From contig JBBEEC010000029.1 in the NCBI GenBank assembly GCA_040880975.1, positions 31,054 through 95,053 on the forward strand: a stretch of 64,000 bases of DNA. The letters run 5' to 3'. The notes beneath the pieces are model-generated. The model was not told the origin of the DNA. It did no database searches and saw only the letters and a list, made by a program, of their open reading frames with translations. This stretch comes from Bacteroidota bacterium (GTDB lineage: Bacteria > Bacteroidota > Ignavibacteria > UBA10030). Below are positions 1 through 64,000 of this stretch, one piece after another (the first letter of the stretch is position 1; each line of letters starts with the position of its first letter). Both the position numbers and the translations under genes were made by a program.

Positions 1-305
1 TCTCAGGGATAGGGAACCCGGCCGGTTTTGAGCGCTCCCTGAGGCAATGTCTTGGCAGTCCGTTGGCACTGGAAGTGTTTGAAGATCATTATTGGTATTC
101 GAAATCAGACCTGCATCGGTTGGAACGCGTAGCGAAAAATGCCGGAGCAACGTATCTCGTGACAACGCAAAAGGACGCAGTGAGGCTGGACGGGGTCAAA
201 GGGCTCGCCGAACTTGACAGCCGGATCCCCATCGTTGCATTAATCGTCTCCGTCGAAGTGATCGACGGGGAGGAGCATCTCAAGGAACAGCTGGAGGAAT
301 TGTAG
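1..305 (+). CDS. lpxK: tetraacyldisaccharide 4'-kinase LpxK, 3' end (5' truncated by window edge)
   Basis: The reading frame is open from base 1. The translation ...SGIGNPAGFERS...ATYLVTTQKDAVRL... matches the conserved C-terminal GIGNP and YLVTTEKDAVKL regions of LpxK. The stop is at 303-305. Confidence 0.55.
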   Translation, partial: SGIGNPAGFERSLRQCLGSPLALEVFEDHYWYSKSDLHRLERVAKNAGATYLVTTQKDAVRLDGVKGLAELDSRIPIVALIVSVEVIDGEEHLKEQLEEL

Positions 306-1435
306 TGCCATTATTGTTTCATCCGTCGGAATCAATGACTCTTGGCGTTGAAATGGAGATCCAGGTCCTCGACGCAAAGACAAAGGACCTGACTCCCGGC
401 TCCCCCAAGATCTTTGAAAAACTGGGGGGTGAGAGGTCGAACATCAAAGCCGAGCTTATGCAGGCGATGATCGAGATCAATACCGGAATTTGTGCGAACA
501 TCCAGGAGGTGCAGCGGGATCTGGAGAAACAAATCTCCATTCTTGATTCGGTGGGAAGCGAACTCGGAGTGGAGTTTGCGTCGGCCGGCTCGCATCCGTT
601 CGCACGGTATTCTGATCGTATTCCCTATCCCGCCGAGAGGTACAAATACCTGATCGATCGGAACCGGTGGCTCGCGCGAAGATTGATGATCTTCGGGCTC
701 CATATCCACGTCGGGATGTTCGATGCACACCATGCCATGGCCATGAACAATGCCATGTTGCACTACATGCCGCATTTGCTTGCGCTGTCTGCGAGTTCGC
801 CGTTTTGGCAGGGAAAAGAGACCGGCTTGGCGTCGAGCCGCGTGACGATCTTCGAGGCCCTTCCCACCGGCGGGCATCCGTGCACGTTCCAAACCTGGAA
901 TGAATTTGAACTGTTCTATGATGCCATGATCGCTTCGAAATCGATATCCTCCATCAAGGATATCTGGTGGGATGTGCGGCCGCATCCGGATTTCGGTACA
1001 CTTGAAATTCGCGTCTGTGACGGCATGTCGACCCTCCGCGAGACCGTCGCTCTCGTTGCTTTCACGCAATGCCTTTATGCCTGGTTCAATGAACGCTACC
1101 GCCAGGGAGAGCAGTTCAGCCCGCCTGCTTACTGGATCCTGCGGGAAAACAAATGGAAGGCTTCGCGCTTCGGCCTTGAAGCAGACATTATTCTGAATTC
1201 GAGCGGATCGACCAATCTTCTGCGGGAGGAAATTCATTCTCTTCTTGAGATTCTCAAACCTCACGCGGTCGCGCTTGGATGCGAATCAGAATTATCCGAC
1301 GTCGCAAAAATGATGCACCATGGTCTCGGACACGAGCGTCAAATGCGGGTGTTTGAGAAAGAGGGGACGTTCCTTGCCGTCGCCGAGGCGAATATCCAGG
1401 ATTTCAAGCGCCGCGAACCGCTGTTCTGGGATTGA
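305..1435 (+). CDS. ybdK: carboxylate-amine ligase, glutamate-cysteine ligase family 2 (YbdK-like)
   Basis: A GTG start at 305 overlaps the lpxK stop by 1 nt. The N-terminus MPLLFHPSESMTLGVEMEIQVLD aligns with the GCS2/YbdK N-terminus (MPLPDFHVSEPFTLGIELE...). The 376-aa length is typical. Confidence 0.8.
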   Translation: MPLLFHPSESMTLGVEMEIQVLDAKTKDLTPGSPKIFEKLGGERSNIKAELMQAMIEINTGICANIQEVQRDLEKQISILDSVGSELGVEFASAGSHPFARYSDRIPYPAERYKYLIDRNRWLARRLMIFGLHIHVGMFDAHHAMAMNNAMLHYMPHLLALSASSPFWQGKETGLASSRVTIFEALPTGGHPCTFQTWNEFELFYDAMIASKSISSIKDIWWDVRPHPDFGTLEIRVCDGMSTLRETVALVAFTQCLYAWFNERYRQGEQFSPPAYWILRENKWKASRFGLEADIILNSSGSTNLLREEIHSLLEILKPHAVALGCESELSDVAKMMHHGLGHERQMRVFEKEGTFLAVAEANIQDFKRREPLFWD

Positions 1436-1485
1436 ATTATTGAAGAGTAGTAACGGGGGTTTCAAAGAAAGGAACCTGAACGAGC

Positions 1486-2220
1486 ATGCTGTTGGGAATC
1501 ACTGATAATCTTCGCCCAAAACCGGTTTTTGAAAACTATCTCAAATGGATCCATCGTGTCGACAAATCCGTCGAATTTGTAAAGCTTTCCTACCATCTCA
1601 AGAATGCCGAAAAGGTCAACGAAATTGACGGCTTAATTCTTACGGGAGGGGGCGATGTGCATCCCGGTTTGTACGGTAAGGAAGACCAGATGGACCTCGT
1701 CGAGGAGGTCAACGAAATGCGGGATACCTTCGAGTTTGGTGTGATCGACCAGGCGCTGGAGCGGGAACTCCCGATCTTCGGCATTTGCCGCGGAATGCAG
1801 ATCATGAACGTGTTCCTTGGCGGAACGCTTATCGTGGATTTGCCGACGGCGGGGTACGAGAGCCATGTAGAGCGGGAAACATTTGACAGCAGGCATGATT
1901 TGATCGTCGATCCCAATTCGCTCCTGGGTGCGATCACGGGGAAAAGCTGGAAGAAGGTCAATTCCATTCATCACCAGGCCGTGGATCAGCCCGGGAAGGG
2001 CCTGATGGTGTCGTCCAAATCGGACGATGGAGTTGTAGAATCCCTTGAATGGATCCTCAAGGACCGAATGCCGTTCCTGTTGCTTGTCCAATGGCATCCG
2101 GAGCGAATGGAGGATTTCGACAATCCGTGTTCCGGTTTTATTGCTGAGTATTTTTTGCGTGAAGTTGTCCATTCCATGAACACGAAACGGCACCATCGTA
2201 CTGAACAAGAAACGGAGTAA
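1486..2220 (+). CDS. class I glutamine amidotransferase / peptidase C26 family (gamma-glutamyl-GABA hydrolase-like)
   Basis: [15 protein letters not shown] carries the catalytic Cys motif, and WHPE is present near the C-terminus. Length is 244 aa. Confidence 0.7.
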
Positions 2221-2224
2221 TCTC

Positions 2225-5008
2225 ATGAGTAAGAATCAGAAATACGTCTATTTCTTCGGCAACGGAAAAGCTGAAGGCACTGCTGAAATGAAGGGACTTC
2301 TTGGAGGGAAAGGTGCGAACCTCGCCGAAATGACCAATATCGGCCTTCCGGTTCCTCCGGGATTTACCATGACAACCGAAGTGTGCACCTACTATTATGA
2401 ACATGGCCGGTCTTATCCGCGATCCTTGAAGGGCGAAGTAGAGTCCGCATTGGGCAAGGTCGAAAAATCCATGAAGGCGAAACTCGGAGATCCGCGGAAT
2501 CCCCTCCTCGTTTCCGTTCGCTCCGGCGCACGCGCTTCGATGCCCGGGATGATGGACACCATTCTGAACCTCGGATTGAATGACGAAACAGTCAAGGGCC
2601 TGATCGCCAGAACGAACAACGAACGTTTTGCCTACGATTGCTACAGGCGTTTTGTGCAAATGTACGGCGATGTGGTCATGGGATTGAAGCCGGTGCACAA
2701 GGACGACATCGATCCGTTCGAAGCACTCATTGAAGAAAAAAAGAAGCAAAAAGGAGTGCACCTCGACACCGAGCTGAATGCCGACGATCTGAAAGACCTC
2801 GTCGCGCAGTTCAAAGCCGCCATCAAGAAACACGCAGGCAAGGAATTCCCTCAAAATCCCATGGACCAACTGTGGGGAGCCATCAGTGCGGTGTTCGGGT
2901 CGTGGATGAATGACCGTGCCATCGCGTACCGGCGAATGTACGATATCCCGAGTTCATGGGGTACTGCGGTGAACATTCAGACCATGGTGTTCGGGAACAT
3001 GGGTGAGGACTCGGGAACCGGCGTTGCATTTACGCGCGATCCGGCAACCGGCGAGAACGTTTTTTACGGCGAGTTCCTGATGAACGCCCAGGGCGAAGAC
3101 GTCGTCGCAGGTACCCGGACGCCTCTGCCGATCTCAGAACTCTCAAAACGGGATCCCGCAAGCCTCAAACAACTCGGGAGCATTCGTTCCAAACTCGAGA
3201 AACATTACAAGGATGTCATGGACATCGAGTTCACGATTCAGCAGGGGCAGCTGTACATGCTTCAGTGCCGGGTGGGCAAGCGAACGGCCTTCGCCGCCAT
3301 CAAGATCGCAGTGGATATGGTCCTTGAGAAACTCATCTCAAACAAGGAAGCGCTTCGTCGCATCGAACCCGACCAGCTGAATCAGCTCCTTCGCCCGATC
3401 TTCGACACCGAGCAGAAAACAAAGGCGGTCAAGGACGGAAAATTGCTTGCGAAGGGGCTGAATGCGGGCCCAGGAGCCGCTTCGGGCCGTGTGGTGTTCA
3501 ACGCCGCAGATGCCGAGGAGTGGGCAAAACGCGGTGAACGTGTGATCCTTACGCGCATCGAAACCTCTCCGGAAGACATCAAGGGCATGGACGCGGCGGA
3601 AGGGATCCTCACGGCAAGAGGCGGGATGACGTCGCACGCCGCCTTGGTTGCGCGCCAGATGGGCAAGGTGTGCGTTGCCGGATGCAGTGAGCTCGAGATC
3701 GACTATTCAAGCCATACGATGCGCGTGAACGGCAATGTGGTGAAAGAGGGAGACTGGATCTCCATCGATGGCACCACAGGCGAAGTGGTCCTTGGGAAGC
3801 TCGAAACAAGGCCTTCCGAAGTCCAGCAAGTCCTTATCGACAAGACACTCGATCCAAAGAAAGCCCCGGTGTATCAGGAATTTGCCAGGATCATGTCTTG
3901 GGCGGACGAATACCGGCGGCTGAAGATCCGCACGAACGCAGATCAACCCGACCAATCGGCCAACGCATTGGCGTTTGGTGCCGAGGGGATCGGGTTGTGC
4001 CGCACGGAACACATGTTCTTCGGCGAAGGCAAAATCGGCCCGATGCGCGAGATGATCCTCGCCGACACCGTCGAAGCGCGAAAAGCTGCACTGGCAAGAC
4101 TGCTCCCGCTTCAACGCAAGGATTTCGAAGGCATCTTCGAGGTCATGGACGGCATGCCGGTGACCATCCGGACGATCGACCCGCCGTTGCATGAATTCCT
4201 TCCACATGACGAGAAGTCGCAGCGCGCCCTGGCGGCTGAAATGGGACTTTCGTACGAAAAAGTGAAACAGCGCGTGGAATCGCTGCATGAGTTCAATCCG
4301 ATGCTCGGATTCCGCGGATGCCGCCTTGGCATCATCTTTCCCGAGATCACCGAGATGCAGGCACGCGCCATCTTTGAAGCGGCCGCCATCGTGAAGAAGA
4401 AGGGGAAGGACGTAGAACCGGAGGTTATGATTCCTCTGGTCGGGAATATCCTTGAACTCACGCACCAGGAGAAGATCGTGCGCGAGGTCGCCCAAAGCGT
4501 CATGAAGGAACAGGGTGTCAAGTTCAAATATTTGGTTGGGACGATGATCGAGATCCCGCGCGGAGCTCTCACGGCAGATGAAATTGCCGTGTCGGCGGAG
4601 TTCTTCAGCTTCGGGACCAACGACCTGACGCAAACCACATTAGGCGTGAGCCGTGACGATGCGGGCAAGTTCCTGATCCCGTACGTGGAGAAAGAGATCT
4701 ATGCCAAGGATCCTTTCGAAGCGATCGATCGGGCAGGTGTCGGCGAACTTATGAAGATCGCGGTCCAGAAGGGCCGGTCCGTAAAACCCAACCTTAAGCT
4801 GGGAATTTGCGGAGAGCACGGCGGGGAACCCTCAAGTGTTGAGTTCTGTCATGAGATCGGACTGGACTATGTCAGCTGTTCGCCATTCCGTGTTCCCATT
4901 GCCCGGCTCGCCGCTGCCCGCGCAGCACTGAAGGACGATCGCACCAAAGGAAAGGCCCGCGCGTCCAAAAGATCCAGAACGGCAAAAAAGCGGAAACGCT
5001 CCCGGTAA
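2225..5008 (+). CDS. ppdK: pyruvate, phosphate dikinase
   Basis: N-terminal [10 protein letters not shown], the phospho-His motif [22 protein letters not shown] and C-terminal [10 protein letters not shown] are all present. It is 927 aa and has an unusual Lys/Arg-rich 25-aa C-terminal tail. Confidence 0.92.
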
Positions 5009-5038
5009 ATTATTGTGAACTAAGGAAGGATTTTCTGA

Positions 5039-6076
5039 ATGAAGCTTTCGGACTTTAAATATCCGCTCCCGCGCAACCTCGTTGCCAAACATCCGGCGAA
5101 ACCGAGGGACAAGGCCGGCATGATGGTGCTCAACCGGGCCGACGAGTCCATCGAAGATCGGAAGTTCAGCGAGATCATCGACTACATGAACCGCGGGGAT
5201 TGCCTGGTGGTCAATGAGACAAAGGTCTTCCAGGCCCGTTTGTTCGGCAAAAAGGAAAAAACCAATGCCCGTATCGAGGTGTTTCTTTTGCGGGAACTGA
5301 ATGCGGAAGAAAACATCTGGGACGTCATCGTCGACCCCGCGAGGAAGGTCCGCATCGGGAACAAGATTTTCTTCGATGAAGGCAAACTCTGGTGCGAGGT
5401 GATTGATAATACGACCTCGCGGGGGAGGACGGTGCGGTTTAACCACAAGGGTGATTTTTTCAAGATCATCGAGCGCATTGGCATGACTCCATTGCCGTAC
5501 TACATCAAGCGGGACCCGACGCAAAAGGACAAGGATTCCTATCAGACGGTATATGCCCGTGTCCTCGGAGCTGTTGCGGCACCCACGGCGGGCCTTCATT
5601 TCACGAAACAGCTCTTACGGAAAATCGAGAGCCGCGGCATCAAGATCGTTCCCGTCGTTTTGCATGTCGGGCTCGGGTCCTTTCGTCCGGTCGAAGTGGA
5701 GGACCTCACGAAGCACAAGATGGATTCCGAGTACTACGAGATCAGCGCCGAAGCCGCGTCCACCATCAACAGAACGATCGATTCCCGGCACACGGTGGTG
5801 GTTGTCGGTACGAGTACCTGCCGGGCTTTGGAGTCCAGCGTGACGTCAGACGGTCATTTGAAACCGTCGAAGGGCTGGACGGACAAATTCATTTTTCCGC
5901 CGTATGATTTCAAGATTACCGACCGGCTCATCACGAATTTTCATCTGCCGGAGTCGACGCTCATGATGCTCGTGAGCGCGTTTGCCGGGCATGACTTCAT
6001 GATAAGGGCATACAAGCGCGGGATCAAGGAAGGGTATCGCTTCTATAGCTACGGCGACGCGATGCTCATTGTCTGA
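5039..6076 (+). CDS. queA: S-adenosylmethionine:tRNA ribosyltransferase-isomerase
   Basis: The N-terminus MKLSDFKYPLPRNLVAKHPAKPRD...CLVVNETKV is the characteristic QueA signature. Length is 345 aa. Confidence 0.88.
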   Translation: MKLSDFKYPLPRNLVAKHPAKPRDKAGMMVLNRADESIEDRKFSEIIDYMNRGDCLVVNETKVFQARLFGKKEKTNARIEVFLLRELNAEENIWDVIVDPARKVRIGNKIFFDEGKLWCEVIDNTTSRGRTVRFNHKGDFFKIIERIGMTPLPYYIKRDPTQKDKDSYQTVYARVLGAVAAPTAGLHFTKQLLRKIESRGIKIVPVVLHVGLGSFRPVEVEDLTKHKMDSEYYEISAEAASTINRTIDSRHTVVVVGTSTCRALESSVTSDGHLKPSKGWTDKFIFPPYDFKITDRLITNFHLPESTLMMLVSAFAGHDFMIRAYKRGIKEGYRFYSYGDAMLIV

Positions 6077-6087
6077 GAGAAGGATCA

Positions 6088-6819
6088 ATGGCATTTGACA
6101 TGGAGCAAAGCCGGCCAAAAGTGTATGCGGTCGTCCCCGCCGCCGGCGTTGGATCGCGGATGGGGGGAGGCACAGCCAAGCAGTTTATTGTGCTTGGGCA
6201 AAAACCCCTCCTTGTGCATACGCTGCAGCGCCTGGAGCATTCTCCCGAAGTGGATGAGGTGGGAGTTGCAGTTCCGGAAGAGTTCATTGCCGAGATGGAA
6301 CAATTGGTTTCGAAATACCGCCTGCACAAGGTGAGCAAGGTTGTTGCCGGAGGGCCCCATCGTCAGGATTCCGTGGCGAATGTCCTTCGCTGTTTTTCAT
6401 TCCGCCCCACAGACATCGTCCTCGTCCATGACGGCGTAAGGCCCTTTATCCATCCCAAAAAAATCGCCGAAGTCGTTTTCGCCTGCCGTGAACACGATGC
6501 AGCTGTCCTTGCCGTTCAACCCAAGGATACCATCCGGCGCTCGAACGGCGGAGGGTTTTTCGACCAGACGCTCGACCGATCTGCGCTCTGGCTCGTGCAG
6601 ACGCCTCAGGCGTTCAAGGCTCCCCTCCTCATGAAGGCATTTGAAAAAGCTGCCAAAGACAAATTTACGGCAACGGACGAAGCGTCACTGGTCGAGCGGC
6701 TCGGTGTGAAGGCACGCATCATCCAGGGGAGCTACGATAACATTAAGATCACGACGAGGGAAGATCTGGACTTCGGCGAACGCATTCTGATCCGCTGGAA
6801 TGAAGCAGAACCAGCATGA
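6088..6819 (+). CDS. ispD: 2-C-methyl-D-erythritol 4-phosphate cytidylyltransferase
   Basis: VYAVVPAAGVGSRMG is the N-terminal nucleotide-binding motif of IspD. Length is 243 aa. Confidence 0.85.
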   Translation: MAFDMEQSRPKVYAVVPAAGVGSRMGGGTAKQFIVLGQKPLLVHTLQRLEHSPEVDEVGVAVPEEFIAEMEQLVSKYRLHKVSKVVAGGPHRQDSVANVLRCFSFRPTDIVLVHDGVRPFIHPKKIAEVVFACREHDAAVLAVQPKDTIRRSNGGGFFDQTLDRSALWLVQTPQAFKAPLLMKAFEKAAKDKFTATDEASLVERLGVKARIIQGSYDNIKITTREDLDFGERILIRWNEAEPA

Positions 6820-6835
6820 TGTGAGCCTGAAAGGA

Positions 6836-6908
6836 CGAGTGGTGTCCTCTTTTTCCTGCCGCTCTGCAAGAAGTCGTTGAAACGACTCATGGAATTGGGA
6901 GCGAGCGC
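6836..6908 (-). repeat. ~75-bp MITE/REP-like element with internal hairpin (gtcgttgaaacgac); reverse-complement copy of elements at ~49166-49238 and ~50316-50390
   Basis: Near-identical sequence (agcgctcgctcccaattccatgagtcgtttcaacgacttcttgcagcggcaggaaaaagaggacaccac) recurs at two other loci in the opposite orientation. Confidence 0.7.
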
Positions 6909-7002
6909 TACGAAAGCACGCTTGGTCTTGATTATGTGTGTCGGACTCCGTACTATTACCACGGACGCTTTACCGTAACGCCTCCGGAAGGAACCGCAGA
7001 AT

Positions 7003-7680
7003 ATGATCAATATGGCCATCGTTGTCGTCCTGAGCTATATCCTGGGCTCGATCCCCACGTCCCTCATGCTCTCAAAATGGGTGCATGGGTTCGACATTCG
7101 CACCCGGGGAAGCGGGAACGCGGGCGGCACGAACGTCTTCCGCGTGCTCGGATGGAAGTCGGGCATTTTTGTCATGGTGGCCGATCTGGCCAAGGGGTTC
7201 ATCGCCTGCGTATTCATTGCACGCCTGTTCTGGGATCCGAATCTCCCGTTCTATAACCGCACCCCCTTCGATGACTTCACCATCATTCAAATGATCTGCG
7301 GCGGCGCCGCGATCATCGGGCATATCTGGACCGTGTTTGCAGGATTCAAGGGCGGCAAAGGGATCGCTACGGGGGCCGGAATGCTCCTCGGCATCACGCC
7401 GGTCGAATTCGCCATCTCCGCCGCGGTGTTCTTCATCGTCTTCATGGCCTATAAATACGTTTCCCTCGGCTCCATCAGCGCCGCGGTCGCTTTTCCCGCA
7501 ACTCTCTTTGTTCGCTACAACATTTTCGGCGACCAGATCCACAGCTATAAAACCCTCATTTTTTTCAGTCTCGGTGTTGCCATCCTTCTGATCTATTCTC
7601 ACAGGCAGAATATCAAGCGCCTGCTTGAAGGGACAGAAAAGCGGATATCACAGGCCGCCGGGGAGAAAGCAACAAAGTAG
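7003..7680 (+). CDS. plsY: glycerol-3-phosphate acyltransferase PlsY
   Basis: Carries the GSGNAGGTNVFRVLG PlsY signature in a multi-pass membrane protein of 225 aa. Confidence 0.85.
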   Translation: MINMAIVVVLSYILGSIPTSLMLSKWVHGFDIRTRGSGNAGGTNVFRVLGWKSGIFVMVADLAKGFIACVFIARLFWDPNLPFYNRTPFDDFTIIQMICGGAAIIGHIWTVFAGFKGGKGIATGAGMLLGITPVEFAISAAVFFIVFMAYKYVSLGSISAAVAFPATLFVRYNIFGDQIHSYKTLIFFSLGVAILLIYSHRQNIKRLLEGTEKRISQAAGEKATK

Positions 7681-7704
7681 CCGCAGTTTCGAAACCCTTT
7701 CGGA

Positions 7705-8700
7705 ATGAAAACAACTGTCCTCGGTGCTGGAAGTTGGGGCACAACGCTTGCCCTTGTCCTGTTGGAAAACGGGCACGACGTCAATTTATGGACCTACAAA
7801 GCCGCCCAGGCGCAACGGATGATCGAGAAACACGAGAATCCGGATTTCCTTCCAGGTATTTTTCTTCCTCCCCAACTCAATATCATGACGGACCTGGAAC
7901 GCTCAGCTGTCGACCGGGACCTCATCGTTGCCGCTGTTCCCTCCCAGTTCCTTCGCTCCGTTGTTGAGAGGATTGCGGACCTCGATCTCAAAAAGACCAT
8001 CATCTGCAATGTAGCCAAGGGGATCGAGAACGATACGCTCATGACGATGTCGGAAGTGCTTCTGGATGTCCTGAAGCATGAAAAGAAGGAAAACATCGCC
8101 ATCCTGTCGGGGCCAAGTCATGCCGAAGAGGTTTGCAAAAAAATGCCGACGGCCATCGTCTCGTCCGCCTACCGCATGAAGGCGGCAAAGGTCGTCCAGG
8201 ATGCCTTTATGACGCCGTATTTTCGCGTGTATGTGAATGAAGATATTCGAGGAGTCGAGCTTGGCGGGGCCATCAAGAATGTCATCGCAATCGGCGCCGG
8301 CATCAGCGACGGAGCGGGGTTCGGAGATAACACCAAGGCCGCGATCATGACTCGGGGCGTGTACGAGGTGACGCGGCTCGGAGTGAAAATGGGTGCACAG
8401 CCCAGAACATTCGCCGGACTGTCGGGGATCGGCGACCTGATCGTCACGTGTATGAGCCGCCATAGCCGCAATCGGTATGTCGGAGAGCAAATCGGCAAAG
8501 GACGCCCGCTTGATGCCATTCTGAAGGAAATGCTCATGGTGGCGGAGGGTGTTGCATCAACCCGTTCCGTGCGTGACCTCGCGAAGAAGCATCACGTGGA
8601 AATGCCGATCGTGGAAGCAGTGCACGAAATGCTCTTCGAGGGCAAGAACGCCCATAGGTCAATGTCCGAACTGATGACCAGAGACGCAAAAGGGGAATAG
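7705..8700 (+). CDS. gpsA: NAD(P)H-dependent glycerol-3-phosphate dehydrogenase
   Basis: N-terminal VLGAGSWGTTLA Rossmann motif. The 331-aa protein sits beside plsY as in many bacteria. Confidence 0.88.
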   Translation: MKTTVLGAGSWGTTLALVLLENGHDVNLWTYKAAQAQRMIEKHENPDFLPGIFLPPQLNIMTDLERSAVDRDLIVAAVPSQFLRSVVERIADLDLKKTIICNVAKGIENDTLMTMSEVLLDVLKHEKKENIAILSGPSHAEEVCKKMPTAIVSSAYRMKAAKVVQDAFMTPYFRVYVNEDIRGVELGGAIKNVIAIGAGISDGAGFGDNTKAAIMTRGVYEVTRLGVKMGAQPRTFAGLSGIGDLIVTCMSRHSRNRYVGEQIGKGRPLDAILKEMLMVAEGVASTRSVRDLAKKHHVEMPIVEAVHEMLFEGKNAHRSMSELMTRDAKGE

Positions 8701-8808
8701 GTTCAAAGTTCAAAGTTCAAGGTTTAAGGTTCAAGGTTCAAGGTTCAAGGTTCAAGGTTTAAGGTTCAAGGTTCAAGGTTTAAGGTTCAAAGTTCAAGCT
8801 TCACACTT
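8701..8808. repeat. tandem heptanucleotide repeat (GTTCAAG/GTTTAAG/GTTCAAA) x ~15
   Basis: Read directly from the sequence immediately after the gpsA stop. Confidence 0.9.
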
Positions 8809-8817
8809 CCAGGTTTC

Positions 8818-8985
8818 GCAGTTGAGTCCCTCCCAGACTGACATCTGACTTCCGACTTCCGACCTCCGACCTCTGACTTCCGACCTCCCCGAAAACAGAA
8901 TTCGGGGCAAGCCGACCTCTGACTTCCGACCTCCCCGAAAACAGAATTCGGGGCAAGCCGACTTCCGACCTCCAATTCGTCCCAC
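8818..8985. repeat. tandem heptamers (GACTTCC/GACCTCC/GACCTCT) plus 2 direct copies of a 46-bp unit containing hairpin ccccgaaaacagaattcgggg
   Basis: Direct repeat copies lie at ~8865-8910 and 8911-8956. The minus-strand ORFs here are translations of the repeats. Confidence 0.85.
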
Positions 8986-9564
8986 TCATTTAGGTTTTTC
9001 ATTTTCACCTCCGTCACTGCCTGTGGTGTTCTGTTTGCTCAACATTCTCAGGACCATGATCTTCGTCCTCAACGGCTTGCCAGCAAGTTCATAGGAATCT
9101 GTCCTGCCGGAAGACGATCCAATAATTCCCCCAACAACCAACCCACCGAGGGAGCCGAGGACCCCTCCCCCTATGGCCGAAAGAACACTACCGCTAGGTT
9201 CAAAACCAATGTCCAGTTGAGAGAAGTAGCCGTCGTTTTTTTTTGGTTTTGGCTTCTCGTAAGATGAAGCTCCGATCACGGCCCCGATCACTGCCCCGGC
9301 GGCGGCCCCGTAGGCAGCCCCGTAGGCAGCCCCCGTCCAGAAGTCGCCTTCTGAACGACGGAACACAAGTACCACCGCATCAATGGCAACGGAGTCAATC
9401 CCGTCCTTCGAAATCATGAGCATACCCTCGCTGACGTGAAGGATCGTATAGTCGTAGAGTGTATCGCCGTCGGAAAGGACGAGATTCCACGTTTTCTCGT
9501 CTCCTCTGGCCATCGAAAGGACTGCGAAGAGCAGGAACAGAGTTGCTTTAGTGAAGTGTGTCAT
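8986..9564 (-). CDS. hypothetical secreted/lipoprotein-like protein with glycine-zipper segment
   Basis: Signal peptide MTHFTKATLFLLFAVLSMARG. Contains GAAYGAAYGAAAGAVIGAVIGA and GGGVLGSLGGLVVGGIIG glycine-zipper motifs. The start is chosen at the internal Met of the 208-aa ORF. Confidence 0.5.
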   Translation of the reverse strand: MTHFTKATLFLLFAVLSMARGDEKTWNLVLSDGDTLYDYTILHVSEGMLMISKDGIDSVAIDAVVLVFRRSEGDFWTGAAYGAAYGAAAGAVIGAVIGASSYEKPKPKKNDGYFSQLDIGFEPSGSVLSAIGGGVLGSLGGLVVGGIIGSSSGRTDSYELAGKPLRTKIMVLRMLSKQNTTGSDGGENEKPK

Positions 9565-9762
9565 GGTATCCTCCTTGATAATATTGATACCAAAATACCA
9601 GAGTCCCTGCACATCGTTGTCACGGAATTGTCGGAAAATTATAAAAGGTTTGTTTGATCATGATTTTCTCCCTGCCCATGGCTGCAGTTCGGTGAGATTG
9701 CTTATGCTCCCACTTTTCAGTACTTTTGTCGTAAGAACAAGCCATTTCAGCCAATTTTTCCG

Positions 9763-10377
9763 TTGACCCCTTACATTCTCAGCGCCCTTGGCGGCTATAT
9801 CCTCGGTTCCATCCCGTTAGGCTACCTGCTCGTCAAGTTCCGCGCGCGAGTTGATATCCGGACCTCAGGAAGCGGAAATGTCGGCGCGTACAATGCCGGT
9901 GTGGTAACGGGTTCAACTGCTGTCGGCATTGCCGTCGGACTTCTCGACGCGGGCAAAGGCCTTGCCGCAACAATTGGTGCCTGGCTGCTTTTTGGTACGT
10001 TTTGGCCCGTTGCTCTCGCACTTCTGGGTTCCGTGATAGGCCATATCGCTCCCGTTTGGTTGCGTTGGAAGGGCGGAAGGGGATTGGCGACTGCGTGCGG
10101 CGGATTCTTTGCCGTGGGGCTGGGATTCATCATTGTTTGGTGCACATTGTGGGCGGCCTGCAAATGGCAAAAGCTTTCCATTGTCACTTCCAACGTGATC
10201 GCGACCGTTGCAACTCCGATTGTCCTTGTTCTCATGCCGTCCGGCGTCGTTGAAACGGTGACGACCTCTCAAACGAGTTCCGATGAATTCAGAATCCTCG
10301 CCTTTTGCCTGTCCGCAGTGCTGTTATGGAGTCACAGAGATGTGCTGAAAGAATTTCGAGAGGAGAGAGAATCATGA
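9763..10377 (+). CDS. PlsY-family glycerol-3-phosphate acyltransferase paralog
   Basis: GSGNVGAYNAGVVTG and HIAPVWLRWKGGRGLAT motifs in a membrane protein of 204 aa. This is a second plsY-like gene within 3 kb of the first. Confidence 0.7.
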   Translation: MTPYILSALGGYILGSIPLGYLLVKFRARVDIRTSGSGNVGAYNAGVVTGSTAVGIAVGLLDAGKGLAATIGAWLLFGTFWPVALALLGSVIGHIAPVWLRWKGGRGLATACGGFFAVGLGFIIVWCTLWAACKWQKLSIVTSNVIATVATPIVLVLMPSGVVETVTTSQTSSDEFRILAFCLSAVLLWSHRDVLKEFREERES

Positions 10378-11582
10378 GTGGCCAAATACTTCGCGGAGTT
10401 GTCATACTCCTGGTGCCAATGCTGGTCGGAGTGGGGCTCGGGTATGCCATTCGGCCCGCTGCCTCGGTCGAGCCGGGCGCGGAAGTGAATGCTGAATTCG
10501 ATTCTGCGTTTCCGGGTGCTGAACCCGTTCGTGCCGAAGCGTCCGGTCAGGATGATGTCGCATCGTCACGACAGAATGCGATCACGCGTGCGGTGGCTCG
10601 TGTCAGCCCCGCGGTGGTCGGGATCAACGTGATCGAAATGCGGGAATACCAGGATCCGTTTGGCCGTCTCTTCGGAGATGACCCGTGGATGCGACGGTTC
10701 TTCGGCGATCGAACCTACCGCCAGCAGGTGAAGGGGCTTGGTTCGGGATTCATCATCTCCCCTGACGGCTATATCGTGACCAACGATCACGTGGCAGGAA
10801 ACGCAACTCAAATTACGGTGACTCTCACGAGCGGAGCAAAGCTCGAGGCGAAATTGATAGGATCGGATCCCGTCAGCGACATCGCTCTTCTGAAAGTCGA
10901 AGGAAGAGATTTGCCGAATCTGAACCTCGGCAATTCGGATGAAATTGTCATCGGTGAATGGGCGATCGCTTTCGGCAATCCCTTTGGACTCTTTGAAATC
11001 AACGACAAACCTACAGTCACCGTTGGTGTGGTGAGCTCTGACGGCATGAATCTCGGACGGGTGGAAAACAGGTTCTACCGCGACATGATTGAAACCGATG
11101 CTGCGATCAATGGCGGTAACAGCGGGGGTCCTCTTGTCAATAGCCTGGGGGATGTGATCGGAATGAACACGCTGATCTTCACGGGCGGACAGGGTACGAC
11201 GTTTGTAGGATATGGATTTGCAATTCCCATTAATAAGGTCAAACGCATCGTGGCAGAGCTGAAACGAAGCGGCAAGGTCGCCCGGGACAGCTGGCACGGA
11301 TTTGACTTTCAATCGGTGGATGCGAGGATCGCCCGGTACTTCGGACTCGACCGCGCCGAAGGCGCCATTATCAGCGAGATTGTCAAAGGCGGCCCGGGAG
11401 ATAAAGGCGGGCTCAAAGTCGGCGACATTATTGCAGATGTCAACGGACAGAAGATCATCTCGGAAGACGATCTGTACGTGTTGCTGAGCGATTCGAGGCC
11501 CGGCGATACGCTCACCATGAAGGTCATCCGCGACAAGAAGACGATCACGATCAGTGTGAAATTGGAACGCCGTTCAACCTAA
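10374..11582 (+). CDS. htrA: HtrA/DegP-family trypsin-like serine protease with PDZ domain
   Basis: The ATG at 10374 overlaps the previous stop (ATGA). Catalytic motifs VTNDHV (His) and GNSGGPLV (Ser) are present. The PDZ region is GGPGDKGGLKVGDIIADVNGQKI. Confidence 0.85.
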   Translation: MSGQILRGVVILLVPMLVGVGLGYAIRPAASVEPGAEVNAEFDSAFPGAEPVRAEASGQDDVASSRQNAITRAVARVSPAVVGINVIEMREYQDPFGRLFGDDPWMRRFFGDRTYRQQVKGLGSGFIISPDGYIVTNDHVAGNATQITVTLTSGAKLEAKLIGSDPVSDIALLKVEGRDLPNLNLGNSDEIVIGEWAIAFGNPFGLFEINDKPTVTVGVVSSDGMNLGRVENRFYRDMIETDAAINGGNSGGPLVNSLGDVIGMNTLIFTGGQGTTFVGYGFAIPINKVKRIVAELKRSGKVARDSWHGFDFQSVDARIARYFGLDRAEGAIISEIVKGGPGDKGGLKVGDIIADVNGQKIISEDDLYVLLSDSRPGDTLTMKVIRDKKTITISVKLERRST

Positions 11583-11592
11583 GGAAACATCC

Positions 11593-12891
11593 GTGATTCC
11601 GCGTTACACAAGGCCCGCGATGGGCCGCATCTGGGAAGACGAGAATCGATTCCGCATCTGGCTGGAAATCGAAGTGCTTGCGTGCGAGGCCCAGGCCGAA
11701 CTTGGTGTTATTCCAAAAGAAGCCGTTGCTGCGATCCGCAGTAAGGCCTCCTTCGATGCGAAACGTGTTCTCGAGATCGAAGAAGAGGTGAAGCACGACG
11801 TCATCGCGTTCCTGACGAATGTGGGCGAGTATGTTGGGCCCGAGTCGAGGTTCATACACCTCGGTATGACGTCATCCGACGTTCTCGACACCGCTCTTGC
11901 CGTGCAAATGAAGCAATCGGCAGAACTGCTTCTCGAGGATCTTGAAGGACTGAAGGGCGTTCTTGCCAGGCGGGCGAAAGAGCACAAATTCACGATGATG
12001 ATCGGCCGGACGCATGGTATCCATGCAGAACCGGTCACGTTCGGACTCAAACTGGCTCTTTGGTATGCAGAAACGCTTCGCAATATCGATCGGCTCAAAG
12101 CTGCATTGAAGACCATCTCCGTCGGACAGATCTCCGGCGCGGTTGGTACCTATGCGCATATCGATCCGAATGTCGAAGAACATGTGTGCAAAGCCCTCGG
12201 CTTGTCCCCGGCGCCTATTTCCACGCAGGTGCTTCAAAGGGACCGCCATGCGGAATTCATGAGCACGCTTGCAGTGGTCGGCAGCTCCCTTGAGAAATTC
12301 GCGACAGAAATCCGCCATTTGCAGAAGACAGAAGTGCTGGAAGTGGAGGAGTATTTTTCGAAGGGACAGAAGGGCTCCTCGGCAATGCCTCATAAACGGA
12401 ACCCCATCACCTGCGAGCGCATCGCCGGACTTTCACGAGTGCTCCGTGGAAATGCCATGGCGGCGATGGAAAACGTGGCGCTCTGGCATGAGCGCGATAT
12501 CACCCATTCCTCCGTCGAACGTGTGATCATTCCGGACAGCTGCATTCTTCTGGATTATATGCTGACCCAGCTCACGAAGATCATTGAACAACTGCTGGTT
12601 TATCCTGAGAACATGAAAAAGAATCTGGACAAAACGAGAGGATTGGTGTTTTCGCAATCCGTCCTGCTCGCATTGGCCAAAAAAGGGATGAAAAGGGAGG
12701 ATGCCTACAAAGTCGTCCAGGATCACGCGATGAGGGTGTGGGAGGATGAAAAGCTGAGCTTCGAAGAGAGGATCAAAGGAGATGGGGAGATCGTGAAGTT
12801 TCTGGATAAGAAAGAGTTGGAAGAGATTTTTGATTTGAGGAAGAATGTGAAGCACGTGGACGCGGTGTTTGAAAGATTGGGGTTGAGCTAG
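11593..12891 (+). CDS. purB: adenylosuccinate lyase
   Basis: Carries the fumarate-lyase signature KGSSAMPHKRNP. The 432-aa protein begins MIPRYTRPAMGRIW. Confidence 0.9.
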   Translation: MIPRYTRPAMGRIWEDENRFRIWLEIEVLACEAQAELGVIPKEAVAAIRSKASFDAKRVLEIEEEVKHDVIAFLTNVGEYVGPESRFIHLGMTSSDVLDTALAVQMKQSAELLLEDLEGLKGVLARRAKEHKFTMMIGRTHGIHAEPVTFGLKLALWYAETLRNIDRLKAALKTISVGQISGAVGTYAHIDPNVEEHVCKALGLSPAPISTQVLQRDRHAEFMSTLAVVGSSLEKFATEIRHLQKTEVLEVEEYFSKGQKGSSAMPHKRNPITCERIAGLSRVLRGNAMAAMENVALWHERDITHSSVERVIIPDSCILLDYMLTQLTKIIEQLLVYPENMKKNLDKTRGLVFSQSVLLALAKKGMKREDAYKVVQDHAMRVWEDEKLSFEERIKGDGEIVKFLDKKELEEIFDLRKNVKHVDAVFERLGLS

Positions 12892-13152
12892 GATTAACAA
12901 GCTCTGACCCCGACGGGGTCAAATATATTAGGTCGGGGCAACCTGTCCGCCTTTCTTATTGGCGGACGCCCCGACATTCAGAATCCAACCAGCATTCAAT
13001 ACCCTGAAGGGGTTATATATTTCTCCCCTTCGGGGAGAATTTGTGTTTGGTCCGTTGCGAAATCCGGGGGCGATGCCCCCGGCTAAAATATGATTCCCCT
13101 TCGGGGAATATTCGAATATTGAAAAACTGAACGCCAAGCCAGAGGCCATATC

Positions 13153-14637
13153 ATGCCCCGAAAATATCAAAATCTCATCAACGGCAAATGGGTCGATGCG
13201 AAGTCCGGCAAGACCTTCGAAAATCGCAACCCCGCCAATTGGGACGAGGTGCTTAGCACCTTTCCGCTTTCCGGCAAAGAGGACGTCGACGCGGCAGTAG
13301 CATCGGCACGGAAGGCGTTCGAATCCTGGCGGCTTGTGCCGGCACCGGGTCGCGGAGACATCCTCCGGAAGGTCGGCGATCTCATGACCGCGCACAAGGA
13401 TGACCTCGCAAAAACCATGACCAGGGAAATGGGCAAGGTGCTCCTTGAGACAAAAGGAGATGTGCAGGAAGGGATCGATACCGCGTACTATGCCGCGACG
13501 GAAGGACGGCGGCTCTTCGGGCACACTGTTCCATCCGAACTCCCGAACAAGTTCAACATGGCAATACGGGTGCCTATCGGCGTGGCGGGCATCATCACGC
13601 CGTGGAATTTTCCGATGGCCATCCCCACCTGGAAAATGTTCCCGGCCCTTGTCTGCGGCAATACCATCGTCTTCAAGCCGGCATCCGACACACCGGAAAC
13701 GGCAGCACGGCTCGTCGAGATCCTTATCGAAGCGGGAATACCCGAAGGCGTGGTCAACATCGTACACGGCGGAGGCAGCCAGGTCGGCATGGCGATCGTT
13801 GAACATTCGGATGTTGACCTCGTGAGCTTCACGGGTTCCACCGGAGTCGGCAAAAAGATCTCCGAAGTGGCATCGAAAACGCTGAAGCGCGTCTCACTGG
13901 AGCTCGGCGGCAAGAATGCCCAGATCGTCATGGACGATGCCAGGTTGGACCTCGCGCTCGAAGGTGTCCTCTGGGGCGCCTTTGGCACCACCGGACAGCG
14001 GTGCACCGCCACCAGCCGTCTTATTGTTCACGAGAAGGTCTATGACAAGTTCATGAGCATGCTCGTCGACAGAACAAAGAAACTTCGCCTCGGCGACGGA
14101 TTGCTGGGCACGACAGACGTCGGTCCGCTCGTGAACGAGAATCAGGTGGAAACCGTTGATGGCTACGTCAAGATTGGAACCGGCGAGGGCGCTCAGGTGC
14201 TTGCCGGTGGAAAAAGAGCCAACGGTGACGGACTGGGCAAGGGTTGGTTCTACGAACCGACGATCCTGGGCGGCGTTACTCCGACAATGCGCGTGGCGAC
14301 AGAGGAGATCTTCGGCCCCGTCCTGTCCGTCATCAAGGTGAAGAGCATTTCCGAGGCGATTCAGGTCTCAAACGGCACAAAATACGGCCTTTCTTCGTCG
14401 GTCTATACGCAGGATATCAATAGCGCCTACCAGGCGATCCGTGATATTAAGGCCGGAATAACGTATATTAATGCACCAACCATCGGGGCGGAAGCCCATA
14501 TGCCCTTCGGCGGTGTGAAGGAAACAGGCAACGGGCACAGAGAAGGCGGTTGGACAGTGTATGAGTTCTTCTCTGAGTGGAAAACGGTGTACGTGGACTA
14601 TAGCGGAAAACTCCAGAGAGCGCAGATAGACACTTAG
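13153..14637 (+). CDS. NAD-dependent aldehyde dehydrogenase (likely piperideine-6-carboxylate / aminoadipate-semialdehyde dehydrogenase)
   Basis: ALDH motifs VSLELGGKNA (Glu) and FGTTGQRCTATSRL (Cys) are present. The subfamily is inferred from the adjacent lat gene. Confidence 0.8.
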   Translation: MPRKYQNLINGKWVDAKSGKTFENRNPANWDEVLSTFPLSGKEDVDAAVASARKAFESWRLVPAPGRGDILRKVGDLMTAHKDDLAKTMTREMGKVLLETKGDVQEGIDTAYYAATEGRRLFGHTVPSELPNKFNMAIRVPIGVAGIITPWNFPMAIPTWKMFPALVCGNTIVFKPASDTPETAARLVEILIEAGIPEGVVNIVHGGGSQVGMAIVEHSDVDLVSFTGSTGVGKKISEVASKTLKRVSLELGGKNAQIVMDDARLDLALEGVLWGAFGTTGQRCTATSRLIVHEKVYDKFMSMLVDRTKKLRLGDGLLGTTDVGPLVNENQVETVDGYVKIGTGEGAQVLAGGKRANGDGLGKGWFYEPTILGGVTPTMRVATEEIFGPVLSVIKVKSISEAIQVSNGTKYGLSSSVYTQDINSAYQAIRDIKAGITYINAPTIGAEAHMPFGGVKETGNGHREGGWTVYEFFSEWKTVYVDYSGKLQRAQIDT

Positions 14638-14639
14638 AA

Positions 14640-14692
14640 TTGCCAATTGCCAATTTTCAATTGGAAATTGGCAATCGGAAATTGAAAATCCT
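14640..14692 (+). terminator. inverted repeat / hairpin of CAATTG-containing units downstream of ALDH
   Basis: ttgccaattgccaatttt / aattggaaattggcaa inverted repeat immediately after the stop codon. Confidence 0.45.
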
Positions 14693-14820
14693 CTTATGAC
14701 CGGACGCGTAATCTTCGTCATACAATTTTTCGAACACCAGGAATTCTTCTGAGGTGATCGATGGACCTTGTACCAATATCAACATCGATCATTTCACCCT
14801 TGGAACTCTTGGAGGTGTCT

Positions 14821-16243
14821 CATGTCCGGAACAATACTCGAACTGCACGACAAGAAATCCGCTTCTGAAAAGAAGAACGGACCCGCAGCGTTAGCAAAAC
14901 CTACGACCAAATCTCCCGTCAAGGTTCTCCCCACCGAGGTCCATTCCACGCTCTCAAAGCACATGCTGGTGGATGGCTTTGATCTTGTTGTTGACCTCAA
15001 ACGGTCGCAGGGATCCTATCTGTACGACTCCCGCTACAACAAGAAGTACCTCGATTTCTTCACGTTCTTTGCGTCCAGCTCAGTCGGAATGAACCATCCG
15101 AAGCTGACGGACCCGGCTTTCCTCGAAAAACTCGCTTACACGGCGGTAAACAAGACGTCGAACTCGGACGCCTATACGGTGGAAATGGCGGAGTTCGTGG
15201 AAACCTTCGCCCGCATTGCCATGCCCGACTATCTTCCGTACGTGTTCTTTGTGGACGGCGGAGGACTGGCGGTGGAGAATGCGATCAAGACCGCGTTCGA
15301 TTGGAAGGTTCGCAAGAATTTTGTCAGAGGATACACGGATGAACGGGGATGGCAGGTGATTCACTTTCGCAAAGCCTTCCACGGCCGTACCGGGTATACG
15401 CTTTCGTTGACCAATACCGATCCGGTCAAAACCAATTATTTTCCGAAATTCAAATGGCCGCGTGTTCACAACCCGGTCATAAAATTCCCGCTCAGCGGCA
15501 AGAATCTTGAAGATGTCAAAAAGGAAGAAAACGTTGCCCTCCAGCAGATCAAGCAGGCGGTCATCAGCAATCCCGATGACATCGCGGCGCTGATCATCGA
15601 GCCGATCCAGGGCGAAGGGGGAGATAATCACTTCCGTAAGGAATTCTTCGAAACCCTGCGGGCGATCTGTGATGAGCATGAGATCCTGCTGATCTTTGAC
15701 GAAGTGCAGACCGGCATCGGAATCACCGGCAAAATGTGGGCGCATGAATACTTCGTCAAGCCCGATATGGTCGCGTTTGGCAAGAAGACGCATATTTGCG
15801 GATTCATGTCGAGCACGCGGATCGATGACGTGATGGACAACGTGTTTCACAAGCCGAGCCGTATCAATTCAACGTTCGGCGGAAATCTCGTGGATATGGT
15901 TCGATTCGGACGCGTGTTGGAGATCATCGAAGAGGAAAAGCTTGTCGATCAAGCGAAGGAAACCGGAGTCCATTTGCAACAGAAACTGACAAAGCTGGAA
16001 GAGGAATTCCCAGGGCTCATCAGCAATACGCGCGGAAAAGGGTTGTTCTGCGCCATGGACCTCGACAGCGCTCAAAATCGCGATCAGCTCAGGAGTAAGA
16101 CGTATGAGGGCGGATTGATCCTCATCGGGTGCGGGGATCGGTCCATCAGATTCCGTCCGCCCTTGAATCTCAAGAAGTCAGAGGTTGACGAGGGGATCGG
16201 GATCATCACGAAAGCTCTGAAGGAAATTACCGCCGGCGAGTGA
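14821..16243 (+). CDS. lat: L-lysine 6-transaminase (class III aminotransferase)
   Basis: [17 protein letters not shown] is the LAT-type motif. [17 protein letters not shown] is the class-III aminotransferase motif. The ATG at 14821 (MSGTIL) is preferred over the upstream ORF start. Confidence 0.75.
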
Positions 16244-17103
16244 TGCCGGAAAGAACCATGGAGACACGCACGGAACACGGTCAGGATGCTCTTCTTCTGA
16301 ATCCAAAGCTCGTCCGCGATCTTCTGACGAAATTTCTCCGCGATGAAACATCAGCAGCGGGGTTTTCAAAGCTTGTGGTCGGGTTGTCCGGAGGCGTGGA
16401 TTCTGCCCTTGTGACAGCCTTGGCGGTAGAAGCCCTTGGGGCAAAGAACGTCCTGGCTCTCATCCTGCCGCACCGGATGAGCAATCCGCAGAGTGTGAGT
16501 GATGCGGCCATAGTGGCCAAATCCTTGGGCGTACGGACGGAAACCATTGATATTACGCCAATGGTGGATGCCTACTGCGAGGAGCACAAAGTGCGGGATA
16601 ACATGAGGCGTGGGAATGTCATGGCACGGGCGAGAATGATCGTTCTCTACGACCAGTCCGCCAAAGAGCAGGCGTTGGTGGTCGGTACGAGCAACAAAAC
16701 GGAGATCATGCTGGGGTACGGGACACTCCACGGGGATATGGCTTCTGCGTTGAATCCAATAGGGGATCTTTATAAAACCCAGGTGTGGCAGCTCGCCGAA
16801 GCAATGGGAACTCCGGAATCCATCGTACAAAAGAAGCCAAGTGCGGACTTGTGGAGGGGGCAGACGGACGAAGGGGAGATGGGATTTTCGTACAAAGATG
16901 TCGACCGCCTTCTCTATTATATGATCGATGAGAGAAGGAAGGATGAAGAACTGGTCAAACTCGGATTTTCCCGAGCTTTTATTGATCGCGTCAGAACGAT
17001 GATCCGTAAAAGCCAGTTCAAGCGCCGCCCGCCTGTGATCGCCAAAGTCTCCTACCGCACGGTCAATGTCGATTTCCGGTACGTGAGAGATTGGGGAATT
17101 TGA
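16240..17103 (+). CDS. nadE: NH3-dependent NAD+ synthetase
   Basis: PP-loop motif [13 protein letters not shown]. The 287-aa gene overlaps the lat stop. Confidence 0.88.
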
Positions 17104-17107
17104 TAAT

Positions 17108-17178
17108 TGCCAATTGACCCGCCCGAACGACCGTGATTGAACCATGAAGTTCGGTCGGGCGGGCAATTGGCAATTGGC
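17108..17178 (+). terminator. long imperfect inverted repeat (attgccaattgacccgcccgaacgacc ... ggtcgggcgggcaattggcaat) after nadE
   Basis: A ~20-bp GC-rich stem is seen directly, flanked by CAATTG heptamer-like repeats. Confidence 0.5.
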
Positions 17179-17180
17179 AA

Positions 17181-17870
17181 TTGAAAATCACCTTGCCTGG
17201 AACGCTCTACATAGTTTCCACCCCTATCGGTAATCTCGAAGACATCACCTACCGCGCCGTCAAGGTGCTTGGTGCCGTTGACCTCATCGCCGCCGAAGAT
17301 ACCCGCAAGACAAAGATCCTCCTCGACCACTACGGCATCAGCAAGCCGATGCTGAGCTACTTCAGCTACAACGAGAAACAGCGGACTCCCCAGCTCATTG
17401 AGCAATTGAAAGGCGGAAAGTCCATTGCGTTGGTCTCGGATGCCGGCACACCCGGGATCTCAGACCCGGCACACCGGATCGTCGTTGCGGCCCTTGCAGA
17501 TGCGATCCCGATCATCCCGATTCCCGGTCCCTCGGCGTTTCTTTCGGCCCTCATTGTCAGCGGGCTTCCGACCCATGGATTTGTTTTCGAGGGCTTCCTG
17601 CCGGTCAAGAAAGGCCGCAAGACGAAGCTGGAGGAGTTGAAGAACGAACGGCGCACGGTGGTTCTCTACGAGTCACCGCACCGCATCGTGAAAACTCTGA
17701 CGGAGATCGGAAGTACATTTGGCGAACGTCAGGTTGTTGTGGCAAGGGAACTGACGAAGAAGTTTGAAGAAATCGTGCGTGGCCCCCTTTCCTTTGTCCT
17801 CAAAGAGATAACATCGAAGCCCGCAAGGGGAGAGTACGTGTTGCTTGTTTCCGGAAACCAGGAACGCTAA
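17181..17870 (+). CDS. rsmI: 16S rRNA (cytidine1402-2'-O)-methyltransferase
   Basis: GTLYIVSTPIGNLEDITYRAVKVL is the RsmI N-terminal signature. The start is TTG at 17181 or 17193. Confidence 0.82.
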   Translation: MKITLPGTLYIVSTPIGNLEDITYRAVKVLGAVDLIAAEDTRKTKILLDHYGISKPMLSYFSYNEKQRTPQLIEQLKGGKSIALVSDAGTPGISDPAHRIVVAALADAIPIIPIPGPSAFLSALIVSGLPTHGFVFEGFLPVKKGRKTKLEELKNERRTVVLYESPHRIVKTLTEIGSTFGERQVVVARELTKKFEEIVRGPLSFVLKEITSKPARGEYVLLVSGNQER

Positions 17871-17925
17871 TGCCTGATGGAATCCCCTCGGAGGATCCTC
17901 TCTGGGGATTCCATCAGACCAGACA

Positions 17926-18567
17926 TCACTTCAACAGCATCATCGCCCTTCGAATCACAGTTTGGTTCCCTCCGGCTTCCTCCGCAAGAAGCTCATAGAA
18001 ATACATTCCGCTCGATTGCCTGCCAGCATCCCATAAAGCGCGGTGAGAACCTGCCGGCTGCCGGCCATCGACGAGGAGTCCAATTTCCCGGCCCAGGAGA
18101 TCGTAGATCCGGATCTGCACGGCGCTTTCGGCGGCAAGTTGATACTCGATGGTGGTCGTGGGGTTGAAAGGATTCGGATAATTCTGGAACAACTCAAAGG
18201 ACGTCGGCGGTGCGACGGAGATCAGAAGGTCCTTTTTCCAGGACATCCCTGACGCTGCGCGTACGGTCATCGAGATTCGGTGCTCCTGGCCGACGGAAGC
18301 GGATTGTTCGACCGAAAGAGAAAAGCGGGCACTGGCGATACGGCCGCCGCTGATTTGGCCTATGGTCCTGCTTTGCGGCTCTACCTGGAGCCATGGCGGT
18401 ACGTCCGTCGCGGTGACGGAGACGTCCTCCAGACTGAGAGTGGCGGAGTTTTCGATCGCAAATTCAAGGACATTGTTCCGAGAAGCGAACGGTAATTCAT
18501 GCACGGTCTGGGCAGATGAGCCGAGAGTGCAGAAAACGAAGAGGAAGAGAAAGAAAACGTAGTACAT
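17926..18567 (-). CDS. secreted protein with T9SS (Por) C-terminal sorting domain
   Basis: Signal peptide MYYVFFLFLFVFCTLGSSAQ. The C-terminus NYPNPFNPTTTIEYQL...IRIYDLLGREI...GMYFYEL...LLK is typical of the T9SS type A sorting domain. Confidence 0.75.
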   Translation of the reverse strand: MYYVFFLFLFVFCTLGSSAQTVHELPFASRNNVLEFAIENSATLSLEDVSVTATDVPPWLQVEPQSRTIGQISGGRIASARFSLSVEQSASVGQEHRISMTVRAASGMSWKKDLLISVAPPTSFELFQNYPNPFNPTTTIEYQLAAESAVQIRIYDLLGREIGLLVDGRQPAGSHRALWDAGRQSSGMYFYELLAEEAGGNQTVIRRAMMLLK

Positions 18568-19160
18568 AGATCCCCCACGAGGTGAGTGGTTGAAAGTGCG
18601 GGGGGTGGATGCTTACGATGGTAATAACTTTGGCAGAGAGTGTCAAGTGTGGGTGGTATCTCATTGAAAAAGAGAATCGCAGAGTCGCACCTGCCCGACT
18701 GTGGTTGCCCTAGAATTGGTCAGGCGGGGAGGCCGCAGATCCCAAAGGGACCACTTCGTGGGAATCGCAGAGTGTTCAACAAAAATTGGGGTAATCCTCT
18801 GCGTCACTCCGCGTCCTCTGCGTCTCTGCGTTGATCTTTATTCGGCCGCCCCTACGGGGCTTTTTCGGGTGTCGTGAGGCCTTGCTACCAGAAGGCCGTC
18901 CCTGACGGGACTTGTTGTGCTACACCGGATCACCGGCTCTCCTTACCCATCCTTTTTCGGTCGCCCGGTTGGCTTTCCATTCAGACTTAGCAGGCGCCTA
19001 AAAAAACGGTGAACAGCAAACAGTAAACAGGAAACAGTCCTTCTTTCTATGTCCACTTTTGATCCCATCACCCTTCATTTATCTGACGAAGTCCATTTCC
19101 TGTCAGACGAAGCCGTTTTGTGGCGTAGTCTGACGTGGACGTAGTCAGACCCTTTACTAC

Positions 19161-19214
19161 TTGACAACCACCCCAATTTCTCCTATATTAGCACTCACTC
19201 TCAACGAGTGCTAA
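19161..19214 (+). promoter_or_regulatory. groES promoter (TTGACA-N18-TATATT) overlapping a perfect CIRCE element TTAGCACTC-N9-GAGTGCTAA (HrcA operator, 19188-19214)
   Basis: The exact CIRCE consensus lies ~55 bp upstream of the groES start. The -35 is at 19161-19166 and the -10 at 19185-19190. Confidence 0.85.
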
Positions 19215-19270
19215 TCACCAGATGTCCTTACAAGTCTGTCAAAATCAATTATTTATAAGGAGTTGACGCT

Positions 19271-19567
19271 ATGGCATCTCTCAAGCCTTTGGCTGATCGC
19301 GTTGTGATCAAGCCGTCTCCAGCCGAGGAGAAAACAAAGGGTGGGATCATTGTTCCGGATACGGCGAAGGAAAAGCCGGTTTGGGGCGAGGTCGTTTCCG
19401 CCGGCCCGGGCCGTACCACCGATGAAGGAAAACACATCCCGATGGAAATCAAAGTCGGCGACAAGGTTCTGTACGGAAAATACTCCGGCACGGAGATCAC
19501 CATCGACGGTGAGGAATTGTTGATCATGCGTGAAAGCGACATCTTCGCGCTCATGCCAAAAAAGTAA
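19271..19567 (+). CDS. groES: co-chaperonin GroES
   Basis: The 98-aa protein reads [14 protein letters not shown]...[23 protein letters not shown]. Confidence 0.92.
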
Positions 19568-19584
19568 ACGGAAAAAGGAGCTAA

Positions 19585-21225
<1,641 letters not shown>

Positions 21226-22660
21226 GGCATCAAATTCGAAATTCGAATTTCGAAATTCGAATTTTACCTCACCGCTTCATCCAGGCAACTGGGTGGAGCG
21301 GTTTTTGTTTTTAGCACGCCACCTCTGGTCGGGAGCTCTGCTCCCCACTCATCCCCCCGCCACAAAACACGGCGGGCAAGCCCGCCAAAAATCGCGGCGG
21401 GCCCCGAAGGGGTCCCTTTGGGACAGGCCGTCCCCCTTCTCTCAAGAGAGAAGGGGGGGTGAGCACCACATCTGGTCGGGAGCTCTGTTCCCCACTCATC
21501 CCCCCGCCAAAAATCGCGGCGGGCCCCGAAGGGGTCCCTTTGGGACAGGCCAACCCGGGGGTGAGCACCAACTCTGGCCGGCTCTACTCCTCCTCGTTTC
21601 CATAGGCCAAAAAAAAACAAGGCATGTCATTCTGCCCGCCCCCGCCAGACCGCAGGCGGGCTGGCCGGCTGAAGTTTATTGAAGGCGGGCCGGGGAGTCC
21701 CGCCTTCCACAGCATTTCCAGGCGGGCGGGACGAAGAATCTGAACACCTCCGCTTAACAAAAGCTCGTATCGGCATAAAAGCTCGCTCATTATTCGTTGT
21801 CGGATTTTCTCACCCAACTCTGGTCGGGAGCTCTGCTCTCCACTCATCCCCCCCCGCCAAAAAACGGCGGGGCAGGCCTTCGGGAAAATTTCGGCCTCTT
21901 TCATCGCCCCGGGATACCTGTCCGCCTTTGGCGGAAATCCCGGGGCTAGATGACCTCATGTAGAGCACAATTCCCCTCCCCGATAAAAAGCATCGGGGCA
22001 GGAAAGGGGAATCCAAACCGTAAAACAGAAAACGACAAAGAACAAACTGAAATCAAACAGAGAGAAGAAAACACAAATAAACAGGGGGGGGTGGGATTTC
22101 TGAATAACAATTCCTTCACTGCGCGTGCCGTTTACTCGCCCCTAGCCCCCGAAATTTTGGCGGTGTGCGGTTGGTGACCTTTGGTGCGTTTAAGTCCCGG
22201 CACCGCCTTTTGCTTGAGTTTGCACCTCTCGCCGTGTGCCGGGACTTCGGCTAATCTCCGTTTTATCCTTGGCGGGGGGATATTATTTTGCGGTGTGTTT
22301 CCCCCTAATGGATATTCCATGGAGGGGTCCCTTCGGGAAAATTTCGGAAGAAAGTTCCCCCGCATCAATTCAAAATAGTGATTAAAGAGCGGGGTCCCGC
22401 TTCGCGGGATCTTTGCTACTTTTCCCGCTCTTTGGATCCCGTCATGAGCGGGATCCTGGAAGGCGGGACTCTTTTGAAGAGAAAGTAGGCCTGCGGCAGC
22501 AAAGAGTCGAGATTAATCCAACAGATCGGGCTTATTCCCTCTTGAACATCCTCATCCAAAGTAATTCGCCGAAAGCCCAGAGCCGATCAATGACGCCGGT
22601 ACTTCGTTACTCCACGAGTTAGGCGTCATTTGAGCCTGCGGGGGATAGAATAATGGGGAG
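21226..22660. repeat. ~1.4-kb non-coding repeat mosaic: AATTCGAA tandem repeats, ~100-145-bp tandem duplications (ctctggtcgggagctctgctccccactcatccccccgccaaaaa...), GTCCCTTTGGGAC-type hairpins, an A-rich ~190-bp element and a ~70-bp palindromic element (ctacttttcccgctctttggatcccg...cgggactcttttgaagagaaagtag)
   Basis: The same units recur at 23400-24200, 39560-40200 and 41990-42330. ORFs in this region are translations of the repeats. Confidence 0.8.
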
Positions 22661-22669
22661 TGTGTTACC

Positions 22670-22978
22670 CTACGAAAGCATCTGAGCAAGGTGTTTTCTT
22701 GAAGCGCCCAATGCCAGCAACGACCGAATTAGCAAATCAAGCGACACTGATGGATCGCCAGCTTCCATCTTTGCCACACGAGATTGGCTTGACTTCAATC
22801 GTCGGGCAAGTTCGTGTTGGGTCAGGTTCTTCTTTCGTCGCACCGCTTGGAGATTCTTGCTTAATGCCAACTTCAGTTCAATATAAGCAGCTTCTTCCTC
22901 TGAGAGATTCAGAAACTCCTGAACAGTTCCAAATTTCCAACCTTTGGCTTCAAGCCGACGGCGTTTTGCAGATTTCAT
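22670..22978 (-). CDS. higA: XRE-family HTH antitoxin (HigA-like)
   Basis: Contains the HTH NLTQHELARRLKSSQSRVAKMEAG. It lies 13 bp downstream of the toxin gene on the same strand. Confidence 0.7.
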   Translation of the reverse strand: MKSAKRRRLEAKGWKFGTVQEFLNLSEEEAAYIELKLALSKNLQAVRRKKNLTQHELARRLKSSQSRVAKMEAGDPSVSLDLLIRSLLALGASRKHLAQMLS

Positions 22979-22990
22979 ATTCTTGCTCCT

Positions 22991-23323
22991 TTACGTTGTA
23001 TCGTACATACGCAGACGCTGTTGACAGTTTCGAACTACTTCCTTCGGCGTCTTTTGAGTTTTCTTTTCAAAGATATCCACCACAAGGACTGCATTGTTAT
23101 CGATCCGATATACGATACGCCAGGTTGTCGTTTCATCCACAATCCGAAGTTCGTGGCAACGCTTACCAATCACTGGCATTGGACGTGACTGTGGTAACGA
23201 AAGCTTCTCCCCCATTTGCACCCGACGAAGCAGATAACCAGCTTCAATTCGTGCTTGGCGCGAGAACGGCGGTGTTTTTATTTCACCGTGGAGCCAACCA
23301 ATCTGCTTTGTCGATCTGTCCAT
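22991..23323 (-). CDS. higB: RelE/ParE-superfamily toxin, HigB/phage Gp49-like
   Basis: 110 aa. The motifs ...GKRCHELRIVDETTTWRIVYRIDNNAVLVVDIFEKKTQKTP fit the Gp49-like killer-protein family, which pairs with XRE antitoxins. Confidence 0.65.
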   Translation of the reverse strand: MDRSTKQIGWLHGEIKTPPFSRQARIEAGYLLRRVQMGEKLSLPQSRPMPVIGKRCHELRIVDETTTWRIVYRIDNNAVLVVDIFEKKTQKTPKEVVRNCQQRLRMYDTT

Positions 23324-23399
23324 GCGAGTATAAGATATGTCATTTCTGATATATAGTCAACACGGCGCAAACGAACGTCTAACACGCCCAATCCCGAAG

Positions 23400-24270
23400 G
23401 GATCCCTTCGGGACAACGACGCTCCCTCATTTTATAGGCGATGATGAAAATGATTGCTAGTGCCACTTCTTCTCTCCCGAGAGAAGGGGGGGTGAGCGCC
23501 ACATCTGGTCGGGAGCTCTGCGGTGGAACCTACGCCCACAAAGACATAGCGAAGGGGTCCCTTTGGGACAAGCCAACCCCTTCTCTCCCGAGAGAAGTGG
23601 GGGGTGAGCGGCACCACTGGTCGGATCTCATGTAGCGCGTGCCGTTTACTCGCCCCTAGCCCCCGAAATTTCGTCCTCTTTCATCGCCCCGGAATGAATT
23701 CCGGGGCTAGATTACCTCACGTAGAGCACAATTCCCCTAAAGGGGAATGGGCTTTCTGTCGACGGGACTTACTGCAGTGTGCTTTACCCATGCCCTTAGC
23801 CCCCGAAATCGCCGGCTGTGTGCGGTGGGCGGCTTAATCGTGCGTTTAATTCCGGCACCGTCCAATGGTCGAGTTTGTGATCTCGCCGTGTGCCGGAATT
23901 TCGGCCTATCTCCGTACTATCTAAGGTGCGGTGGGGATGGTTTGACAACGTGCGTTGCGATTTCGGCGCCCTTTTCTTTTCGTCCATTTTCTTTTGGGCG
24001 GGCAAAAGAAAATGGACTCGCCGAAGGCCCAGAGCCGATCAATGACTCTCCCTTGCATCTTTGCCTTCCCCAAGCTACCTTTCCCCAGCCAGCGGTAACC
24101 CAACGGGGACCAATTCCACATCACGTGAACATTTTCAGGGGCGTGGAATGGTCTTTTGAAGGGTGAGAACGGGAGGAACGCGGCAGAATGAACCTCTGGA
24201 TTCGGGTTTCCGATGAAGGAGGTTTTTGTGTTATGGAGTAGTTGAGTAGTGGAGTATGTGAGTATTTGAG
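23400..24270. repeat. repeat mosaic sharing units with 21226-22660 and 39560-40200, including palindrome ccattttcttttgggcgggcaaaagaaaatgg and GAGTAGT-like heptamers at 24230-24280
   Basis: There are several direct matches to other loci: gcgtgccgtttactcgcccctagcccccgaaatt, tagagcacaattcccctaaaggggaat and cccagagccgatcaatgac. Confidence 0.75.
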
Positions 24271-24306
24271 TAATTGTTGGCTTGGCCTTTCCTAATTGGA
24301 GGCAAA

Positions 24307-24618
24307 ATGGACACATCAACGTGGTTTTTATTGGCAGTCATGTCATTCTCTTGTGGATTCTTCACAACGCACGTTGCCAAGCTCAAAGGGTATGAACCAA
24401 TCGGTTGGTTTTTTGCGGGCTTTTTCTTTTGGATAATAGGCTTGATTGCTGTTATTGGGGTGCCCGAAAAACAAAGGGTTGTGCTCTCGAAGAAAGATGA
24501 AGAATGGATTTGTATGATCTGTAATTATGGAAGACGTGGCCGGGGCCTCTGTGGGATCTGCGGCAATGAACCAAAGTTTATTACTTTACCAAAACCGAGT
24601 CACTCTGCGGCCAGGTGA
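24307..24618 (+). CDS. small membrane protein with C-terminal zinc-ribbon (CxxC...CxxC)
   Basis: An SD-like GGAGG precedes the ATG at 24307. There are two hydrophobic helices, then CMICNYGRRGRGLCGICG. Confidence 0.45.
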   Translation: MDTSTWFLLAVMSFSCGFFTTHVAKLKGYEPIGWFFAGFFFWIIGLIAVIGVPEKQRVVLSKKDEEWICMICNYGRRGRGLCGICGNEPKFITLPKPSHSAAR

Positions 24619-24801
24619 CCGGCCGCTAAGCCGACGAAACCATTCACTATCTTCAGAATCTGGCCATCACCGCTTAAACAAGGCCCGCATAGGCATGAAA
24701 GCTTGAAAAACTTGGCAAAGGTCACCGGCGGCGATTCAAAAGCGGGGTTCTTCGTAATTCGAAGATTGTGCGCCGCCACCGGCTTAGAATGAGATAAGTA
24801 A

Positions 24802-25437
24802 ATGACCCAACCGACACCTCCGACAGAGTCCCAACCAAGCGAGCGGCAGAAAAAGAGATATGAGGTTTCGCTCGATACGCGGAAGTTTGAGATCGATCTG
24901 TTTTGGAGGCGTGCTCTCTTCTTCTGGGGGTTCATTGCCTCTGCCTTCGTAGCTTATGCAGCGTTTTCGAAGGATAGACCCGACGGTCCAACGATTTCTC
25001 TGATAATTTCTCTGTTTGGTCTGGTGTGCTCATTCAGTTGGACTCTTGTAAATCGTGGATCCAAATACTGGCAAGAGAACTGGGAATCGCAAGTTGACAA
25101 AGATGAAGATGCCGTCACAGGCCCGCTATTCAAACAACCCGCCGAACGTCAAAAGAAAGGTTGGTTTGGTGCTCAGAAGTTTTCAGTGAGCAAGCTTGCA
25201 ATTGCCTTAAGCGACTATGTTACGCTCGTTTGGGCTCTACTAATACTCCGCAGTGTGAGAGAAATACCCACAGTCAAGCGATTCTTGGAGGCGGACTGTT
25301 GGCCGTTTCATCTTCAAGACGATACCCTTGTTCTTGTCTTTCTTGTGTTCACGCTCGCTTGGTTGATATTTGTATTTATAAAGAGTGGAACAACAGAACG
25401 AACGCCGGGCGCTGGCGGCGCATCAACAACAGTCTAA
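24802..25437 (+). CDS. hypothetical multi-TM protein (possible SLATT-like 2TM effector; unverified)
   Basis: 211 aa. TM helices ALFFWGFIASAFVAYAAF and TISLIISLFGLVCSFSWTLV are followed by KYWQENWE and a C-terminal helix LVLVFLVFTLAWLIFVFI. Confidence 0.5.
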   Translation: MTQPTPPTESQPSERQKKRYEVSLDTRKFEIDLFWRRALFFWGFIASAFVAYAAFSKDRPDGPTISLIISLFGLVCSFSWTLVNRGSKYWQENWESQVDKDEDAVTGPLFKQPAERQKKGWFGAQKFSVSKLAIALSDYVTLVWALLILRSVREIPTVKRFLEADCWPFHLQDDTLVLVFLVFTLAWLIFVFIKSGTTERTPGAGGASTTV

Positions 25438-25448
25438 CCGAGGAGCCT

Positions 25449-26087
25449 TTGCCCGATACACTTTATCAGGAATTTGAGGATCCGACGGAGGCTTTTGCGC
25501 GCGAGCCCCGTGCCTTTTGCTACGATCTTGCCATAGGTCTCATCAATCAAGCTAAAGCGGAAGCAACCCTATCATGGTACACTCAGACAGAGAGCGTCAA
25601 GGCAATTATCCTGCTCCTCTATTGTTGGAATTTTGCAGCACGCGAAACGAAGAGACTCACATTTGATTCCGTTCGAAATGTACTCAGCACAAATGAACAG
25701 AATCTGCGATTATTGGAGCAGTACACACTACTAACGTTCGATGAGACATCTGAACTACCAATCCAAACCGTTTTCTCCCAATTCCGTGAGGCATTTGGAC
25801 AAACTGGAGCGACTAAAGCCTTGAGCTTGCTCAATCCCAGACTTTTTCTAATGTGGGATACGCGCATACGAGCCAGACTCCGAAGGGAACTTGTCCGCGG
25901 GCTCGACAACGGGCAAACCGAAGACCAATACATTCTGTTCTTGCGCAAAGTGCGCGATTATGCTGCTCAATATAATTTCCAGCAGAGGCTCGCACCCAAT
26001 GCAATCCTAGCGAAGAAAATCGATGAGTATCACTATGTCAGGATTGTGATGGCGCAAAGTGTTTTACACGTGCGGGATACCGCCTAA
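25449..26087 (+). CDS. hypothetical protein (start uncertain; TTG 12 nt after previous stop)
   Basis: The long ORF 25161-26087 overlaps the upstream gene. The first plausible start after its stop is TTG 25449. No recognisable motifs. Confidence 0.35.
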   Translation: MPDTLYQEFEDPTEAFAREPRAFCYDLAIGLINQAKAEATLSWYTQTESVKAIILLLYCWNFAARETKRLTFDSVRNVLSTNEQNLRLLEQYTLLTFDETSELPIQTVFSQFREAFGQTGATKALSLLNPRLFLMWDTRIRARLRRELVRGLDNGQTEDQYILFLRKVRDYAAQYNFQQRLAPNAILAKKIDEYHYVRIVMAQSVLHVRDTA

Positions 26088-26170
26088 CAGGCCGCACAAC
26101 GACGTGTGCTCACTTGAAATTGCAAAAATTAAGCTGTGTTAGGAATAACAATGGGAAGCGACGTTCTTGA

Positions 26171-26926
26171 TTGCCGAAAAGATCTATGAATTCAGATTGG
26201 CGTAGTCTATTGCCAAAAGAACTCGGCCCACTGCCATTCGACGGTGTGCTCACCAGAACGGAAGCCAACGGGTCAATTGATGCTCCCGTTACAGTGCTCG
26301 GAGTTTATCCCGCAGCAGTGCAGTGGCGTCATTTTGTTCGTGATGGAGTCAGGTTGAATTTGCCATCGAAAGTCGAAGAGCACTCTTTCGACCCCCTGTC
26401 CAAGTCAGGAAGCGACCTGGACAAACTCTACTTGCAACCTTTAGGTCTTTCTCGCGGGCATATTCTAGCGGTAGATTTAATGCCGTACTTCTTCGCGAAC
26501 ACTGCGAAGGATTCAAAGAGTCACCGCTCGATGTGGGATAATGTGCGGGACTATACCCGAATTACAGGTCGGAAAACTGCGATCGAACCAAGACCGCCAG
26601 AGGATAAACTCCTGCAAAGGTGTTGGTCGTTACCAGGCAATCAATCCCGTCTTCAAGAATATATTGCGCGAAAATCAGCTCGACTTCTTTTCACGCTTGG
26701 CAGAGAAGCAGCTGCATATGTTCGAGGACATAACCGTGCGATTGATGGACAACAGTATCTTTATTCCAAACCCAAAACGCTCGACCTTTTCGACAACTCT
26801 ATTCTCACCGTTCATTTTGTTCATCCAGGGAATCTTCAACGTTCCAATAACGGGAAGTGGAAAACAACCCACATCGATTGGTGCATAGAATCAGGCCGCG
26901 GATTTGTCAAGTCAGTTTTAGGATGA
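26171..26926 (+). CDS. hypothetical protein with uracil-DNA-glycosylase-superfamily-like motifs
   Basis: VTVLGVYPAA resembles UDG motif A (beta-strand + GxxPx, as in GQDPY/GEAPG). ILTVHFVHPGNL resembles motif B (HPSP) near the C-terminus. The ~190-aa spacing fits a UDG fold. Confidence 0.4.
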   Translation: MPKRSMNSDWRSLLPKELGPLPFDGVLTRTEANGSIDAPVTVLGVYPAAVQWRHFVRDGVRLNLPSKVEEHSFDPLSKSGSDLDKLYLQPLGLSRGHILAVDLMPYFFANTAKDSKSHRSMWDNVRDYTRITGRKTAIEPRPPEDKLLQRCWSLPGNQSRLQEYIARKSARLLFTLGREAAAYVRGHNRAIDGQQYLYSKPKTLDLFDNSILTVHFVHPGNLQRSNNGKWKTTHIDWCIESGRGFVKSVLG

Positions 26927-27078
26927 CGAACCCCCCGACACACGTACGCGAGCTGCGCCGACCGGTGTAAAAAAGGCAGACGACAGGCTCTTGTTGGTTC
27001 GCACCGCAATACGCCCGACGTTTGGTACCATGCCCCGCGAGAACTTGTCTTGCTGAACCGACTGGACGGAGAGTGCAA

Positions 27079-27687
27079 ATGATATCACCGACTCCTCAGA
27101 ATATTCCAAATGAAACCACCGTGCAGGATCTATCAAACCACTACCTGCTATCGTCGCTGCACAGTAGGTCGGCGTGGATATATTGCCCGACTCGACAAGA
27201 GGAGATCCGACTAGGTTATGACGCCTCACTCCAAAACGGGAAGACCGTCCTGCTTCAATACAAATCGCTTAGCTATGCGGGACGATATCTCGTTTCAATT
27301 CGTCTTGACCAGAGACAATTAGCGACTCTGCTTACCAATTTTCCCCAACGGACCACTCCGTATCTCTATTATGGGTTTTGCGACTACCGGTCTTATCGAG
27401 AATTAGACAACGATTTTCTGACAGTGGGCTCTCCAGAATTCTTTAGGCACATGTTGTTCATTGACATCCATTCTCTCGCACCGAATACGCATACTATCCG
27501 TCGTCACAACGATGGAAGCATGACCGGCTTCCCGAGCCAGCAGCAGTTGATTCCAGTGCGAGGACCGAGGATTGCTCAGGGAATCAGAACTTGCACGATT
27601 GGTACGCCAAATAGCAAGAATATGCTTCGGACCCTTCGAGACCGTATTCGAGGATTCACATTGTCAGTGTTGCGTTATGTCCCCTAG
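27079..27687 (+). CDS. hypothetical protein
   Basis: Internal Met (MISPTPQNIP) of the 221-aa ORF. No recognisable motifs. It is co-directional with neighbours. Confidence 0.4.
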   Translation: MISPTPQNIPNETTVQDLSNHYLLSSLHSRSAWIYCPTRQEEIRLGYDASLQNGKTVLLQYKSLSYAGRYLVSIRLDQRQLATLLTNFPQRTTPYLYYGFCDYRSYRELDNDFLTVGSPEFFRHMLFIDIHSLAPNTHTIRRHNDGSMTGFPSQQQLIPVRGPRIAQGIRTCTIGTPNSKNMLRTLRDRIRGFTLSVLRYVP

Positions 27688-27956
27688 AAATTGGTAACAC
27701 ATCAGGGTCCGGGAACATGGGCCTTCGCGCGCGGCACGAGCACCTAACAGCCGCAAAAACGGCGGTCACAACTGTGGAACAAACCAATGCATGCTGTTAC
27801 TCACGACCTAGATTTGCGGCGGAACGGAACAAGGTTTTTTTCCAGACCCTAGAGGGTGGCCCCGCGAGGTTAAGGCCTCTTCCTACTCCCAAATCAGCCT
27901 GATTTGTGTTACCTTTGGTTTGCACCCCCACGCATTCAAATCCAGACAAACAGTAA

Positions 27957-30900
27957 ATGAGCGCATTAAGAGACAACTACGCTAAAGGCACTGTCGGAGA
28001 ATTCCTTAAGGAAGTAATCCGACCGGGCTCAAAGCTCTCTTTCGTGTCTGCATACTTCACGATCTATGCCTACCAGCAACTGAAATCCCAACTGGATGGA
28101 ATCGATCATCTTCGATTTCTGTTTGGTGAGCCAAGGTTCATCAACTCGATTGACCCTTCGAAAACCAATCGCCGTGAATTCAGAATCGATGATGATCAAC
28201 TTGTGATTCCGATTGAAAACCGAATGTCACAAAAAGCGACTGCCAAGGAATGTGCCGAATGGATCAGCAAGAAGGTTGCTATCAAGTCGATGGTCAAGCC
28301 GAACTTCCTCCACGGTAAGCTCTATCATTTGGAAAACCCCAACGGAACAAAAGAATCCATCATGGGAAGTTCCAACTTCACTGTGAGCGGCCTCGGATTA
28401 GGTGGAAGGCACAATATTGAATTAAACATGGTCATCCAGGACCGCCGGGATGCAAACGAACTCGAAGAGTGGTTCAACGGCCTCTGGAACAATCAGGATG
28501 GCCTGGTAGAGGATGTTAAAGAACAGGTGCTGAAGTACCTCGATCAGTTTTATGTCGAAAATGAGCCGGAATTCATCTACTACAAGACCCTGTATCACAT
28601 TTTTGAGAAGTTTCTCGGCGAGCAAGACAAGGGGGGCCTCCTCAACAAGCAGATTGGCTTTTTCGAGAGCGAGATCTGGAGCATGCTTTACGACTTCCAG
28701 CAAGATGGCGTGAAGGGTGCGATCAACAAGATCCTGAAACACAACGGTTGCATTATAGCAGACAGCGTCGGTTTGGGAAAAACCTTCGAGGCCCTTGCTG
28801 TCATTCGCTATTTCGAGCTCCTGAACTGCCGAGTGTTGGTTCTGGTCCCGAAAAAACTCTCCAGCAACTGGACAGTATATCAAGCTGCACAAAACAACAT
28901 CCTTAATCCATTTCGCAAGGATCGTTTCAATTACACCGTCTTATATCACACGGACCTTGGCAGAGTACAAGGTGTTTCCGACGCAAACGGGATCGATCTT
29001 GAACGCTTCAACTGGGGTGCTTACGACCTCGTTGTCATAGACGAAAGCCACAACTTCCGCGGCAATCCTACGGAGAGAACAACCGATGACGGGGAAATCC
29101 GATTGAACCGTGCGAAGTGGTTGATGGAAAAGATCATTAAGGAAGGCACCAAAACGAAGGTCCTCCTGCTTTCGGCGACGCCGGTAAACAACAATCTACG
29201 TGACCTTAGAAATCAACTATTGCTCATCACCGAGGGACGCAAGGATGCATTGTTTGAAGCAACCCAGATAAAGGACATTGAACTTGCATTGAAGAATGCT
29301 CAGACCCAGTTCACGAATTGGGCTGACGCCAAGAAAAATCCTGTTCGAACCGTCAAGCAGTTGCTGGAACGGCTTGATTCCTCATTCTTCAAGCTCCTCG
29401 ACGAGATGACTATCGCTAGGAGCCGCAGGCACGTCAAGAGCTTCTACAACATCAAAGCGGTTGGAAGGTTTGCCGATCGATTGAAGCCACACGCTATCTA
29501 TCCGAGCATTGATGTGAAGGATCGATTCTTCACATATGATGCGTTGAATAAGAAGATCCTGGAATACAAGCTGTCCGTCTTCAATCCCTCAGCATATGTT
29601 AAGCCGGAAATGCAAAAGAAGTATGAAGATCTCGGTGCCGGGCAGGTTCTTGCATTCACCCAGAGCGACCGCGAGAATTTCCTCATCGGCATGATGAAGG
29701 TCAACTATCTCAAACGACTCGAAAGTTCGATCGAATCGTTCGAGATTTCTCTTGACCGCACAATTCGTAAGATCGAAGACCTTGAGAAACGCATTGCTGA
29801 ATTCAAGAAAGCGAAGCCAAATGGACAACAGGTGGATATAGGAGCGGCACAGCCTGAAGAAGACGAGTTTGAGGAGAATGCCGATGATCTGGAACAGTGG
29901 CAGGTGGGCAAGAAATTCAAGGTCGATATGGCCGATCTTCTATTGGACGATTGGCTAAGGGACCTCAATGCCGACAAGCAAGCTCTTTCCGTTCTCTATA
30001 ACGGTGCGGTTGCCGTAACTCCCGATCGGGATGCAAAGCTCAAAGAACTGAAAGACCAAATCGAAAAGAAGATTGAGCATCCTTTAAATGGCATCAACGA
30101 CAAGGTGATCGTGTTCACCGCTTTTGCCGATACAGCTGATTACCTGTACGGATGTCTCAAGGACTGGACAAGAAACGACCTGAAGAAACATATTGCCTTG
30201 GTGGCAGGCAGCTTCACAAAGACAACGCTGGGAAGAAATGATTTCGGAAACATTCTCACCAACTTCTCTCCCATTTCAAAGGACCGCGCCCGGCTTTCCG
30301 AAATGCCTCAGGGTGATGAAATTAGTATCCTGATTGCCACAGATTGCATCAGCGAAGGTCAGAATCTGCAGGATTGCGACTATGTGATCAACTATGACAT
30401 CCATTGGAATCCTGTTCGCATCATTCAGCGGTTTGGGCGCGTTGACCGCATAGGAACCAGGAATGAGAAGATTCAGCTTGTCAATTTCTGGCCTACAAAA
30501 GACCTCGACAATTATATCAATCTAAAAGAACGCGTTGAGGCTCGAATGGCCCTGGTGGACGTGACCGCAACCGGCGAAGACAATATCCTCAACACAGATC
30601 AACTTGAAGAACTGATAGAAGAAGACCTTAAGTATAGGAATCAGCAGCTGAAACGGCTGCGGGATGAAGTGCTTGACCTGGAGGATATGAACGAAAGCGT
30701 CACATTGACTGATTTTACGCTCGACGATTTCCGCGTCGAATTGACAAACTATATCGAGAGCAACAGGAAGCGACTCGAGGAAGCCCCGTTTGGTCTATAC
30801 GCGGTTGTCCCATCTCCATCAGGGGAGCATTCCAACGTTTTGGACGTGACTGCCTTCTCTGCGGCGGAAAGGGCAATTATCAAACCGGGTGTCGTGTATT

Positions 30901-31289
30901 GTTTGAAACAAAAAGGCGACACCGATGGCACCGAAGAAGTGAATCCTCTCCAGCCCTACTTCCTTGTCTACATTTGGGATGACGGACAAGTCAGGTTCAA
31001 CTACACCAATGCCAAGCAAATATTGGAGATCTATCGTCTGATGTGCCAGGGGCGAACCGAAGCCTTCCAAGGTCTGTGTGATCTCTTCAATGAAGAAACA
31101 CAACACGGAAAGAATATGTCGGCCTATACCGAGCGCCTGCAGAAAGCAGTGGAGGAGATCGTGCGTGTATTCAAGAAGAAGATGACACAGCGGATTACCA
31201 CAGACCGCGGTGGATTGATCATGCCGAAGTCAAAACAGGTGGATGAAGTCAACAATTTCGAGCTTGTCTCATGGTTGATTATTCGCTGA
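27957..31289 (+). CDS. PLD-family (HKD) nuclease fused to SNF2-family helicase (DISARM DrmD-like with DrmC-like PLD N-terminus)
   Basis: A single HKD motif is present: NFLHGKLYHLENPNGTKESIMGSSNFTVSGLG. SF2/SNF2 motifs I (ADSVGLGKTFEALAV), II (LVVIDESHNFRG), III (LLLSATPVNN) and V/VI (YDIHWNPVRIIQRFGRVDRIG) are also present. Length is 1110 aa. Confidence 0.8.
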   Translation: MSALRDNYAKGTVGEFLKEVIRPGSKLSFVSAYFTIYAYQQLKSQLDGIDHLRFLFGEPRFINSIDPSKTNRREFRIDDDQLVIPIENRMSQKATAKECAEWISKKVAIKSMVKPNFLHGKLYHLENPNGTKESIMGSSNFTVSGLGLGGRHNIELNMVIQDRRDANELEEWFNGLWNNQDGLVEDVKEQVLKYLDQFYVENEPEFIYYKTLYHIFEKFLGEQDKGGLLNKQIGFFESEIWSMLYDFQQDGVKGAINKILKHNGCIIADSVGLGKTFEALAVIRYFELLNCRVLVLVPKKLSSNWTVYQAAQNNILNPFRKDRFNYTVLYHTDLGRVQGVSDANGIDLERFNWGAYDLVVIDESHNFRGNPTERTTDDGEIRLNRAKWLMEKIIKEGTKTKVLLLSATPVNNNLRDLRNQLLLITEGRKDALFEATQIKDIELALKNAQTQFTNWADAKKNPVRTVKQLLERLDSSFFKLLDEMTIARSRRHVKSFYNIKAVGRFADRLKPHAIYPSIDVKDRFFTYDALNKKILEYKLSVFNPSAYVKPEMQKKYEDLGAGQVLAFTQSDRENFLIGMMKVNYLKRLESSIESFEISLDRTIRKIEDLEKRIAEFKKAKPNGQQVDIGAAQPEEDEFEENADDLEQWQVGKKFKVDMADLLLDDWLRDLNADKQALSVLYNGAVAVTPDRDAKLKELKDQIEKKIEHPLNGINDKVIVFTAFADTADYLYGCLKDWTRNDLKKHIALVAGSFTKTTLGRNDFGNILTNFSPISKDRARLSEMPQGDEISILIATDCISEGQNLQDCDYVINYDIHWNPVRIIQRFGRVDRIGTRNEKIQLVNFWPTKDLDNYINLKERVEARMALVDVTATGEDNILNTDQLEELIEEDLKYRNQQLKRLRDEVLDLEDMNESVTLTDFTLDDFRVELTNYIESNRKRLEEAPFGLYAVVPSPSGEHSNVLDVTAFSAAERAIIKPGVVYCLKQKGDTDGTEEVNPLQPYFLVYIWDDGQVRFNYTNAKQILEIYRLMCQGRTEAFQGLCDLFNEETQHGKNMSAYTERLQKAVEEIVRVFKKKMTQRITTDRGGLIMPKSKQVDEVNNFELVSWLIIR

Positions 31290-31296
31290 ATCAAGA

Positions 31297-34200
31297 ATGA
31301 ACGAAGACATCAAGAGAAGAATTGAGCAGTCTCTTAGGTCGTTTGCGCAGGGAGACCTGACCAAGAATTCCATTGGTCTCTTCCAGACGCTCGGGTATGC
31401 AACGGATCGGCAAGCGCCTCTCGACAAACCAACGTACTCAAATTTCAAAGACTCCTTTGTTCAGGTTGACTCTCGATTCAACGAGGAGAAGGCCCAGACA
31501 AAGGAATGGAAGTGCGTTAACCTTCTCTTCCAGCTAACAAAGGACGAAGTCTCCCGGGACAAGTCGTTGTTTGATACGAAGCAGGTTGACCGCACGATTA
31601 TCGAGACATACCTGTTCTTTGTTATCGAACTCGCACGGCCAGAGTACAGCCGGACAGCTCTTAGCCACATCACACGTGAAGTGAACCGGCTTTTTCCGAT
31701 GCCGACATTAGTTCTCTTCAAACATGGCGGCTCGCTAACACTCTCTGTGATTGACCGACGGTTGCACAAGCGGGATGAAGCGAAAGATGTGCTGGAGAAA
31801 GTTACGTTGATCAAAGATATCAACATCACCTCCCCGCATCGCGCACACATTGACATACTGTTTGACCTCTCACTCCCTGAACTCACGCGCCGGCACTCGC
31901 CGACAAACTTCGTTGAACTGCATGGGGCATGGCGGGCAACGCTCAACATATCCGAACTGAACAAGAAATTTTACAGGGAAATCGCTGCGTGGTATTTTTG
32001 GGCTGTTCGGAGTGTCAAATTCCCACTTCCCTCGAAGGCTACAAACGAGAAGGCCAACCGAGAAATCAACGTCATTCGATTGCTCACCCGTCTCATATTC
32101 GCCTGGTTTCTCAAGGAGAAGAATCTTCTGCCAGATGACTTGTTTGACCGAATGGCCTTATCAAAGCTCCTAAGAGAATTCGATCCAACTAGCGGCAAGA
32201 AGTCAGTCTACTACAAGGCAATTCTACAGAACCTCTTCTTCGCCACACTCAACCAGAAGATGAATACGAAGGAGGAGCCGGACAATCGGCGCTTTCGGTC
32301 GAACAAACGTGGCTATCACAACTATTCTGAAGACTACGGTGTCAAGAATCTTTATCGTTATGAAGAATTGTTCTCTGACACCGGGACGGCTTTGAATTTG
32401 TTTTCTTCAGTTCCGTTCCTCAATGGTGGTCTGTTTGATTGCTTGGATAAGGAGGATCCCGACAAGAAAAACCTCATTGTGCACATCGATGGGTTTTCGG
32501 ATGTGCCGGCAAACCAACCAACGGTTCCAGATGAGGTGTTCTTTGGCCAAGAAGGCGAAATCGATCTCAGCGAGGTATACGACGATAGAAGGAAAAAGCA
32601 CGAACGGGTTCGTGGCTTGGTCCACATTCTGAAGGATTATAAGTTCACAATCGCTGAGAACACTCCGGTTGAAGAAGAAATTGCCCTCGATCCGGAATTG
32701 CTTGGCCAGATCTTTGAAAACCTCCTTGCCGAATACGTTCCCGAAACGGGAACAACGGCACGAAAACGGACCGGGAGTTTCTACACACCCCGCGAGATTG
32801 TCAATTATATGGTCGACGAAAGCCTCCTTGCATACTTAAGAGAGAAGATGCTGCGGGAAAATCCCGCGATCCTTGATGTTGGATCTGAACAGAGTGACGC
32901 TTTCGGCAACAAGGCACGCAAGGGACAACTAAGACTTGAACACAAGTTGGAGCCCAACCGTTGGCACAAAATCTCGGAAAAGCTGGACAACGAGTTGCGG
33001 AAGCTCCTCTCGTATACCGATGAATCTCTCGACTTCACAGAGCGGGATACGGAAGCCTTGATAGAAGCAATTCATTCCATGAGAGTGCTTGATCCCGCAT
33101 GTGGCTCGGGTGCCTTTGTCATGGGTGTCCTCCTCAAAGTTGTACACGTGCTTCACAAACTGGACCCTGAGAACAGTCGTTGGAAGGAGCAACAGCTTGC
33201 CGCCGTAAAGGACATGACCGCCGCCGATCTTCGTCGTGGGACCGTTGAGAGAATAGAGGAGGCCTTCAGTGCACAGAACAACTACGCCGACTACAGTCGC
33301 AAGCTCTTCCTGATCGAGGATTGCATCTACGGCGTAGACATCCAACCCATTGCTGTTCAGATTGCCAAGCTCAGATTCTTTATTTCACTGCTTGTTGACC
33401 AAAAGAACAACGATCAGAAACCAAATCGTGGTGTGCTTTCGCTCCCGAACCTTGAGACAAAGTTCGTTGCTGCCAACACACTTGTCAGCCTTGGCGGACA
33501 GGATGTACTCAAGCCCAAGGAGTTTCATGAGTTTGAAGAGAAGCTGAGGCGAGTGCGGCATGAATATTTCAATGCACGGACACGAAAGGACAAGCTGCAC
33601 TGCATCGAGGAGGACCGGAAACTAAGGCTAGTAATAGCGGAAACTCTAAAAAATCTTGGAATGCCCAAAAGTGTCATTGAGCTTCTGGCTCATTGGGACC
33701 CGTACGATCAGAATGGTGTAGCCGGTTTTTTCTCTGCAGATTGGATGTTCAGCCTCGACAAGGGTTTCGACGTTGTTATCGGCAATCCTCCTTACCTTCG
33801 AGTGCAGGGTTTGCAACAAACCCAACCGGAGTTCATTCCATACTACCGCGAGCGATACAAGTCAGCTACCGGCAATTTTGATCTCTATGCACTATTCATC
33901 GAGCGCGGATACGAACTTCTGTCCATAACCGGCATGCTCGCGTACATTGTTCCCCACAAGTTCTTCCAGGCCAGTTTTGGAGAAGGGTTGCGCCGTTTAC
34001 TCACGGCAAAGAAAGCGCTGGCACAAGTGGTTCGCTTCGGCGCCGCGCAAGTGTTTGAGGAATCGACGACGTACACATGCCTTCTCTTCTTGTCAGCAAA
34101 GGAACAAAGGGAGTTTGATCTCCTTGAAGTTAAGAGCCTTGAGAATGGTGAAGAGGTGCTCCAACACGCACGATGGAGGAATCAGCACCCGGAATACGTT

Positions 34201-35325
34201 TTTGAAACTCTACCAGAACCTGAGAAAACTGATTGGGATTTCTCAATCGGGGAATCTGGCCAAATACTGAAGCGAATGCATCAGCATCCAAAGAAGTTGG
34301 GCGAGCTAACTCATAAGATCTTCCAAGGCCTCGCCACCAGTGCGGATAAGCTTTACGTATTGGAAATCCGACATGAGGAAGAAAACACATATCGCTGCTA
34401 CTCAAGATATAATGAAACGGAATTCGAAATTGAGAAAGCTCTCGTGAAGCCGTTTCTAATGGGCAAAGATGTCCACAGGTACGAACCTGCTGTTGCCCGA
34501 AACGTTGTGATTTTTCCATACCATATCGATGAAGATACTCCCAAGCTAATGACCGCCGCATTCCTAAAGAAGGAGGCACCGTTAGGATGGAAATACTTGA
34601 AGGGAAATAGAGACGCCCTTGCCGGACGTGAAAGGGGGAAGATGGACCATGAGGAATTCTATGCCTACATCTATCCCAAGAACCTCACCGCCTTCGAATC
34701 GATCAAGATCATGACACCGGAAATTTCCCTCGGTTGCAACATGACGCTTGACTTCGAGGGGAGGCTCTACCACACCACAAAGGTCTACAGCTTTGTATTC
34801 AAAGACACCAAGAAGACTCCAACAAAGTATATGCTCGGTTTGCTCAACTCGAGAGTCCTATGGTTCTTTCTCATGAAGACGGGGTACGTGTTGCGTGGAG
34901 GGTACTACACTTTCAAAACGGATTACTTAAAACCATTCCCAATCCCAGATTCCAGCAAAGAACATCAGCAATCAATCGAAACACTTGTTGAATACGTCCT
35001 GCATTTAAAGGCAAAACCAGGAAGGGGCCCATCCGAGACGGCTCAAACTGACCTGATGACAGCATTTTTCGAGCAGCTTATCGATGGGATTGTTTACGAG
35101 TTGTACTTCCCAGAGGAATTCAAGAGCCTCGATCGAAGCGTTGCCCGTATGCTGGCTCATAACCCAATGCCCCCCCTTGCAAGCCTCAAAGGAAACAAGA
35201 AGGATGCAATTGAGGGGGTCTTCAAGAATGTGTATGACCGGGAATCAGAAATCAGAAAGGCGTCGTTCTTCATCGAGTCCATTGAATCTGCTCGGATCAT
35301 TGAGAATGCGACACGGAAGAAATGA
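31297..35325 (+). CDS. gamma-class N6-adenine DNA methyltransferase, Eco57I/PglX/DrmMI-like, with long N- and C-terminal (target-recognition?) extensions
   Basis: Motif X FYTPREIV, motif I VLDPACGSGAFV and motif IV VVIGNPPYLRV are present. Length is 1342 aa. The gene starts 8 bp after the helicase stop. Confidence 0.85.
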   Translation: MNEDIKRRIEQSLRSFAQGDLTKNSIGLFQTLGYATDRQAPLDKPTYSNFKDSFVQVDSRFNEEKAQTKEWKCVNLLFQLTKDEVSRDKSLFDTKQVDRTIIETYLFFVIELARPEYSRTALSHITREVNRLFPMPTLVLFKHGGSLTLSVIDRRLHKRDEAKDVLEKVTLIKDINITSPHRAHIDILFDLSLPELTRRHSPTNFVELHGAWRATLNISELNKKFYREIAAWYFWAVRSVKFPLPSKATNEKANREINVIRLLTRLIFAWFLKEKNLLPDDLFDRMALSKLLREFDPTSGKKSVYYKAILQNLFFATLNQKMNTKEEPDNRRFRSNKRGYHNYSEDYGVKNLYRYEELFSDTGTALNLFSSVPFLNGGLFDCLDKEDPDKKNLIVHIDGFSDVPANQPTVPDEVFFGQEGEIDLSEVYDDRRKKHERVRGLVHILKDYKFTIAENTPVEEEIALDPELLGQIFENLLAEYVPETGTTARKRTGSFYTPREIVNYMVDESLLAYLREKMLRENPAILDVGSEQSDAFGNKARKGQLRLEHKLEPNRWHKISEKLDNELRKLLSYTDESLDFTERDTEALIEAIHSMRVLDPACGSGAFVMGVLLKVVHVLHKLDPENSRWKEQQLAAVKDMTAADLRRGTVERIEEAFSAQNNYADYSRKLFLIEDCIYGVDIQPIAVQIAKLRFFISLLVDQKNNDQKPNRGVLSLPNLETKFVAANTLVSLGGQDVLKPKEFHEFEEKLRRVRHEYFNARTRKDKLHCIEEDRKLRLVIAETLKNLGMPKSVIELLAHWDPYDQNGVAGFFSADWMFSLDKGFDVVIGNPPYLRVQGLQQTQPEFIPYYRERYKSATGNFDLYALFIERGYELLSITGMLAYIVPHKFFQASFGEGLRRLLTAKKALAQVVRFGAAQVFEESTTYTCLLFLSAKEQREFDLLEVKSLENGEEVLQHARWRNQHPEYVFETLPEPEKTDWDFSIGESGQILKRMHQHPKKLGELTHKIFQGLATSADKLYVLEIRHEEENTYRCYSRYNETEFEIEKALVKPFLMGKDVHRYEPAVARNVVIFPYHIDEDTPKLMTAAFLKKEAPLGWKYLKGNRDALAGRERGKMDHEEFYAYIYPKNLTAFESIKIMTPEISLGCNMTLDFEGRLYHTTKVYSFVFKDTKKTPTKYMLGLLNSRVLWFFLMKTGYVLRGGYYTFKTDYLKPFPIPDSSKEHQQSIETLVEYVLHLKAKPGRGPSETAQTDLMTAFFEQLIDGIVYELYFPEEFKSLDRSVARMLAHNPMPPLASLKGNKKDAIEGVFKNVYDRESEIRKASFFIESIESARIIENATRKK

Positions 35326-37160
35326 GAATAAAGCAGATCGAAATCAAAGACTTCAAAGCATTTGCTGGTGAATACCCTTCTATCAAGCTTGATGGAAAGA
35401 GTTTGCTGGTATATGGCGAGAACGGGAGCGGCAAATCATCACTTGCACAAGCGCTGGACCAATTTGTAGAAACATCGACTGGAATGTTGAAGTTTGGCGA
35501 CTTCAAGAACATCTTTGCGCATGCTAATGATGGGTTCGTAAAGCTGACTTGCGAAGGCTTCGACGCTGCGGGAAATCCCGATCCAGAGAATGGCATCTAT
35601 GAGTGGTCAGAAACCTCTGATATGGTTGGCCAGGATCTCTTTGTTGACGCCTCCAAGACAAAGGGATTTCTTGACTACAAACGTTCACTCGCTGTCTATT
35701 TGCATCCAAAAGACGCGAATAGGATCGATGTTTTCGACCTCTTGATGCGGAACTTGCTTTCGCGATTTGTGAATCCGGTGAGCCGCTCAACCTTTGGAGA
35801 TGAACTTGGGGTGATGGAGCAACGCGTAAGGGCCTACTGGTATCAAGGCAACCTGAACGTCCTCAAAAGGCATTTGAGAGATTTTAATGCTGGTTTATCA
35901 GCAGTTCTTAAGGAATTGAACACCAAGGCTTCCGACATTCTCACAGAATTCGAAACAGGTGTCACCATCAGATTGGCACCTGCAAGGCTTTCTTATGGGC
36001 GGCCGCCGAAACGCTTGAAGAGGTCGCACATCGGGCTGTTTGTCCAGTACTACGGAAGAAAAATTCATCAACCTCATCTGTTTCTGAACGAAGCCAGATT
36101 ATCGGCTGTTGCCATTTCCATTTTCCTTGGTTCAATGCTGATTCAGCCATCAAGCAAGATCAAACTTCTTATCCTGGATGACATGCTCATCGGGTTGGAT
36201 TTTTCCAACCGAATGCCGTTGTTGAATGTGTTGAAAAAGCACTTCAATGACTACCAAGTGTTTATGTTGACATTTGACAGAAATTGGTTTGAGATCGCAA
36301 AGGCACTTCTGGCAAATGGCTGGGGAGCTTGTGAGATGTACGTGAGCGAACACAAGGAAGGCCCAGTCGGCGCCGAGGTAGTCATCGGTAACAAGCCTCA
36401 AATCGTCCAACCTTCAGACAGCTATCTTGACAAGGCGAAAAAGTACTTTGAAGCATTCGATTATCCAGCTGCGGCAAACTACCTTAGGAAGCGATGTGAA
36501 GAGTTGATCGACGATCTGCTTCCACTCTCCTACAAGATCGAACCGACCAACGGCTTTGGATCGAGGGAAATAACAAAACTGGATGGATTGATTGACAGAT
36601 TAAAGATGCTCTTCGAGGACTGTGAGGAATCAGCACCTCGTGCAGTTGAAAGCTTATTAAGGCTTCTCAAGAAGGCTACACTAAATCCGATGTCGCACCA
36701 CGATCTCGAGAGTCCAATCTACAGGGTTGAAGTTGAGCAGCTCTTTGATCTTGTGGACGAACTTGCCAACTTACCGAGATTGAAAAGACAGATTTGCCTC
36801 AAGGCCGGAAGCAGAGCTGCATATCATTTCACGGATGCCACGCGCGAATACAGCATCGATATAGAGCTAGTTGCAGACCTGCTTGTGATCACTGTGAACG
36901 GCAATAGTCGGTTTAACAAAGCGAAGTGGAAGATAGCAACGTGGGCGCTGAATGGGGTTGAGTTCTCTAGCATGGATCTCGCAAACCATCAGAGGCTAGG
37001 ACCTGATATCATCGAGAAAACGTGCGCCCAAGAGAGGCATCTCGAAGGAATAGCGAATGGTGTGTTTGGACCGCGTGGACTTGCCGTCACCCCACCGCGG
37101 GATGTCTTGGCGGAATTCAAAGTGACGAATGGTGGTACGTTGAGGGACTTGTTAGAGTAA
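35322..37160 (+). CDS. ABC/SMC-like (AAA_15/AAA_21-type) ATPase
   Basis: The N-terminus IEIKDFKAFAGEYPSIKLDGKSLLVYGENGSGKSSLAQAL carries Walker A, and KIKLLILDDMLIGLDFSN carries Walker B plus D-loop. The start ATGA overlaps the methyltransferase stop. Confidence 0.7.
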   Translation: MRIKQIEIKDFKAFAGEYPSIKLDGKSLLVYGENGSGKSSLAQALDQFVETSTGMLKFGDFKNIFAHANDGFVKLTCEGFDAAGNPDPENGIYEWSETSDMVGQDLFVDASKTKGFLDYKRSLAVYLHPKDANRIDVFDLLMRNLLSRFVNPVSRSTFGDELGVMEQRVRAYWYQGNLNVLKRHLRDFNAGLSAVLKELNTKASDILTEFETGVTIRLAPARLSYGRPPKRLKRSHIGLFVQYYGRKIHQPHLFLNEARLSAVAISIFLGSMLIQPSSKIKLLILDDMLIGLDFSNRMPLLNVLKKHFNDYQVFMLTFDRNWFEIAKALLANGWGACEMYVSEHKEGPVGAEVVIGNKPQIVQPSDSYLDKAKKYFEAFDYPAAANYLRKRCEELIDDLLPLSYKIEPTNGFGSREITKLDGLIDRLKMLFEDCEESAPRAVESLLRLLKKATLNPMSHHDLESPIYRVEVEQLFDLVDELANLPRLKRQICLKAGSRAAYHFTDATREYSIDIELVADLLVITVNGNSRFNKAKWKIATWALNGVEFSSMDLANHQRLGPDIIEKTCAQERHLEGIANGVFGPRGLAVTPPRDVLAEFKVTNGGTLRDLLE

Positions 37161-37374
37161 TGGATAGCGAGGGAACCATCGCATTTCGCCTATTGAGTTT
37201 CGCACAGGTGATGGTACCGCAAATAGGGGAAAAGGGCTTCATATCTCGGTGGCAACAATGCCGATGTCACCGAGCGGCTTTGTCCTGAGTGCCAGCGTGG
37301 GATGCCGGGGATAGGGTAGTGGATATGATGGGACTCAATAGTACAAATCGAGAGATCGACCGGATTGTGCACAT

Positions 37375-38658
37375 ATGACAGACAACAAAAAGACGTTCAT
37401 CCACGCCGACGACGAAACGCTGATCATGCTAATCGGCAATGCGCGTCAGCGTTTGGTCTTCATTGCGCCGGGAGTGAGAAAAACGGTAGCTCAAGCCCTT
37501 GCGTCCTCGATGGATGTTGTTCCTGTGGAAGCTATCCACCTGGTCGTTGATGCCGATCCCGAGGTTTGCCGACTCGGGTACGGTAGCTTGAACGGCCTGG
37601 AGCTTCTGCAATTCGCGGCTGGCCAGCACAACCTCGTGTTGAACAATCACCCTGGTATTCGCATAGGCCTTCTCATTGCAGATGAAGCTACACTCATTTA
37701 TAGTCCCACACCGTTGCTTATAGAGGGAGGCTCGCAAACACCGAACAAGCCCAACGCGGTTATATTGGACGCCCAGTTGCCTCAGGCGCTTGCGGATGCT
37801 TGTGCTGCAGGAGAGCGACAGGGTGCGAAATTGGAGGTTGGAAGGGATGTGGTTGACGCTGGGAAACTGGACGCGGTCAAACGGGATTTGCTTGAAAGAC
37901 CTCCCAAAAAGTTCAATGTTGCTCGGGTGGAGCGCGTATTCAATTCCATGTTGCACTACGTCGAGCTGCGGATTGAGGACTACAAACTCACCAGTCGGTC
38001 GCTCGCGCTCGATGCAAAGCTCTTCGGAGTGACGAATCCCGAGGTTGTGCGGCGGTTGCGGAATCGATACACCCTGTTTGCCGATACTGAATCCCTCAAT
38101 GTTGAGATCGAATCGCTCGATGCCGACGGGAAAGCCAATCCGAAAAAGACGAAAGAGAAGTTTGGCCCGCGCAGTATAGACGAGGAGCGTCAACGGATCA
38201 AAAAAAGGTTCATCCTGGAGGCTGGGGATTATGGATTGATCATCCTGCGCAAGGATGTAGAAGAGTTTGAGAAGCAGATCAATGCGCTGAGATCAAAGAT
38301 TGAAGCCTACAAGAAGGCGGTTCAGACGGAGATTGCGCGCCGAACGGATGAGATCGTTATTGAGCTACTCGCAGCTCTAAAGGACGCTCTGAAAGCCAAT
38401 CCACCAGAGCATTGGCGTTCCCGCTACATGGGTGAGACGCCGGCTGACGCCGATATCGAGCGATTGTTTCAAGAGGAGATACGAGCCGAAGTGAAGCGGG
38501 TCAACACAGATTTCAATCCACGCGTGTTTCATGCGTTCAAGGACGTGACATACAAGACATTCAAGGATGAGAAGTTCCGCAAACTTCTAGAAGTCCGGTT
38601 TGGCAAGGACGCCATTGATCGTATATTTTCCGAGCATGATGCAGCACCGGAAGAATAG
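37375..38658 (+). CDS. hypothetical protein, possible Toprim-like N-terminus (speculative), coiled-coil middle
   Basis: 427 aa. The N-terminus FIHADDETLIMLIG...AIHLVVDADPEVCRLGYG is a candidate Toprim E...DxD pattern. No other motifs are recognised. Confidence 0.4.
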   Translation: MTDNKKTFIHADDETLIMLIGNARQRLVFIAPGVRKTVAQALASSMDVVPVEAIHLVVDADPEVCRLGYGSLNGLELLQFAAGQHNLVLNNHPGIRIGLLIADEATLIYSPTPLLIEGGSQTPNKPNAVILDAQLPQALADACAAGERQGAKLEVGRDVVDAGKLDAVKRDLLERPPKKFNVARVERVFNSMLHYVELRIEDYKLTSRSLALDAKLFGVTNPEVVRRLRNRYTLFADTESLNVEIESLDADGKANPKKTKEKFGPRSIDEERQRIKKRFILEAGDYGLIILRKDVEEFEKQINALRSKIEAYKKAVQTEIARRTDEIVIELLAALKDALKANPPEHWRSRYMGETPADADIERLFQEEIRAEVKRVNTDFNPRVFHAFKDVTYKTFKDEKFRKLLEVRFGKDAIDRIFSEHDAAPEE

Positions 38659-38847
38659 CTGGGTAAGAACTACGTTTGTGGATTGTTATACTCAGCCCAT
38701 GATTCGGTCGCGAGCATAGAGATTGACCCTTTGATTTAGGAGCGGTACGGTTAACGCGTAAACTCCCTTACCGTCGCTTGGGTATGCCAGACGTTATTTG
38801 TAATGCCGCCTAAGCTGAGTCGCGCGTAAAAGAACAGAGGAGTCCAC

Positions 38848-39246
38848 ATGCCCCAAGCGGAGATTTCCGGAATATCACCTTTTTTTATCGTGAGCAACGT
38901 GCCGTCGTCGCTTTCGTTCTACCGGGACCGGCTTGGATTTGAAGTCACCTTCCAGGGGCCTTCTCCGGACGATATCTTCTTCGGAATTGTCCGCAGGGGC
39001 GGTGCACAGATCCTGCTCAAAGACGTTGGCGTAGCTCCTCTTCCGAACTATAAGCGAGACGTCGGAAAAGGGTTCGCCCGGTGGGACGCATTCGTTGTCG
39101 TCCCGGATCCTGATGCACTTGCGGCCGAATTTGCCTCGCGCAATGTGGAGTTTTCCGAACCGCTGAATGACACCGAAGACGGCCTGCGTGGTTTCGAGGT
39201 CAAGGACCCCGATGGCTATGTCTTGTTCTTCGGCCGTCCCCGATAA
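38848..39246 (+). CDS. VOC-family glyoxalase/bleomycin-resistance-like protein
   Basis: 132 aa with a glyoxalase-like fold signature. Its 3' half and downstream sequence are duplicated at 41439-41700, and a remnant lies at 40219-40285. Confidence 0.65.
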   Translation: MPQAEISGISPFFIVSNVPSSLSFYRDRLGFEVTFQGPSPDDIFFGIVRRGGAQILLKDVGVAPLPNYKRDVGKGFARWDAFVVVPDPDALAAEFASRNVEFSEPLNDTEDGLRGFEVKDPDGYVLFFGRPR

Positions 39247-39249
39247 ATC

Positions 39250-40700
39250 CGTTCCTACCAGGAAATAGAACACGCCTGCGTGCCGAAACAGTTATTGAAT
39301 CTGGAAGAGTACCAAATCACTCCGGCGTGCCCGCCTGAACGACGTAGTCGGGCAGGCCTCCGGCACGCAGGCAGGGATTGACGCGGATATATCATACGAT
39401 TCCGGCGATTTACCTGTGCACTCCGTGATCCTCCTGTAGTTTGCCTTCTACGCGCCCTGAGCCCCCGTCCCAAAGGGGAGGGGCGAAAATACGAAATCAC
39501 AATATCGAAATACAAAACAATATTAAAATACTAAATCTCAAACATCTCGGTTTTGAGGATTAGACATTAGAATTTGTTTCGCCCGCCCCTTTCTTGCTTG
39601 ACAAGGGCCAGGGAATTTCGTGTTTATGATTTCGGATTTTAATCGCACGGTGGGTGACAGATGGTCTGTTCCCCCTAATGGATATTCCATGGAGGGGTCC
39701 CTTCGGGAAAAATTTCGGCCCCTTTCATCGCCCCGGGATAAATCCCGGGGCTAGATCACCTCACGTAGAGCACAATTCCCCTAAAGGGGAATCCAAACCG
39801 TAAAACAGAAAACGACAAAGAACAAACTGAAATCAAACAGAAAGAAGAAAACAGAAATTAACAGCGGAGGGGGGTGGGATTTCTGAACAACAATTCCTTC
39901 ACTGCGCGTGCCATTTACTCGCCCTGAGCTCCCGAAATTTCGGCGGTGCGGTGAGGTCTTCCCCTGCAGTGCGTTAAATTCCGGCACAGTTTGAACAACT
40001 CTTTCGGTACGGAGACTGTTTAAGTGCCGGAATTTCGGATCAATTAAGCCTTATCCCAGGTGTGCGGTGGGTGACAAATGGTGTGTTAAATTTCGGCGCC
40101 CTTTTCTTTTCGTCCATTTTCTTTTGGGCGAACAAAAGAAAATGGACTCGCCGAAGGCAACTAGCCGAACAAAGGTCCAATCACCAGACTCCCCCTCATC
40201 CAACAACCCCTTTCGAAGGGTCTGCGTGGCTTCGAGGTCAAGGACGCCGACGGCTATGTCTTGTTCTTCGGCCGTCCAAGGTGATGAGCGTCGAGCCAAA
40301 TGGCGTCGAGGACCGCGACTTCTGACTTCTGACCTCCGACGTGTCCCTATTCGGTCGCCCCTACGGGGCTATATCCAGTTATCGTTATACTCTGCTACCA
40401 GAAGGCCGTCCCTAAAGGGACTGTTGTCTGACACACTGACCTCCGAACTCTGACTCGGCCGCTCCTATCCCGAAGGGATCCCTTTGGGACGGAGCTTCCT
40501 GTGTTTGTGTTAGATTCTTTTCTACCAATAGATCGCCCCGCCCGACCGAACAATGCGATAGCTCAAACGGTCGTTCGGGCGGGCCCTACGGGGCTTTTCG
40601 GATTTCCGACCTCTGACCCTTCGCTTCGCTCAGGGCATGCTTCCGACCTCGGACTTCCGACCTCGGACTTCCGACTTCCGACCTCCGATGTGTCCCATAT
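39250..40700. repeat. repeat mosaic (A-rich 190-bp element copy 39750-39960, GACTTCC/GACCTCC heptamer tracts, REP-like hairpins) incl. ~110-nt element with 12-bp terminal stem at 39262-39372
   Basis: Shares long identical stretches with 21930-22170, 23640-23760 and 42350-42530. Confidence 0.75.
40219..40285 (+). pseudogene. remnant of glyoxalase gene 3' end (GLRGFEVKDADGYVLFFGRP*)
   Basis: Near-identical to 39183-39246. Confidence 0.5.
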
Positions 40701-40711
40701 CGAGGATATCA

Positions 40712-41017
40712 TTATGGCGGATCGACCGGCGGACTCTCCGGTTCAAAATCCATAAGCCGCTTGTTTATTTTCTTTGCCGTTTTCTTGTTGGAACAATAGA
40801 ACTGATCCCGACTCATTCCACATTGACGGATCATGCTCGCCATCAGATCAGCCCAGAATTCATCCACCCCCATGTCAACTGTTACAATTCGCCTCTTTCC
40901 GCCAAAATATCCCTCATAATTCTCATGGCTACCCTCATGACTTTTATAGGCAAAACCCCGGGCTTTGAGGATGGCAATTACTTCTTGCGGCGAGAGAGGC
41001 GGGTATTTCTTAGGCAA
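40712..41017 (-). CDS. hicA: HicA-family mRNA interferase toxin
   Basis: The N-terminus MPKKYPPLSPQEVIAILKARGFAYKSHEGSHENY is typical of HicA/YcfA. The gene is adjacent to hicB. Confidence 0.7.
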   Translation of the reverse strand: MPKKYPPLSPQEVIAILKARGFAYKSHEGSHENYEGYFGGKRRIVTVDMGVDEFWADLMASMIRQCGMSRDQFYCSNKKTAKKINKRLMDFEPESPPVDPP

Positions 41018-41327
41018 GATTCAATCGGCGGGATGTGGGGTCGTAATCACCGGAAAAGGTGATCGTATCCCAAGCCCGTGTCATGAATCCGAGAAGCATG
41101 ATAACATTCCACCGCGCACGATGAATCAACGGTGCCTTCCGAATGAACTCTCCCCTCATGATTTCATCGACATCAAATGACTTGAGGTAGACTAAGAGTG
41201 CATCTCTCATCTTGCGCTCAACTTCCGCTAATGAATGCCCCTGTACTGCAATATCTGTTTCAAGGCAAATGGCGAAGAACCCATCTCCACTCTTGCGCCC
41301 TACAATCCTTAAATGGATTGACTGCAT
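41010..41327 (-). CDS. hicB: HicB-family antitoxin (UPF0150)
   Basis: 105 aa with an RNase-H-like HicB N-domain pattern (...FFAICLETDIAVQGHSLAEVERKMRDAL...). It overlaps hicA by 8 nt. Confidence 0.65.
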   Translation of the reverse strand: MQSIHLRIVGRKSGDGFFAICLETDIAVQGHSLAEVERKMRDALLVYLKSFDVDEIMRGEFIRKAPLIHRARWNVIMLLGFMTRAWDTITFSGDYDPTSRRLNLA

Positions 41328-41381
41328 GGGTGACTACTCCTTTAACTTTGGATTCCGGGGAAAATTCCCCCTAAACTGAGT

Positions 41382-41669
41382 GTGTCAAGCATGTTGATCA
41401 CAACGAAGATAAACCTAAAATCGCTGCAAGTCAAGCCACGCAAAGACGTTGGCGTAGCTCCGCTTCCGAACTATAAGCGAGACGTCGGAAAAGGGTTCGC
41501 CCGGTGGGACGCATTCGTTGTCGTCCCGGATCCTGATGCGCTTGCGGCCGAATTTGCCTCGCGCAACGTGGAGTTTTCCGAACCGCTGAAAGACTCCGAA
41601 GACGGCCTGCGCGGTTTCGAGGTGAAGGACACCGATGGCTATGTCTTGTTCTTCGGCCGTCCCCGATAA
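41382..41669 (+). pseudogene. 5'-truncated duplicate of the glyoxalase gene (homology begins at KDVGVAPLPNYKRD)
   Basis: 76 C-terminal residues are ~96% identical to 38848-39246. The 19-aa N-terminus is unrelated. Confidence 0.6.
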
Positions 41670-41699
41670 ATCCGTTCCTGCCAGGAAATAGAACACGGA

Positions 41700-42790
41700 A
41701 AAAGCGGATTAGACGGATTGTTACGGATAACGAATCCTCCAATTCGAGGCAAGGGGAATGGGGAACAAATCCGAAATCACAAATTCCAAATACGAAACAA
41801 TATCTAAGAATAAAATTCTAACGTATGCAATTCCTGTGCCCTAGCCCCGAAATTGTGGCTGTGCGGGGAGGAATTCAATAGCAGTGCGTTAAATTCCGGC
41901 GCAGATTCATCCATGATTGAGAATTGATTCAACGTCGGGCGCCGGAATTTCGGAATGTTTAAGCTCAAACACTGTTGTGCTGAGGGTAACATAAGGTGCG
42001 TTTCAATTTCGGAAGAATGTTCTCTTTGCTACTTTTCCCGCTCTTTGGATCCCGCCATGAGCGGGATCCTGGGAGGCGGGACTCTTTTGAAGAGAAAGTA
42101 GACTAGCGCTAGCAAATGGTCGAGATTAATCCAACAGATCGGGCTTATTCCCTCTTGAACATCCTCATCCAAAGTGCCTCGCCGTAGGCCCAGAGCCGAT
42201 CAATGACTCACCCAGTCTTCCCCTCATCCCCCCGCCAAAAATCGTGTCGGGCAGGCCAACCCCTTTCGAAGAGAAGTAGACCAACGTTCGCAGATGGCTG
42301 AGAATTCACAATGGTCGCAGTCTTATCGACGGGATTTGCAGACCTTACTGCCAGGAAATAGAACACGCCTGCGTGCCGAAACAGTTATTGAATCTGGAAG
42401 ATTACCAAATCACTCCGGCGTGCAGGCACGGAAAAATCGGATTAGACGCCTGCCTGCCGGAGTGCCCGCCTGAACGACGTAGTCGGGCAGGCCTCCGGCA
42501 CGCAGGCAGGGATTGACGCGGATATATCATGAGAATACTCCGACCTCTGACTCGGTCGCCCCTACGGGGCTACGACGGATCGGTTTGTGTTATTCTTTCT
42601 ACCAACAGACCGCCCCTACGGGGCTCAATCCGTGAATCCTTCTTTCTTCTTACTGATTTCTGCCTACCTCCTAAAATGCTTCCCCATCTGACTTCTGACC
42701 TTCCGCCTGCGCCCTACGGGCTTCGGCGGACAGGCCGACCTCTGACCTTGCGCTCGACCTGAATTTAGTCTATATTATGGTCGACCCAAA
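41700..42790. repeat. repeat mosaic incl. copies of the 70-bp palindromic element (42018-42090), ccagagccgatcaatgac unit, the ~110-nt stem element (42350-42530) and GACCTCT heptamer/ccctacgggg hairpin units
   Basis: Direct matches to 22418-22595 and 39259-39420. Confidence 0.75.
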
Positions 42791-42802
42791 CCAGGAGGAC
42801 CC

Positions 42803-43093
42803 GTGAAACTCAGCACTGCCGTGAAACCCATCAGCTATCTTAAAGCTCATGCCTCCCGTATCATCCGTGAGCTTTCCGGCCGCCAGGGGACCCTCATTGT
42901 CACACACAACGGTCAGGCCAAGGCCGTCCTTCAGGATATCCATACCTTTGAACAAACACAGGAAACGTTGGCGTTGCTGAAGATCCTGACACGAAGCCAG
43001 CGGAATGTCCAACGCGGCAAGGTGAAATCCCTCGATACCGCTTTTGCATCGCTCGAACGACGCATCCGGGGCTTCAAGAATGAAAAAACATGA
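42803..43093 (+). CDS. phd: Phd/YefM-family antitoxin
   Basis: ISYLKAHASRIIRELSGRQGTLIVTHNGQAKAVLQDIHTFEQTQETLALLKIL is a typical Phd/YefM fold sequence. Confidence 0.72.
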   Translation: MKLSTAVKPISYLKAHASRIIRELSGRQGTLIVTHNGQAKAVLQDIHTFEQTQETLALLKILTRSQRNVQRGKVKSLDTAFASLERRIRGFKNEKT

Positions 43094-43406
43094 CGTCCAA
43101 CTCGATGTTGATGCCGAAGAGGACCTCTTTGAAATCTACCGGTACGTTGCCCTGAACGATTCCATCCAACAGGCAGATCGTTTGTTCGAGGCTCTCAAAC
43201 GGGCTTGTTCCTCGCTCCGCACTCTGCCTCGCCGGGGCCACCTCCCCCCAGAGTTGCAGGATATCGGCGTGTCGCAGTTCAGAGAAATCCGTTTCAAGCC
43301 CTACAGGATCTTCTATAGCATCGACCGTGCGACCGTCACAGTCCATTGCGTGTTGGATGGTCGACGGGATATGCAGACCCTACTGCAAGAACGCTTGTTG
43401 CGCTAA
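43080..43406 (+). CDS. parE: ParE/RelE-family toxin
   Basis: The internal Met (MKKHDVQLDVDAEEDLFEIYRYVA...) overlaps the phd stop. The C-terminal RIFYSIDRATVTVHCVLDGRRD is ParE-like. Confidence 0.68.
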   Translation: MKKHDVQLDVDAEEDLFEIYRYVALNDSIQQADRLFEALKRACSSLRTLPRRGHLPPELQDIGVSQFREIRFKPYRIFYSIDRATVTVHCVLDGRRDMQTLLQERLLR

Positions 43407-43620
43407 TTCAGACGATCAGGCATCAAATAAACTCCTTTTAATCCCCGCCACATAGCGCGGCGGGCAGGCGTTCCTTTTCCGTTTTATCTGATTTTTCCGT
43501 GTCCCATATCGGAGGATATCAAGCAAAAGGTCAATTAGAAGGTGTTTTGCTGCACAACTATTCACCCTGGACAGTGGTCTAATCTGGATACCCAACAACA
43601 AAACCATCCGTGAGGTATCC

Positions 43621-45300
43621 ATGACAAGGATCATCAGTCTCCTGCTGCTAAATTTAACGCTGAGCGCCACTGCGCAAACCGGCAAGCCATCGGTATCTGT
43701 CGTTGATAAGGTTGATAAAGCCGAGGCCGGAAAATGGCGTGAGGACTTGCGCTTTATGGCGCAGGAGATGCCGAAGCGGCACAAGAACCTCTTTCACACG
43801 ATGACCCGTCAGCAGTTCGATGATGCCGTGGGAAAGCTTGATGAGCGAATCCCATCGCTCGCCCGGCATCAGATCATCGTCGATCTGGCTCGCATCGTCG
43901 CTGCGGTGGGAGATGGTCACACAGGTATTGGCTTCCTTTACAGCCCTACAGTCGGATTCCGCTACTACCCTCTCGCGCTCTATCTCTTCAAGGATGGCCT
44001 CTTCGTCTACGCTGCTGACCCCCAATATCGAAGCATTGTCGGAGGCCGGGTTATCACCATCGGCAACGCCACGGCAGGACAAGCCATTGAGGCAGTCAGG
44101 GATTTGATTCATCGGGACAACGATATGACGGTGAAGGAAAGAGTGCCGCTGATCTTAACGACACCGGAGGTGCTGCACGCACTCGGCCTCATCAACGATA
44201 TGGAGGAGGCGCGGTTTGTGGTGGAGCAAAACGGCCGGCAGACGGCGGTTGAAATCAGACCCGTTGCGGGCCCGCGGCCGAACAGGAACAACTGGGCTCT
44301 GGGCCAGAGATTTTCCAAACTGCCGGATTGGATTGATGCGCGAGCCGGCTCAGACGGCGTCACACCCCTGTGGCTCGAACAGCCCGAGGACTATTTCCGG
44401 TTTACCTATCTTGATCATTCCCAAACCATGTATGTGCAGTTTAACGACGTGGCAAACAAGGACACCGAGACCGTCGCTGATTTTGCCAGGCGGGTGTTCG
44501 CGTTTGCGGATTCACACCCTGTTGACCGCTTCGTCCTCGATCTTCGTTGGAACACCGGCGGCAACAACTACCTCAACAAGCCGCTTCTGTTGGGGATCAT
44601 CAAGTCGAACAAGATCGATCAGCGCGGCAGGCTCTTTGCCATCATTGGCCGACGTACCTTTTCGGCGGCGCAGAACCTGGTCAACGATCTGGAGAAGTAC
44701 ACGAACGTGATGTTTGTGGGCGAGCCAACCGCTGGGAATCCAAACTTCTACGGCGACCCCACCAGTATTATCCTGCCCAACAGCGGGATCGTTGTGCGCG
44801 TCTCTACGCTTTGGTGGCAGGATCTGGATTCGCGGGACACACGTCAGTGGACCGGGCCTCACATCGCCGTTGAACTGGCCTCGGAGGATTATCGCACCAA
44901 CCGGGATCCTGTGCTGAGGACGATCCTTGACTACGTTCCGAAGAAGGACCTGGCAGAAATACTGATGGACGCGCTAACGGCGAACGATGTGCCGTCGGCG
45001 GTCAGGGTGCACCGGGAATTCAAAGCCGATCCAACCAACGCGTACGTCAACACGGAAGGTGCCATGAACAATCTCGGATATCGACTGATGGGCATGAAGC
45101 GTCTGGAGAACGCCATCGAGGTGTTTAAGCTGAATGTTGCATCGTACCCGAAATCGGCGAACGCCTATGACAGCCTCGCCGAGGCGTACATGGTGAATGG
45201 AAACAAAGAACTGGCTATCACAAACTACGAGAGATCACTGGAGCTTAATCCGGCGAATTCTAATGCAGTCGAGATGCTGACGCGATTGAAGCAGAAGTAG
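43621..45300 (+). CDS. S41-family (C-terminal processing-like) peptidase with C-terminal TPR repeats, secreted
   Basis: Signal peptide, then the S41 motif VLDLRWNTGGN, then C-terminal TPR-like repeats (...AYDSLAEAYMVNGNKELAITNYERSLELNP). Confidence 0.65.
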   Translation: MTRIISLLLLNLTLSATAQTGKPSVSVVDKVDKAEAGKWREDLRFMAQEMPKRHKNLFHTMTRQQFDDAVGKLDERIPSLARHQIIVDLARIVAAVGDGHTGIGFLYSPTVGFRYYPLALYLFKDGLFVYAADPQYRSIVGGRVITIGNATAGQAIEAVRDLIHRDNDMTVKERVPLILTTPEVLHALGLINDMEEARFVVEQNGRQTAVEIRPVAGPRPNRNNWALGQRFSKLPDWIDARAGSDGVTPLWLEQPEDYFRFTYLDHSQTMYVQFNDVANKDTETVADFARRVFAFADSHPVDRFVLDLRWNTGGNNYLNKPLLLGIIKSNKIDQRGRLFAIIGRRTFSAAQNLVNDLEKYTNVMFVGEPTAGNPNFYGDPTSIILPNSGIVVRVSTLWWQDLDSRDTRQWTGPHIAVELASEDYRTNRDPVLRTILDYVPKKDLAEILMDALTANDVPSAVRVHREFKADPTNAYVNTEGAMNNLGYRLMGMKRLENAIEVFKLNVASYPKSANAYDSLAEAYMVNGNKELAITNYERSLELNPANSNAVEMLTRLKQK

Positions 45301-45563
45301 AGCCGGGGTTTGTTTTTTTCTAGCCTTTTGGGTTTAATTTGAAATTTTCCCGAAGGTCTGCCCGCCTTCGTTGAGCATTGAAGCTAGGCGGGGCTCTTCG
45401 GAGGAACTTGGGATTTGCTTTTTTCCCTGCTTCTTGGTGTTTGCTTTTTCCCGCTTTTTGTCCTTTGCTATTTCATTTGAACTTTGAACTTGGGATTTGC
45501 TTTTTTTCCCGCTTCCCCATTCCTTGATTGTCCTTTGCTATTTGGCTACATTATCCCTCCCCC

Positions 45564-47471
45564 ATGCGCATTCCTGACCAAAAAATCGATGAAATCCGGT
45601 CCTCGAGCGACATTGTCGATGTCATTTCTGCCGTCGTTCGGCTGAAGAAGCGGGGGAAGAGCTACATCGGATTGTGCCCATTTCACCAGGAAAAAACCCC
45701 CTCGTTTACCGTGAGCGCCGAGAAGCAGATGTTCCACTGTTTCGGATGCGCGAAAGGGGGGAATGTCTTTACGTTCGTCATGGAGATCGAACACGTCTCG
45801 TTTGTCGAAGCAGTTCGAAGCCTGGCGGAACGTGCCGGGATCGTCCTGACGACCGAATCCGGCCAGAGCCAGAAGCAAACGGAATTCGAAGAGCTTTTTG
45901 CAGCGTGCAAGTTCGCCGCTCAGCATTTCTACAAGAATCTTGATACTCCTGATGGCCCGGTAGGAAAGAGCGCTCTCGAATACTTTCACTCCCGGGGCTT
46001 CTCCGACGCTACCATTAACTCATTCGGATTGGGATACTCGAAAAATTCATGGGATGGCTTGTTGACCGCGGCTCAGCAGGAGGGAATTCCCGTAGCGCAC
46101 CTCGTGAAGGCAGGGCTTGTGAGGGCCCGCGATGACGGAAGCGGCCATTATGACTATTTCCGCGGCCGCGCTATGTTTCCGATCTTCTCAGCCACCGGCC
46201 GCGTGATCGCTTTCGGCGCCCGCAAAATGCGCGAGGACGATCCGATCCAGGGCAAGTATATCAATTCACCCGAAACGCCGGTTTATAACAAATCCCGCGT
46301 TCTCTTCGGGCTCTTTCAATCCAAGGAAGCGATCCGGGCCGAAGAAACTGCGCTCATGGTCGAAGGATATGCGGATCTCATTTCGCTGTTTCAAGCCGGC
46401 GTTCAGAACGTCGTGGCTTCAAGCGGAACGGCTCTGACCGAGGAGCAGGTCAAACTCGTGGGCAAATACGCGAGAACGATCGTGCTTGTCTATGATGCCG
46501 ACTCGGCCGGTTCGCAGGCGGCTGTGCGCGGACTTGACATCGCTCTCGAGCAGGGTCTCGACGTCCACATCGCCTCTCTGCCCCCGGGGCATGATCCGGA
46601 TTCCTTTGTCCGAAAGCAGGGCGCGAAGGAGTTTCGGACCCTCGTTGAACAGGCCGTCTCGTTCATCGATTTCAAGGCGGGCATGTTTGCAGCCCGCGGA
46701 CGATTTGCCACGCCCGAAGGGAAAACAGAGGCCGTCCGCTCGATTGTCCAATCGATTGCAAAAATCAACGACGAGCTGAAGCGGAACTTCTTTGTGAAAG
46801 CTGTTGCCGACAAGTACCAGATCTACGAGTCTGTCTTGTATCGCGAGCTCGAACGCTGGGTGGCGCGCGACAAACCCCCGATACGCGGAAGCTCTTTCCA
46901 GGACCGCCGCGCCGCCGCAGGTACCAGCCAGGCCCCATCTGCTGTATCACTGCCCACCGCCGAGCGGGAGATTCTGCGGATTGTCTGCGAGAACCGGACC
47001 GCATTGATCAACGAGATATTCTCGGCGATCTCGGTGGACGACCTGAGCGATGCCCGTGTGCGGAAACTAGTGCAGATCGTGCTTGAGCGGATTGAAAACA
47101 CCGGGTCAGTGGACTCGACAGCCCTCGTGAATGAACTCGAAGACCCCGACCTGAAGAGTGTCTATACTGATGTGATGCTGAGCCGGTACGATCTCAGCAA
47201 GGGTTGGCAGGAAATGGAAGTCGAGATCGAAGAGCCGGATCCCGCTAAGATCGCGAAAGCCGCCGTGGCGGCCATCAAACGAAAGGCTCTGCGGACGGAG
47301 ATCGAGCAGAATCATAACCTCATGAGTGCAGCGAAGCAACGAGGCGAAGAAACCAGGCCCTTCATCGAGCGCCACCAGGAACTCAGTCGCACATTGCGGA
47401 ATCTTGAAAGCGTAAACTCGAAATCCGAAATCCAAAATCCGAAACAAGAAAACCAAAACCCGAAATTCTAA
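45564..47471 (+). CDS. dnaG: DNA primase
   Basis: CHC2 zinc finger CPFHQEKTPSFTVSAEKQMFHCFGC. Toprim motifs EGYADLIS and VLVYDADSAG. The start Met (MRIPDQKIDEI) is internal to the ORF-track ORF. The 3' end runs into heptamer repeats. Confidence 0.88.
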   Translation: MRIPDQKIDEIRSSSDIVDVISAVVRLKKRGKSYIGLCPFHQEKTPSFTVSAEKQMFHCFGCAKGGNVFTFVMEIEHVSFVEAVRSLAERAGIVLTTESGQSQKQTEFEELFAACKFAAQHFYKNLDTPDGPVGKSALEYFHSRGFSDATINSFGLGYSKNSWDGLLTAAQQEGIPVAHLVKAGLVRARDDGSGHYDYFRGRAMFPIFSATGRVIAFGARKMREDDPIQGKYINSPETPVYNKSRVLFGLFQSKEAIRAEETALMVEGYADLISLFQAGVQNVVASSGTALTEEQVKLVGKYARTIVLVYDADSAGSQAAVRGLDIALEQGLDVHIASLPPGHDPDSFVRKQGAKEFRTLVEQAVSFIDFKAGMFAARGRFATPEGKTEAVRSIVQSIAKINDELKRNFFVKAVADKYQIYESVLYRELERWVARDKPPIRGSSFQDRRAAAGTSQAPSAVSLPTAEREILRIVCENRTALINEIFSAISVDDLSDARVRKLVQIVLERIENTGSVDSTALVNELEDPDLKSVYTDVMLSRYDLSKGWQEMEVEIEEPDPAKIAKAAVAAIKRKALRTEIEQNHNLMSAAKQRGEETRPFIERHQELSRTLRNLESVNSKSEIQNPKQENQNPKF

Positions 47472-47524
47472 ACCCGAACTTCGAACCTCGAACTTCGAAC
47501 TTCGAACTTCAAACTTCAAACCCC

Positions 47525-47755
47525 ATGCCAGTCAACCAGCCTCTGATGATCCACATCGTTCCCGGCAAATGCGACTACTGCGGTTGCTGTGTCGGCGTTT
47601 GTCCCGAAGATGCCATCGAACTCATGGAATCGAAGATCGAGATCATCGAGGAACGGTGCACGAATTGCAAAAAATGCGTCTGGGCGTGCCCGTGGGAAGT
47701 GATTGAGTTTCATCGAGAAGGAGTTGAAGATCTGCCGAAAGAGATCACTTTGTGA
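47525..47755 (+). CDS. 2x[4Fe-4S] ferredoxin
   Basis: Carries the two cluster motifs CDYCGCCVGVCP and CTNCKKCVWACP. Confidence 0.75.
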   Translation: MPVNQPLMIHIVPGKCDYCGCCVGVCPEDAIELMESKIEIIEERCTNCKKCVWACPWEVIEFHREGVEDLPKEITL

Positions 47756-47882
47756 AATTCGAAATCCAAAATTCGAAGCTCGAAACAAATTCTAATGTCA
47801 GAATCCGAAGTGGATGGCTTTTAGTGCTTAGGATTTGTTTCGAATTTTGTTTTTAGTATTTCGAAATTTCAACAAAGGTCTG

Positions 47883-49049
47883 ATGAAGGAATCGTACGAT
47901 ATTATTGTAGTTGGCGCTGGTCCCGCGGGGGCTACCGCAGCCCGTTACGCCGCGGCCGGGGGCGCTTCCGTCCTGATGCTCGAAAAGGACCGCGATGTCG
48001 GCTATCCGGTCCGCTGCGGAGAGGCCGTGAGCCACGAGGGCGTCATTCAGTTCATTGAACCCGATCCGAAATGGATCGCGTCAACCGTCACAAGATTCCG
48101 GCTCGTCGCTCCGAACGGCAATGAGGTCATTCCGAGACTCGACGGCCTGGGATACGTGCTCGAACGGCGCATTTTCGACTACGAGGTCGCCAAACTCGCC
48201 GCGGCGGAAGGGGCGGAAGTGGTGACCAAGGCGTATGTGTACGATCTCCTGAAACCTGATGGAAAAGCGGAAGGAGTCAAGGTCCTTCTGAAGGATGAGA
48301 AGATCGAGATCAGGGGAAAGGTTGTTATTGCAGCGGACGGCGTGGAGAGCCGTGTAGGCAAGTGGGCAGGCATCGATACCACGTGTCACATCAGGGATAT
48401 GGAAAGCTGTGCGCAGATGACGATTGCGGGAATTGACGTGGAGGACGATGTTCTGGATTTCTACTTCGGCGATGACGTGTCCCCAGGTGGGTACCTTTGG
48501 GTGTTCCCCAAGGGGAAGCATACGGCCAATGTCGGCTTGGGGGTGAGTGTCGAGTCGGCAAAGAAAAAATCAGCCATCCGCTTTCTTCTCGAGTTTGTGG
48601 AAAAAAAATTTCCCAACGCAGCAGTTCTGACGCAAATCGCCGGGGGAGTTCCATGCGCGAAAACCTGTGACACAATCGTGAAGAACAACGTTTTGCTTGT
48701 GGGCGATGCGGCTCACCAGGTGAACCCGACGTCCGGTGGGGGGATCATTAGCGGAATGATAGGCGGGATGATTGCCGGGCAGGTGGCCGCGGAAGCGATC
48801 AAGAAACAAGATCTCTCCCACCTCACCGAATATCAGAAGCGATGGCACAAACGGTTGGGCTGGCGGCATGAAGTGTTCTATACGATCAAAGAGGCGATTT
48901 CCGATTTCAGCGATGAGACGCTGAATCAGATTGCTGCCGGTGCGCTGAAGTTGCCCGAAAACAAAAGAACCCTCGGTGGAATATTCCGCACCGCCCTCTG
49001 GAACAAGCCCTCCCTCCTCATCGATGTCGCAAAAGTATTCGTTTCCTGA
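47883..49049 (+). CDS. geranylgeranyl reductase-family FAD-dependent oxidoreductase
   Basis: The N-terminus YDIIVVGAGPAGATAARYAA is an FAD-binding GxGxxG motif. The length and motif spacing match the geranylgeranyl reductase family. Confidence 0.75.
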   Translation: MKESYDIIVVGAGPAGATAARYAAAGGASVLMLEKDRDVGYPVRCGEAVSHEGVIQFIEPDPKWIASTVTRFRLVAPNGNEVIPRLDGLGYVLERRIFDYEVAKLAAAEGAEVVTKAYVYDLLKPDGKAEGVKVLLKDEKIEIRGKVVIAADGVESRVGKWAGIDTTCHIRDMESCAQMTIAGIDVEDDVLDFYFGDDVSPGGYLWVFPKGKHTANVGLGVSVESAKKKSAIRFLLEFVEKKFPNAAVLTQIAGGVPCAKTCDTIVKNNVLLVGDAAHQVNPTSGGGIISGMIGGMIAGQVAAEAIKKQDLSHLTEYQKRWHKRLGWRHEVFYTIKEAISDFSDETLNQIAAGALKLPENKRTLGGIFRTALWNKPSLLIDVAKVFVS

Positions 49050-49252
49050 CCTCCCAACAGGAAACCGTTAAAACGGTTCCTGGTCACATTGTGCTGGTTG
49101 TATTTCCCCCAACTTTCCGCCTGCGTGCATACAGCGCACTTCGGCGGACAGGAAGTTGGGGGAAATACCCACTCGCTCCCAATTCCATGAGTCGTTTCAA
49201 CGACTTCTTGCAGCGCGGTAGACAAAAGAGGACACCACCTTCTGCGGGTAGT
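49008..49252 (+). repeat. direct repeat copy A (~245 bp) flanking the brnTA cassette; includes last ~40 bp of the reductase gene, a long hairpin (cccccaactttccgcc...ggcggacaggaagttggggg) and the 75-bp MITE-like core
   Basis: ~95% identical to 50172-50412. Confidence 0.85.
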
Positions 49253-49504
49253 GGGTCAGTGTGAATTAAAGATAAACGCAGAGACCGGGAGGACGTCCCG
49301 CTATCCCGCCAAGAAGAGGCGGGACACAAAAAGCGTGAAGGCGGCGGGATAAACAGAGAATTGCAGAGGAACTGCCCATTTTGCTTGATCCCTCTGCGTC
49401 CCTCTGCGCTCTCTGCGACTCTGCGATTTTCTTTACAACGGAAATTGACCCACTACCCTTTTTGCTTTTGTTGACAATGTATATCATTTGTAATATATTG
49501 AGTT

Positions 49505-49774
49505 GTGGATATTCTCTGGGACGAGGCAAAGAATAACAAACTCAAAGAACCCCGCGGCGTCTCGTTTGAAGATGTCTGCCAGATTATTCTTGACAAGAAA
49601 TATCTTGCTGTGCTTGAGAATACGGCACATCCCGGGCAGAACATCTTCGTCGTAGGTTACAAGGGATACACGTACATCGTTCCGTTCATCATTGATGCTG
49701 ACGACAATATCGTCCTCAAGACAGTATTTCCGAGCAGGAAGTTTCACAAATTGTATGGAGAGAAGATGCGATGA
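49505..49774 (+). CDS. brnT: BrnT-family toxin (DUF497)
   Basis: 89 aa. ILWDEAKNNKLKEPRGVSFEDV...VVGYKGYTYIVPFIIDADDNIVLKTVFPSRKF matches the BrnT pattern. Confidence 0.7.
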   Translation: MDILWDEAKNNKLKEPRGVSFEDVCQIILDKKYLAVLENTAHPGQNIFVVGYKGYTYIVPFIIDADDNIVLKTVFPSRKFHKLYGEKMR

Positions 49775-50070
49775 AAGCAAAACTTGATTCCTTCGAGCGG
49801 CAGATTGAACGTGCCGCGGGTTCGTATCGTCCGCTCTCCCAAAAAAGGAGGCAGAAGGTGGAAGCTCTTCTTGACCGCGTACGCAAGAGCCGGACGATCA
49901 GCATACGAATTGCCGAGAGCGTCCTGGAGGAACTGAAACGTCGATCCCAGGAAGAAGGGCTGCCGTACCAGACATTGATCTCGAGCATCTTGCATAAGTA
50001 TGTCACGAATCGTCTCGTTGACGAGAAAGCAATCCGCAAGTCTCTTCAGATGATGCAGCAGATTGATTAA
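49771..50070 (+). CDS. brnA: BrnA-family antitoxin (RHH/CopG-like)
   Basis: 99 aa. It overlaps the brnT stop. ISIRIAESVLEELKRRSQEEGLPYQTLISSILHKYV is typical of BrnA. Confidence 0.7.
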   Translation: MKAKLDSFERQIERAAGSYRPLSQKRRQKVEALLDRVRKSRTISIRIAESVLEELKRRSQEEGLPYQTLISSILHKYVTNRLVDEKAIRKSLQMMQQID

Positions 50071-50171
50071 CCTGAGGTTGGGACACAGAGGGCACGGAGA
50101 ATCACAGAGTTCACAGAGTTCACAGAGAAAAAAAATGGTGAATCGTAAAGAGCAAACCGTAAAATCAAAAA

Positions 50172-50412
50172 CCCTCCCTCCTCATCGATGTCGCAAAAGT
50201 ATTCGTTTCCTGACCTCACAACAGGAAATCGTTAAAACGGTTCCTGGTCACATTGTGCTGGTTGTATTCCCCCCAACTTTCCGCCTGCGTGCATACAGCG
50301 CACTTCGGCGGACAGGAAGTTGGGGGGAATACCCGCTCGCTCCCAATTCCATGAGTCGTTTCAACGACTTCTTGCAGCGCGGTAGACAAAAGAGGACACC
50401 ACCTTCCTGCGG
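50172..50412 (+). repeat. direct repeat copy B flanking brnTA
   Basis: See copy A. It is preceded by a CACAGAG heptamer tract at 50085-50140. Confidence 0.85.
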
Positions 50413-50456
50413 CATTCATTGCAACTCTCTCAGTTGAATCGTATATTGTCTCAAAG

Positions 50457-51524
50457 ATGAGCAGCGATTCCACCTTTCCTCAAAAGATTCTCATCGTTCG
50501 CACCGACCGCATTGGTGATGTTGTCCTTTCCCTTCCCATGATCGCTGCCCTGAGATCACTTGCGCCGGGGGCCCTTGTTGCGTTCCTGCTGCGGTCGTAC
50601 ACAAAGGATCTTGTCAGGGACCAGCAGGGATTGGACCAGATCCTGTTGTATGACCGGGGGGGAGTGCGAAAAAAATTCAGGGAGATGCTCTCAGAAATCC
50701 GGTCAAACCGCTTTGATGCCGTGATCGTGACCTATCCCACATTGCGACTGGGGCTTCTTGCGTTCTTTGCTCGGATCCCCTGGCGGATCGGAACGGGATT
50801 CCGATGGTATTCGTTTCTCTTCAATAAGAAGGTCTTTGAGCACCGGAAAACCGCTGAAAAGCATGAAGCCGAGTATAACCTCTCGTTGCTGCGCGTCTTC
50901 GGCGATGTTGTCGAAAAGAACGCCTTGCCGAAGTTGATGGTGACGAAAGAGAATGAGAGAGAGGCAATGGAAGTCCTTCATGAAATGAGCATGACAGAAA
51001 ACAGCCCGTTCGTGATCCTCCATCCTGGAAGCGGCGGTTCGGCGAGGGATTGGCGGCCTGAGTCGTTTGGGAAGCTCGGAGCTCGTCTCGCAGAACGGGG
51101 GCTGAACGTCGTGGTAACGGGAGGGCCGGCAGAGGAGAGATTGAAAGACACTGTTGTGCAGCATTCCAAGAGCACCGCAAAGGCCCTTCCGCGGGCGTTG
51201 CCACTTTTGACGCTTGCTGCGCTGATCCGTAAAGCCGCTGTGTTTGTTTCCAACTCGACGGGTCCGCTCCATATCGCCGCAGCCGTCGGCACACCGGTTG
51301 TTGCGTTCTATCCACCCATCCGCCAATGCAGCCCGACGCGCTGGGGCCCCTTAACGGACCGGAAGGTCATCTTTGAACCCCGGGCGGCCGATTGTCCCAG
51401 GTGCAAAGGAGGACCATGCGAATCCAATGTTTGCATGGATCTGATCACAGTTGAAGCCGTGGAAAAGGCCGTGAATTCCTTGCTGGCCAAGACTGAATCT
51501 CACCCGGTGGAGGTTAGGCGATGA
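50457..51524 (+). CDS. glycosyltransferase family 9 (LPS heptosyltransferase-like)
   Basis: The N-terminus KILIVRTDRIGDVVLSLPMIAAL is GT9-type. Length is 355 aa. Confidence 0.75.
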   Translation: MSSDSTFPQKILIVRTDRIGDVVLSLPMIAALRSLAPGALVAFLLRSYTKDLVRDQQGLDQILLYDRGGVRKKFREMLSEIRSNRFDAVIVTYPTLRLGLLAFFARIPWRIGTGFRWYSFLFNKKVFEHRKTAEKHEAEYNLSLLRVFGDVVEKNALPKLMVTKENEREAMEVLHEMSMTENSPFVILHPGSGGSARDWRPESFGKLGARLAERGLNVVVTGGPAEERLKDTVVQHSKSTAKALPRALPLLTLAALIRKAAVFVSNSTGPLHIAAAVGTPVVAFYPPIRQCSPTRWGPLTDRKVIFEPRAADCPRCKGGPCESNVCMDLITVEAVEKAVNSLLAKTESHPVEVRR

Positions 51525-52363
51525 CCATCCTTCGAAACCTGATGCTCATTCTTCTGGTGGCCCGGGGGGCATCAGCTCAGATCCCCGACAGCACCGCTCC
51601 CATGCCGGTCGACTCGATGGCTGTTCCGGATACGGTAAAGCCTGAACCGGAATTCCGAACCATTCCGCAAACAGCGTTCACGGTGGGGGAGCGGTTGGTT
51701 TTTGACGTGGGATACAGTTTCATCACCGCCGGCGAAGCCGTGATGACAATTCCGCGTATTGACACCGTGGAAGGCCGGCCTTGTTACCAGGTACTCTTCA
51801 CGGTAAACTCCACTCCATCATTTTCCTGGATCTTTAAAGTGGAGGACCGGTACGAGACCATGGTGGATGTCGATGCTTTGTTTCCCTGGCGGTTCTCCCA
51901 AAAGATCCGGGAAGGCAAGTTCTCGCGCGATTTTGAGGCGACGCTCGATCATCGGCGCGGAATAGCGGTCGTCGGCGACAAGCAATATCCCATTCCGCCC
52001 AACGTTCACGATATTGTCTCAGCTTTTTATTTTGCCCGGACTCTGGATTACTCCAAGATGAAGCCCGGCCAAAGAACCAACCTTGCGAATTTTTACAAGG
52101 ACAGCACGTATACGCTCGCCATCAAATTTCTCGGGCATCAGCGGATTGATGTGGATGCGGGAAAATTTGACTGTGTCGTGGTCGAACCGCTGATTTCCGA
52201 AGGCGGACTCTTTAAGGCAGAAGGACGCATTATCATCTGGATGACAAATGATGACCGGAAAATTCCTGTGAAAGTGAGCACGAAGGTGGCCGTGGGGTCG
52301 ATCGACACGGAACTGCGGGAATATTCCGGCATCAATGGCGAAATTCGTGCGAAGGTGAAGTAA
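51521..52363 (+). CDS. secreted hypothetical protein (DUF3108-like)
   Basis: Signal peptide MTILRNLMLILLVARGASAQ. The domain family call is weak. Confidence 0.45.
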   Translation: MTILRNLMLILLVARGASAQIPDSTAPMPVDSMAVPDTVKPEPEFRTIPQTAFTVGERLVFDVGYSFITAGEAVMTIPRIDTVEGRPCYQVLFTVNSTPSFSWIFKVEDRYETMVDVDALFPWRFSQKIREGKFSRDFEATLDHRRGIAVVGDKQYPIPPNVHDIVSAFYFARTLDYSKMKPGQRTNLANFYKDSTYTLAIKFLGHQRIDVDAGKFDCVVVEPLISEGGLFKAEGRIIIWMTNDDRKIPVKVSTKVAVGSIDTELREYSGINGEIRAKVK

Positions 52364-52365
52364 CC

Positions 52366-53340
52366 ATGCCCCGTTACCAGCAAGCGGACCTGTCCGGCAT
52401 CAAAACGATTTCCATCAAATCACGCAAGAGCAAAGTCACTCCTGCGGATTTTGCCAAAGTTCTGAAGAACCCTTCGGCCGCCCGTGTGAAGGACCTTGTG
52501 GATTCCCTTCCGAAGATTCTGGCGGCGAACGAACTGCGCGATCTTGTGAATGATGTGGTTCGATCACGCCGGAAAAAGAAGCCTGTCATCCTCATGATGG
52601 GTGCTCATGTGGTCAAAGTGGGCCTCTCGCCGATCATCATTGACCTCGTGAAGCGCGGAGTTGTAACGCACGTTGCCATGAACAGCGCGGCGGCTATTCA
52701 CGACGTTGAAACGGCAATGTGGGGACACACTTCCGAGGACGTTGCCGTCAATCTGATGGACGGAACTTTTGGGATGTCCAGAGAGACGGGGGAATTTATC
52801 AACCGGGGACTCACGGTGGCCATGCGAACTTCCAGCGGGGGTTTTGGTGAGGCGATGGCCAGAAAACTTCAGGACCAGAAGGCACGGTTGCAGGCGAACA
52901 GCATATTGGTTCAGTGTTATAACGAAGGCGTGCCGGTGACGGTGCATGCTGCCATCGGAACAGATATCGTCCATCAACAGCCCACGATGGATGGGTCCGC
53001 CACCGGTGAGTTGAGTTTCCGTGATTTCAAGGTGCTTGCGAATTCCATCAAGGGCCTTACCGGCGGCGGCGTGGTGATCAACATCGGTTCCGCTGTCATC
53101 CTCCCGGAAGTGTTCCTGAAAGCACTGACGGTGGCAAGGAATCTCGGACACAAAGCGAAGGGATTTTCCACGGCAAACTTTGACATGATTCGCCATTATC
53201 GCCCGACAGTGAATGTGGTTGAACGGCCGACACAACGGCACGGTCGGGGATACCAATTCACCGGCCATCATGAGATCATGATCCCCTTGCTTGCCGTGAT
53301 GATCAATCTTCAACGCGGCACTGGGCGTGCCCGCCGATGA
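52366..53340 (+). CDS. deoxyhypusine synthase-like family protein (tentative)
   Basis: GAHVVKVGLSPIIIDLVKRGVVTHVAMNSAAAIHD resembles the DHS region ...[32 protein letters not shown]. Length is 324 aa. Confidence 0.4.
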   Translation: MPRYQQADLSGIKTISIKSRKSKVTPADFAKVLKNPSAARVKDLVDSLPKILAANELRDLVNDVVRSRRKKKPVILMMGAHVVKVGLSPIIIDLVKRGVVTHVAMNSAAAIHDVETAMWGHTSEDVAVNLMDGTFGMSRETGEFINRGLTVAMRTSSGGFGEAMARKLQDQKARLQANSILVQCYNEGVPVTVHAAIGTDIVHQQPTMDGSATGELSFRDFKVLANSIKGLTGGGVVINIGSAVILPEVFLKALTVARNLGHKAKGFSTANFDMIRHYRPTVNVVERPTQRHGRGYQFTGHHEIMIPLLAVMINLQRGTGRARR

Positions 53341-54275
53341 CGCTTCCCCCGATCGACTCTTCCGGCGGAAAGCCCGAAGAATCAAGCTTCGTTGATCGCC
53401 ATCATGTCCACCCGATCGTTTTTGCGGCATTGTCGTTGTTCGTGGTTTTTGTTCTCTACCAGCTTGTTGCCGGGACAGTGACGTTTTTCATTGTGGGGAG
53501 CAGCACCGTGACCCGCGAAAACGTCACAGAGATCCGGCTTCTCACCATGGTAGGCCAGTTGATCTGCATTCTCCTGCCCACGCTCTTCCTCGCCCGGCTC
53601 CTTTCAACCAGAATCTCCTCGGTCTTCGGGTGGCGTATTCCGTCGGTGGCGGAGACGATCTATGCCATCCTCGGCCTGTTCTTCCTTCAGCAGATCTTCC
53701 AGATTTACCTGTTTTTCCAGGACCTCATCCCCCTTCCTGATGCCGTCCGCAATATTCTCGATCCGTTCAAGAAAATGATCGAGGAGATGTTCCGCGCATT
53801 GGTCCAGGTGGAGAGTCTTCCGGAATTGTTCTTTGTCGTCCTTGTGGTGGCCTTCGTCCCGGCGATTGTCGAGGAACTTCTGTTCCGGGGTCTCATTCAG
53901 AAATCCCTGGAGAAAAGCCTCCCGGGGATACAGGCAGCCGTTCTCGCCGGAACGATTTTCGGACTCTATCACTTCAACCCTTTTGCGGTGATTCCCCTGG
54001 TGGGCCTCGGTTGCTATTTTGGGTTTCTGCGGTTCCGATCGGAAAGCATCGTCATCGCCATGACGGCGCATTTTGTGAATAACGCTCTCGCGACCATTGC
54101 TGTGTACTTCCAGATGGAATCGGAAATGATCATCGGGGCCAAGGAAGCCGCCGATCAGGACATCGGGGCGGTCGTGATCCAACTGTTCCTTTACTCCAGT
54201 CTGTTCCTCCTTGCGTTCTTTGCGTACTTGCGGTCGACGGTGCACCTCTCCGGAAAAACCCATGACCAGGTGTGA
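53337..54275 (+). CDS. CPBP-family (CAAX) intramembrane metalloprotease
   Basis: Motifs EELLFRGLIQ, FGLYHF and HFVNN are present. Confidence 0.75.
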   Translation: MTLPPIDSSGGKPEESSFVDRHHVHPIVFAALSLFVVFVLYQLVAGTVTFFIVGSSTVTRENVTEIRLLTMVGQLICILLPTLFLARLLSTRISSVFGWRIPSVAETIYAILGLFFLQQIFQIYLFFQDLIPLPDAVRNILDPFKKMIEEMFRALVQVESLPELFFVVLVVAFVPAIVEELLFRGLIQKSLEKSLPGIQAAVLAGTIFGLYHFNPFAVIPLVGLGCYFGFLRFRSESIVIAMTAHFVNNALATIAVYFQMESEMIIGAKEAADQDIGAVVIQLFLYSSLFLLAFFAYLRSTVHLSGKTHDQV

Positions 54276-54711
54276 CCGCTGTGGACAGTCCCTCGTTTCA
54301 CCGGAGGTCGACTGCGCGTTCTGCGGCCGGCTGGGGCCAAATGGGAACGGCGTGGGTTGCGAATTGCACGAAGGCGCAGACGCGGTGGCTCTTTGTTTTG
54401 TCTGTGGAAAACCCATGTGCGGGGATTGCGCCGTCTGGGCCGGCTCGAAGTTCCTCTGTGACCTGCCGGCTCACCGTGAAATTGCCGGGGCCTGGGAAGT
54501 CATTGCACGATACTCTTCAATTTTTGAAGCCGATATGATTGCGAAAAACCTCGAGCAGGGGGGACTCAGGTCCATCGTGTTCTCTCCGGGAGATTTTACC
54601 GCCTCGTTTTGGCATCCCGGGTTATCTTCGGCCCGCGTGTTTGTTCGAAAAGAAGACGCCGAAATGGCCGGGGGACTTCTGGAATCTCTTGCGCTCTTGG
54701 GGAAACCATGA
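54262..54711 (+). CDS. zinc-ribbon protein with DUF2007-like C-terminal domain
   Basis: CDRCG...CAFCG...CFVCG...CGDC cysteine pairs. The start is at the internal Met. Confidence 0.45.
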   Translation: MTRCDRCGQSLVSPEVDCAFCGRLGPNGNGVGCELHEGADAVALCFVCGKPMCGDCAVWAGSKFLCDLPAHREIAGAWEVIARYSSIFEADMIAKNLEQGGLRSIVFSPGDFTASFWHPGLSSARVFVRKEDAEMAGGLLESLALLGKP

Positions 54712-54729
54712 CCAGGAAAGGACCGAACC

Positions 54730-55683
54730 GTGTCTACCCGCTTTGAGCGTTTACCGACGAGAGTCATCGTTGCCGTTGTCGCAATCCCGTTGATCGTCTT
54801 CGCCATCTTCGAAGGCGGCTATGTGTTCTTTGGCCTCATCGGAGTGATCTCGGCGATCGCATTGCACGAGTTCTATGCGATGGTGCGCCCAAAAGGAGCA
54901 GAACCGCTTATGGGATTGGGAATCGCGGCAGGAATCCTCGTCAACGCGGCCTTTCTCTATGAGAGATTCCAGATCGAACTCTATGCCTTTTTCGCCGAGA
55001 GGGGCTATCAACTGAAATTATTTTCCCAACTGCAGTTCCTGCTGGTCGTTCTTATTGTGTTCGTTCTGATCGTCCTCGGCATCGAGCTGTTTCGCCGAAA
55101 AGGGTCACCGCTTCTGAACGTCAGTACAACGCTCGCAGGGGTGCTTGTGATTTCACTTTGCTTTGGGCTCCTCATCGGCCTCCGCGAGCTCTATGGGCAC
55201 GGATTCCCCTTTCATAAGTTCATGGGCGGGTCCTTGCTTGCCGGTGACAAGGAACTCGCAACTGTTCGTGCGTGGGGAGGATGGACCGTGCTTTCCATCG
55301 TTGTCGCGATCTGGTTTTGCGATACGGCGGCGTATTTTGTTGGGAGTGTCTTTGGCAGGCATAAATTATTTCCCCGTGTCAGTCCCGGCAAGACCTGGGA
55401 GGGTGCGATCGCGGGGTTCGTCGGGGCGGTTGCTGTGATGGTGGTGGGAAGAGAGCTCTTCTTGCCGTACCTGACTCTGATGGATGGCATTTTCCTTGGT
55501 GTGATTGTTGGAGTCTTTGGTCAGATGGGAGACCTCGTTGAGTCGAGGTTCAAGCGGGATGCGGGCATCAAGGATTCATCGGCGCTCATTCCCGGACACG
55601 GCGGCATGTATGATCGCTTCGACAGCTTGGTATTTATCGCGCCGTTTGTGTATCTTTATATCGATTTCATAGTGTTATCATGA
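54730..55683 (+). CDS. cdsA: phosphatidate cytidylyltransferase
   Basis: Carries the C-terminal CdsA signature SRFKRDAGIKDSSALIPGHGGMYDRFDS. Confidence 0.85.
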   Translation: MSTRFERLPTRVIVAVVAIPLIVFAIFEGGYVFFGLIGVISAIALHEFYAMVRPKGAEPLMGLGIAAGILVNAAFLYERFQIELYAFFAERGYQLKLFSQLQFLLVVLIVFVLIVLGIELFRRKGSPLLNVSTTLAGVLVISLCFGLLIGLRELYGHGFPFHKFMGGSLLAGDKELATVRAWGGWTVLSIVVAIWFCDTAAYFVGSVFGRHKLFPRVSPGKTWEGAIAGFVGAVAVMVVGRELFLPYLTLMDGIFLGVIVGVFGQMGDLVESRFKRDAGIKDSSALIPGHGGMYDRFDSLVFIAPFVYLYIDFIVLS

Positions 55684-56996
55684 GAGCGGATCTCAAAAAA
55701 CCAAAAATCAACATTATCACCCTGGGTTGCTCCAAGAACATCGTCGACAGCGAGCAGCTCCTGGGCCAATTGAAACTGAGCGGCGCGTCTGTTGTCGATG
55801 ACGTCGATCAGGCGGACATCGCGGTTATCAATACGTGCGGGTTTATCGACGCCGCCAAGCAGGAATCCATCGACGCGATCGTCGAAGCGGTGGAACAGAA
55901 ACAGGGAGGCAAGCTCAAGAAGGTCGTGGTGATGGGCTGTCTCTCGGAACGCTATCGAGCGGACCTGCAGAAGGAACTCCCGGGCGTGGACGCGTTCTTC
56001 GGTTCCAACCAGCTTCAGGACGTTGTGGTCGAGCTGGGAGTCGATTACCGTCGTGAGCTGCTGGGGGAACGGGTACTGACCACACCAGGCCATTTTGCCT
56101 ATCTGAAGATCTCGGAAGGGTGCGACCGGCCCTGTTCATTCTGCGCCATTCCTCTCATGCGCGGGAATCACCGCAGCAAACCCATGGAGCAGATTGTGGC
56201 GGAAGCGGGCTCGCTGGCGGACAAAGGCGTCAAGGAACTCATCCTCATCGGGCAGGATACCACCTTCTACGGACTGGATCTCTACGGCAAGCGGCGGCTT
56301 GCCGAGGTGCTTGAAACCATGGCGCACCAGAAAGGAATAGAGTGGATTCGCCTGATGTACGCCTATCCCTCCGGTTTTCCACGCGAGATCATCCCGGTCA
56401 TGCGGGACAATCGCGCAATCTGCAAGTACATCGATCTGCCCCTCCAGCACATTTCCGACCCTGTGCTGAATTCCATGCGGCGCGGCATTACGGCAAAGGC
56501 GACAAGAGAACTCCTCGATGATCTTCGCTCGGGGATACCGGAACTCGCCCTTCGCACCACTTTCATCGTCGGCTATCCCAACGAGTCGGAGCGTGACTTT
56601 CAGGAGCTTTACGATTTTGTCCGCGAGGCCAAATTTCACCGATTGGGGGTCTTTCCCTATTCCCACGAAGAGGGCACTGCAGCAGAAAACCTCGGCGACC
56701 CGATCCCAAAGAACGTGAAGCAGGAGCGCCTTTCGGCGCTGATGGAGCTTCAAAAGGAGATCTCGGAAGAGAGAAATCAGCGGCTCATCGGTACAACCGT
56801 CAGGGTGCTTGTTGACCGCAGGGATGGTGAATTCGCTGTGGGGAGGACCCAATGGGACGCGCCTGAGATAGACCAGGAAGTCTATATAAAGAACGCAGAG
56901 CCGGTACAAAGTGGCAACTTTTTCACCGCAACCGTTGTTGATGCTGTTGAGTACGATTTGTTTGCTGATGCCTCATTGCTGGGGAGGACCTCATGA
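55680..56996 (+). CDS. rimO: ribosomal protein S12 methylthiotransferase (MiaB-like radical SAM)
   Basis: MTTase N-domain (INIITLGCSKN...VINTCGFI). Radical-SAM CDRPCSFCAIP. C-terminal TRAM domain. Length is 438 aa. Confidence 0.75.
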   Translation: MRADLKKPKINIITLGCSKNIVDSEQLLGQLKLSGASVVDDVDQADIAVINTCGFIDAAKQESIDAIVEAVEQKQGGKLKKVVVMGCLSERYRADLQKELPGVDAFFGSNQLQDVVVELGVDYRRELLGERVLTTPGHFAYLKISEGCDRPCSFCAIPLMRGNHRSKPMEQIVAEAGSLADKGVKELILIGQDTTFYGLDLYGKRRLAEVLETMAHQKGIEWIRLMYAYPSGFPREIIPVMRDNRAICKYIDLPLQHISDPVLNSMRRGITAKATRELLDDLRSGIPELALRTTFIVGYPNESERDFQELYDFVREAKFHRLGVFPYSHEEGTAAENLGDPIPKNVKQERLSALMELQKEISEERNQRLIGTTVRVLVDRRDGEFAVGRTQWDAPEIDQEVYIKNAEPVQSGNFFTATVVDAVEYDLFADASLLGRTS

Positions 56997-58270
56997 AACG
57001 CATTCAATCCATATTGCTTGCAGGACTGCTTCTGCTCTGTTCCCAGAGAGCAGACGCCCAGGCGGCGGAGCTGAAACCCTCACAAGCCGAGCCAGCGGTG
57101 CTGTTTTTCTTCGATGCCATTTCCTATGCATCGAGTGTGCCCGGTAAATCGAGGATCGAGGTTTTCATTCAGGTCCCGTATGAGCAACTGCGGTTTGTCA
57201 AGGATGGTGAAACCTTCTCGGCAAACTACGACGTTGTTCTGACCGTCGAGAAGCCTTCGCATCAGATCCTGCAGGAGCGAAGCTGGAGCGTCGACGTTCG
57301 CTTGCCGGAGTTTGCGCGAACGGTGTCCAGGAACTCCGCGAGCCTGTCCCAGAAGGCGATCGAAATTGAGCCCGGGGAGTATCATCTGATCGTTCTGGTG
57401 AAGGATACGGATTCCAAGAAGACCGGGAAGATCCAACGCAGCGTCCTGGTGACGGATTTTGCAAAGGATTCGCTGAGCCTGTCAGACATCATGCTGGTTT
57501 CGCGATTGACGACGGAAGGGAACAAAAGGAAAATTGTGCCCAACATCTCCGGAATGGTCTCTTCTTCAGGCGATGGATTCTTTCTGTTCTTTGAGGTGTA
57601 CGGCGGCACGCCGGATGATTCCATTACATTCACCTGGAAGATTTTCAACCAGGAAAAGAAAGAAGTGTCAAGCAGAGTCCAGGCGGAGCCCACGCCGACT
57701 TCTCAAACGCAAGTGTTCGTGAAGGTCGAAGATCTCCTTCTGCCCATTGGCACCTACCTCGTTACCGTTGAAACAGAGGTCCCGATGAAGGCGACGACAT
57801 CCAGGACGTTCACCGTACGCTGGGCCGACCTCCCCCCGTCGATCAAGGATCTGAGTAAAGCGGTCGATCAATTAAGGTACATCGCGCAGCCGACGGAATA
57901 CGATCACATTCGAAAAGCGGAAACCGATGAGGAAGTGCGAAAACGGTTTCTCGAATTCTGGACGAAGCGCGATCCTGATCCGCAGACCCAACGGAACGAA
58001 CTGATGGAGGAATACTATCAGCGGGTGGAATACGCCAACAAGACCTTCAGTCATTATATGGAGGGATGGCGGACGGATCGCGGAATGGTGTTCATCCGGT
58101 TCGGCACGCCCGACAATATTGAGCGGCATCCCTTCGATATGAACTCCAAGCCGTATGAGGTATGGTACTATTACGAGGTAGAACGTCAGTTTGTCTTCGT
58201 GGACGAAACAGGTTTCGGCGACTACCGATTGCGGTACCCGACCACAGACCTGTGGGGGAGAATCCGCTGA
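56993..58270 (+). CDS. GWxTD-domain secreted protein
   Basis: Signal peptide. C-terminal GWRTDRGMVFIRFGTPD...YEVWYY motif. Confidence 0.7.
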   Translation: MKRIQSILLAGLLLLCSQRADAQAAELKPSQAEPAVLFFFDAISYASSVPGKSRIEVFIQVPYEQLRFVKDGETFSANYDVVLTVEKPSHQILQERSWSVDVRLPEFARTVSRNSASLSQKAIEIEPGEYHLIVLVKDTDSKKTGKIQRSVLVTDFAKDSLSLSDIMLVSRLTTEGNKRKIVPNISGMVSSSGDGFFLFFEVYGGTPDDSITFTWKIFNQEKKEVSSRVQAEPTPTSQTQVFVKVEDLLLPIGTYLVTVETEVPMKATTSRTFTVRWADLPPSIKDLSKAVDQLRYIAQPTEYDHIRKAETDEEVRKRFLEFWTKRDPDPQTQRNELMEEYYQRVEYANKTFSHYMEGWRTDRGMVFIRFGTPDNIERHPFDMNSKPYEVWYYYEVERQFVFVDETGFGDYRLRYPTTDLWGRIR

Positions 58271-58287
58271 GTCATTCGTTCCAAACC

Positions 58288-60030
58288 ATGTCCGAGAAAG
58301 CCAGTCCCCGCTTTGTGTGGCCTGGCTTTTTCTGTTTCATGGTGCTCATCACCTGGACGGGTACCGCACAGCGACAGGACATTCCGACGATTGGCTCGAT
58401 TACCTTCGAAGGAAATCACGCGATCTCGACAAATGAACTTCGCGCCGCTGCGGAACTGCGGGTGGGCCAATCGGGAGATTCGGCGGTGTGCGCCCTCGGT
58501 GCCGAACGTGTCGAGGCGTTCTATCGGGAACAGGGATTCCTGTATGCCAGGGCAACGGTAAACCTGCAGCAAGAGGGCCGGGTGATTCAAGTCGTGGTGT
58601 CCATCGATGAAGGCCTCCTCGCCGTTATTCATTCGATGACGTTTGTGGGGAATCATGACCTGGCCGTTGATGATCTCCATTCCGTTCTGGAGACCCGGCC
58701 GGGGGACACGTTCGTCGAGAAAACAATTGAGCGGGATGTCAATGCCGTCCTCGCCCTCTATGAAAAGCGGGGATTCCCGACAGCGCGGATCTCGGTGATC
58801 GCCCTCGATGCCGGAAGGGACGCGGCAAGGGCGTTCTTGAATGTCCAAATTGAAGCGAAGGAAGGTGTGAAAGCGTCAATATCGGAAATTCTGCTCGAGG
58901 GGAACAAGACGACAAAGGATGAGGTCATCCTCCGTGAGGTCAGGAGCCGGCAGACGGACCTCTTCACCGATGCCTCCGCGGAAAGGATCCGGCGTGCCTT
59001 GGAACGTCTTCGACTGTTCACGTCGGTCGAAGCTCCACAATTCTATGTGGCCGGGGAGAACAAGGGCGTCATGGTGATCAGGGTTCGGGAGGGGGATCCG
59101 AACCGATTCGATGGAATGATCGGCTACAATCCGCTGCCTCAGGGAGGCGGAATCGTCACCGGCCTGGCGGACGTCCGGTTTGGCAATCTCTTTGGAACGG
59201 GCCGACGACTTTCCGTACGATGGATGAGGGAATCATCCGCCTCACAGGACCTTGCGCTCCGGTACTATGAACCCTGGGTCGCGTCTCTTCCGATCCATGC
59301 TGAAGTCGGATTTCTGCAGCGAAAACAGGATTCAACGTTCATTACCCGCACATACCAGGCCGATGTATCCATCAATCTGGCAGACGATGTTGCGGGAGCA
59401 GTCTCTGTCGAACAGTCCCAGACCGTGCCCGGAGAAAGGATCCAGAATTCCATATCATCGAATACCCAGTGGAGTTTGGGCGCCTCACTTTCGTATGACA
59501 CGCGGAATCATCCCGTAACTCCTACCGAAGGTATTCTGTACAAGACCGGGTACGAATTTGGCCGAAAATCGTCCGCAGGAACTTCCAGCGAAACAAGAAG
59601 ACTGACGTTTGAACTTGAAGCATACTATGCACTGGGAGCAAGGCAGGTCTTCATGGCCTCCGTGCGGGGGAAAAGCTTCTCTTCTTCTTTGATGGGGCAG
59701 AGCGACCTCTTTCGCCTGGGCGGGGCCACCACGCTGAGGGGATATCGGGAAAATCAGTTTCAGGGAGCGCGCGTCGGATGGGCGAGTCTCGAGTACCGGT
59801 TTCTCACCGGCGGCAATTCGTACTTCTACGGATTCCTCGACGGTGGATACATCTCCGTTCCTGATCGCCCCGCGGCAGGATTGACCCCGTCCGAGATTAC
59901 CAGGTTCGGGTACGGCACAGGCGCCCGTGTGGAAACTGCCCTCGGGTTGATCACAGTCGGACTTGCCTTTGGGGAAGGGGACACGTTCCGAACAGCCAAA
60001 CTTCATTTGCGGCTTTCCAATGAGTTCTGA
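58288..60030 (+). CDS. bamA: BamA/Omp85-family outer-membrane protein assembly factor
   Basis: Signal peptide and POTRA-like repeats. C-terminal beta-barrel ending in F (…LRLSNEF). Confidence 0.75.
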   Translation: MSEKASPRFVWPGFFCFMVLITWTGTAQRQDIPTIGSITFEGNHAISTNELRAAAELRVGQSGDSAVCALGAERVEAFYREQGFLYARATVNLQQEGRVIQVVVSIDEGLLAVIHSMTFVGNHDLAVDDLHSVLETRPGDTFVEKTIERDVNAVLALYEKRGFPTARISVIALDAGRDAARAFLNVQIEAKEGVKASISEILLEGNKTTKDEVILREVRSRQTDLFTDASAERIRRALERLRLFTSVEAPQFYVAGENKGVMVIRVREGDPNRFDGMIGYNPLPQGGGIVTGLADVRFGNLFGTGRRLSVRWMRESSASQDLALRYYEPWVASLPIHAEVGFLQRKQDSTFITRTYQADVSINLADDVAGAVSVEQSQTVPGERIQNSISSNTQWSLGASLSYDTRNHPVTPTEGILYKTGYEFGRKSSAGTSSETRRLTFELEAYYALGARQVFMASVRGKSFSSSLMGQSDLFRLGGATTLRGYRENQFQGARVGWASLEYRFLTGGNSYFYGFLDGGYISVPDRPAAGLTPSEITRFGYGTGARVETALGLITVGLAFGEGDTFRTAKLHLRLSNEF

Positions 60031-60868
60031 AAAGATCAAAGCATTGATTCAGCTTCTTCGGCCGCTCAACGTGGCCATCATGATGCTTGTGACTTCTGCC
60101 GCCGCCCTCTTTGCAGGAGGTACCGAAGTTTCACGCTTGAGTGTGATCCTCGGAGGCCTCGCCGCCGGGCTCATCGGAGGTGCGGCAAACGCGATCAACG
60201 ATTATTTTGATGTCGCCATCGATCGTGTGAACAGGCCAAGTCGTCCGCTCCCTCGCGGGGCTGTGAGCCCCGGGGTCGCAGTCATTCTCTGGGCCGTTCT
60301 TTCCATTGCTGGAATTTCCCTCAATCTTTTTCTAAATTCATCTGCCTTTTGGATCGCGGTCTCTGCCGTTGCGGTGCTGTTTGCGTACTCCGCACGGCTC
60401 AAACGAACGGTACTGATCGGCAATATTGTCGTGGCCGGAATGACCGGCATGGCGTTTGTCTACGGTGCAGTGGTTGCCGGAGCCCCGGGAAAGGCATTGT
60501 TTCCCTTTTTGTTTGCCTTTCTGATCAATCTCGGCCGGGAGATTCTCAAGGACATTGAGGATATGGCGGGAGACCTGCGCGACGGTGCCACATCACTGCC
60601 CCTGAAACATGGAACTCCCGTTGCCCTTGTCGTTGCCACTGCCGTATTCATCGTTTTGATCGCTGCAACCATTGTCCCCTTTTCGCTGGGAACATTCGGT
60701 ACGGCGTATCTCATGATCGTAAGCGTGGTGAATCTCCTTCTCGGTTTTGTGATCGTTTCGATGTGGACCAACAGGACGACGGCGAATCTGCGGCGGCTGA
60801 ATGGAGTTCTGAAGGCCGGCATGATCATCGGGCTGATTGCCATGGCGTTTGGCGCGCAGCAAGTATGA
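60020..60868 (+). CDS. UbiA-family prenyltransferase
   Basis: NAINDYFDVAIDRVN is the NxxxDxxxD motif. It is a multi-TM protein. Confidence 0.75.
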   Translation: MSSEKIKALIQLLRPLNVAIMMLVTSAAALFAGGTEVSRLSVILGGLAAGLIGGAANAINDYFDVAIDRVNRPSRPLPRGAVSPGVAVILWAVLSIAGISLNLFLNSSAFWIAVSAVAVLFAYSARLKRTVLIGNIVVAGMTGMAFVYGAVVAGAPGKALFPFLFAFLINLGREILKDIEDMAGDLRDGATSLPLKHGTPVALVVATAVFIVLIAATIVPFSLGTFGTAYLMIVSVVNLLLGFVIVSMWTNRTTANLRRLNGVLKAGMIIGLIAMAFGAQQV

Positions 60869-61494
60869 CCCTCGATGTTGAGCAAACATACTGGAGTCAG
60901 GGCTTTACGCGCATCGCCGGTGTGGACGAGGCAGGCCGCGGCCCGCTGGCCGGCCCCGTGGTTGCAGCGGCTGTCATCTTTCCCATGGGCCGCATGATCG
61001 AGGGCGTGGATGACTCGAAGAGGCTCGCGCAAAAGAAACGCGAGGAATTGTTTGCGGAAATCGAACGCGAAGCATTGAGCGTCGGCATCGGGGTCGTCGA
61101 TCACCTGACCATCGACAAACTCAACATTCTTCAGGCGACGAATCTTGCCATGCAAACCGCTCTGGGAAATCTTTCCGTCAAACCCGAGCTGGCTCTGGTT
61201 GACGGAAATTCGTTTCGCCATAACAGCCTTCGGTTTGAGAATATCATTGACGGGGATGCGTTGTGCTTTTCCATCGCCGCCGCGTCGATCGTGGCAAAAG
61301 TGACCCGGGACCGCCTGATGGTTGAACTGGATCAGCAGTTTCCGCAGTACGGATTTGCAAGGCACAAGGGATACTGCACGCGGGAGCATGTGGAAGCTAT
61401 CCGGCAATTCGGGTATTGCGACATTCACCGAAAATCCTTCCGGCTTGCAGATCTGGATCAGCTGGAAATGGTTTTTGAAGCGGTGGAAGATTGA
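60865..61494 (+). CDS. rnhB: ribonuclease HII
   Basis: Carries the GVDEAGRGPLAGPVV motif. The start ATGA overlaps the previous stop. Confidence 0.88.
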   Translation: MTLDVEQTYWSQGFTRIAGVDEAGRGPLAGPVVAAAVIFPMGRMIEGVDDSKRLAQKKREELFAEIEREALSVGIGVVDHLTIDKLNILQATNLAMQTALGNLSVKPELALVDGNSFRHNSLRFENIIDGDALCFSIAAASIVAKVTRDRLMVELDQQFPQYGFARHKGYCTREHVEAIRQFGYCDIHRKSFRLADLDQLEMVFEAVED

Positions 61495-61515
61495 TTTAAG
61501 GGAATTGGGGGGGCG

Positions 61516-61866
61516 ATGGACACAAAACAAAGGGGGGACGTGGGTGAGGACCTGGCCGCGGAGTTTCTTGGAGAGGCCGGATTGCGCGTCCTCGAACGGA
61601 ATTACCGCTACGGACGGGCAGAGATCGACATCGTGGCCGAAGAGTCCGACGAACTGGTCTTTGTTGAGGTCAAGGCGAGGAATTCACTTCAGTTTGGTGA
61701 ACCGGAAGAGTCAGTCGGCACGGCAAAAGAGGCAAATCTTCGGAGGGCCGCAGAAGGGTACTGTCTCGAACGCGGAATGACCGAACGGTTTTATCGCTTC
61801 GACATTGTTGCAATACGTTCTCACAAGGGCGTCACAGTTGTCAAACACATCCGGAATGCGTTCTGA
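61516..61866 (+). CDS. yraN: YraN-family (UPF0102) endonuclease
   Basis: GEDLAAEFL...YRYGRAEIDIVA...VFVEVKAR. Confidence 0.8.
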   Translation: MDTKQRGDVGEDLAAEFLGEAGLRVLERNYRYGRAEIDIVAEESDELVFVEVKARNSLQFGEPEESVGTAKEANLRRAAEGYCLERGMTERFYRFDIVAIRSHKGVTVVKHIRNAF

Positions 61867-61868
61867 AA

Positions 61869-63296
61869 ATGGCTTTGCTCGATAAACACGCCGGTCTCTA
61901 TACGGATTATTACGAGTTCACGATGGCGCAGGCTTTTTACCTTTCCGGAAAAGCCGACATACCCGCCACCTTTGACTACTTCTTTCGCGAAAACCCGTTC
62001 GGAGGCGGTTATGTGATCTTCGCCGGATTGAGCGACCTTCTGGCAATCCTTCAGAAATTCCGCTTCGACGACGAAGACATCCGTTTCCTTGGCGACCGCG
62101 GTCTTCACCCCAAATTCCTCGATTTTCTCAAATCGTTTCGCTTCAAAGGCACCCTGACTTCCGTCAAGGAAGGCGAAGTTATTTTTCCGCTCGAGACGAT
62201 TCTCCGTGTGGACGGAACGATCATCGAAACGCAGATCATCGAAACGCTTCTTCTCAATCTGATCAATTTTGAATCCCTGGTGGCGACGAAAGCGTCGCGG
62301 ATTCGTATGATTGCCGGAACCAGACGGGTGGTGGATTTTGGTTTGCGGCGCGCACAAGGGTACGGCGGCATCCAGGCAAGCAAGGCCGCCATGATTGGCG
62401 GATTCGATGCGACCTCCAATGTCTACGCGGCCTATCACTTTGGGCTCGAGACCACCGGCACCCAGGCCCATTCCTGGATCCAGAGTTTCGATGACGAGTT
62501 GGCCGCATTTAGGAAATTTGCCGAGATCTTCCCCGATCAATGCGTTCTCCTTGTCGATACGTATAACACGCTCAAGAGCGGCGTTCCGAACGCCATGACG
62601 GTTGCCCACGAGCTCGAGGCAAAAGGCCACAAAATGTCCGGCATTCGACTGGACAGCGGCGACCTTGCGTATCTGAGCCGCCGTGCGCGGACCATGCTCG
62701 ATGAAGCCGGATTGAACTATGTCAGGATCATTGCTTCGAATCAGCTTGATGAGTACGTCATCAAGAGTCTGCTGGAGCAGGATGCGCCCATCGACGCTTT
62801 CGGTGTCGGCACGAAACTCGTCACCGGCCAGGTGACCGCGGCTCTCGATGGGGTTTACAAACTGAGCATGTGCGATGGCAAGCCGCGTCTCAAATTTTCG
62901 GAAAACTTCGGCAAGATCAGCCTGCCGGGCAGAAAAAAAGTGATGCGGTATATCGGAAGGGACGGGATGTTCTACGGTGATGCCCTGGCGCTCGAAGAGG
63001 AGAAGAACCTGGATTGGATGTTCCATCCGTTGTTCCCGGAAAACCGCAGTCCGCTCTCGCGGATGAAGCATGAGGAGCTGATGGAGGTCGTGATGCATCG
63101 GGGTGAAGTGAAGAAGGAATGGTCCATCAAGGAATCCGCCGCATACGCACAGGAGCGGCTCAAGACGCTCGCGCAGGAACATAAACGGTTTGAAAATCCG
63201 CATGTGTACAAAGTCGGGATCAGTCAGGGCATCATGCAGCTGCGTTCAAAATTGATCGATGCGTTTCATGAGACGTTGTCGAAGGGAGGGAAGTGA
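61869..63296 (+). CDS. pncB: nicotinate phosphoribosyltransferase
   Basis: N-terminal TDYYEFTMAQAF. Length is 475 aa. Confidence 0.85.
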   Translation: MALLDKHAGLYTDYYEFTMAQAFYLSGKADIPATFDYFFRENPFGGGYVIFAGLSDLLAILQKFRFDDEDIRFLGDRGLHPKFLDFLKSFRFKGTLTSVKEGEVIFPLETILRVDGTIIETQIIETLLLNLINFESLVATKASRIRMIAGTRRVVDFGLRRAQGYGGIQASKAAMIGGFDATSNVYAAYHFGLETTGTQAHSWIQSFDDELAAFRKFAEIFPDQCVLLVDTYNTLKSGVPNAMTVAHELEAKGHKMSGIRLDSGDLAYLSRRARTMLDEAGLNYVRIIASNQLDEYVIKSLLEQDAPIDAFGVGTKLVTGQVTAALDGVYKLSMCDGKPRLKFSENFGKISLPGRKKVMRYIGRDGMFYGDALALEEEKNLDWMFHPLFPENRSPLSRMKHEELMEVVMHRGEVKKEWSIKESAAYAQERLKTLAQEHKRFENPHVYKVGISQGIMQLRSKLIDAFHETLSKGGK

Positions 63297-63838
63297 TGAA
63301 GGCGTTGCTGGTTGTCGATGTGCAGAATGATTTCTGTCCGGGCGGCTCTCTCGCCGTTCCCGACGGAGACAAGGTGGTCCCGGTGATCAACGAACTGATG
63401 AACCAGTTTCCGCTCGTGGTGGCTTCGAAGGACTGGCACCCCCGAAAAACCGTTCACTTTGAAAAATGGCCGGTCCACTGCGTGCATAATTCCAAAGGGG
63501 CCGAGTTTCACCCGGCACTGGTGAGCGAGCGCATTCAGCAGGTGTTTTTGAAAGGCACCGGGAACCGCGATGACGGCTACTCGGCCTATGAAGCCACAAA
63601 CCTGGACCTGAACCAGTTTCTCAAAGAGCATGACGTCACGGAAATCTATGTTGCCGGCCTCGCGACGGATTACTGCGTTCGCGCATCGGCGCTCGATTCC
63701 GTGAAAAACGGATTCCAAACATGCGTCGTGACGGACGCCATTGCTGCCGTGAATCTTCAAGCCGATGATGGAACAAAAGCCCTCGAAGAACTCCGGTCTG
63801 CCGGAGTGACGCTGGTTCCCTCGACAAATCTTTCATAA
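63293..63838 (+). CDS. pncA: nicotinamidase/pyrazinamidase (isochorismatase family)
   Basis: LLVVDVQNDFCPGGSL. Catalytic Cys context YVAGLATDYCV. Confidence 0.82.
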   Translation: MMKALLVVDVQNDFCPGGSLAVPDGDKVVPVINELMNQFPLVVASKDWHPRKTVHFEKWPVHCVHNSKGAEFHPALVSERIQQVFLKGTGNRDDGYSAYEATNLDLNQFLKEHDVTEIYVAGLATDYCVRASALDSVKNGFQTCVVTDAIAAVNLQADDGTKALEELRSAGVTLVPSTNLS

Positions 63839-63856
63839 CCACTCTAAGGTGATTTC

Positions 63857-64000
63857 GTGAATGCTCTTCCGCTCATCATTGTGGCTTTGTGTGTGATGGC
63901 GATCGCTTATCGGTACTACAGTGCGTTCATCGCGGCTAAGGTCCTCACTCTGAATGATGACCATGTCACCCCTGCCCACGAGCTCAATGATGGCCAGAAT
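63857..64000 (+). CDS. cstA: CstA/BtsT-family carbon-starvation / pyruvate transporter, 5' end (3' truncated by window edge)
   Basis: The translation [48 protein letters not shown] matches the BtsT/CstA N-terminus (…VAYRYYSLYIAQKVMKLDPTRATPAVINNDGLNY…). Confidence 0.6.

Follow-up and report, generated by a model that had tools for sequence, protein, structure and literature searches.

The four genes described here probably make up a composite defense locus, in which a two-gene core (g1 and g2) is accompanied by two separable accessory genes (g3 and g4), a reading to which we assign a probability of roughly 0.58. They lie on the forward strand of the window, the whole stretch of 64,000 nucleotides that was analyzed. 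The core is a widespread restriction-modification (RM)-like pair without its own name; no established name for it was found. The option of a four-gene DISARM-like operon, one of two raised in the initial annotation, was not upheld.

Organization of the locus

All four co-directional genes of the initial annotation were found as open reading frames on the same strand. A fusion of an HKD (PLD) nuclease with an SNF2 translocase, putatively responsible for restriction in the core, is encoded by g1 (27957-31289, +, 1110 aa), and the putative modification and specificity subunit by g2 (31297-35325, +, 1342 aa). They are followed by g3 (35322-37160, +, 612 aa), an optional third gene encoding an SMC/Rad50/RecF-type ABC ATPase, and by g4 (37375-38658, +, 427 aa), a separate accessory gene. 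The spacer between g1 and g2 measures 7 nt and not the 8 bp given earlier, while the overlap of the g2 stop and g3 start codons as ATGA was verified. A gap of 214 bp between g3 and g4 is absent from the earlier description of tight packing. As dozens of unrelated genomes show g1, g2, and g3 in this order, the arrangement is not due to chance.

The HKD-SNF2 protein g1

Pfam assigns PLDc_2 (87-177), SNF2-rel_dom (248-425), and Helicase_C (710-833) to g1, and the motifs HGKLYH (119), GSSNFT (137), GLGKT (272), DESH (362), SAT (406), and QRFGRVDRIG (824) were located at their exact positions, as were those previously quoted for g2; the domain calls of the initial annotation were right. The single HKD domain (28215-28487, +, aa 87-177) carries H119, K121, and G137-S-S-N140, none of which varies in alignment A1, even in a relative of only 27% identity (L008). 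With a single HKD copy, dimerization would be needed to complete the active site, as is established for Nuc and BfiI. The SNF2 ATPase core (28686-30455, +, aa 244-833), which is supported by Pfam and by GLGKT, DESH, SAT, and QRxGRxxRxG, likewise has invariant motif residues in alignment A1, and the closest solved sequences are Snf2, RapA, and ISWI. The top PADLOC model is “C3a139 HKD+Snf2”, matched over the full length (E 5e-131). More than 8000 homologues were found, the top 120 of which share at least 70% identity and are spread across phyla, and 119 plasmid records contain a g1-type gene. Among the organisms with such genes are Listeria, Enterococcus, Acinetobacter, and E. coli.

The methyltransferase g2

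From the N terminus, g2 comprises a DUF4391-like domain, a helical connector, an N6A methyltransferase of the gamma class, and a recognition domain of the TaqI_C type. Pfam assigns Eco57I (676-920), TaqI_C (1052-1216), and also N6_Mtase. The methyltransferase core (32779-34146, +) has intact motifs, with FYTP at 495, DPACGSGAF at 599, and NPPY at 830, and is flanked by extensions of ~480 aa on the N-terminal and ~390 aa on the C-terminal side, which revises the earlier estimates of ~450 and ~500 aa. The TaqI_C-type target recognition domain (34450-34944, +; PF12950, E 5e-11) is part of the C-terminal extension, and residues 208-329 match the Type IIG helical connector of PDLC03601. REase_MTase_IIG is the top PADLOC model (1.7e-91), and the closest solved sequences are CamA, BseCI, TaqI, and PglX. 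Given this Type IIG call, g2 could restrict alone in some lineages.

The N-terminal domain (31474-31956, +, aa ~60-220) takes the place that the nuclease has in Type IIG enzymes. It matches Pfam DUF4391 weakly (E 0.003) and free-standing DUF4391 proteins in hhalign comparisons with a probability of 75% (E 2.6e-5). The nuclease-motif positions are occupied by D98, E111, and A113; no conserved D...ExK motif was found in this domain, and the pattern D/E...D/E-x-K is present in just 6 of 40 relatives.

Pairing of g1 and g2 across genomes

A g1-anchored neighborhood survey covered 80 genomic loci chosen by similarity. Downstream of g1, a g2-like fusion was found in 55 loci and a free DUF4391 gene in 20, so that a DUF4391 or DUF4391-like partner is present in 75 of the 75 informative loci, the other five having no more than 1 kb of downstream DNA. 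Where sufficient downstream sequence exists, Type III Mod and Res genes come after the free DUF4391 gene; domains were scanned in one example (L060). As these loci already possess a Res nuclease, the presence of a free DUF4391 gene beside g1 implies that DUF4391 tracks g1 and not cleavage. In addition, pairwise identities of g1 and g2 are correlated (r = 0.80): the two genes co-evolve and behave as a unit. Inserts longer than 300 bp separate them in 22 of the 55 fusion loci, and many of these carry a SLFN_AlbA_2 or YhcG cluster gene, based on one scanned member per cluster; Type I RM and Hma loci show similar embedding (preprint 10.1101/2024.01.29.577857). Homologues of the HKD-SNF2 and DUF4391 module number in the thousands, from many bacterial phyla, archaea, and plasmids.

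The initial annotation had named, as an outcome that would count against its reading, PLD-SNF2 and methyltransferase pairs that routinely occur without the ATPase genes and already bear a name. The first part agrees with what the survey found; the second does not.

The accessory genes g3 and g4

Pfam matches in g3 are SMC_N (3-329) and AAA_15, and the protein consists of an SMC/Rad50/RecF-type ABC head (aa 1-330), an all-alpha domain (368-482), and a beta domain (487-612). The all-alpha domain (36423-36767, +), a candidate HEPN-like RNase domain, contains R389-x3-E393 and L-N455-P-x-S-H459, with R389, E393, and H459 invariant in alignments A3 and A4. The HEPN family DUF4145 is matched by 10 of 30 members, and PF05168 HEPN is matched as well, but all of these hits are sub-threshold, with HEPN-type scores of 13-19 bits against a cut-off of 23 bits; the arginine of the canonical HEPN Rx4-6H motif is replaced by leucine, and a PDB profile search returned no match. 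The domain is possibly HEPN/PrrC-like.

Among 26 eligible g1-g2 loci, g3 follows g2 in 9 and is missing from 17. Its identities do not co-vary with those of g1 (r = 0.05), and g3-positive loci are interspersed with g3-negative ones: the g1 proteins of L009 and L080 are 83% identical, yet only L009 has g3, and the nearest g1 relative (89% identity) is accompanied by neither g3 nor g4. From the perspective of g3, however, a g2-like gene lies upstream of 42 of 49 g3-like genes (86%), with 34 of these abutting, an arrangement that also occurs in L007-L009. The remaining ~14% have DUF262-like or Dcm-containing neighbors. Thus, g3 is optional, yet tied to g2-type systems.

No Pfam family is assigned to g4, a conserved protein of 427 aa whose N-terminal domain has a PLD fold and is followed by an alpha/beta region and a long helix. 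SauUSI is among the PLD-fold structures matched by this domain. The HxK(x)4D catalytic motif is absent from the g4 family, whose consensus at this site is H-H-P-G-I-R-I-G-L-L-I-A-D, without a lysine and with variation at the first two positions (N/H and H/Q). Because the HKD motif is missing, g4 may bind DNA instead of cutting it. The gene was not found in any of the 160 surveyed g1- or g3-anchored loci, which were selected by similarity with at most 80 per survey. Relatives elsewhere adjoin methylase genes in Type I RM loci and one Type III locus, and lie directly 3' of g2-like genes that have no g3, which is the same slot that g3 occupies; in a BREX-1 system, a distant homologue separates pglX from pglZ. 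Both g3 and g4 were found together only at this locus and, 5 kb apart, on one other contig. They are not a pair, and g4 is a separate module.

Proposed mechanism

We infer methylation, cleavage, and defense by the g1/g2 family. The TaqI_C domain of g2 would recognize a DNA site at which g2, judging from its intact motifs, would methylate adenine in host DNA, and the DUF4391-like domain may couple g2 to g1, as its co-occurrence with g1-type helicases suggests. On unmethylated foreign DNA, the SNF2 motor of g1 would translocate, with cutting when two single-HKD domains dimerize, by analogy with Type I, III, and ISP enzymes, SauUSI, and Nuc/BfiI. The swappable g3, probably translationally coupled to g2, would most likely act as a PrrC-like second-line sensor and effector, possibly a HEPN RNase, that is released when the RM core is compromised. 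In this scheme g4 would be an independent PLD-fold accessory that adjoins the methyltransferase genes of several modification-based systems.

Alternative explanations

The strongest competitor, although rather unlikely, is that g1, g2, and g3 form an obligate three-gene system in this lineage, with g3 as an integral SMC/Rad50-like sensor, loader, or regulator. The ATGA overlap, the abutting arrangement in L007-L009 and in 34 of 49 g3-anchored loci, and the 86% linkage to g2-like methylases speak for it, and the overlap and linkage would also fit g3 as an integral subunit where present. However, 17 of 26 eligible loci and the closest g1 relatives lack g3, which shows no co-evolution with g1, occurs in other contexts in ~14% of cases, and can have its slot taken by g4. 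We consider it improbable that g2 is instead a self-sufficient Type IIG enzyme of the Cj0031/Eco57I kind, with g1 as a separate nuclease, for example SauUSI-like, or as a helper. This would agree with the REase_MTase_IIG models as best PADLOC matches, the location of the DUF4391-like domain at the Type IIG nuclease position, the D...E-x-K pattern kept in 6 of 40 relatives, the listing of Cj0031 homologues both beside a PLD+SNF coding sequence and as solitary genes (PMC9881135), and, for a separate g1, the combination of PLD and helicase in SauUSI, which is among the PLD-fold structures. It is opposed by A113 in place of the catalytic lysine and the missing full motif in 34 of 40 relatives, by the co-evolution of g1 and g2 (r = 0.80), and by the free DUF4391 genes found with g1 beside Type III systems that have their own Res.

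Two further explanations draw on named defense systems, and both are very improbable. In a BREX-like, non-nucleolytic exclusion, the methylase would mark self and the SNF2 motor would block phage replication without cutting, for which the PglX-type Eco57I methyltransferase core of g2 and the distant g4 homologue inside a BREX-1 locus could be cited; but no PglZ or BrxC turned up among the scanned genes, PglX cut-offs are not reached, and the invariance of the g1 HKD residues down to 27% identity argues for a working phosphodiesterase. Least probable, and already largely refuted, is the DISARM-related four-gene system of the initial annotation, with PLD fused to DrmD and the g3/g4 ATPase pair replacing DrmAB. 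Partial matches of g1 to DrmD (PADLOC 3e-37; NCBIfam 1.7e-42) and of g2 to DrmMI, together with the closeness and common direction of the four genes, favor it, whereas the DrmD score is 146 bits against a cut-off of 610, no DrmA, DrmB, or DUF1998 signal was detected in g3 or g4, g3 is optional, and g4 is independent, being found in 0 of 160 surveyed loci and rarely together with g3. A two-gene core with separable accessories remains the preferred reading.

Wider implications

With the methylase best matched by Type IIG models and the helicase by a CRISPR-neighbor cluster, PADLOC-DB 2.0.0 and NCBIfam assign the pair to no system of its own, and g1-type helicase-nucleases are among the more abundant uncharacterized defense-island proteins. 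We tentatively propose, as a possibility falling short of even odds, that the HKD-SNF2 and DUF4391 module represents a very widespread and as yet undescribed class of ATP-dependent restriction machinery, which plugs into different methyltransferases and recruits interchangeable back-ups. If so, one form would be fused to a Type IIG-derived methylase with a decayed nuclease and another added to complete Type III systems, and the back-ups would be an ABC ATPase bearing a HEPN-like domain and, situated behind methylase genes in Type I, Type III, BREX, and g1-g2 systems, a PLD-fold protein. Demonstration that HKD-SNF2 and DUF4391(-methylase) proteins form a functional unit would correct the annotations in both databases and reveal an RM architecture whose Type IIG-like methylase leaves cleavage to another protein. 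Following the PrrC paradigm, g3 and g4 are testable candidates for RM-linked second-line immunity.

Comparison with known systems

A PLD nuclease, an SNF2 protein, and an Eco57I-family N6A methylase are common to class 1 DISARM and this locus, but the DrmA/DrmB core is absent here. As the initial annotation had stated, no drmA or drmB homologues were detected in g3 and g4 by Pfam and PADLOC; with NCBIfam included, DrmA, DrmB, and DUF1998 were found neither in these proteins nor in the scanned flanking ORFs. Class 1 DISARM was rejected, as g1 scores 145.8 bits for DrmD (NF038317; cut-off 610) with C3a139 as its best PADLOC model instead, and the PADLOC match of g2 to DrmMI is partial (4e-23 against 1.7e-91 for REase_MTase_IIG), both proteins falling short of the family thresholds. 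For BREX, the best PglX model reaches 79.8 bits with g2 against a cut-off of 400, and scans of the four genes and of flanking ORFs turned up neither PglZ nor BrxC. The HKD-Snf2 architecture of g1 and N6 methylase of g2 resemble Type-2 BREX-related (BR) systems, whose effector has an HKD endoDNase N-terminal to a Swi2/Snf2 helicase and works alongside an N6 methylase (Rakesh & Krishnan 2026, PMC12839542); BR systems are built around a DUF499 ATPase together with a DUF3780 protein (PMC12839542), however, and scans of g3, g4, and flanking ORFs matched neither. Hma is defined by the m5C methyltransferase HmaB with HmaA and HmaC (PMC8565338), whereas g2 is an N6A Eco57I-type enzyme and the HmaA match of g1 is partial (8e-22). 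MADS was rejected with 29 bits for the methyltransferase MAD2 (cut-off 720) and, for the ATPase MAD3, a best mad3 match confined to the P-loop region (residues 2-45).

A second-strike role has been described for ABC-HEPN proteins associated with RM systems (PMC3710099, PMC1484252). Resembling the anticodon nucleases PrrC/RloC with EcoprrI, g3 combines an ABC NTPase with a small helical domain bearing R-x3-E...H and is genetically linked to an RM-like system; its candidate HEPN assignment is based on motif resemblance and the sub-threshold HEPN/DUF4145 matches. The catalytic triad of PrrC is R320-x3-E324...H356 (PMC1484252); the R-to-H spacing is 70 residues in g3 compared to 36, and the long form of g3 has an extra beta domain.

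For the core pair, g2 resembles Type IIG enzymes (Eco57I, MmeI, Cj0031) in placing a helical connector, methyltransferase, and recognition domain on one chain, but its N-terminal nuclease motif is not conserved and it is paired with a separate helicase-nuclease. SauUSI, an ATP-dependent Type IV enzyme that acts on modified DNA, is not known to have a methylase partner. With this protein (PDB 7clg), g1 shares an N-terminal PLD-family nuclease fused to an SF2 motor. Homologues of Cj0031 occur both with an adjacent PLD+SNF coding sequence and as solitary genes (PMC9881135). Type III RM offers a two-subunit, ATP-dependent parallel, with methylase/specificity and helicase-nuclease subunits, and g1 relatives with free DUF4391 lie directly upstream of real Mod/Res pairs; the locus itself lacks both an N6_N4 Mod and a ResIII/RE_endonuc Res, its methylase being Eco57I/TaqI_C and its nuclease HKD.

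Type ISP enzymes (LlaGI, LlaBIII) have the same components as the pair: nuclease, ATP-driven SF2 translocase, N6A methyltransferase of the gamma class, and recognition domain. Cleavage would be expected after translocation and collision. Type ISP enzymes are single polypeptides with an Mrr nuclease, whereas g1 and g2 are two proteins with an HKD/PLD nuclease, an SNF2 motor, and a DUF4391-like domain, and a PDB sequence search with g2 retrieved neither LlaBIII nor LlaGI. The earlier suggestion of a split Type ISP-like RM system with PLD replacing Mrr is a close fit for g1 and g2, although not for g3 and g4. The g1-g2 pair extends the known logic of ATP-dependent RM and is not a new principle.

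Locus layout and genomic surroundings

The block at 27957-38658 consists of four co-directional open reading frames. The first, g1 (27957-31289), encodes a 1110-aa fusion of an HKD (PLD) nuclease to an SNF2 motor (Pfam PLDc_2, SNF2-rel_dom and Helicase_C), and is followed by g2 (31297-35325), a 1342-aa N6-adenine methylase (Eco57I / N6_Mtase and TaqI_C), g3 (35322-37160), a 612-aa SMC/Rad50-type ABC ATPase (SMC_N / AAA_15), and g4 (37375-38658), a 427-aa protein matching no Pfam family. The four-gene arrangement reported in the initial annotation was confirmed, with every quoted motif found where it had been placed; the spacer between g1 and g2, given there as 8 bp, measures 7 nt. The stop codon of g2 and the start codon of g3 share the sequence ATGA, and 214 bp separate g3 from g4.

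The stretch carrying g1-g4 has a GC content of 0.47-0.51, compared with about 0.54, and lies between groES/groEL and dnaG. It also holds toxin-antitoxin pairs, and three toxin-antitoxin-like pairs flank the locus: a Gp49/HigB-like gene with an HTH partner (22670-23323, minus strand), HicA with a partner, as a HicA/HicB-like pair (40712-41327, minus strand), and a ParE/RelE-like pair read from translations (42803-43406, plus strand). Just upstream of g1 are a gene of the 8xMP octameric-membrane-protein family (24802-25437; Pfam 4.6e-34), an ORF with a weak, below cut-off match to the UDG superfamily (26171-26926; E 0.0019) and a 221-aa ORF without a family (27022-27687), and all three could be additional defence cargo of this low-GC stretch. 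No tRNA genes marking island ends were found in the window, nor any integrase domain among the ORFs scanned, and scans for promoters and terminators gave no useful signal, which was to be expected in a genome of the Bacteroidota type.

The intergenic DNA at 21300-24100 and 39000-42550 is a patchwork of direct repeats, 40-260 nt long and 92-98% identical (for example 22003-22165 with 39783-39948, and 23960-24042 with 40090-40172), which contain short palindromes and part small cassettes, namely the toxin-antitoxin pairs, the g1-g4 block and a glyoxalase gene. These repeats look like REP/MITE-like elements or cassette boundaries. The glyoxalase/bleomycin-resistance-family ORF (38848-39246) has its 3' 257 nt duplicated 2.4 kb downstream (41382-41669) at 96% identity, and the two copies bracket the HicA/HicB-like pair.

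Conservation of the g1-g2 pair

The g1 family is very large, with at least 8000 matches in a homologue search, the best 120 of which share at least 70% identity and come from Bacteroidota, Ignavibacteria, Chlorobi, Planctomycetota and Desulfobacteria. A g1-anchored profile scan that took a single genome from each species gave 80 loci at 41-73% identity, including Clostridia, Selenomonas, Marinobacterium and the archaeon Methanobrevibacter, in which ORFs were called and searched with HMMs of g1-g4. A g2-like methylase of 1150-1560 aa lies downstream in 55 of these loci, and in 20 its place is taken by a free-standing DUF4391 protein of about 250 aa (Pfam 2.8e-62 in the one example scanned); the other five have at most 1 kb of downstream DNA. 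Where downstream DNA suffices, the DUF4391 gene is followed by Type III Mod and then Type III Res (N6_N4_Mtase, then ResIII and RE_endonuc, in the one locus that was domain-scanned, L060). Since g2 itself opens with ~220 DUF4391-like residues (Pfam E 0.003; hhalign probability 75%, E 2.6e-5), the HKD-SNF2 protein is paired with a DUF4391 or DUF4391-like domain and a methyltransferase in all 75 informative loci. The pairwise identities among g1 proteins and among g2 proteins are strongly correlated (r = 0.80).

More than 300 bp separate g1 from g2 in 22 of the 55 loci, and many of the inserts carry an SLFN_AlbA_2/HATPase_c_4 cluster gene or a YhcG/DUF1016 cluster gene (one member of each scanned). 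The same behaviour, described as gene "embedding", has been reported for Hma, Type I restriction-modification (RM) and BREX loci (10.1101/2024.01.29.577857). In Desulfonema magnum (CP061800; L007 4483-4972), the space between g1 and g2 holds a gene for a ParE toxin and a 75-aa ORF without annotation that may encode the antitoxin; the g2 homologue there is split into 1233-aa and 386-aa pieces. Other genes found immediately after g2-like methylases of relatives include a reverse transcriptase whose start overlaps the g2 stop (L035 16884-18428), a TIR-TPR protein (L023 16828-18921) and a DUF4238 protein (L010 12804-13751); the place behind g2 seems to serve defence genes in general as a docking site.

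A PLD+SNF gene adjoining Cj0031-like Type IIG methylases is mentioned in passing in PMC9881135. We found neither a name nor an experiment for the g1-g2 pair in the literature, and the only two papers found to mention "DUF4391" were, by their titles and abstracts, unrelated.

Relatives of g1 occur in 119 plasmid records, mostly from Listeria, Enterococcus, Bacillus, Escherichia and Acinetobacter. The one plasmid neighbourhood of g1 inspected, that of Acinetobacter sp. NEB149 pMsp65 (L179), has the Type III-linked layout, and an SNF2/helicase gene immediately precedes each of the two best g2-like plasmid matches. About 20 loci within L059-L088, with g1 relatives at 41-45% identity, show the order HKD-SNF2, free DUF4391, Type III Mod, Type III Res (as at L060 9980-18933), and the Type III systems in this position appear to carry two extra genes.

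The separable genes g3 and g4

Among the 26 g1-anchored loci whose g2 is complete and that have 1.5 kb or more of downstream DNA, only nine have g3 after g2. These are scattered among g3-negative loci: L009 and L080 have g1 proteins 83% identical, with g3 in L009 only, and the closest g1 relative (89% identity) lies in a g1-YhcG-g2-transposase locus without g3 or g4. Identities of g3 and g1 are correlated at just r = 0.05. A g3-anchored scan of metagenome contigs gave 49 loci with at least 4 kb upstream; a g2-like methylase lies upstream in 42 and abuts g3 in 34 of those 42, and a g1-like helicase, mostly of a more divergent subfamily exemplified by L008, is present in 27 of 34 loci that have at least 7.8 kb upstream. 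The seven exceptions (~14%) place the g3-like gene beside a ~1000-aa DUF262-like protein or in Dcm-containing loci. Its patchy presence marks g3 as a mobile module that can be exchanged, and the linkage seen in 42 of the 49 loci marks it as nevertheless specialised for systems of the g1/g2 kind. Outside that context (L120, L141, L155; L143, L154, L156), some g3-like genes are preceded by the ~1000-aa protein with a DUF262-like N-terminus, and others sit with a Dcm-type methylase and ~485-aa, ~1230-aa and ~588-aa proteins.

The AF2 model of g3 is confident (pLDDT 84.8) and shows an all-alpha domain (residues 368-482) followed by a beta domain (487-612) that short-form relatives (~475 aa) do not have. 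Invariant positions in the C-domain are R389-x3-E393 and L-N455-P-x-S-H459. Pfam found no match in the C-domain fragment of the window copy, and the C-domain profile returned only noise from PDB sequences; sub-threshold matches to DUF4145, a HEPN family (PMC3710099), occur in 10 of 30 g3 family members, and to PF05168 HEPN in some. PrrC, an RM-linked ABC-ATPase anticodon nuclease with the triad Arg320-x3-Glu324...His356, is the paradigm of a second-strike RNase restrained by its RM partner (PMC1484252). A PrrC-like role is our best guess for g3, a candidate member of that group.

The g4 family is well conserved, with at least 540 matches at 55-79% identity across phyla, and is without a Pfam model. 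The HxK motif is replaced by H-H-P-G-I-R, a viral fold library gave weak PLD-fold matches only, and a PDB sequence search gave no match. None of the 160 loci surveyed around g1 or g3 contains g4, and g3 and g4 were rejected as a conserved pair, since they occur together in none of these loci. The g4 gene is found between hsdM/hsdS and hsdR in Type I systems, between res and mod in a Type III system, directly 3' of g2-like methylases without g3 (L175, L174), and 5 kb from one g2-g3 pair, adjoining an Mrr-domain gene. A distant homologue (24% identity, 98% coverage) on the Acinetobacter towneri plasmid NZ_CP090385.1 (L178 8986-10242) lies between pglX and pglZ of BREX-1, its ends overlapping both neighbours. 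From these Type I, Type III, g2-type and BREX-1 contexts, g4 is an accessory in its own right that accompanies modification-based defence systems and in most cases adjoins the methylase gene.

Probable site of cleavage and proposed mechanism

The connector, methylase and recognition parts of g2 match Type IIG models. At the nuclease-motif position, the window copy has D98, E111 and A113, the D/E...D/E-x-K motif is kept in only 6 of 40 relatives, and the N-domain positions under strong conservation hold Arg, His and Asn. By these residues, g2 does not resemble a Type IIG enzyme that works on its own. In g1, no variation is seen at H119, at K121, in the HKD-domain GSSN or in any SNF2 motif, a relative with 27% identity included. 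Given the poorly kept motif in g2 and the invariant motifs in g1, cleavage is most plausibly done by g1. As g1 has a single HKD copy, it would have to dimerise in order to cut; Nuc and BfiI provide the established basis for HKD dimerisation.

The analysis shows the order of the genes and their domains, the intact motifs, the statistics of co-occurrence and co-evolution, and the predicted folds; from these we propose that g2 would recognise and methylate a site in host DNA and be coupled to g1 through its DUF4391-like domain. On unmethylated DNA, g1 would translocate and then cut upon HKD dimerisation, with g3 acting as a putative PrrC-like back-up sensor/effector and g4 as a probable additional accessory.

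Comparison with known systems

In PADLOC, g1 is matched best, and over its full length, by "C3a139 HKD+Snf2" (E 5e-131), a name that denotes only a cluster of type III CRISPR neighbours known from four instances. Matches of g1 to DrmD models are partial (146 bits for the NCBIfam DrmD equivalog, cut-off 610), and g2 is nearest to Type IIG models (1.7e-91), scoring 80 bits for PglX (cut-off 400) and 29 bits for MAD2 (cut-off 720). Family scans of g3 and g4 gave no signal for DrmA, DrmB or DUF1998. With no DrmA, DrmB or DUF1998, an optional g3, and no g4 in the 160 loci, the suggestion of a four-gene DISARM-like operon finds no support. DISARM, BREX, MADS and Hma were rejected on scores far under cut-off or matches that were only partial, and the Hma methylase is of the m5C type (PMC8565338). 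HKD-Snf2 "Type-2 BR" systems are centred on DUF499 and DUF3780 (PMC12839542), whereas neither was found here, and DUF499-centred BR systems were likewise rejected. The core thus stands outside all five, as a Type IIG-derived methylase with an HKD-SNF2 motor. Known from sequence alone, the g1-g2 pair is common and unnamed, and its predicted RM logic is a familiar one. The initial annotation's other reading, a split Type ISP-like RM system, came close to the mark. In its predicted working, the core most resembles a Type ISP or Type III enzyme in split form.

Follow-up and report, generated by a model that had tools for sequence, protein, structure and literature searches.

The brnTA locus lies between two conserved genes

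We analysed a 64,000-nt stretch of DNA (the window) from a Bacteroidota bacterium (GTDB Ignavibacteria; UBA10030), comprising positions 31,054-95,053 of the forward strand of contig JBBEEC010000029.1 in assembly GCA_040880975.1. A segment of 924 bp carrying a predicted toxin-antitoxin (TA) pair, brnTA, was found between a geranylgeranyl-reductase-family gene (GGR) and a glycosyltransferase gene, enclosed by two long direct repeats (Table 1). The insert consists of a 214-bp palindromic spacer, a promoter, brnT, brnA and a spacer of heptamer repeats, and its GC content is 43-47%, compared to 55-56% in the flanking genes. Each repeat copy is made up of the last 42 bp of GGR including the stop codon, a 6-bp linker, a 185-bp element termed E and ~7-10 bp more.

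Table 1. Features of the brnTA locus, of element E and of the hicAB-like locus in the window
Feature	Position	Strand	Remarks
Partial third E copy	6839-6905	-	right-hand 67 bp only; between ispD and plsY
Left repeat, hicAB-like locus	39018-39274	+	last 229 bp of glyoxalase-family gene (38848-39246) and 28 bp of downstream structured element Y
Cargo, hicAB-like locus	40712-41327	-	hicA-like toxin gene 40712-41017; overlapping hicB-like ORF 41010-41327
Right repeat, hicAB-like locus	41441-41697	+	5'-truncated copy of the glyoxalase gene 3' end, and Y; 96% identical to left repeat
GGR	47883-49049	+	intact; Pfam GGR_cat (3.6e-27), FAD_binding_3; last 42 bp are the start of the left repeat
Left direct repeat	49008-49247	+	native GGR 3' end 49008-49049, 6-bp linker, E, ~7-10-bp tail
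Element E, left copy	49056-49240	+	185-bp imperfect palindrome, three hairpins; boundaries set by the independent L009 copy
Central hairpin, left E	49100-49168	+	69 nt; 25-nt arms, 84% complementary; RNA fold -41.6 kcal/mol
Palindromic spacer	49246-49459	+	214 bp, part of the insert; 13-bp terminal inverted repeats GGGTAGTGGGTCA / TGACCCACTACCC; CTCTGCG heptamers; fold z = -5.95
brnTA promoter (predicted)	49471-49499	+	TTGACA-N17-TATATT, 11/12 consensus matches; within 49470-50052, conserved with other brnTA loci
brnT	49505-49774	+	89-aa predicted RNase-type toxin; GTG start
brnA	49771-50070	+	99-aa predicted ribbon-helix-helix antitoxin; 4-bp overlap with brnT
Right spacer	50071-50171	+	CACAGAG heptamer repeats, A-rich tail; GC 43%
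Right direct repeat	50172-50412	+	displaced, non-functional GGR 3' end 50172-50213, linker, E 50220-50405, tail; runs on into native glycosyltransferase promoter; junction also in L001 and L102
Central hairpin, right E	50264-50332	+	69 nt; from hairpin search and fold
Native glycosyltransferase promoter	50419-50447	+	TTGCAA-N17-TATATT; conserved in relatives
Family-9 glycosyltransferase (heptosyltransferase-like)	50457-51524	+	Pfam Glyco_transf_9 (1.2e-29); direct downstream neighbour of GGR in relatives

The cargo is a predicted BrnT/BrnA pair

brnT and brnA are co-oriented with the toxin gene first, and one common promoter is predicted for both. The BrnA product, a ribbon-helix-helix (RHH) protein, scored above the Pfam cut-offs of CopG_antitoxin (PF12441; 31.8 bits, cut-off 28) and BrnA_antitoxin (PF14384; 29.5 bits, cut-off 26.1). 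The BrnT product matched BrnT_toxin (PF04365) with E = 2.2e-6 and 28.3 bits, under the cut-off of 34.5 bits, and 48 of its 77 homologs matched the same family. Sequence searches of the PDB with BrnT were uninformative and fold comparison was required. The top PDB match of its AlphaFold model (pLDDT 90.6) was the BrnT structure 3u97 (probability 1.00, TM 0.73, rmsd 2.6 Å), suggesting that the brnT product has the BrnT fold. The pair thus resembles BrnT/BrnA of Brucella abortus (PDB 3u97; PF04365, PF14384) in gene order, in the overlap of the antitoxin gene with the toxin gene, in its RHH antitoxin above both thresholds and in the best match of the predicted toxin fold. It differs in that the window toxin shares 18% sequence identity with 3u97 and scores under the curated Pfam cut-off; its activity is predicted.

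We found that close brnTA homologs are 77% identical in nucleotide sequence, that this similarity is confined to 49470-50052, and that the homologs occur elsewhere in at least three unrelated contexts, indicating that the brnTA cargo is mobile. Comparison of the 1.46-kb region with plasmid and phage collections gave no similarity, and exact-protein look-ups with GGR, BrnA and P0001 returned no contigs from an index without the window's own assembly.

The repeat copies are joined to their own flanks

The original prediction placed repeats of ~245 bp and ~95% identity at 49008-49252 and 50172-50412. Gapped comparison confirmed them with slightly different limits, 49008-49247 and 50172-50412, at 97.5% identity over 241 columns (E = 6e-92), and an ungapped comparison gave 97% between 49005-49242 and 50169-50406. 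The copies differ by five substitutions (49054, 49065, 49105, 49163 and 49171) and one indel (49241). Both start with ccctccctcctcatcgatgtcgcaaaagtattcgtttcctga, which forms the genuine 3' end of the GGR ORF in the left copy, and the ~40 coding bp of the reductase gene expected there proved to be 42 bp with the stop codon. The long hairpin expected in both copies was likewise recovered. The proposed 75-bp MITE-like core is real and recurs at a second site in the window (6839-6905 on the minus strand, 94% identical), but it is shorter, at 67-70 bp. At 240 and 241 bp, the repeats are well above the 30 bp that Furuta et al. 2010 took as the lower limit for flanking repeats. Their GGR-derived 48 bp are unique, whereas the E part is dispersed, recurring once in part within the window and once in L009.

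All of the compared sources are short-read metagenome assemblies, and a second MAG leaves 48977-49723 unassembled with breaks on both sides of the left repeat. These observations would suit an assembly artefact, in which there is one true repeat, brnTA resides on a small circle or elsewhere, and the assembler threaded a loop in the graph. We consider this extremely unlikely, as the six differences are spaced by no more than 70 nt and allow each copy to be phased with its flanking sequence. Furthermore, L001 (99.5% identical) independently runs from brnA through the spacer, the GGR 3' copy and E to the glycosyltransferase. L102 (99.99% identical) starts precisely with the first 31-mer that only the right copy contains, at the base where the two copies diverge, indicating that both junction variants were present in its read set. 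The right junction is backed by these two further assemblies, and the left junction (GGR, E, spacer, brnT) is present in the window's own assembly only.

Relatives have the junction without brnTA

The neighbouring genes were compared in L002-L004, whose GGR is 92% identical, in L005-L008 (86%) and in 80 loci of GTDB species representatives. At >85 orthologous loci the glycosyltransferase directly follows GGR, and brnTA, E and a second GGR 3' end are all missing, so that brnTA is a lineage-specific insertion in the window. None of these three features was found in any of the 80 GTDB loci, and brnTA was absent from the junction in L002-L004, in L005-L008 and in the GTDB representatives that keep the downstream glycosyltransferase. 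The gap between the two genes is 71-281 bp in L002-L008 and 12-80 bp in the closest GTDB clade. The GGR C-terminus of the window, PSLLIDVAKVFVS, matches PSLLLDVARVFVS of the relatives, and when the insert and E were deleted in silico the window became colinear with them from the stop codon through the promoter. The claim that brnTA was inserted rather than ancestral was therefore upheld, by the relatives lacking it and by the unrelated contexts of its homologs.

The accompanying claim of a duplicated target proved right, with one qualification. The empty sites in L002-L008 and the GTDB loci align with the 42-bp GGR end and a short promoter-side tail only, and these parts of the repeat do match the target; the 185-bp E is absent there, and its presence before the insertion we infer by parsimony. 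A single-copy allele of the GGR 3' end plus E was found in no genome compared, nor did the relatives' loci contain a counterpart of the 214-bp palindromic spacer.

The possibility that the GGR 3' end is a general integration hotspot was rejected, because a second GGR 3' end or such an insert occurs in 0 of 80 species. Long direct repeats at the loci of two other relatives are not the same phenomenon: those of L050 are tandem ORF6N paralogs, and those of L097 are non-coding and surround an HU-like gene. The spacer of one relative contains 46-bp direct repeats around a palindrome.

E is a dispersed palindromic element

We found that E is self-complementary, an imperfect palindrome over 49049-49219 (63%) whose two ends carry similar hairpins, and that the whole element has a fold z of -5.1. 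At the site orthologous to the ispD locus of the window, L009 carries an E copy of ~190 bp, 96% identical and without GGR sequence. This copy and the 67-bp remnant at the window's own ispD site mark E as an element in its own right. The copies that we retrieved number only 3-4, from two loci and two species. An exact scan of the genome collection with a 35-mer of the E core gave no matches, an exact scan of JGI metagenomes with an E 30-mer found L009 only, and a search for ORFs that gene callers might have placed across E gave none. The Rfam scan of 47-51 kb returned sub-threshold miRNA-like hairpin matches only, indicating that E is not a known RNA family. The substitutions between E copies preserve the pairing of the central hairpin. 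Selection at the RNA level was nevertheless rejected as an explanation, since one compensatory pair and four G.U-compatible transitions are too few for significance (about P = 0.06).

E resembles MITE- or REP-type palindromic repeats in being ~185 bp long, non-coding and bounded by hairpin-like inverted ends, and in occupying unrelated intergenic sites in either orientation with 95-96% identity between species that share 84% identity in their genes. It differs from them in its 3-4 retrieved copies and in that neither of the two insertion sites inspected has a convincing target-site duplication and the window contains no cognate transposase.

The long imperfect hairpin of E has AAC...GTT in its arms and bulged bases. 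The repeats might be read as the attL and attR sites of a small integrative cassette, non-autonomous and directed at the GGR 3' end or at the E hairpin. The recombinase, integron-like or Xer/dif-module-like, would then be encoded elsewhere, and the gene end borne by the element would keep GGR intact. Many integrative elements have a repeat that starts within a gene 3' end and restores the ORF (PMC2853133), integrons are known in Ignavibacteriae (PMC9024848), and a module of the brnTA family lies between attC-like repeats in L020, which itself looks integron-like. Even so, such site-specific integration is distinctly improbable here. The E copy of L009 is free of GGR sequence, so a duplication of the 48 bp preceding E cannot come from recombination in E. 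No integrase was found among the ORFs of >=180 aa in the 64 kb. A second GGR 3' end is missing from all 80 relatives, and an insertion at the GGR 3' end from all those in which the downstream gene can be seen. An identity of 240 bp far exceeds the usual att cores.

Reading E as the attC of an integron cassette was rejected. The boxes CCCCAAC...GTTGGGG are present, but a perfect 16-bp outer stem that extends 9 bp beyond the boxes and two 4-nt bulges are non-canonical for attC, and the repeat continues for 92 bp upstream of the hairpin and ~80 bp downstream, and includes coding DNA. The survey of ORFs >=180 aa found no tyrosine recombinase, and the attC-like core of L020 does not occur in the window. 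With integron-type TA cassettes the locus shares a promoter-bearing TA pair as a compact module, as seen for the brnTA family in L020. It differs from them in containing a single module, in having neither an integron integrase nor a canonical attC, and in repeats that include chromosomal coding sequence.

A hicAB-like pair has the same layout

A second TA-like pair was found in the same window between 257-bp repeats, in a layout equal to that of the brnTA locus (Table 1). Its hicA-like ORF matched Pfam HicA_toxin with E = 8e-6, just under the cut-off; the companion ORF, 41010-41327, had no Pfam match, and we infer from its position that it is hicB-like. A third 3' stub of the glyoxalase gene, with synonymous differences, is also present in the window.

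Long hairpins are hotspots of replication errors, and intergenic repeats and palindromes abound in the lineage, including the 46-bp direct repeats described above. It is conceivable that the two repeat copies and brnTA came together by coincidence. Either the 240-bp segment was copied ~1.1 kb downstream by hairpin slippage or template switching, separately from the arrival of brnTA, or E was inserted twice into a short duplicated target of 57 bp. We regard this as very improbable, because the insert exactly fills the space between the copies and its ends are the repeat boundaries, the same geometry surrounds hicAB, and two independent insertions of E at one position are unparsimonious.

A model for insertion with long target duplication

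Taken together, the data suggest that brnTA is probably a horizontally acquired TA module with its own promoter, inserted into the short spacer that separates two conserved syntenic housekeeping genes, with duplication of ~240 bp of the target. The ancestral state, as seen in relatives, is the GGR stop, a spacer of ~20 nt, the TTGCAA...TATATT promoter and the glycosyltransferase gene. Within the window lineage, the palindromic, MITE-like E would then have landed 6 bp past the GGR stop. The observed end-state is the 924-bp segment between two copies of the last 42 bp of GGR, linker, E and tail. As the stop codon is part of what was duplicated, the GGR frame is complete on the left and the glycosyltransferase promoter is kept on the right. 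The survey of ORFs >=180 aa across the whole 64 kb revealed no integrase or transposase, and since none is present in cis, host recombination or repair is the most likely maker of the structure.

Two routes could lead to it. In route (a), a single step, breaks ~240 bp apart on the two strands would be followed by capture of foreign DNA and fill-in. In route (b), homologous recombination would be one-ended. The incoming DNA, bearing a GGR end of its own together with E and brnTA, would be anchored in GGR, and the end without homology would join illegitimately 42 bp before the resident stop, pushing the resident 3' end and E downstream. The repeat copies have diverged by 2.5%, compared to 0.5% genome-wide between the two strains. 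This divergence fits an old event, a fast-evolving E or different parental alleles, and it separates neither route from the other.

For rRNA operons, a multi-step origin has been put forward as the other way to reach the end-product of long target duplication (PMC3457768). Such an origin would also account for the divergence, provided that the right copy derives from another allele, and at three of four informative positions this copy is indeed nearer the E copy of L009. By this route the GGR 3' end, E and the insert were tandemly duplicated, and recombination with an insert-less allele then dropped the second insert copy. Three events are needed, the precursor allele was seen in no assembly or relative, and a second insert copy has left no trace, so that we consider this origin unlikely.

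The favoured reading is insertion with long target duplication (Nobusato et al. 2000, Gene 259:99; Furuta, Abe & Kobayashi 2010, PMC2853133), and we would regard the brnTA locus as a new example of this known architecture rather than as a novel type of element. Restriction-modification units of this kind have repeats of 46-423 bp with 93-99% identity, often across a stop or start codon, and no mobility genes (PMC2853133). The window locus shares with them a small 'selfish' unit without mobility genes (924 bp, within the limit of <20 kb, and no linked recombinase among ORFs >=180 aa), long repeats derived from the target that span the stop codon of a neighbour, an intact target gene and the possibility of excision or amplification. 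Two differences stand out. The published cargo consists of restriction-modification genes 'and other DNAs', for which DNA breakage by the cargo was suggested, while the cargo of the window is a type II TA pair. In addition, the duplicated target of the window is mostly E, itself a repeat element missing from the available empty-site genomes. Because BrnT is an RNase-type toxin by prediction, the DNA-break explanation offered for restriction enzymes would not apply, and the extension of the restriction-modification pattern to a TA pair with a predicted RNA-cutting toxin argues for a mechanism independent of DNA cleavage by the cargo.

Route (b) can be likened to the 3'-end displacement proposed for Rhs and type VI secretion (T6SS) effector-immunity loci, where the mechanism is itself only hypothesised (PMC5361080). 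There, an upstream conserved gene anchors the incoming DNA, one-ended recombination strands the old 3' end downstream as an orphan stub, and repeated events build up stub arrays. In the window, the three 3' ends of the glyoxalase gene, one of them from a diverged allele, fit such a history, and the third stub fits route (b). The systems differ in that a variable toxin domain is replaced and immunity genes are kept at the Rhs and T6SS loci, whereas the reductase product of the window is unchanged and its cargo is unrelated.

Implications for the spread and stability of TA modules

How small TA modules without mobility genes reach new chromosomal sites is poorly documented. The brnTA locus offers a clean before-and-after picture, with the ancestral junction kept in dozens of relatives and both neighbours left intact by a duplication that spans the stop codon. 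A bolder and rather doubtful idea is that the structured elements that follow genes, E after GGR and Y after the glyoxalase gene, actively direct the capture of cassettes. A break or template switch provoked by the hairpin, or an unlinked recombinase, would insert the TA module and copy the gene 3' end and the element as a unit. Acquisition of cassettes would then require no nuclease encoded by the cargo, and insertion with long target duplication would be a general entry of addiction modules, beyond restriction-modification, into core-gene junctions without damage.

By RecA-type recombination between the two repeats, brnTA would be lost cleanly as a circle of 1,164 bp or else be amplified; neither such a circle nor an excised allele was observed. 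With repeats of 240 bp, RecA-mediated loss is predicted to be frequent and to be counter-selected if the TA pair is active, which could be followed by an addiction assay at the chromosomal site. If BrnT outlives BrnA, cells losing the module would be poisoned and the insert might thereby be stabilised. The precise excision of brnTA that had been anticipated from the repeats holds as geometry, and would leave an intact GGR and the glycosyltransferase promoter.

Direct repeats around brnTA

A repeat search of the window aligned 49005-49242 with 50169-50406 without gaps at 97% identity, and a gapped comparison matched 49008-49247 to 50172-50412 (97.5% over 241 columns, E = 6e-92), placing the repeat claimed in the original prediction far above chance. 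The copies differ by five substitutions (49054, 49065, 49105, 49163 and 49171) and one indel (49241), and the longest stretch of unbroken identity between them is 70 bp. As had been claimed, both begin in the coding end of the upstream geranylgeranyl-reductase-family gene (GGR), with its last 42 nucleotides, ccctcc...tttcctga. The C-terminus of GGR, PSLLIDVAKVFVS, agrees with that of relatives, PSLLLDVARVFVS. The 42 nt of the left repeat are the genuine GGR end, and those of the right repeat are a displaced, non-functional stub.

An assembly artefact is unlikely at this locus. Gaps between the six positions that tell the copies apart never exceed 70 nt, which allows reads or k-mers to anchor each copy to its own flanks. 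In L001, a contig of a second MAG (GCA_040901785.1, 99.5% identical), brnA, the spacer, the GGR 3′ copy, the palindromic element inside the repeat (E) and the downstream glycosyltransferase gene were read independently. L102, a Logan contig from another run, has 1 mismatch to the window in 9,964 bp, and its start coincides to the base with the first 31-mer that the right repeat copy alone contains. Logan assemblies use k = 31. The preceding 31-mer is common to both copies and has two successors, indicating that both junction variants were in that read set. The left junction is the weak point, with 48977-49723 unassembled in the second MAG.

Features of the brnTA locus, the hicA-like locus and the neighbouring island
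Feature	Position	Strand	Details
GGR	47883-49049		388 aa; Pfam GGR_cat 3.6e-27
E copies in the repeats	49056-49240 and 50220-50405		185-bp imperfect palindrome
Palindromic spacer	49246-49459		214 bp; 13-bp terminal inverted repeats; fold z = -5.95
Near-consensus promoter of insert	49471-49499
brnT	49505-49774
brnA	49771-50070
Right spacer of insert			101 bp; CACAGAG heptamers
hicA-like toxin gene and overlapping partner ORF	40712-41327	-	HicA_toxin E = 8e-6
Direct repeats around hicA-like pair	39018-39274 and 41441-41697		257 bp, 96% identical
8xMP membrane protein	24802-25437		island
PLD+SNF2 helicase	27957-31289		island
Eco57I/MmeI-type methylase	31297-35325		island
SMC-like ATPase	35322-37160		island

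The junction in relatives and the inserted genes

Contigs of the closest GGR homologues (92% and 86% amino-acid identity) have the gene order of the window, dnaG, ferredoxin, GGR, glycosyltransferase and DUF3108, with a GGR-glycosyltransferase gap of 281 bp or 71 bp that holds neither brnTA nor E. Across 80 GTDB species representatives, this gap was 12-80 bp in the clade nearest the window; in the window it is 1,407 bp. Deleting the insert and E in silico made the window colinear with relatives (the stop codon, a spacer of ~20 nt and the TTGCAACTC...GTATATTG promoter), and the native glycosyltransferase promoter (50419-50447) directly continues the right repeat. An allele with one copy of the GGR end plus E was not found in the genomes compared. 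Judged from these sequence comparisons, the brnTA module appears to be a real, lineage-specific insertion with a 240-bp target duplication. The predicted insertion, rather than ancestral presence, is supported by relatives in which the glycosyltransferase follows GGR without brnTA, and the duplicated-target reading by the second GGR 3′ end, seen in the window and at none of the 80 species loci. At the same junction in one 92% relative (L002, 1243-1523), two ~46-bp direct repeats (cacaAGAGAcGCGGATGGCGAArCCATGCCTTCGGCAGAAAAGCAG) surround a ~95-bp palindrome, a miniature 'insert between direct repeats' layout.

BrnA exceeded the curated Pfam thresholds for both BrnA_antitoxin and CopG_antitoxin; BrnT reached E = 2.2e-6, yet lay under the curated cut-off. 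An exhaustive search returned 868 BrnT homologues, and BrnT_toxin matched 48 of the 77 that were aligned. The AlphaFold model built on the homologue alignment (pLDDT 90.6) had Brucella abortus BrnT as its top solved-structure match (3u97; probability 1.00, TM 0.73, rmsd 2.6 Å), followed by HigB-type toxins. The name brnTA for the predicted toxin-antitoxin (TA) pair is justified at the family level.

GC content is 47% in the cassette and 43% in the right spacer, compared with 55-56% in the flanking genes. BrnA homologues of 70-89% identity are common among Ignavibacteria-like MAGs. The closest occur in at least three unrelated contexts, and their loci resemble the window at the nucleotide level only at 49470-50052 (promoter and both genes), the pattern of a mobile cargo. 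One homologue (P0124, 88% identical) lies on a 3.5-kb contig of a MAG labelled 'Candidatus Hodarchaeales archaeon', either a mis-binned bacterial contig or a cross-domain transfer of the cassette. Elsewhere (L020, Ga0194120_10007948, 3540-6550), four attC-like repeats (...CRTATAAC-N8-AACCAC GCAGTCCGYCTGAGGCGGATTGAGCGAG ... GTGGTT-N6-GTTATGCG) separate a brnTA module, a Tricorn-like gene, an MNT/HepT pair and a DUF2442 gene, with yidD adjoining. The layout resembles a cassette array of integron-like or CALIN type in a genome that is Ignavibacteria-like; the 8.3 kb examined contain no integrase.

Element E

Scanning metagenomes with a 30-mer taken from the repeat gave a single contig, L009, which comes from a related species and covers the queA-ispD region orthologous to window 1671-6907 (84% nucleotide identity). 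Located 3′ of ispD is a ~190-bp copy of the repeat interior, 96% identical and without GGR sequence; the window's own ispD site has only the right-hand 67 bp of E (6839-6905). Because this copy stands without GGR, E is an independent 185-bp element, and the 240-bp repeat consists of 42 bp of GGR, a 6-bp linker, E and a 7-10 bp tail. Since the duplicated stretch includes 48 bp upstream of E that do not belong to it, site-specific recombination inside E is not enough to account for the duplication.

E has a similar hairpin at either end and a 69-nt hairpin at its centre (49100-49168, 50264-50332). It matched no Rfam family, was not found in the 80 related species, and was absent from the genome collection by exact-match scan. 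Across four copies (window, L001 and L009), all five stem substitutions, one compensatory T-A to C-G and four transitions to G.U, keep pairing as RNA on the plus strand only; on the minus strand they give A.C mismatches, and the hairpin goes from -46 to -35 kcal/mol in L001. These pairing-preserving changes, too few for significance, are suggestive and hint that E takes up its structure in a plus-strand transcript. Between the two strains E carries 4/241 mismatches versus 37/7,560 in the flanks (~3.4 times faster, P = 0.03), yet between two species it is 95-96% identical (L009 5157-5346 against the window copies), with flanking genes at 84%. This combination speaks for a recent spread of E or its gene conversion and against vertical descent.

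A second locus and possible mechanisms

The repeats around the hicA-like pair combine the 3′-terminal 229 bp of a glyoxalase-family gene (38848-39246) with the start of Y, a structured element 3′ of this gene. At both loci, the repeated unit is a gene 3′ end with the structured element directly after. A third, 59-nt stub of the glyoxalase gene end (40219-40277) differs at synonymous positions and ends in another stop codon, marking it as derived from a diverged allele; successive 3′-end displacement therefore fits better here than simple target duplication. Other long repeats in relatives' loci turned out to be unrelated. Y occurs in further copies at 39252-39408 and 42345-42543, which differ in their internal deletions.

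We found no integrase or transposase among ORFs of at least 180 aa in the whole 64-kb window, and no similarity to plasmid and phage records. Insertion with long target duplication is known for restriction-modification units from genome comparisons: the repeats (46-423 bp, 93-99% identity) often cover the neighbour's stop or start codon, so that the target gene survives, and allow amplification; mobility genes are not linked, and double-strand breaks are possibly involved (PMC2853133). The window locus shares this architecture but carries a TA pair instead, extending the known pattern to TA cargo; in the searchable literature, long target duplication for TA systems is cited by analogy only.

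The duplication could have arisen (a) by single-step insertion at widely staggered breaks with fill-in, or (b) by one-ended homologous recombination and an illegitimate join that displaced the resident 3′ end, as proposed for Rhs 'C-terminal displacement' and T6SS effector-immunity arrays (PMC5361080). A multi-step route, tandem duplication and then recombination with an insert-less allele (PMC3457768), gives the same end-product, and the 2.5% divergence of the repeat copies does not discriminate among the three. If the two repeats underwent homologous recombination, brnTA would be lost as a 1,164-bp circle, with GGR and the glycosyltransferase promoter spared; unequal exchange would raise the copy number of the module. 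Should BrnT persist longer than BrnA, it would poison segregants, and this would stabilise the insert.

In the 86% relatives groEL and dnaG are neighbours; in the window a ~24-kb island (21226-45527) with three TA pairs separates them. It resembles a defence island, and no recombinase turned up in it. Regions 21300-24100 and 39600-42550 of the island share some fifteen families of non-coding repeat modules (40-185 bp) in mosaic order, many of them GC-rich hairpins. Intergenic tandem 7-nt arrays (units GGTTCAA, CGAAATC/CGAACTT, CTCTGCG and CACAGAG) occur at 8685-8831, 47400-47520, 47755-47868, 49391-49435 and 50085-50125, and CACAGAG/CTCTGTG heptamers are also present in the GGR-glycosyltransferase spacer of L002 (1290-1400).
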